Shown piece by piece: positions 1-20,641 of a stretch of DNA of 20,641 nt. The position numbers were made by a program, and so were the translations under genes. How positions within the stretch are numbered: position 1 is the stretch's first letter; each line of letters opens with the position of its first letter. Source of the stretch: Coleofasciculus chthonoplastes F2-STO-03. Its GTDB lineage: Bacteria; Cyanobacteriota; Cyanobacteriia; Cyanobacteriales; Coleofasciculaceae. The notes beneath the pieces are model-generated. The model was not told the DNA's origin and made no database searches. It worked only from the letters and a program-made list of their open reading frames with translations. The stretch spans positions 1-20,641 of the forward strand of contig JAVJWO010000082.1 of NCBI GenBank assembly GCA_040222015.1. The letters are read 5' to 3'.

Positions 1-700
1 ACGATAACTTATTGCAAAGGCTTGCCAACTCCCGCCGATGAACTTAATCCCATCGGTTTTACCGAATTGGAGATGTTTTTAACTTCATTGGTTGATGGTC
101 AAGGAAATTTAAAAGCTCAGGGAACTCTTCCTTTTCAGACCGGTTTACCCACAGGTAAACAAGATGCTCAAATTGTAGAGGTTTGTTTGAAATTGGCAGC
201 TTTAGCCAGAAGTTTTCAGAGTCCTATTCTGTGCGAACGCTTAGATTTTTCGACCAAGAAAGCTCAATTAAGAGAGCGTGGGAAAAAATATGCTAGAATG
301 CTTTCTGCCTGGGCATACAGTCGTTTTTATCAGATTTTGTCATCGATTTTATCCAACCGAGGAATAACTCTTTCTTTGTGCAATCCAGCTTACACGAGTT
401 TGATTGGATTGGTTAAATATAGTCGGATGTATGGACTATCATCTGATGTGGCAGCAGACAAAAGCAATTGCCAGAAGAGGAATGAATAAGAGTGAGAGAT
501 TGCCGCGCTCTGTGTCCGCCTATCTTGGAGTGAATCAGAGAAAGCACGTATGGAGCGCTCTATATCAATTTAATAATTTTATGGGTCGATGCCCTGTAGT
601 CAATCGTAGGCACGATTACTATAGTATCTCTAACTGGGAGCCGTTGGTTAAGGCTGATATCGAGCAACAACGCCGGGTATCAGCCAAGCGCAAGCGTTAA
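1..700 (+). pseudogene. tnpB: Degraded TnpB-related (IS200/IS605/IS607 OrfB-like) gene: starts just upstream of the window, probable large in-frame internal deletion near nt 88-91, +1 frameshift near nt 457-463
   Basis: Frame 1 is open from nt 1 (TITYCKGLPTPADELNPIGFTELEMFL) into VDGQGNLK...CERLDF (RuvC-II-like Glu)...MLSAWAYSRF...NPAYTSLIGLVKY...SDVAA. The expected continuation AIARRGM..SERLP is in frame 2 (ORF 404..700). No RuvC-I GID motif precedes VDGQGNLK. Confidence 0.8.
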
Positions 701-786
701 CGGTCATCGACCAAAAGTTACACCGTGGACTTATACCAAGGCAGAATTACTTATGGGTAGGTTTGTCTAGGTTTTTAGAAGCGGTG
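1..786 (+). mobile_element. Remnant of a TnpB-carrying insertion sequence; putative right end near 770-786 (…gtttgtctaggtttttagaagcggt)
   Basis: TnpB-like pseudogene plus about 85 nt of 3' tail; no HIP1 sites here. The boundary is inferred from recalled similarity to ends of this family and is not proven. Confidence 0.45.
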
Positions 787-857
787 ATGAGAGTCTCTCT
801 ATTTTCAGTGGCGACAGAGTTCCTCTATATAATATATAGTATCTCTCTCCTGCTCCC

Positions 858-881
858 AGACGTGCCATGGTACGTCTCTAC
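858..881. repeat. GTAG-family REP-like palindrome AGACGTGCCATGGTACGTCT-CTAC
   Basis: 20-nt near-perfect palindrome (one G/T pair) ending in CTAC; related degenerate copy at 4305-4330. Confidence 0.7.
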
Positions 882-902
882 TCTGAATACAGTTGATAAA
901 TT

Positions 903-3900
903 GTGATTAACACTCCTGTGCATCTGCTCCTCATTGATGAGGACCCAGATGAACGAGCCTTAATCATTCGTCAATTGCAGCAAGAGTTTTCCGCACTGCA
1001 CGTCGCCCAGCCGACCAATGCTAAAGACCTAAATCAGGTACTTTTAGACGGTCATTTCGATATCGCGATCGCGGACGATGAACTTCCTTGGACAACAGGT
1101 ATAGCAGTCTTTAAGCAGGTTAAACGCCTGCAACCCGCTTGTCCATTTATTATGTTCACCAGTCAAGACAGTGCAGAACTCGCTGTAATGGCAATGAAAG
1201 CGGGTATAAATGACTATATTATTAAATCGCCGTCCCATTATCCCAAACTGGTGACAGCCGTTCGTTCTGCGTTAGCGCCTAAGCTAAAGTCTCAATCTTC
1301 TCGGCTAGAAGCGACTCCACCGATCACCATTTCCCAGAACCTGCAACTGATCGCGACACTCCAAGCTAGGGTCACTCAGCAAACAACAATTGTGCGCTTT
1401 AGTCAATATGCCTTAAGGGGGATTGACATTGATTCGTTAATGAATTGTGCGGTGACTCTTTTGGCAAAAACTCTCGACGTAGACTATGCCAAAGTCCTGG
1501 AATTACTTCCTCATGGTAAAGCCTTATTGTTACGGGCGGGTGTAGGTTGGCAGGTTGGCTTAGTCGGTCAAGCTACTGTGGATACGGAAACCAATTCTCA
1601 AGCCGGCTATACTCTCCTGTCTCAAGAACCAATTGTGGTCGAAGATTTGCGAACAGAATCGCGATTTTCGGCTCCACCTCTATTACGTGATCATGGGGTT
1701 GTCAGTGGGATGAGTGTGATTATTCCGGGACTCTCATTGGCGAAGCCTGGGACTCTTAAACATTGGGATACGATGCCTACCCCCGATAGTCAACCCTTTG
1801 GTATTTTGGGTATTCATAGTACAGGTTCCCGCCAGTTTAGTCAAGATGACATTAACTTTTTGCAAGCGATCGCGAATATTCTCGGTGCAGCAATTGACCG
1901 TTGTCAACAAGCGGAACGATTGCGGATATTGGAGAGTGCGGTTAATGCGAGTAGCAATGGGATTTTAATTAGTGATCCTTATCAATCGGATAACCCAATT
2001 ATTTTTGTCAATTCTGGGTTTGAACGACTCTCAGGTTACAGCGCCTCAGAAATACTTGGTCGTAACTGTCGTTTCTTGCATGAAGATGACTCCAATCAAG
2101 TCCAACTTGAGGAATTACGACAGGCGATTGCAACACAAAAAGAGTGTCAAGTAACCTTGCGGAACTATCGTAAAGATGGTTCTGTGTTCTGGAACGATCT
2201 CTATATCTCACCCGTGCGAAATTCCCAGGGAACATTGACTCACTTTCTGGGAGTACAAACCGATGTCACCGCCCAAAAATTAGCCCTAGAACGACTGCGC
2301 CAACAAGCTCAACTACTGGATTTAGCCAATGATGCGATTATGGTGCTGGATTGGCAGGGCAAAATTACCTACTGGAATCAGGGAGCGCAACGTTTGTATG
2401 GTTGGAGTAGTCAGGAAGCTATTGGACAAAATGCTCACCAATTGCTGCACACGATTTTTCCCCAAGAATTAAGCGACATTGAGGCTCAATTATGGCATCA
2501 AGAATATTGGCCCGGTGAGTTAATTCAAACGACACAGGATGGGACTCAAATTACCGTGGCGAGTCGTTGGACATTACAGCGAGATTATCAAGGTAACCCA
2601 TTAGCCATCTTAGAAGTTAATCATAATATTAGCGCATACAAACGCACCGAGAAAGCCCTGCGTCAGAGTGAACAACGATTCCGGTTAGCGGTAAATCATA
2701 GTCCGGATATGTTGGTCATCTATGATGCTCAACGACGGTTTATTTTTGTAAATACGACCACCCTTGAGCGCACAGGCAAGTCATCAACGGATTATCTGGG
2801 ACACAGGGATGAAGAAATCTGGTCACCGGAGGTAACATCTTCGTATTTACCGACACTCAAGCGGGTGATAGAAACCCGAACTCCCCAGACAGTAGAAGCT
2901 ACCATTCGGTTACCGAATACTAACCCCTTCACCACCGTAATTAAGTATGTGCCGATGTTGAATGAGTTAGGGGAAATTGTCCAAATACTCGGCTTTACCT
3001 TTGACATCACTCAGCGCAAGCAGCTTGAAATTCAATTGCGACAAACGATTGACCGCCTGCAAACCTTACAAACCCTTGACCAAGCCATTCTCGCCGAACA
3101 ACCGCCGCCTGCGATCGCGCAAGTGGCGTTAACAGGTTTAAAATCCCTGCTATCGTGTCGTCATCTGAGTGTCGTGGTGTTTGATTGGGACTCGTCGCAA
3201 GCCACGATCCTCGCCACTGACGGTGAGATGGAAACCCTAGCTGGAACAACAATTGACATAAAACATTTTACCGAAGAAATTGCCCAATTAAATGACGGTA
3301 AAATTAATCAACTTAAACCGTCAGAAACGGTGAATTTATTGCGACCTATTGTCCAAGCATTGCTCTCAAGAAACGCGAACTGTTTCCAGATTATTCCACT
3401 CAGAAGTAAGCAGGAATTAATCGGGACAATCAACCTAGACTGTCAGGGAGAAAATGACGATAATGAGGAATATAGAACGATTGTCCAAGAAGTAGCAAAT
3501 CAACTCGCGATCGCGATTGCCCAATCCCGATTACAACAGCAGCTTAAACGCTACACCACCGAACTCGAAGAACGGATCACTGAACGAACTCAGGAATTGC
3601 AAGCCATCAATGGGGAACTCGAAGCATTTTCCTACACCGTTTCTCACGATCTCAGAGCGCCGTTACGGGCAATGCAAGGGTTTGCTAATGCCTTAGTTGA
3701 AGACTGTGGTTCCCAATTAGATTCAATCGGTTTAGACTATACTCAACGGATTACTACGGCTGCCCAGCGTTTGGATACAATGATCCAAGATTTACTCGAA
3801 TATAGTCGTTTAGGGCGTCTAGAATTTCCCCTAAAACCGATTAGTTTAGACTCCATTGTGTCAGAAGTCCTCTTCCAACTCCAGGAACTGATTAAAAACA

Positions 3901-4340
3901 CAAATACCCAAATTAAGGTAGCCGAGAAAGGGGTAATACCTCTACCAGAGGTTTTGGGTCATCGTGCTACACTTATGCAAGTTGTATCAAATTTGATGGC
4001 TAATGCGATCAAGTTTATCCCGGAAAAAGTACAGCCTCAGATACAGGTGTGGGCAGAAGAACGAAAAGACGTTAATGGTAATACATGGATACGACTCTGG
4101 ATTGAGGATAATGGAATTGGCATTGAACCGGAATACCAAGAAAAGATTTTCCTGGTATTTGAACGCTTACATGGTCGTGAACACTATCATGGTAGTGGTA
4201 TTGGTTTAGCCCTTGTCCGTAAAGGTATGGAACGTCTAGGAGGACGTTCGGGCGTTGAATCATCACTCCATCAGGGAAGCCGATTTTGGATTGAGGCGCA
4301 AAAAGTAGAGACGTGTCATGACTTCTCTGTTAGGGAATAG
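903..4340 (+). CDS. Multi-sensor histidine kinase: REC-GAF-LOV(PAS)-PAS-PAS-GAF-HisKA-HATPase (Cph1/BphP-type kinase core)
   Basis: N-terminal REC (LLLIDED...IADDELP...FT...DYIIK); GAF (SQAGYTL...VEDLRTESRF...SGMSVII); LOV motif GRNCRFLH at nt 2058-2081 with RNYRKDG, FWN and GVQ; PAS (WNQGAQRLYGW); H-box FSYTVSHDLRAPLR; N box NLMANAIKF; G1 DNGIGI; G2 GSGIGLA. Confidence 0.93.
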   Translation: MINTPVHLLLIDEDPDERALIIRQLQQEFSALHVAQPTNAKDLNQVLLDGHFDIAIADDELPWTTGIAVFKQVKRLQPACPFIMFTSQDSAELAVMAMKAGINDYIIKSPSHYPKLVTAVRSALAPKLKSQSSRLEATPPITISQNLQLIATLQARVTQQTTIVRFSQYALRGIDIDSLMNCAVTLLAKTLDVDYAKVLELLPHGKALLLRAGVGWQVGLVGQATVDTETNSQAGYTLLSQEPIVVEDLRTESRFSAPPLLRDHGVVSGMSVIIPGLSLAKPGTLKHWDTMPTPDSQPFGILGIHSTGSRQFSQDDINFLQAIANILGAAIDRCQQAERLRILESAVNASSNGILISDPYQSDNPIIFVNSGFERLSGYSASEILGRNCRFLHEDDSNQVQLEELRQAIATQKECQVTLRNYRKDGSVFWNDLYISPVRNSQGTLTHFLGVQTDVTAQKLALERLRQQAQLLDLANDAIMVLDWQGKITYWNQGAQRLYGWSSQEAIGQNAHQLLHTIFPQELSDIEAQLWHQEYWPGELIQTTQDGTQITVASRWTLQRDYQGNPLAILEVNHNISAYKRTEKALRQSEQRFRLAVNHSPDMLVIYDAQRRFIFVNTTTLERTGKSSTDYLGHRDEEIWSPEVTSSYLPTLKRVIETRTPQTVEATIRLPNTNPFTTVIKYVPMLNELGEIVQILGFTFDITQRKQLEIQLRQTIDRLQTLQTLDQAILAEQPPPAIAQVALTGLKSLLSCRHLSVVVFDWDSSQATILATDGEMETLAGTTIDIKHFTEEIAQLNDGKINQLKPSETVNLLRPIVQALLSRNANCFQIIPLRSKQELIGTINLDCQGENDDNEEYRTIVQEVANQLAIAIAQSRLQQQLKRYTTELEERITERTQELQAINGELEAFSYTVSHDLRAPLRAMQGFANALVEDCGSQLDSIGLDYTQRITTAAQRLDTMIQDLLEYSRLGRLEFPLKPISLDSIVSEVLFQLQELIKNTNTQIKVAEKGVIPLPEVLGHRATLMQVVSNLMANAIKFIPEKVQPQIQVWAEERKDVNGNTWIRLWIEDNGIGIEPEYQEKIFLVFERLHGREHYHGSGIGLALVRKGMERLGGRSGVESSLHQGSRFWIEAQKVETCHDFSVRE

Positions 4341-4400
4341 GGGCGAGTTTTACCGATCAGGTTTGGCTGTAAACTGATAAGAAACTAAACCTGTTCTCCT
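4305..4400. repeat. Two degenerate REP-like elements overlapping the kinase 3' end (GTAGAGACGTGTCATGACTTCTCTGT; TAGGGGCGAGTTT...AAACCTGTTCTCCT)
   Basis: Similar to the REP at 858-881 and to the GTAGGGGCGGGTTT/AAACCCGCCCCTAC pairs at 6538 and 7849. Confidence 0.55.
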
Positions 4401-4427
4401 CAGTCTTTGAGGTTTGGAGTAAGTTTT

Positions 4428-4883
4428 ATGGAGAAGATTATGAGTAGTAAACCTGCCGATATTTTACTCGTTGAAGATGATGATAATGACGTTTTTTTAA
4501 TTCAGCGTGCATTTAAACGCCTCGATTTACCTCATTCACTGCAAGTTGTCACAAATGGAGAGGAGGCAATCAATTACCTAGACCGCAAAGCGCCGTATAA
4601 TAACCTAAAATCCCATCCTATTCCAACTCTTATCTTACTGGATTTAAAACTGCCTCGTAAATCCGGTTTAGAAGTTTTAGCTTGGATTCGACAGCAATCT
4701 CAGTTAAAACGTCTATTAGTTGTGGTATTAACGGCATCCAGAGAAACGCCGGACATTAATAAAGCGTATGATATGGGCGCTAATTCTTATTTAGTGAAAC
4801 CTGTAAGCTTTCATGATTTTTTAGAAATGATTCGTACTCTTGACCTATATTGGTTAATGTTCAACGAAAAACCGTTAGTCTGA
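4428..4883 (+). CDS. Single-domain response regulator, Rcp1/RcpA (phytochrome-partner) type; start ATG 4428 or 4440
   Basis: ILLVEDDDND, LILLDLKLPRKSG (phospho-Asp), VVLTAS, GANSYLVKP, C-terminal YWL; GGAG-like SD before both ATGs. Confidence 0.92.
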   Translation: MEKIMSSKPADILLVEDDDNDVFLIQRAFKRLDLPHSLQVVTNGEEAINYLDRKAPYNNLKSHPIPTLILLDLKLPRKSGLEVLAWIRQQSQLKRLLVVVLTASRETPDINKAYDMGANSYLVKPVSFHDFLEMIRTLDLYWLMFNEKPLV

Positions 4884-4929
4884 ATTGTATTGTGAATTAC
4901 TTAATTTTCAATTCCCTGTTCCCTGAACA

Positions 4930-4978
4930 ATGACAAATGACAAATGACAAATGACAAATGACAAATGACAAATGACAA
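4930..4978 (+). repeat. STRR heptamer tandem repeat (ATGACAA)x7, overlapping the start of the downstream kinase
   Basis: Seven exact units at 4930, 4937, 4944, 4951, 4958, 4965 and 4972; preceded by TTCCCTG x2. Confidence 0.95.
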
Positions 4979-6479
4979 ACCCGTAAGAATCCTGCTCATT
5001 GACGATAACCCCGACGATCGTATGTTAGCGCTACGCCGACTAGAGCAGGAGTTTGAACAATTACAGTCTAAAGAGATTACCGATATCAAGCAACTCCAGC
5101 AGGTATTAGCCGAGCGAAAGTTTGATATCGTCGTCACTGATTATAGCTTGCGTTGGAGCAATGGTTTAAATGTACTGCACCAAGTCAAGCAGCAGTATCC
5201 AGATTGCCCTGTAGTCATGTTTACCGGGACAGGAAACGAAGAAATTGCGGTTAAGGCGATGAAGTCAGGACTTGACGATTATATTATTAAATCCCCTCAG
5301 CATTATACTCGTCTTGCTGCTGCCGTGCGAGCAGCTTGGGAGCGCTCCAAGCAACATCAAGCCTTCAAAGAGATGCAACAACGATATCAACAACTCTTTG
5401 AAAGCGTACCCATTGGACTTTACCGGATGACACCAACGGGTCAAATTATTGAAGCCAATCCAACCCTGTTGCAACTGTTAGGATATCCCAGTGTACAAGC
5501 CTTGCTGGACACAAATATATCCAAGCACCTTGTCGATACTCAAGCCAATCGTTTATGGCAGAGTCAGATAGACGGCGAAGGAGTGGTACGAAACTTGGAA
5601 ATACCGATGCGTCGGTGTGATAATACCATGATTTGGGTACGCTACAATGCTCGTGCTATTCGCAATGCTCAGGGCGAAGTCATGTACTATGAGGGCGCGA
5701 TTGAAGATGTCACCCAGCGCAAGCAAGCGGAAACAGAACGGACTCAATTGCTCAAGAGTGAACAAGCCGCCCGGGCTGAAGCCGAAACTGCGAATCGCTT
5801 AAAAGATGAATTTTTAGCCACCCTATCCCATGAACTGAGAACGCCCCTGAATGCGATTCTAGGATGGGCGGGACTCTTGCGAAGAAAGCAACTGAGTCCA
5901 GACAAAGTACAGCGGGCGTTAGAAGTAATTGAACGCAATGCTAAGTCTCAAGCCCAGCTTATTGATGACTTGCTGGATGTGTCGCGGATTATTCGGGGTA
6001 ACTTGCGCTTAAATGTGATCCCAGTTGACTTGCAGCAGGTTATCAACGCCGCCATTGATACCTTACAACCCGCCGCTGACGCTAAAAGCATTCAGATTGA
6101 CTCATTTTTAGAACCGAGTCAGACTGTGATTAAGGGGGATAGCGATCGCTTACAGCAAATTGTTTGGAATCTTTTGTCTAATGCGATTAAGTTTACCCCA
6201 ACTCACGGACAAGTCAAGATTTATTTGGAATGGTTAGAAAATGCGGTACACATTCGGGTACAAGACACGGGGAAGGGTGTGTCTGTTGACATTGCGCCTT
6301 ACATTTTTGACCGCTTTCGCCAAGCCGAAGGCTCAATAACTCGTTCCCATGGCGGATTAGGACTAGGATTGGCAATTGTGCGTCACTTAGTTGAACTGCA
6401 CGGGGGAACTGTGTGGTGCGAAAGCCCTGGAGACGGAAAGGGAGCCACTTTTACTGTGGAGCTACCGCTCAAACCTTAA
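4965..6479 (+). CDS. REC-PAS-HisKA-HATPase histidine kinase
   Basis: REC (ILLIDDNPDD...VTDYSL...FTGTG...DYIIK); PAS (FESVPIGLY...ANP...YYEGAIEDVT); H-box EFLATLSHELRTPLN; NLLSNAIKFT; DTGKG; GGLGLGL. Confidence 0.93.
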   Translation: MTNDKPVRILLIDDNPDDRMLALRRLEQEFEQLQSKEITDIKQLQQVLAERKFDIVVTDYSLRWSNGLNVLHQVKQQYPDCPVVMFTGTGNEEIAVKAMKSGLDDYIIKSPQHYTRLAAAVRAAWERSKQHQAFKEMQQRYQQLFESVPIGLYRMTPTGQIIEANPTLLQLLGYPSVQALLDTNISKHLVDTQANRLWQSQIDGEGVVRNLEIPMRRCDNTMIWVRYNARAIRNAQGEVMYYEGAIEDVTQRKQAETERTQLLKSEQAARAEAETANRLKDEFLATLSHELRTPLNAILGWAGLLRRKQLSPDKVQRALEVIERNAKSQAQLIDDLLDVSRIIRGNLRLNVIPVDLQQVINAAIDTLQPAADAKSIQIDSFLEPSQTVIKGDSDRLQQIVWNLLSNAIKFTPTHGQVKIYLEWLENAVHIRVQDTGKGVSVDIAPYIFDRFRQAEGSITRSHGGLGLGLAIVRHLVELHGGTVWCESPGDGKGATFTVELPLKP

Positions 6480-6537
6480 GCAGACGCTGAGAGTGTTGAT
6501 TTGTCTACCCCAGTTAACAGTCACAAAAGTAGTAATT

Positions 6538-6602
6538 GTAGGGGCGGGTTTAGCCATTTAATATTGATACTCACCGATAACTTCTCAACAAAACCCGCCC
6601 TT
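6538..6602. repeat. REP-like inverted repeat GTAGGGGCGGGTTT-N39-AAACCCGCCCTT
   Basis: Arms read directly; same family at 7849-7908. Confidence 0.8.
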
Positions 6603-6686
6603 CGTCATACAGCGGTTTCAGACATAGCGCTTTTTCGTCTATTGTTAACGGGTTAGGATTTGAAGCCGCGCTGCTCTAGGGAAGTT

Positions 6687-6730
6687 TATACCCTGAGATA
6701 GAAACAATACAGCCAAAACTTTAGGATAAT
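6687..6730 (+). promoter_or_regulatory. 7-2-7 box TATACCC-TG-AGATAGA, then 22 nt, then -10-like GATAAT, upstream of ldhA
   Basis: 16/18 identity with the site at 14325-14342 and the same spacing to a -10-like hexamer. Confidence 0.6.
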
Positions 6731-6792
6731 AAAGCATCAATATTTCATGAATTAATCGAAAAAAGCAAACTTGAGCAATAGAAGGTAAAATT

Positions 6793-7794
6793 ATGAAAAT
6801 CATTGTTTTCACTGTTGAAGCCTGGGAACGCGATATCTTTGAAAAACTGAGTCCCGTCCATCACGTTGAATGTGTGGAGCAGTCACTAACTACAGACAAC
6901 GCCAGCCACTATGCGGATGCCGATGTTATTTCCACGTTTATCTACTCAGATTTGAGCGCAGATGTTTTAAAACAATTTAACAATCTGCAAATGCTCGCCA
7001 CGCGATCAACAGGCTTTGACCACATTGATACAGACTATTGTCAAGAACATGGCATCAAAGTCTGCAACGTACCCACCTATGGTGAGAATACCGTAGCTGA
7101 ACACGTTTTTGCACTGCTATTAGCTCTCAGCCATAATTTAATCGAGTCAACAGATCGCACTCGCAAAGGTGATTTTTCCCAGGTAGGGCTTCAAGGCTTC
7201 GACTTGCGTGGTAAAACTTTGGGTGTAGTTGGTATAGGAAATATTGGAGAATGCGTAATTGAAATTGCCAAGGGATTTCGCATGGAGGTTGTGGCGTTTG
7301 ATGTGAAGCCAAAAGAAGAATTGGCATCGCGGCTGGGGTTTCGGTATGCCGAGATGAAAGACGTCTTATCCACTGCCGATATTATCACTTTACATGTTCC
7401 AGCGAATCCGAAAACCCATCATCTCATTTCCACTGAACAATTTGATAGCATGAAAGATGGTGTTATTTTAATTAATACCGCTCGTGGATCTATAGTAGAT
7501 ATCAATGCCCTATTGCAGGCATTGGCTGAGGGTAAGGTTGCTGCAGCGGGTTTGGATGTGCTACCCGAAGAACCTGTAATGCGCGAGGAAGCCGAACTGT
7601 TGCGATCGGTTTATCGCAAACAGCATGATTTAGAAACCTTACTGGCTGATCATATTTTATTACGCCTACGGAATGTGATTGTTACTCCTCACAGTGCTTT
7701 TAATACTAAGGAAGCTGTCCAGCGGATTATCGATACAACGGTTGAAAATATTGTCGCATTTGCTGAAGGTAATCCTCAAAATGTTGTAGCATAA
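6793..7794 (+). CDS. ldhA: D-lactate dehydrogenase / D-isomer-specific 2-hydroxyacid dehydrogenase (NAD-type)
   Basis: RSTGFDHID, NVPTY, VAEH, GVVGIGNIG..AFD (acidic residue favouring NAD), LHVP, INTARG, GLDV.PEEP, VTPHSAFNT; SD GAAGG. Confidence 0.85.
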   Translation: MKIIVFTVEAWERDIFEKLSPVHHVECVEQSLTTDNASHYADADVISTFIYSDLSADVLKQFNNLQMLATRSTGFDHIDTDYCQEHGIKVCNVPTYGENTVAEHVFALLLALSHNLIESTDRTRKGDFSQVGLQGFDLRGKTLGVVGIGNIGECVIEIAKGFRMEVVAFDVKPKEELASRLGFRYAEMKDVLSTADIITLHVPANPKTHHLISTEQFDSMKDGVILINTARGSIVDINALLQALAEGKVAAAGLDVLPEEPVMREEAELLRSVYRKQHDLETLLADHILLRLRNVIVTPHSAFNTKEAVQRIIDTTVENIVAFAEGNPQNVVA

Positions 7795-7833
7795 GGGATG
7801 AATTTAATCTAGTTAAGTATACCTCCAATTACT

Positions 7834-7851
7834 CCCCATCAACAGATGGGG
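7834..7851. terminator. Hairpin CCCCATC-AACA-GATGGGG between convergent genes
   Basis: Perfect 7-bp GC-rich stem 40 nt after the ldhA stop; no strong U-tract. Confidence 0.4.
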
Positions 7852-7908
7852 GCGGGTTTAGTCAAATCTGGGTGCAACCGAAAACATAGTAGTGAAACCC
7901 GCCCCTAC
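7849..7908. repeat. REP-like inverted repeat GGGGCGGGTTT-N35-AAACCCGCCCCTAC
   Basis: Perfect 11-bp arms with a terminal CTAC; lies between convergent stops. Confidence 0.85.
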
Positions 7909-7918
7909 ACCTTTTTCC

Positions 7919-9283
7919 TTAAGATGTACCTTTATTCTTGCCGATCGCGTTAATTAATTTTTTCGCTGCAATCGCACCAACCGCAACACCGCCAACCACT
8001 TGCGCTACCTTAACTGCCCGATTCAGATTACCATCAGAGAGATAGCGATGGAAAATTTCATCTTGCAGCCATTGTGCTGTAATCTTTAAATTACGAGCTG
8101 GTGTAGGCAAGAGTTCCAGATAAGTACCTTGACGAATTAAATGACCCATTTCTCCGGTGACTTCAAACTCTTCAAACAGGTTAGCCGCACCGTTACTGAT
8201 ACCCAGTTTGAGCAATGTTCCTCGGATATTCACCTGAGCTGGTAGAAGTTGACGATCAAAAGCTAAGGCAAATAAATTATCCGCGATCGCTTTCCCTTGT
8301 TGATAGGCTACCTGGGCGGTTGGGGGTAAGGAATTGTCCTGAATTGCTGCACAATCGCCTCCCGCAAAAACCTCTGGAAAATCCAATAATTGCAGCGTAG
8401 GTGTCACGTAGGGGCGCCCGTGATGATCCCGTTTATCTTTGGGAATCGGTAGGTCTTTAATTAAAGGATTAGTACTGGTTCCTGTTGTCCAGATGGCAGT
8501 TGATGTGGGTAAAGTATGAGTTTTATCATCTTTCTGATACTCAACTGCATCGGGGCGAATGGCTGTCGCTTGCGCCTCCATAATCAATTCCACAGGTACG
8601 GCGCGTTTTTGCAACTCCTGATAGGTGGGTTCCCGTAACGGATCATTAATGTCACCTTTGAGGATTTGCGAACCATGATTAATTAAAACGATACGAATAT
8701 CCTCTGGAGTACCCCCTAACGCCTCATACCAATAAGGAAGTAAATCCGCTAACGTTGCAGCCATCTCCACCCCAGAGGGTCCAGCACCAATCACGGCGAC
8801 GGTGAGCAGTTGACGGCGGATATGGGGATCGATAGTTTGCACCGCACGTTGCAGACAATCCCGAAGTTGCTGATCGATCGCGATCGCATTCTGTTGGGTG
8901 CGTAAGGGGAAAGCGTTTTCCTTGACGCCTTCAACGCCAAAATATCCCGTCACGCTACCTAATGCTAAGACTAAATTACTGTAGTTATAGATTGTACCTG
9001 AGGCTAATTTTACCTCCCGTTGCGGTAAGTCAATCTCTTGTACCGTATCTTGAACAAAAACCACACCGCTATCTTGTAGTAATTGATCAAACCGAGGGAC
9101 AACTTTTTGAGCATCCATTTCACCACTGCAATATTCATAGAGCAACGGCTTAAAACAAAAGCGTTCATCTCGATCAATTAGGATAACACTGCGCGGATAA
9201 TGGTGATGAGACAAATGCAAGGCGGTAAAAAGTCCCGTAAAGCCACCGCCAAGAATGACTGTTTGATGAATGGGATGAGTCAT
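7919..9283 (-). CDS. Type-II NAD(P)H:quinone oxidoreductase (NDH-2 family FAD oxidoreductase); likely start ATG 9283 (ORF extends to GTG 9310)
   Basis: VILGGGFTG, FKPLLYE, LVLALGS, VIGAGPSGVEMA, WTTG, VFAGGDCA, PPTAQVAYQQG; hydrophobic C-terminal tail. Confidence 0.88.
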   Translation of the reverse strand: MTHPIHQTVILGGGFTGLFTALHLSHHHYPRSVILIDRDERFCFKPLLYEYCSGEMDAQKVVPRFDQLLQDSGVVFVQDTVQEIDLPQREVKLASGTIYNYSNLVLALGSVTGYFGVEGVKENAFPLRTQQNAIAIDQQLRDCLQRAVQTIDPHIRRQLLTVAVIGAGPSGVEMAATLADLLPYWYEALGGTPEDIRIVLINHGSQILKGDINDPLREPTYQELQKRAVPVELIMEAQATAIRPDAVEYQKDDKTHTLPTSTAIWTTGTSTNPLIKDLPIPKDKRDHHGRPYVTPTLQLLDFPEVFAGGDCAAIQDNSLPPTAQVAYQQGKAIADNLFALAFDRQLLPAQVNIRGTLLKLGISNGAANLFEEFEVTGEMGHLIRQGTYLELLPTPARNLKITAQWLQDEIFHRYLSDGNLNRAVKVAQVVGGVAVGAIAAKKLINAIGKNKGTS

Positions 9284-9393
9284 AATCTTACTCTCTGAAT
9301 CTCTACTCACGAATAAACTTTTTGCCCAGGCTTTTACTTAGATTACTTAGATTAGTTTCTGTGCAAAGCTTAACTATGTAATCACCACAATTA

Positions 9394-9459
9394 AGCCTAG
9401 ACTCTTTACGATCAATGTCAACACAAATAAACTTAATTATTCCTCTATCTTTCAGTAGA
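9394..9459 (-). promoter_or_regulatory. 7-2-7 box (plus strand TCTATCT-TT-CAGTAGA, 9444-9459) upstream of a TTGACA-N16-TAGGCT promoter-like element for the NDH-2 gene
   Basis: Perfect TCTATCT half-site; minus-strand TTGACA at 9421-9416 and TAGGCT at 9399-9394. Confidence 0.55.
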
Positions 9460-9486
9460 TATTATAAAATTTTCCGGTAATTTTGC

Positions 9487-9521
9487 TCCCCCCCCTTTTG
9501 AAATAGGGGGTTGGGGGGGAT
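9487..9521. repeat. C-rich/G-rich cyanobacterial dispersed palindromic repeat (CCCCCCCCTTTTGAAATAGGGGGTTGGGGGGGA); possible 3' hairpin of the oxidase operon
   Basis: C8 and G5/G7 runs can pair; lies 10 nt downstream of the ctaE stop. Confidence 0.55.
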
Positions 9522-9530
9522 ATGACCGAC

Positions 9531-10163
9531 TCACCACACGTAAAGGAGTAGAAATAAAACCACCCAAATCCCATCAACAACGTGCCAGAACAACGAAACC
9601 GCCGTAACGCCAAAGTGACCCCGGTTGTAATTTCCTGGAATAAATGAACGAACTAACATCAGCATTTGCAGAAAAATACCGACGAAAACATGCAACCCAT
9701 GGAACCCCGTTAACACATAAAACGTTCCGCCTAATGTCGCCGCATTTAGACCAAAATCCAGGTGTTGCCACTCTTTAACCTCACCGACTAAAAAGTAAGC
9801 GCCCATGATAGAGGTCGTCAACCACAAGAAGCGAAATTGGGTAAATTTGTGGTGAGATAAAGCCCGTTCCGCTAAATAAATCACCAAGCTACTCGAAACC
9901 AACACGACAGAATGAATTATCACCGAACCCGACAATTCAGGTGCGGAAACACCGGGAGGACGCCAATCATCAGTTAAAGCCCGCAGACCCACATAAGCGA
10001 CAATTAAACTCGCGAAGATCATGCTTTCGGACAGCAAGAAGAGGGTAAAGCCAAACAGGACTTTACCTCGCTCATCCTCAAGTTTTTCCTTGTCAGCCAC
10101 TTTAGCGTGAGGATTTTTCAACTCACGAGACGGAATAAACTTTTCTAGCCTGGATTTTATCAT
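9531..10163 (-). CDS. ctaE: Heme-copper oxidase subunit III (ARTO/Cox3-type)
   Basis: LFLLSESMIF, LVSSS, FYVLTGFHGLHV, FWHVVDGIW.LF.LLY. Confidence 0.93.
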   Translation of the reverse strand: MIKSRLEKFIPSRELKNPHAKVADKEKLEDERGKVLFGFTLFLLSESMIFASLIVAYVGLRALTDDWRPPGVSAPELSGSVIIHSVVLVSSSLVIYLAERALSHHKFTQFRFLWLTTSIMGAYFLVGEVKEWQHLDFGLNAATLGGTFYVLTGFHGLHVFVGIFLQMLMLVRSFIPGNYNRGHFGVTAVSLFWHVVDGIWVVLFLLLYVW

Positions 10164-10229
10164 TTAAGTAACTACCTGACTATAAATAATGTAGGTTATA
10201 AAATAATAATGTTAAAACCAATCAAATCC

Positions 10230-10313
10230 TTACAAATTACAAATGATAAATTACAAATGATAAATGACGAATGACGAATGACAAATGACGAATGAAGAAT
10301 GACGAATGACGAC
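10230..10313 (+). repeat. STRR heptamer array, 12 units (TTACAAA/TGATAAA/TGACGAA/TGACAAA variants) between ctaD and ctaE
   Basis: Uninterrupted 7-nt period from 10230 to the ctaD stop codon. Confidence 0.9.
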
Positions 10314-12008
10314 CTATTTATGATGTCTATCAATCGCTCCCGGATCAGTTGAATCTACCCTAGAATAGGTGGGTTGACCATAACTGTAGGGCGCTAATCT
10401 CACCGTCGGAATTTCCTCAAAATTCTCCTTCGGTGGCGGTGAAGAAACCGTCCATTCCAGTCCAGTCGCCTGCCAAGGATTGTTGCCAATTTTAACCCCG
10501 TATAACCAAGACGCCACCATGTTGGCAATAAAAGGCAGGGTTGATACCCCCAATAAAAACGCACCCAAGCTGGCTAAAACATTTCCCCCCATATACTGGG
10601 GTGGATATGACGAAACCCGACGCACCATTCCCTGTAAACCCACCGCCAGCATCGGAAAAAAGGTTAGGTTTGCCCCAATAAAGGTGAGCCAAAAATGTAC
10701 CTTACCCCAGCCCTCGTTATACGCCCGCCCCGTCATCTTCGGGAACCAGAAATAAATGGCGGCGAAGATAGCAACCGTAATCGTGTTGTAGACAATGTAG
10801 TGAAAATGTCCAACAATAAAATGAGTGTTGTTGACATGAATATCAAAGGGCATTACACCGAGCATCACCCCGGTAATACCACCGAGGAGAAACATCACCA
10901 CACCCCCTAGGGCAAACAGCATCGGTGTATCCAAATGAAGCCGACTTTTCCAAACAGTTGCTGTCCAAGCAAACACCTTAATTCCTGTAGGTACAGCCAC
11001 CAATTCCGACGTAAACATAAACAGCACCCGCATCCATTCCGGCGTACCACTGGCAAACAGATGGTGCGCCCAGACAAAAGCACTCGCCAAAGCGATTCCG
11101 AACGACGCCAGCGCGACTGAACGATAACCAAAAAGAGGATTGCGGGAAAAAGCCGGGATGATTTCTGAGAAAATACCAAATGCAGGTAATGCCCAAACAT
11201 AAACCGTTGGGTGAGAATAGAACCAGAACATGTGCTGGTAAAGGAGGGGACTTCCCCCGTTAAATGGATTAAAGAAATTAGTGTTAAATGTCAAATCAAA
11301 AAGTAGCAGGATTAAACCGCCCGTGAGAGAGGGAAGGAAAAGGAGTTGAAGTAACTGGGCGCTGAGAACAGTCCAGACAAAAATCGGCATCCGAAAAAAG
11401 GTCATTCCGGGTGCGCGTAACCGGACAATCGTCGTCACCAAATTCAGGGCTGCCATAATTGATGAAATCCCCAACAGCAGCAGACTCAAAATCCAAAACA
11501 ATTGACCATTAATTAGCGAACCCGATGGGTTTTGCGTACTCAACTGTGGGTAAGACCACCAGCCTGATTGGGGGACACCACTAGGCAATAAAAAGCTGGA
11601 TATGAGGAGAATTCCGGCGGGGGGAATCATCCAAAAAGACAGGGCATTGAGGAAGGGAAACGCCATATCCCTTGCCCCAATCATCAGCGGTATTAAATAG
11701 TTAGAAAGCCCTGCCAAGGCGGGAATAATCCAGAGAAAGATCATCACCGTACCATGCATGGTGAACAAGCCATTGTACAGGGTGCGATCCACTAAATCAG
11801 ACGCCGGGGTGATTAGTTCAGCCCGGATTAGCATCGCCAACAGACCCGCGATAAGAAAGAAAATAAAAGAGGTGACTAGATACTGAATTCCGATAACTTT
11901 GTGGTCTTGGTTAAAGGTGAAATAGTTCCACCAATCGGTCTCTGATTCACTATGAGAATCGGGCAAATTGCCAGCACCATCAATTTCATGAATAGAATGA
12001 TTTGTCAT
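10314..12008 (-). CDS. ctaD: Heme-copper oxidase subunit I (A2-type YS motif; ARTO/Cox3-like)
   Basis: DHKVIG, TMHGT, RDMAFP.LN, WFYSHPTVY (His-Tyr cross-link), WAHH, PTGIK, GHFHY, GMVRR. Confidence 0.95.
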   Translation of the reverse strand: MTNHSIHEIDGAGNLPDSHSESETDWWNYFTFNQDHKVIGIQYLVTSFIFFLIAGLLAMLIRAELITPASDLVDRTLYNGLFTMHGTVMIFLWIIPALAGLSNYLIPLMIGARDMAFPFLNALSFWMIPPAGILLISSFLLPSGVPQSGWWSYPQLSTQNPSGSLINGQLFWILSLLLLGISSIMAALNLVTTIVRLRAPGMTFFRMPIFVWTVLSAQLLQLLFLPSLTGGLILLLFDLTFNTNFFNPFNGGSPLLYQHMFWFYSHPTVYVWALPAFGIFSEIIPAFSRNPLFGYRSVALASFGIALASAFVWAHHLFASGTPEWMRVLFMFTSELVAVPTGIKVFAWTATVWKSRLHLDTPMLFALGGVVMFLLGGITGVMLGVMPFDIHVNNTHFIVGHFHYIVYNTITVAIFAAIYFWFPKMTGRAYNEGWGKVHFWLTFIGANLTFFPMLAVGLQGMVRRVSSYPPQYMGGNVLASLGAFLLGVSTLPFIANMVASWLYGVKIGNNPWQATGLEWTVSSPPPKENFEEIPTVRLAPYSYGQPTYSRVDSTDPGAIDRHHK

Positions 12009-12031
12009 TTTTGTAACCCTGATTATTCTAA

Positions 12032-12943
12032 CTAACTGGCATAATTGACAACAGGCGGTGGAGTGGGTAAAGTAGTGTGCCAGTGGCTTTGAAACAGCCT
12101 CTTCGGTGGTGTTTCATATTCAGAAACGGCTTGATTGTTCGCTAAGGTTGGCTCATGGCTAGCGGCTTGGGCTAACCACTGGTCATAATTCTCCAGAGAA
12201 TCCACATAAACATCCGCTTGCATCAGAGCGAAGTAAGTACCACTGAATTGGGAATCCTGTAGCTGATAATGACCCTCGCGAGTGGGAATAAATTGAAAGT
12301 CAATGGGACGATTAGGGATAATATCTTGTTTAATCCGGAACTCTGGAATGTAAAATCCATGCAGTACATCGTTTGACTGCAACACTAAGCGAACTCGCTG
12401 ATTCACAGGTAAATGTAACTCGGTGCTGGTGACATTTTGCTGCGGATAGCGAAATGACCAGTTCCACTGCTGGGAAATTACCTCTATCTCTACTGTTGGT
12501 TCAGAGTCGGGAGGAACGGTTTCTGCATAAGCAGGTTTAGTTCCCCAAGGTAAATGAAACTCGGCTAATACCTGCTGGGGACCAGCGATATCCATTTGGT
12601 CATAAATATAGAACCCGTACCCAGAAATCCACAACACCAGCAGAATTGGAATTCCTGTCCAAATTGCTTCGATTTTAAGATTTCCCCGGGACGGATGACC
12701 TTCGCGGTAGTCTCCCGGATCTGCCCGACAGGTAAGAATAGAATAGGCGATCATTCCCACAACACAAAGGAAAATAATCGAACTCATGCAGACGAGAAAG
12801 CTAAACAAGTTATCAATCCGTTCGGCATCGGTGGTGGCTTGAATGGGCATCCAATGATACGCTTCCTGTCCCACCCAATAACTGATGATAATAATCATCG
12901 CCACAGCAACGACTATGAGTAAATATTCTATAGTTCTCAACAT
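12032..12943 (-). CDS. ctaC: Heme-copper oxidase subunit II lacking CuA ligands (ARTO/CoxB3-type)
   Basis: IEAIWTGIP, QQWNWSFRYP, DVLHGFYIP, KQDIIP; the CuA motif CxExCGxxHxxM reads DSQFSGTYFALM. Confidence 0.92.
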   Translation of the reverse strand: MLRTIEYLLIVVAVAMIIIISYWVGQEAYHWMPIQATTDAERIDNLFSFLVCMSSIIFLCVVGMIAYSILTCRADPGDYREGHPSRGNLKIEAIWTGIPILLVLWISGYGFYIYDQMDIAGPQQVLAEFHLPWGTKPAYAETVPPDSEPTVEIEVISQQWNWSFRYPQQNVTSTELHLPVNQRVRLVLQSNDVLHGFYIPEFRIKQDIIPNRPIDFQFIPTREGHYQLQDSQFSGTYFALMQADVYVDSLENYDQWLAQAASHEPTLANNQAVSEYETPPKRLFQSHWHTTLPTPPPVVNYAS

Positions 12944-12978
12944 AAAACTATTGCTACATTCAACAGTATTGTTTGGGG

Positions 12979-13584
12979 TTAATCTAGCACAAGATTGGGG
13001 TTTTTATGCTGTTGGAGTAAGTGAACTGCCGTATTGTGAATGCCAAACTCATCTCCCAATTGCGCTCCCAGAGTGCCGTGAAGGTAGAGGATACCAAGGA
13101 GGATAACACCCACAACCAGATAACTCCACTGCACTTGTTGACCAGCGTCTGTGCGCCACCGATAGCGCTGTAAGCCTCTCCACACCGTCATGGCAACAAT
13201 TACTGTTAACAGGAGAACACCGCCGACACCATGCCAAAGCATCGTTTGACCTGCCCCTAATCCCCAATCACTGATCTGATTGATGGGCGGATTTGCCAAC
13301 ATCATTTCAAAAAAGCCGATCGCGACGGTAAAAAAGGTGATCACAGCACAACCAAGTAGATTGTACCAGCCCACATCAAAAAATCCCGAACGGATAGCTG
13401 GAAGCCGGAAAAATTCTAGAATCGGTCGTTCTAATTTAAAAAATGTTCCGGCTAGATCAAAGATAATGGCAATAATAAATAGACCTAGAGTTAGATGGAC
13501 AAAATGGGGATGAATGGGAACCCGGTAGGGAAGTCCATTGACACCGAGTTTTAGTCCTAACTGATCAATAAGTTGCTGTTCCAT
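12979..13584 (-). CDS. DUF2231-like membrane protein (ARTO operon accessory gene 2)
   Basis: PIHPHFVHLTLG, WHGVGG, LHGTLGAQLG..FGIH; about 4 TM segments; TAATG overlap with the upstream gene at 13584. Confidence 0.8.
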   Translation of the reverse strand: MEQQLIDQLGLKLGVNGLPYRVPIHPHFVHLTLGLFIIAIIFDLAGTFFKLERPILEFFRLPAIRSGFFDVGWYNLLGCAVITFFTVAIGFFEMMLANPPINQISDWGLGAGQTMLWHGVGGVLLLTVIVAMTVWRGLQRYRWRTDAGQQVQWSYLVVGVILLGILYLHGTLGAQLGDEFGIHNTAVHLLQQHKNPNLVLD

Positions 13585-14066
13585 TACAATAGCCCCTGCT
13601 TAGTCGCTTCTACAATAGGTTCTAAATGTAATCCATAAACCCACATTAATTGGCTACCCAGATACATTTGAAATAATACCAAAGAGACTAAAAAAGTGGC
13701 AACTCCTAAATAAGCGGGTGGTATTTTCAACGGGTCACGAGAGCGAATAGCAAAGCGCCATGCCGTTATAGCAACAACGATCGCGGAGAGTGACCATCCC
13801 GTAACTGAATGCCAATTTAGTGTGGATTGAGCGGCTGGATAAGGTTTAGCCAAACTCGCTTCAAGCTGTCCAAAAAACACCGCAAAGAAAATCGCGATCG
13901 CGGCGACAAATAAATTCCAAAAACTGACCTCAAATAGATGGTATCGGCGGCTGAAATAACCAATGATATCGCAGACGAAAGCGAACAACACCATGGCGAT
14001 GACGAAATGGACAATGATCGGATGGATCAGATCGGGATAGGGTAGATTCTGGCTATTGAGAGACAT
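13584..14066 (-). CDS. DUF2231-like membrane protein (ARTO operon accessory gene 1)
   Basis: LIHPIIVHFVIA, WNL, WHSVTGW, LGSQLMWVYGLH; strong SD GAAGGAG. Confidence 0.8.
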   Translation of the reverse strand: MSLNSQNLPYPDLIHPIIVHFVIAMVLFAFVCDIIGYFSRRYHLFEVSFWNLFVAAIAIFFAVFFGQLEASLAKPYPAAQSTLNWHSVTGWSLSAIVVAITAWRFAIRSRDPLKIPPAYLGVATFLVSLVLFQMYLGSQLMWVYGLHLEPIVEATKQGLL

Positions 14067-14167
14067 TTTTTTCTCCTTCAGGCAAGCCCCACCCTGTCAG
14101 GGTTAGCCACCTTAGCTCTGTTCATTTAAGGGCGTCTGAGAGGCTTAATCCGTAAACTACACCCTTA

Positions 14168-14211
14168 ATCTTGGTCTTGAGGGAATCACCAAGTATCTCT
14201 CTAAAGATAGA
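14168..14211 (-). promoter_or_regulatory. 7-2-7 box TCTCTCT-AA-AGATAGA (14196-14211), then 22 nt, then -10-like CAAGAT, for the oxidase operon
   Basis: Closest of the four sites to a perfect palindrome; same 22-nt spacing on the minus strand. Confidence 0.6.
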
Positions 14212-14285
14212 GATTATTGGGAGAACTGTTAAAAAATAATAATCGACTTAATTTGTAATAAATATGAAATATCAATGACATAGGA

Positions 14286-14370
14286 TTGACATATTTATTT
14301 GCTAATAATATATTCCTCCTAGATTTTATTCCTTGAGATAGAGGTTTTTATGAAAATTAATTTTTAAAGT
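14286..14370 (+). promoter_or_regulatory. Tandem promoter region of the GH15 operon: TTGACA-N17-TATATT (14286-14314), then 7-2-7 box TATTCCT-TG-AGATAGA (14327-14342), 22 nt, TAAAGT
   Basis: Near-consensus sigma70 elements and the shared motif read directly. Confidence 0.6.
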
Positions 14371-14457
14371 TTTAAACGAGATGAGTGTTTCTGAATGAAT
14401 AAGAATTAACTCTTTCGTGTAAAGGACATGAAAAATTACACACAACAGAGGTAAAAA

Positions 14458-16854
14458 ATGGTGAAATTACTGACTCAAAATCAAGCCTTTGGTTCACCCG
14501 GAATGACTCCCCGATGGACTCATGCCAATAAAAAGGGAATTGGAACCGCTTACTCCACCGCCAGTCAAATCTGGTTTACTGTCTGGAATGGTGTTGTCAC
14601 CGAAGTCTACTATCCCAGAGTGGATCGACCGCAGATTCGGGATCTTCAGTACCTCATTGGTGATGGTCAAACGTTTTTCCATGAAGAGAAGCGCCATCTC
14701 CAATCCCACATAGAACGCCTTCAAGATCAGACGTTGGGCTACCGCCTGATCAATTCTCATCCCCAGGGACACTATACAATCATCAAAGAAGTGATCGCTG
14801 ATCCCCATCTTTCGTGCTTACTTCAGCACACTCAGTTAAAAGCTGAACCAAAAGTCCGTTCTCAGCTTCAACTGTACGCTTTATGTGCCCCCCATCTTCA
14901 AGTTGGGGGTTGGGGAAACAATGCATCGGTTATCGAAGTGGCTGGACACCGCATTTTGACCGCTCACAAAGAAGGAGTTTGGCTGGCGCTGGGAGCCACA
15001 ATACCTTTTAAGCATCTGTCCTGTGGCTACGTCGGTCAAAGCGATGGCTGGACGGATTTAGCCGATAATTTCCAGATGGACTGGGAATTCGATCAGGCGT
15101 TGGATGGTAACTTAGCATTAATGGGCGAACTTTCAATCCATCAGGGCGATGAATTCACCCTAGGACTTGCCTTTGGTGACAGCCTGCACGCGGCGGCAGC
15201 CACCCTGTTTCAGTCGCTCAACCTTCCTTTTGCCAACCAGAAGAGACGGTATATCGAACAGTGGCAACGTTCCGACGATAAAATCCTGCCCTTAGAAACT
15301 GTTTCAAGTGATGGCGGGAACCTCTATCACAGCAGTATTAGCCTATTGTTGGCACATGAAGATAAGACCTATCCGGGTGCTTTAATTGCATCCCTTTCCA
15401 TCCCCTGGGGAGAAGCCAAAGGTGATCAAGACCAAGGGGGATACCACCTCGTCTGGACGCGGGATATGGTGAGCAGTGTCGCCGGTCTCGTCGCTGCCGG
15501 GGAAACGGATACCGCTATGCGATCGCTAATCTATCTTGCCACGAGTCAAAAAGAAGACGGTAGCTTTGCTCAAAACTTCTGGGTTAGTGGTGAACCCTAC
15601 TGGACAGGTATCCAACTCGACGAGGTTGCGTTTCCGATTCTGCTGGCGTGGCTGCTGAAGCGGGAAAAGGTTGCTTTCCACTTTGATATCTATCCAATGA
15701 TTATCAAAGCCGCAGGTTTTCTGGTTCGCCATGGACCTGCCACTCAACAAGAACGATGGGAGGAAAACAGTGGCTATTCCCCCTCAACCTTAGCCTGTAA
15801 CATTGCCGCGCTGATTTGTGCCGCTACTTTCGCCCATCAGCAGGGGGATGACGCCACCGCCAAATTCCTAGAGGACTACGCCGACTTTCTGGAAAGCCAC
15901 CTGGAAGCGTGGACTGTGACCACACAAGGAACGCTGGTGCCGGGGATTAAACGCCATTACATTCGTTTGACTCCAGCAGATATCGATAACCCGACGCCCC
16001 AAGAAGACCCGAACACCAGCACAATTTTTATCACCTCTCGCCCACCGAATACTCCCCATGAATTTCCAGCCAAAGAAATTGTTGATGGTGGATTCCTGCT
16101 TCTAGTTCGCTATGGGATTCGCCCAGCCGATGACCCGATTATCGTGGATTCGGTCAAGGTACTCGATGCCGTACTCAAAGTGGATACGCCCTATGGTTCC
16201 TGCTGGCATCGTTATAACAACGACGGCTATGGACAGCGAGAGGATGGAGGTCCCTTTGAAGGGTGGGGTCAAGGACGAGCGTGGCCCCTGCTGACCGGGG
16301 AACGGGGTCACTATGAACTCAGTGCTGGCGGTGATGTCCAATCCTTGATTCAGGCAATGGAAGGATTTGCATCCAACACAGGCTTGCTACCGGAGCAGAT
16401 TTGGGATGAATCCGATCGCCCGGAGTTGCATCTACATCTGGGCAAACCCACCACTTCTGCTATGCCCTTAATGTGGGCGCACGCCGAGTATCTCAAATTA
16501 CTGCGATCGCGCTATGACGGTCAGGTCTTTGACTTGATTCCAGAGGTAGCACAGCGATATCAAGGCGATCGCGCATCGTGCAAATTATTAGAGGTTTGGA
16601 AGTTTAACCGCCAAGTGAGTACAGTCCAAAAGAGTTATACGTTGCGGATTCAAGCTTCAGCCGCCTTTCGCCTCCATTGGTCAGCAGATGATTGGCAAAC
16701 GGTGCAGGATACTTCCTCAGCTTCAACCAGCTTGGGCATTGAGTATGTCGATATTCCGATTACGAGTGAGCTGCAAGCCCCCATCCGCTTTACCTTTTTC
16801 TGGACAGCCAGTAATCATTGGGAACAAAGGAACTATGAGGTTGCTGTTGAGTAA
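14458..16854 (+). CDS. GH15 glucoamylase/glucodextranase (glucan 1,4-alpha-glucosidase) with N-terminal beta domain and C-terminal extension
   Basis: K.GIGTA, EVYYP, IASLSIPWG, GYHLVWTRD, QLDE, QERWEE (general acid), YNNDGYG, WPLLTGERGHYE, LPEQIW (general base), PLMWAHAEY; no signal peptide visible. Confidence 0.92.
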   Translation: MVKLLTQNQAFGSPGMTPRWTHANKKGIGTAYSTASQIWFTVWNGVVTEVYYPRVDRPQIRDLQYLIGDGQTFFHEEKRHLQSHIERLQDQTLGYRLINSHPQGHYTIIKEVIADPHLSCLLQHTQLKAEPKVRSQLQLYALCAPHLQVGGWGNNASVIEVAGHRILTAHKEGVWLALGATIPFKHLSCGYVGQSDGWTDLADNFQMDWEFDQALDGNLALMGELSIHQGDEFTLGLAFGDSLHAAAATLFQSLNLPFANQKRRYIEQWQRSDDKILPLETVSSDGGNLYHSSISLLLAHEDKTYPGALIASLSIPWGEAKGDQDQGGYHLVWTRDMVSSVAGLVAAGETDTAMRSLIYLATSQKEDGSFAQNFWVSGEPYWTGIQLDEVAFPILLAWLLKREKVAFHFDIYPMIIKAAGFLVRHGPATQQERWEENSGYSPSTLACNIAALICAATFAHQQGDDATAKFLEDYADFLESHLEAWTVTTQGTLVPGIKRHYIRLTPADIDNPTPQEDPNTSTIFITSRPPNTPHEFPAKEIVDGGFLLLVRYGIRPADDPIIVDSVKVLDAVLKVDTPYGSCWHRYNNDGYGQREDGGPFEGWGQGRAWPLLTGERGHYELSAGGDVQSLIQAMEGFASNTGLLPEQIWDESDRPELHLHLGKPTTSAMPLMWAHAEYLKLLRSRYDGQVFDLIPEVAQRYQGDRASCKLLEVWKFNRQVSTVQKSYTLRIQASAAFRLHWSADDWQTVQDTSSASTSLGIEYVDIPITSELQAPIRFTFFWTASNHWEQRNYEVAVE

Positions 16855-16880
16855 GTCGGTGGAAAAATTAAAGTTATTTT

Positions 16881-16901
16881 CGTCATTGGTCATTTGTTAT
16901 T
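16881..16901 (-). repeat. Short degenerate STRR (about 3 heptamers) before gnd
   Basis: cgtcatt-ggtcatt-tgttatt is the reverse orientation of the AATGACA family. Confidence 0.5.
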
Positions 16902-16922
16902 CATCAAAGGAGAAAAGGAAAA

Positions 16923-17906
16923 ATGGCAGACATAAAAAAAGAATTCGGTGTAGTCGGCTTAGGCAAAATGGGCGGAAATCTGGCGATGCAAGCATTACAA
17001 AAAAGGATGCGAGTCGTTGGATATACCCGTAGCCATGCCTCTCAAAACTTACTGGATGCGGGTTTAGTTGAAATCGACTCCCCCGCCCGGTTTAAAGACC
17101 AGTTCGAGTCCCCTCGTGCTGTGTTTATGTATGTTCCAGCCGGACCCATTGTCAATTCCGTCATTGATCAACTTGCTTCTCATTTAGAAGACGGTGACAT
17201 TATCGTCGATGGGGGAAACTCTTACTGGGGAGATTCCATTCGTCGGCATAATAAACTGCGTCTAGAAAAAGGGATTCATTATGTCGATTTAGGCACCAGT
17301 GGTGGCATTGAAGGGGCACGTCATGGCGCTTGCTTTATGGCAGGAGGAGAACCAGAGGCGATTGCCCGCATTGAACCCATCCTAAACGATTTATCTGTTG
17401 AGGGGGGTTACGTTCATGCTGGAGCTACGGGTGCGGGTCACTTTGTTAAACTTGTCCACAATGGTATTGAGTTTGGTATGCTTCAGGCGATTGCTGAAGG
17501 CATGGCATTACTAGAACATTACCATCAAAATCGCTCATCCATTGATATTGCTAATACTCTCAACTGTTGGTGTCATGGCTCTGTGATTCGTTCCTGGTTG
17601 GTAGAACTGATGCACAAAGCCTATTCCAATCAGGGAGGATTGGCGAGTATTCCCCCCTATGTGGAAGATACAGGGGAAGTTAATTGGCTGGTAAACGACG
17701 CCCTACAGATGGAAGTGCCAACCCCTGTCATTAATCAGTCGGTTGTGCAGTTGTTTACTTCACGGGATGATCAGCAGAACTGGGCGCGGGCGATTGCCAT
17801 GATGCGTCATGGTTTTGGGGGACACCCGTATGGACATAGTGAAAAAATCGTTAAGGAACGTCACGAAGGACGAGTAGGCAGTTTCTTGTCCTCAGAAAAC
17901 CCTTGA
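16923..17906 (+). CDS. gnd: 6-phosphogluconate dehydrogenase (decarboxylating), short YqeC/GntZ-like type
   Basis: GLGKMGGN, VPAG, DGGNS, GTSGG, VKLVHNGIEFG, GSVIRSWL, DTGE, MRHGFGGH; 327 aa. Confidence 0.92.
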   Translation: MADIKKEFGVVGLGKMGGNLAMQALQKRMRVVGYTRSHASQNLLDAGLVEIDSPARFKDQFESPRAVFMYVPAGPIVNSVIDQLASHLEDGDIIVDGGNSYWGDSIRRHNKLRLEKGIHYVDLGTSGGIEGARHGACFMAGGEPEAIARIEPILNDLSVEGGYVHAGATGAGHFVKLVHNGIEFGMLQAIAEGMALLEHYHQNRSSIDIANTLNCWCHGSVIRSWLVELMHKAYSNQGGLASIPPYVEDTGEVNWLVNDALQMEVPTPVINQSVVQLFTSRDDQQNWARAIAMMRHGFGGHPYGHSEKIVKERHEGRVGSFLSSENP

Positions 17907-18562
17907 TGGGAGTGAAAAAGCTGGTGAGAGAACCAAGTTCTATTCACGAATATGAATCTGTACGCGATCGCATAAAAACGGGAGACGTGATTGCCTTTTC
18001 GGGCAGGCTATGCATTTCCCACTTAAATCAGTGGGTTACTCAATCTCCCTACTCCCATGTCGCCATGGTGCTTGAGGTAGAAATGGGGGGTGGCTTTGGC
18101 AAAAGTGTACTGATTATCGAATCAGCCGCCCCCCAAACCGAGCGAGATCCCATCGGCAGAAAAGCGATTAAAGGGGTTCAAATTAATTGGCTCTCTCGAC
18201 GATTAGATATGTATAAGGGCAAAGCCTGGTGGCTACCCTTACAGGAACCCATTGCCCCAGATCAGTTACTCAAAATGCAGATGTGGTTAAGACAAACCTA
18301 TAACGAACGCAGACCATTTGATACTCTACAGGCAGCCAAGGCAGGGGTGATACTTTTGAATCGGTTAGGGTTAGGAAATAAACTGGATCTTTCGGCTCTA
18401 TTTTGTTCTGAACTGGTTACCGCCGCGTTACAAATTGCGGACGTGGTTGATCCCTATATCAATCCCTCAAAGCAGACACCTGCTGATGTAGTTAATTTTC
18501 CTTGCTTTTCCCACCCCCCGATTTTGATTAAGCCTTTTCCTTCTCGGTGTAAACCTCAATAG
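17906..18562 (+). CDS. Permuted papain-like NlpC/P60 hydrolase (YiiX/YebB-like), translationally coupled to gnd
   Basis: KTGDVIAFSG, SPYSHVAMV (His) before FCSELV (Cys), TPAD; TGATG stop/start overlap at 17904-17908. Confidence 0.75.
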   Translation: MGVKKLVREPSSIHEYESVRDRIKTGDVIAFSGRLCISHLNQWVTQSPYSHVAMVLEVEMGGGFGKSVLIIESAAPQTERDPIGRKAIKGVQINWLSRRLDMYKGKAWWLPLQEPIAPDQLLKMQMWLRQTYNERRPFDTLQAAKAGVILLNRLGLGNKLDLSALFCSELVTAALQIADVVDPYINPSKQTPADVVNFPCFSHPPILIKPFPSRCKPQ

Positions 18563-18610
18563 GAAAATTAGATACGAGTTAATTTTGATGTTCACGGTTA
18601 TCGAAAAATT

Positions 18611-19420
18611 ATGAGCTATTCTCCCTATTTACTTCAAGGTCAAAAAGCCCTCGTTACAGGCGGAAGTTCTGGGATTGGCGCAGGTGTAGTGCGTCAGTTA
18701 GCCAAAGCGGGTGCAACTGTTGCGATCAACTATCATTCCCATGGCGAAGCGGCTGAAAAAATTGTCGAGGATATTAAATCTGCCCATGGGGAAGCGATAG
18801 CCATTCAAGCGGATGTCAGCCAAGAAGCAGATGTCAAGGCGATGTTCTCTAAAGTCTTGAACGAATTTGGCACAATTGATATCTTGGTCAACAATTCCGG
18901 TATCCAAAAAGATTCACCCTTCCTCGATATGAGTTTAGAGGATTGGAACTTAGTTCTCGGCGTGAATTTAACGGGTCAATTTTTATGCGCTCGTGAAGCC
19001 GCAAAAGAATTTTTACGACGTGGTGTACAACCTCAAATTTCTTGCGCGGCGGGAAAAATTATTTGTATGAGTTCAGTACATCAAATTATTCCTTGGGCAT
19101 GTCACGTCAACTATGCCACCAGTAAAGGCGGTATTAATATGATGATGAAAACCATCGCCCAAGAACTTGCCCCTCATAAAATTCGCGTGAATAGTATTGC
19201 TCCGGGTGCGATTAAAACACCGATTAACAAATCATCTTGGGACACCCCAGACGCTGAAGCCAAATTACTTGAACTAATTCCTGCCAATCGCGTTGGAGAC
19301 GTGGATGATATTGGGAAGGCGGCGGTTTGGCTGGCGTCTGATGACTCCGATTATGTCAATGGCACAACCTTGTATGTGGATGGTGGGATGAATTTATATC
19401 CTGGCTTTGCCACAGGTTAA
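18611..19420 (+). CDS. gdh: Glucose 1-dehydrogenase-like classical SDR
   Basis: TGGSSGIG, INYHS, NNSGIQ, SSVHQIIPW, YATSKGG, VNSIAPGAIKTPIN, VDGGM.LYP.F (Bacillus GDH-like signature). Confidence 0.85.
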   Translation: MSYSPYLLQGQKALVTGGSSGIGAGVVRQLAKAGATVAINYHSHGEAAEKIVEDIKSAHGEAIAIQADVSQEADVKAMFSKVLNEFGTIDILVNNSGIQKDSPFLDMSLEDWNLVLGVNLTGQFLCAREAAKEFLRRGVQPQISCAAGKIICMSSVHQIIPWACHVNYATSKGGINMMMKTIAQELAPHKIRVNSIAPGAIKTPINKSSWDTPDAEAKLLELIPANRVGDVDDIGKAAVWLASDDSDYVNGTTLYVDGGMNLYPGFATG

Positions 19421-19454
19421 TGAGTTGAATTTTTGAATGGTGCGTAACGATTCT

Positions 19455-20393
19455 TTAATTCGCGTTTGATTGATAGATTTGGCGATATTTATCAACGACA
19501 GAGGCAATGGCTTTGACTCGTCGCAATTGGTCTTTGTAGACACAATCCCATTCAGTTATGGGTAGGTTTTCTCTAGCGCAGATGCCTAAGAGTCCTGTGG
19601 CTTTGTTGGAACCAGTTTCTAAATCTAACTCATTATTGACATTAAGGTAAAAGGATGCTGTTCTTGCCCAGGCGAGGGCATCAATTCCCTTTAACCCGCC
19701 CTTTTTGGCGATGGCGAGGGCGTGGGGAAAGTGGCGAGAATGGATGGGCATTGCCTGATTGTATAAATCAGCTACATTGAGTAAAGCCTCTAAATCCCGT
19801 TCTGGGTCAATACCCGCCGCATTTAAATCGACTAGATGAGTAGGTAGTCGCGATCGCGATCGCTCTAAACACAGTTGTTCGGCTAAAGTAATATCTCCGC
19901 CACTGCGTCCTTGATCACTACAGGGTCCATAGTTGGTGACTACATCTCCCCAGGATAAGTTACCCGGATCAGTATGTCCAAAGTAAAATCGGGTCTGCTG
20001 GACGTAGAGATTGCCATTTTCAATAAACAGGCGATAATTTCCCTCCGCTATACCAATAGCCACCATCCCTAAAGAGGTTGGTGTCGCGAACAGGGGTTGA
20101 TAGGTGCTGAGGCTTTGCTTGAGATCGAATGGACGCGAGAGAACCGGAAGAGATTTCTGGGATACCTCCGAGGCGGGAGGGGATTTGGGTAAGGTTAGCA
20201 AGGCTAACGGTTGCGGGGATAAGGTTACAGCTTTAGTCTTACCCGGTGCGATCGCGGCTTCTGAGTTTAGCTGACGAGTATTGGGTTCCAACAAGAAGGT
20301 TTGCCCTAATAGACCAAAGAATAAGGCAGATCCAGCAGCGGTTCCTACTAATCCTAGCCCTGCGACGCGAGATAACCAGACCCAATCAAACAT
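19455..20393 (-). CDS. Hypothetical membrane-anchored/exported protein with an IG.AEG...GHTDPGN motif; start ATG 20393 or GTG 20432
   Basis: 325-codon ORF; N-terminal hydrophobic segment, Pro/Ser-rich linker, globular domain with 4 Cys. Confidence 0.75.
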
Positions 20394-20435
20394 GGATAAG
20401 CAAGTAAGGGATGAATAAGCATTCGACTCCACATT

Positions 20436-20639
20436 CTAGCGTTTCGTTCCGTCGTGATGGGGAGCTGGGGAAGCTGGGGGAGCTGGGGGAGCAGAGGGAG
20501 CTGGGGGAGCAGAGGGAGCAGGGGGAGCAGGGGGAGCAGGGGGAGCAGGGGAAGCAGGGGGAGCTGGTCGAGCTGGGGGAGCAGGGGGAGCAGGGGGAGC
20601 AGGGGTAGCAGTGGAAGCATGTGCAGCAAAGAAACCATC
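20436..20639 (-). CDS. 3' end of a gene entering from beyond the window, with a (PAP)n tail
   Basis: Open frame from the window edge: [19 protein letters not shown]...APHHDGTKR*, stop TAG at 20438-20436; absent from the ORF track because its start is outside the window. Confidence 0.5.
20459..20620 (+). repeat. 9-mer tandem repeat GGGGAGC(A/T)G, about 18 units
   Basis: Unbroken 9-nt period, degenerating at the right end. Confidence 0.95.
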
Positions 20640-20641
20640 GG

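Follow-up and report, generated by a model that had tools for sequence, protein, structure and literature searches.

A conserved 16-bp inverted repeat at oxidase, glucosidase and dehydrogenase genes of Coleofasciculus chthonoplastes is a likely site of an OrrA-subfamily response regulator

The window analysed here, the whole 20,641-nt stretch of contig JAVJWO010000082.1 of Coleofasciculus chthonoplastes F2-STO-03, carries a D-2-hydroxyacid dehydrogenase gene, an NDH-2-like flavoprotein gene, an oxidase operon and a GH15 operon (Table 1). Subunit II of the oxidase lacks the CuA cysteines (QDSQFSGTYF stands at that place), and we therefore take the enzyme, on established knowledge of these ligands, to be an ARTO-type quinol oxidase. 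The NDH-2-like gene shares its strand with coxC and follows it at a distance of 248 nt; in seven other genomes, too, it stands downstream of the oxidase genes in the same orientation. An earlier sequence-only reading of this DNA had described four separate transcription units, each with its own upstream box; because of this distance and recurring order NDH-2 is possibly not a separate unit, and either read-through from the oxidase promoter or weak control is more likely. A simple promoter and terminator scan of 9250-9560 gave no result, and an Rfam search of the window returned no match. The regulator itself had been placed outside the window, in agreement with our domain searches, which reported no DNA-binding domain in the window's three two-component proteins.

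Table 1 Genes, boxes and candidate promoter elements of the window.
Feature	Position	Strand	Remarks
ldhA-like box TATACCC-TG-AGATAGA	6687..6702	+	90 nt 5' of gene start
Candidate -10 region after ldhA-like box	6722..6730	+	TAGGAT at 19 nt or GATAAT (6725-6730) at 22 nt; putative function
D-2-hydroxyacid dehydrogenase (ldhA-like), 333 aa	6793..7794	+	NCBIfam D-lactate/2-hydroxyacid dehydrogenase models, every score below cut-off
Pyr_redox_2 flavoprotein, NDH-2-like	7919..9283	-	Pfam PF07992; tied to oxidase operon in relatives
Weak NDH-2 box, towards gene TCTACTG-AA-AGATAGA	9444..9459	-	
Operon DUF2231-DUF2231-coxB-coxA-coxC	9531..14066	-	
Candidate -10 CAAGAT (weak)	14168..14173	-	22 nt past oxidase box; putative function
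Oxidase operon box, towards gene TCTATCT-TT-AGAGAGA	14196..14211	-	strongest; 129 nt 5' of start
GH15 operon box TATTCCT-TG-AGATAGA	14327..14342	+	115 nt 5' of start
Candidate -10 TAAAGT	14365..14370	+	22 nt past GH15 box; transcription start predicted near 14377; putative function
Likely operon: GH15 glucan glucosidase, NAD-dependent 6-phosphogluconate dehydrogenase (gnd_rel), 219-aa protein without family, glucose 1-dehydrogenase-like SDR	14458..19420	+	

The sequence-only reading had listed 16-mers at 6687, 9444, 14196 and 14327, and all four are present as written. A scan of the window for TCTATCTNNAGATAGA at up to three mismatches returned these four matches only, against 0.95 expected, and 2 of 100 shuffles reached four. 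Every one of the four is intergenic. Read towards the genes, the gene-proximal half is AGATAGA at 6687, 9444 and 14327 and AGAGAGA at 14196, so the proposed AGA(T/G)AGA half-site was borne out throughout. The hexamers proposed 22 nt beyond the boxes are likewise in place (GATAAT, CAAGAT, TAAAGT and, behind the NDH-2 box, TTGACA at 9421-9416), but the TAAAGT of the GH15 promoter is the only full TANNNT at that distance. For the ldhA-like box the full TANNNT is TAGGAT at 19 nt, and a TANNNT sought downstream of the oxidase box was not found before 36 nt. The TTGACA behind the NDH-2 box is followed after 16 nt by TAGGCT (9399-9394), an arrangement that would be class I spacing.

Analysis of the whole genome indicates that T(C/A)TAYCT-N2-AGRTAGA is a real motif. 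At up to two mismatches and a 2-nt gap there are 27 non-coding sites, as compared with 6-19 at other gaps, 9.0±4.1 for 59 permuted heptamers and 9 coding sites, where the coding and non-coding labels come from our own rough ORF caller (5979 ORFs) and contain errors. The peak at a gap of two nucleotides supports the NarL-family character that had been proposed for the 7-2-7 site. Among 3941 promoter regions 21 score 16 bits or more, where permuted matrices give 2.5, a genome-wide enrichment of the kind anticipated from the four boxes. The proposed class II geometry fits as well: TANNNT stands 22-24 nt past the box in 15 of 46 promoters of this genome off the window's contig (other 3-nt bins hold 0-8) and at 22-23 nt in 11 of 13 genes of the susB class. 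The conserved letters of the matrix are C2, C6, G11 and G15. An unseeded EM search of 46 promoters, none from the window's genome and each preceding a homologue of an OrrA-dependent Anabaena gene, gave TAtatCTtaAGaTaGA as its top motif, and this independent matrix returned 14196, 14327 and 6687 as the three best sites of the window. The oxidase box (19.2 bits on the seeded matrix) is the best of these and ranks 8 of 3941 promoter regions, the GH15 box (12.6 bits) is second in the window and the ldhA-like box (12.6 bits) ranks 33. The NDH-2 box, with 14.3 bits on the seeded matrix versus 9.7 bits and rank 319 of 3941 on the independent one, is the weakest of the four. Genes with a box elsewhere in the genome include those for Mn-catalase, YflT, BON, hemerythrin, CBM48 amylase, SigC, a STAS protein and hybrid-cluster protein, and the regulon extends far beyond the window.

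Conservation in orthologous loci, also expected from the four boxes, was seen for the oxidase operon, where the box reaches at least 12 bits in 8 of 29 orthologous promoters. It was not seen for NDH-2, whose box attains that score in 2 of 29 orthologues and is degenerate in a 90%-identical orthologue from the same genus. Conservation of the remaining two is patchy: the GH15 box scores at least 12 bits in 3 of 11 GH15 homologues, the two closest being without it, and the ldhA-like box is kept in 1 of 10 homologous promoters. The 6687 box is nevertheless identical in a genome of the same genus (G001), in which the following 19-nt spacer has three changes, the DNA further upstream is unrelated and the candidate -10 region is retained. 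It could be argued that the motif is real genome-wide while 9444, 6687 and 14327 are chance or decayed copies, leaving the oxidase operon as the sole target in the window. The poor conservation of these three sites across families speaks for this view, as does the expectation from permuted matrices of 21 (about 40%) of the 51 promoter matches at 12.5 bits. We consider it unlikely, since 6687 and 14327 are within the window's top three by the independent matrix, the TAT-type distal half of both is found again in promoters of orrA, catalase and amylase genes, and 6687 is unchanged in G001. The credible boxes of the window are those of the oxidase, GH15 and ldhA-like promoters.

The likely reader of the box, judged from sequence comparison, is the NarL-family response regulator encoded at C47:12323-13138, the sole member of the OrrA/NfSrr1 subfamily in this genome. 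In Anabaena sp. PCC 7120, OrrA (Alr3768) has hundreds of genes induced by salt or dehydration under its control, and the mutant fails to regrow after drying (PMC9804601). Three loci that contain the orrA qPCR primer sequence exactly (PMC9804601) match the C47 protein at 66-68% and the six other LuxR proteins at 38% or less. Promoters of Anabaena PCC 7120 were represented by homologues in Nostocaceae genomes, and the box was found before homologues of the OrrA-dependent genes orrA, susB, dps of the all0458 class and the short Mn-catalases. Upstream of orrA it scores at least 10 bits in all 20 Nostocaceae loci, at 71-87 nt, and at least 12 bits in 16 of 77 named genomes, where controls average 2.2, although such counts overstate independence because the genomes are related. 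Binding of OrrA to the N. flagelliforme susB promoter has been reported from a yeast one-hybrid assay (PMC13131328). In four susB orthologues with the reverse-primer site of that bait the box lies 106-144 nt upstream of the primer site; mapping of the bait's forward primer and of the treZ EMSA primers yielded no position. The dps genes of the all0458 class, 112-171-fold OrrA-dependent in Anabaena, have the box at 59-61 nt in 5 of 6 loci. Short Mn-catalases carry it at 10 bits or more in 11 of 20 cases (control mean 1.1), and katB induction in Anabaena is 236-fold versus 2.2-fold in the orrA mutant. An amylase gene with a box follows orrA at a distance of 446-652 nt in seven genomes. Before OrrA-independent genes the box is rare (groES 0 of 6, other ferritin-family loci 2 of 21 at 10 bits or more, the paralogue C188 1 of 29), and the pattern-to-control ratio is 4.3 in 155 OrrA-positive versus 2.1 in 46 OrrA-negative genomes. 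The best solved-structure match of the OrrA DNA-binding domain is LiaR/VraR, with TVKTHV in common, and the CesR/LiaR site TCAGHCTnnAGDCTGA (PMC4447274) scores 11-16 bits on the box matrix. We consider it probable that the boxes are real, conserved 16-bp inverted repeats bound by the C47 regulator, which would switch on the oxidase, GH15 and dehydrogenase units under salt or drying stress. The earlier proposal that one factor co-activates four units thus gains a likely factor, but it is not established for all four, the NDH-2 site being weak and unconserved and the GH15 and ldhA-like sites patchily conserved.

Several observations count against assignment to OrrA. The orrA promoter of the window's own genome has weak sites only (6.6-7.4 bits), and its sucrose synthase and two DUF2382 (avaK-like) genes show no site of 8 bits or more upstream. 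Binding of OrrA to the mysA promoter has been reported, yet both mysA-like loci scanned lack a site of 8 bits within 500 nt, one having 12.7 bits at 654 nt. Before mth, one genome gives 2.8 bits over the nearest 415 nt, with 19.8 bits further out at 894 nt, and a second genome gives 8.2 bits. Three of four Nostocaceae katB regions lack an intergenic site of at least 8 bits. In Anabaena, OrrA does not induce the genes for ARTO, D-lactate dehydrogenase, glucose dehydrogenase, gnd and the NDH-2-like protein, which are putative orthologues of the window's genes. Finally, 87 of the 155 OrrA-positive genomes display no clear box excess, and the spacing is not constant, with 19-20 nt at long Mn-catalases and about 28 nt at dps.

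A real box might instead be read by another NarL/LuxR regulator, namely C188:4539 (helix TVKTHV), C109:8900 (TVKNHI) or Rre1 (C216:41336), possibly downstream of OrrA. The TVKTHV helix is common to C188 and OrrA, the interval between glgC and the Rre1-like gene holds a 15.4-bit box, and microarray dependence on OrrA may be indirect. We regard this as improbable. Genomes with the C188 paralogue only have a ratio of 1.9 and no excess (1.94 over 13 genomes), against 3.99 in 98 with OrrA but without C188, and this distribution, together with the scan of C188 promoters, led us to reject C188 as the reader. Rre1, suggested by the box beside its gene, was rejected on its proposed motif GTNCGGK (PMC13421787), its different recognition helix and the groES control, in which 5 of 6 promoters have GTNCGGK on at least one strand and none of the 6 has a box of 8 bits. 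A CRP/FNR-family factor using the site as a low-oxygen or dark-metabolism switch would be compatible with the 16-bp length and the position near -42, both of which fit class II CRP/FNR promoters, and with box-bearing genes such as the oxidase, the ldhA-like gene, hybrid-cluster protein and hemerythrin. Half-sites of the CRP/FNR type are TGTGA/TTGAT, to which C2, C6, G11 and G15 do not correspond, and the orrA, susB and dps promoters carry the box, making this reading very unlikely. An origin of the boxes from a dispersed repeat, or as a compositional artefact, without any regulator involved, is scarcely credible, even though in one of the genomes, G227, the IUPAC pattern is matched by a repeated CCAGTCTGGAGACTGG element: the repeat is rejected on the unrelated flanks of 60 sites in the window's genome (at most 30 of 60 letters in common, median 26), and an artefact is already largely refuted by enrichment specific to the 2-nt gap and non-coding DNA and by the fixed box position in orthologous promoters.

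Under control by the OrrA-subfamily regulator, a histidine kinase would phosphorylate the protein, and its dimer would occupy the inverted repeat, centred near -42.5/-43.5 and covering the -35 region, where it may recruit sigma-70-type polymerase in class II activation. GH15 would release glucose from stored glucan, the glucose and 6-phosphogluconate dehydrogenases would supply NAD(P)H to be burned by NDH-2 together with the CuA-less oxidase, an arrangement that would give mats a respiratory branch during drying or rewetting. Such an ARTO/NDH-2 branch, if true, is a part of cyanobacterial respiration that has so far not been linked with drying, and the box draws attention to an oxidase clade and to a module for glucose oxidation as genes of stress respiration. 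More tentatively, T(C/A)TAYCT-N2-AGRTAGA may be the operator truly used throughout the OrrA/NfSrr1 subfamily in Cyanobacteriales, in place of the NfSrr1 motif, and may mark an ancient, autoregulated, direct desiccation regulon that recruited a dedicated second ARTO/NDH-2 branch fed by glucose oxidation. OrrA is a master switch of cyanobacterial desiccation tolerance; a defined box would make its direct targets testable, separate them from indirect ones and predict the regulon in any cyanobacterial genome. It also offers a compact stress-inducible promoter part.

Rre1 (Ycf29; PMC13421787) is, like OrrA, a cyanobacterial NarL-family stress activator, with one box adjoining its gene in this genome, but its motif, recognition helix and chaperone targets all differ. 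The LiaR/CesR/VraR boxes of Firmicutes (PMC4447274) are 16-bp 7-2-7 inverted repeats with the same C2, C6, G11 and G15; they belong to another phylum and to cell envelope stress, have AG at positions 3-4 where the cyanobacterial box has mostly TA, and for S. mutans LiaR an A-rich flank next to the site is also required. For NfSrr1 of N. flagelliforme (PMC11962455), the primers translate to the OrrA-subfamily peptides IEDHNLTR and IGLPDMD, and the primers of its susB EMSA are the same as the genomic portions of those used for the OrrA one-hybrid bait. Of seven second copies examined in Nostocaceae, six keep the OrrA recognition helix. The published NfSrr1 motif ATMAGTAARCYYAAT, derived by promoter alignment (PMC11962455), is non-palindromic and bears no resemblance to the box when compared by eye with both matrices, and the box challenges that proposal. 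The available portions of the OrrA literature (PMC9804601, PMC13131328) contain no binding motif, and a motif or footprint may be given elsewhere. The Anabaena regulon does not include the window's respiratory and glucose-oxidation genes, and the reported targets mysA and mth are without a clear box. OrrA of Anabaena and Dsp1-OrrA of Nostoc flagelliforme (PMC9804601, PMC13131328) are nonetheless NarL/LuxR REC-HTH regulators orthologous to the C47 protein, and the box stands before homologues of the strongly dependent genes orrA, susA, susB, dps all0458, Mn-catalases and some avaK.

Genome-wide scanning of Coleofasciculus chthonoplastes F2-STO-03 (7.72 Mb, 219 contigs, the window being contig C82) demonstrated that the 7-2-7 box is enriched in non-coding DNA. 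Gap-2 sites with two or fewer mismatches numbered 27 in non-coding versus 9 in coding sequence, while non-coding counts at gaps of 0, 1 and 3-8 nt were 6-19 and 59 permuted heptamers gave 9.0±4.1 non-coding sites (maximum 23). A matrix seeded with the consensus of the sequence-only reading and trained without C82, with its information concentrated at C2, C6, G11 and G15, scored at least 12.5 bits in 51 of 3941 promoter regions, where 12 permuted matrices averaged 21 and never exceeded 34; at least 16 bits was scored in 21 of 3941 (permuted mean 2.5). Of 46 promoters on contigs other than C82, 15 had TANNNT 22-24 nt gene-ward of the box, other 3-nt bins holding 0-8; pooling 146 sites put the main spacing at 23 nt and lesser peaks at 19 and 31 nt, and TANNNT stood on the side facing away from the gene in 23 of 132. 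The flanks of 60 box sites are unrelated to one another. We consider the box almost certainly a real operator. Pfam names among the 48 genes beside the top sites include Mn-catalase, YflT, BON, hemerythrin, CBM48 amylase, a sigma factor (SigC), STAS, hybrid-cluster protein, pyrophosphatase, glgC and an Rre1-like regulator; 14 genes have no family and many bear no relation to stress. A 15.4-bit box (L055, C216:41150) separates glgC from the divergent regulator gene C216:41336, which we take to be Rre1/Ycf29, and boxes also precede sigC (L043) and the hybrid-cluster protein gene (L031).

To the question of which protein reads the box, the genome offers 14 GerE matches above the cut-off, seven of them REC-HTH proteins. 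The product of C47:12323 shares 66-68% identity with three Nostocaceae loci recognised by an exact match to the reverse qPCR primer for orrA of PMC9804601, versus at most 38% for the other REC-HTH proteins against primer-defined orrA loci. Three histidine kinases flank this orthologue (L523, C47:9201-15400), namely two divergent REC-kinase hybrids and a convergent HAMP-PAS kinase, which are candidate cognate sensors. Before orrA the box is found in all 20 Nostocaceae loci kept, at 71-87 nt (three of the 23 loci entered, all from related genomes, gave no match and were dropped), in 16 of 77 named genomes (from 80 loci, three of them too short; controls averaged 2.2, with a maximum of 11) and, order-wide, in 8 of 29 loci, seven from one family; the orrA promoter of F2-STO-03 itself has a weak box only. 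Because Nostocaceae possess OrrA paralogues with an identical recognition helix, our claim is made for the OrrA subfamily, of which F2-STO-03 has one member and which, judged from sequence, is probably the box reader.

Anabaena induction in wild type versus orrA mutant, in Table S1 of PMC9804601, was 236 versus 2.2-fold for katB, 112 versus 2.7 for all0458, 69 versus 2.6 for susB, 72 versus 12 for lti2, 278 versus 1.2 for avaKa and 16 versus 1.8 for orrA. Scanned with the F2-STO-03 matrix, 11 of 13 susB-class promoters (class assigned by primers) have a box of 6-13 bits whose place is fixed and which TANNNT follows at 22-23 nt. A box at 59-61 nt occurs in 5 of 6 all0458-type Dps promoters, while 2 of 21 other ferritin-family loci reach 10 bits; at least 10 bits is found in 11 of 20 short and 8 of 30 long Mn-catalase promoters. 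In the long ones (L178-L207) the box is succeeded at 19-20 nt by a shared TAGTT element, with (G/A)GGTA or GAGTA often coming next, perhaps reflecting a different sigma factor. The box is present in 10 of 29 promoters of the CBM48 amylase, presumably Lti2-like, whose gene lies just downstream of orrA in seven genomes of two families. Mn-catalase and sucrose synthase genes share a divergent cluster in two Nostocaceae genomes (L389, L390). Unseeded motif discovery agreed with the proposed box: EM on 46 promoters of OrrA-dependent-gene homologues, drawn at random from loci of other genomes, returned TAtatCTtaAGaTaGA first, above HIP1. Among 201 genomes of the order, where kin are non-independent and the reversed control is imperfect, the ratio of YCWRYCTNNAGRYWGR to control was 4.3 in 155 OrrA-positive genomes (excess of at least 8 in 68) and 2.1 in 46 OrrA-negative ones (such an excess in 4); it was 4.0 with OrrA alone and 1.9 with only the C188 paralogue, another NarL/LuxR regulator. 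A repeated CCAGTCT-GG-AGACTGG element in one genome (G227) matches the pattern and raises its counts there.

All four window boxes were recovered with the letters first read, and they are the only window matches with three or fewer mismatches (0.95 expected; four reached by 2 of 100 shuffles). The hexamers 22 nt beyond them are as described, TAAAGT alone being a full TANNNT. By the EM matrix, 14196, 14327 and 6687 rank first to third among window sites, and across the 3941 promoter regions 14196/14327 rank 8/9, 6687 ranks 33 and the NDH-2 site 319. Conservation in orthologous promoters held for the oxidase operon, partly for GH15 and ldhA, and failed for NDH-2. The first oxidase gene was found in 69 of 201 genomes, and among its best 29 non-self loci 8 have a box of at least 12 bits, often TC(A/T)AYCTTTAGA(T/A)AGA (permuted-matrix mean 0.5; 8 reached by 1 of 100). 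The tree of these proteins and the window's own, 30 in all, contains a clade of 14 rows (support 100/99) without any such box, and the other 16 rows hold nine, the window's included. The box occurs in 3 of 11 GH15 homologues, the two closest not among them, in 1 of 10 ldhA promoters (the same-genus copy, its box unchanged) and in 2 of 29 NDH-2 promoters, being degenerate in the same-genus orthologue. In seven genomes the NDH-2 gene comes after the oxidase genes in the same orientation.

Positions of features in the window (box scores from the seeded matrix)
Position	Feature	Observation
1-700	Two overlapping frames	Presumably resemble a broken IS200/IS605-type accessory gene; no Pfam match on 22-486
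903-6479	Two-component cluster directly upstream of ldhA	REC-GAF-PAS hybrid kinase with LOV-type GRNCRFLH motif, single-domain receiver, second hybrid kinase; DNA-binding domain absent; possible blue-light input adjoining the stress module
6687	Box, ldhA	12.6 bits
9444	Box, NDH-2	14.3 bits
9491-9510	C-rich/G-rich inverted repeat between coxC and NDH-2 box	May act as terminator or stabilising hairpin; the terminator scan made no call here
14196	Box, oxidase operon	19.2 bits
14327	Box, GH15 operon	12.6 bits
17903-18562	ORF, 219 aa, within GH15-gnd-gdh run	No family in Pfam or NCBIfam
19455-20432	ORF, 325 aa	No family in Pfam or NCBIfam
4929-4979, 10232-10310, 20459-20619	Short tandem repeats (AATGACA, ACAAATG, GGGGAGCAG)	Cyanobacterial intergenic type

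The window further encodes a dehydrogenase of ldhA type and a flavoprotein resembling NDH-2; it also carries the operon DUF2231-DUF2231-coxBAC and, in a row, GH15, gnd, an unknown gene and glucose dehydrogenase. For one window protein, the closest named records belong to Coleofasciculus (93-95% identity). Since subunit II lacks the CuA cysteines, we take the oxidase to be ARTO-type. Several results speak against OrrA as the reader. The matrix scan found no box at the sucrose synthase and avaK-like promoters of F2-STO-03, and three of four Nostocaceae katB regions lack one. Neither of two mysA-like loci had a site of 8 bits or more in the first 500 nt, one having 12.7 bits at 654 nt; for mth, one genome gave 2.8 bits within 415 nt and 19.8 at 894 nt, the other 8.2. 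The like-named genes of Anabaena (ARTO, ldhA, glucose dehydrogenase, gnd, NDH-2-like) show no induction by OrrA in Table S1 of PMC9804601. The original interpretation holds in part and can be carried further, the box being a known kind of NarL-type operator and likely that of OrrA; direct control of all four window units seems doubtful. Beyond the motif, spacing, conservation and linkage observed, the regulator would be phosphorylated and bind as a dimer to a box centred at -42.5/-43.5, from which class II activation could follow, and the window's gene module may have a respiratory role.

The likely OrrA box is apparently new to the literature, in whose accessible text a search that included the motif letters found no published OrrA binding motif, although a prior description is possible. 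The conserved letters of the box (C2, C6, G11 and G15) differ from the CRP/FNR half-sites TGTGA/TTGAT. The primers in PMC11962455 place NfSrr1 in the OrrA subfamily, yet its motif as published there differs from the box; the susB probe of NfSrr1 and the OrrA bait of PMC13131328 share their ends. The best solved relatives of the OrrA DNA-binding domain are those of LiaR and VraR, and the LiaR/CesR-type site TCAGHCTnnAGDCTGA, as given in PMC4447274, scores 11-16 bits on the box matrix.
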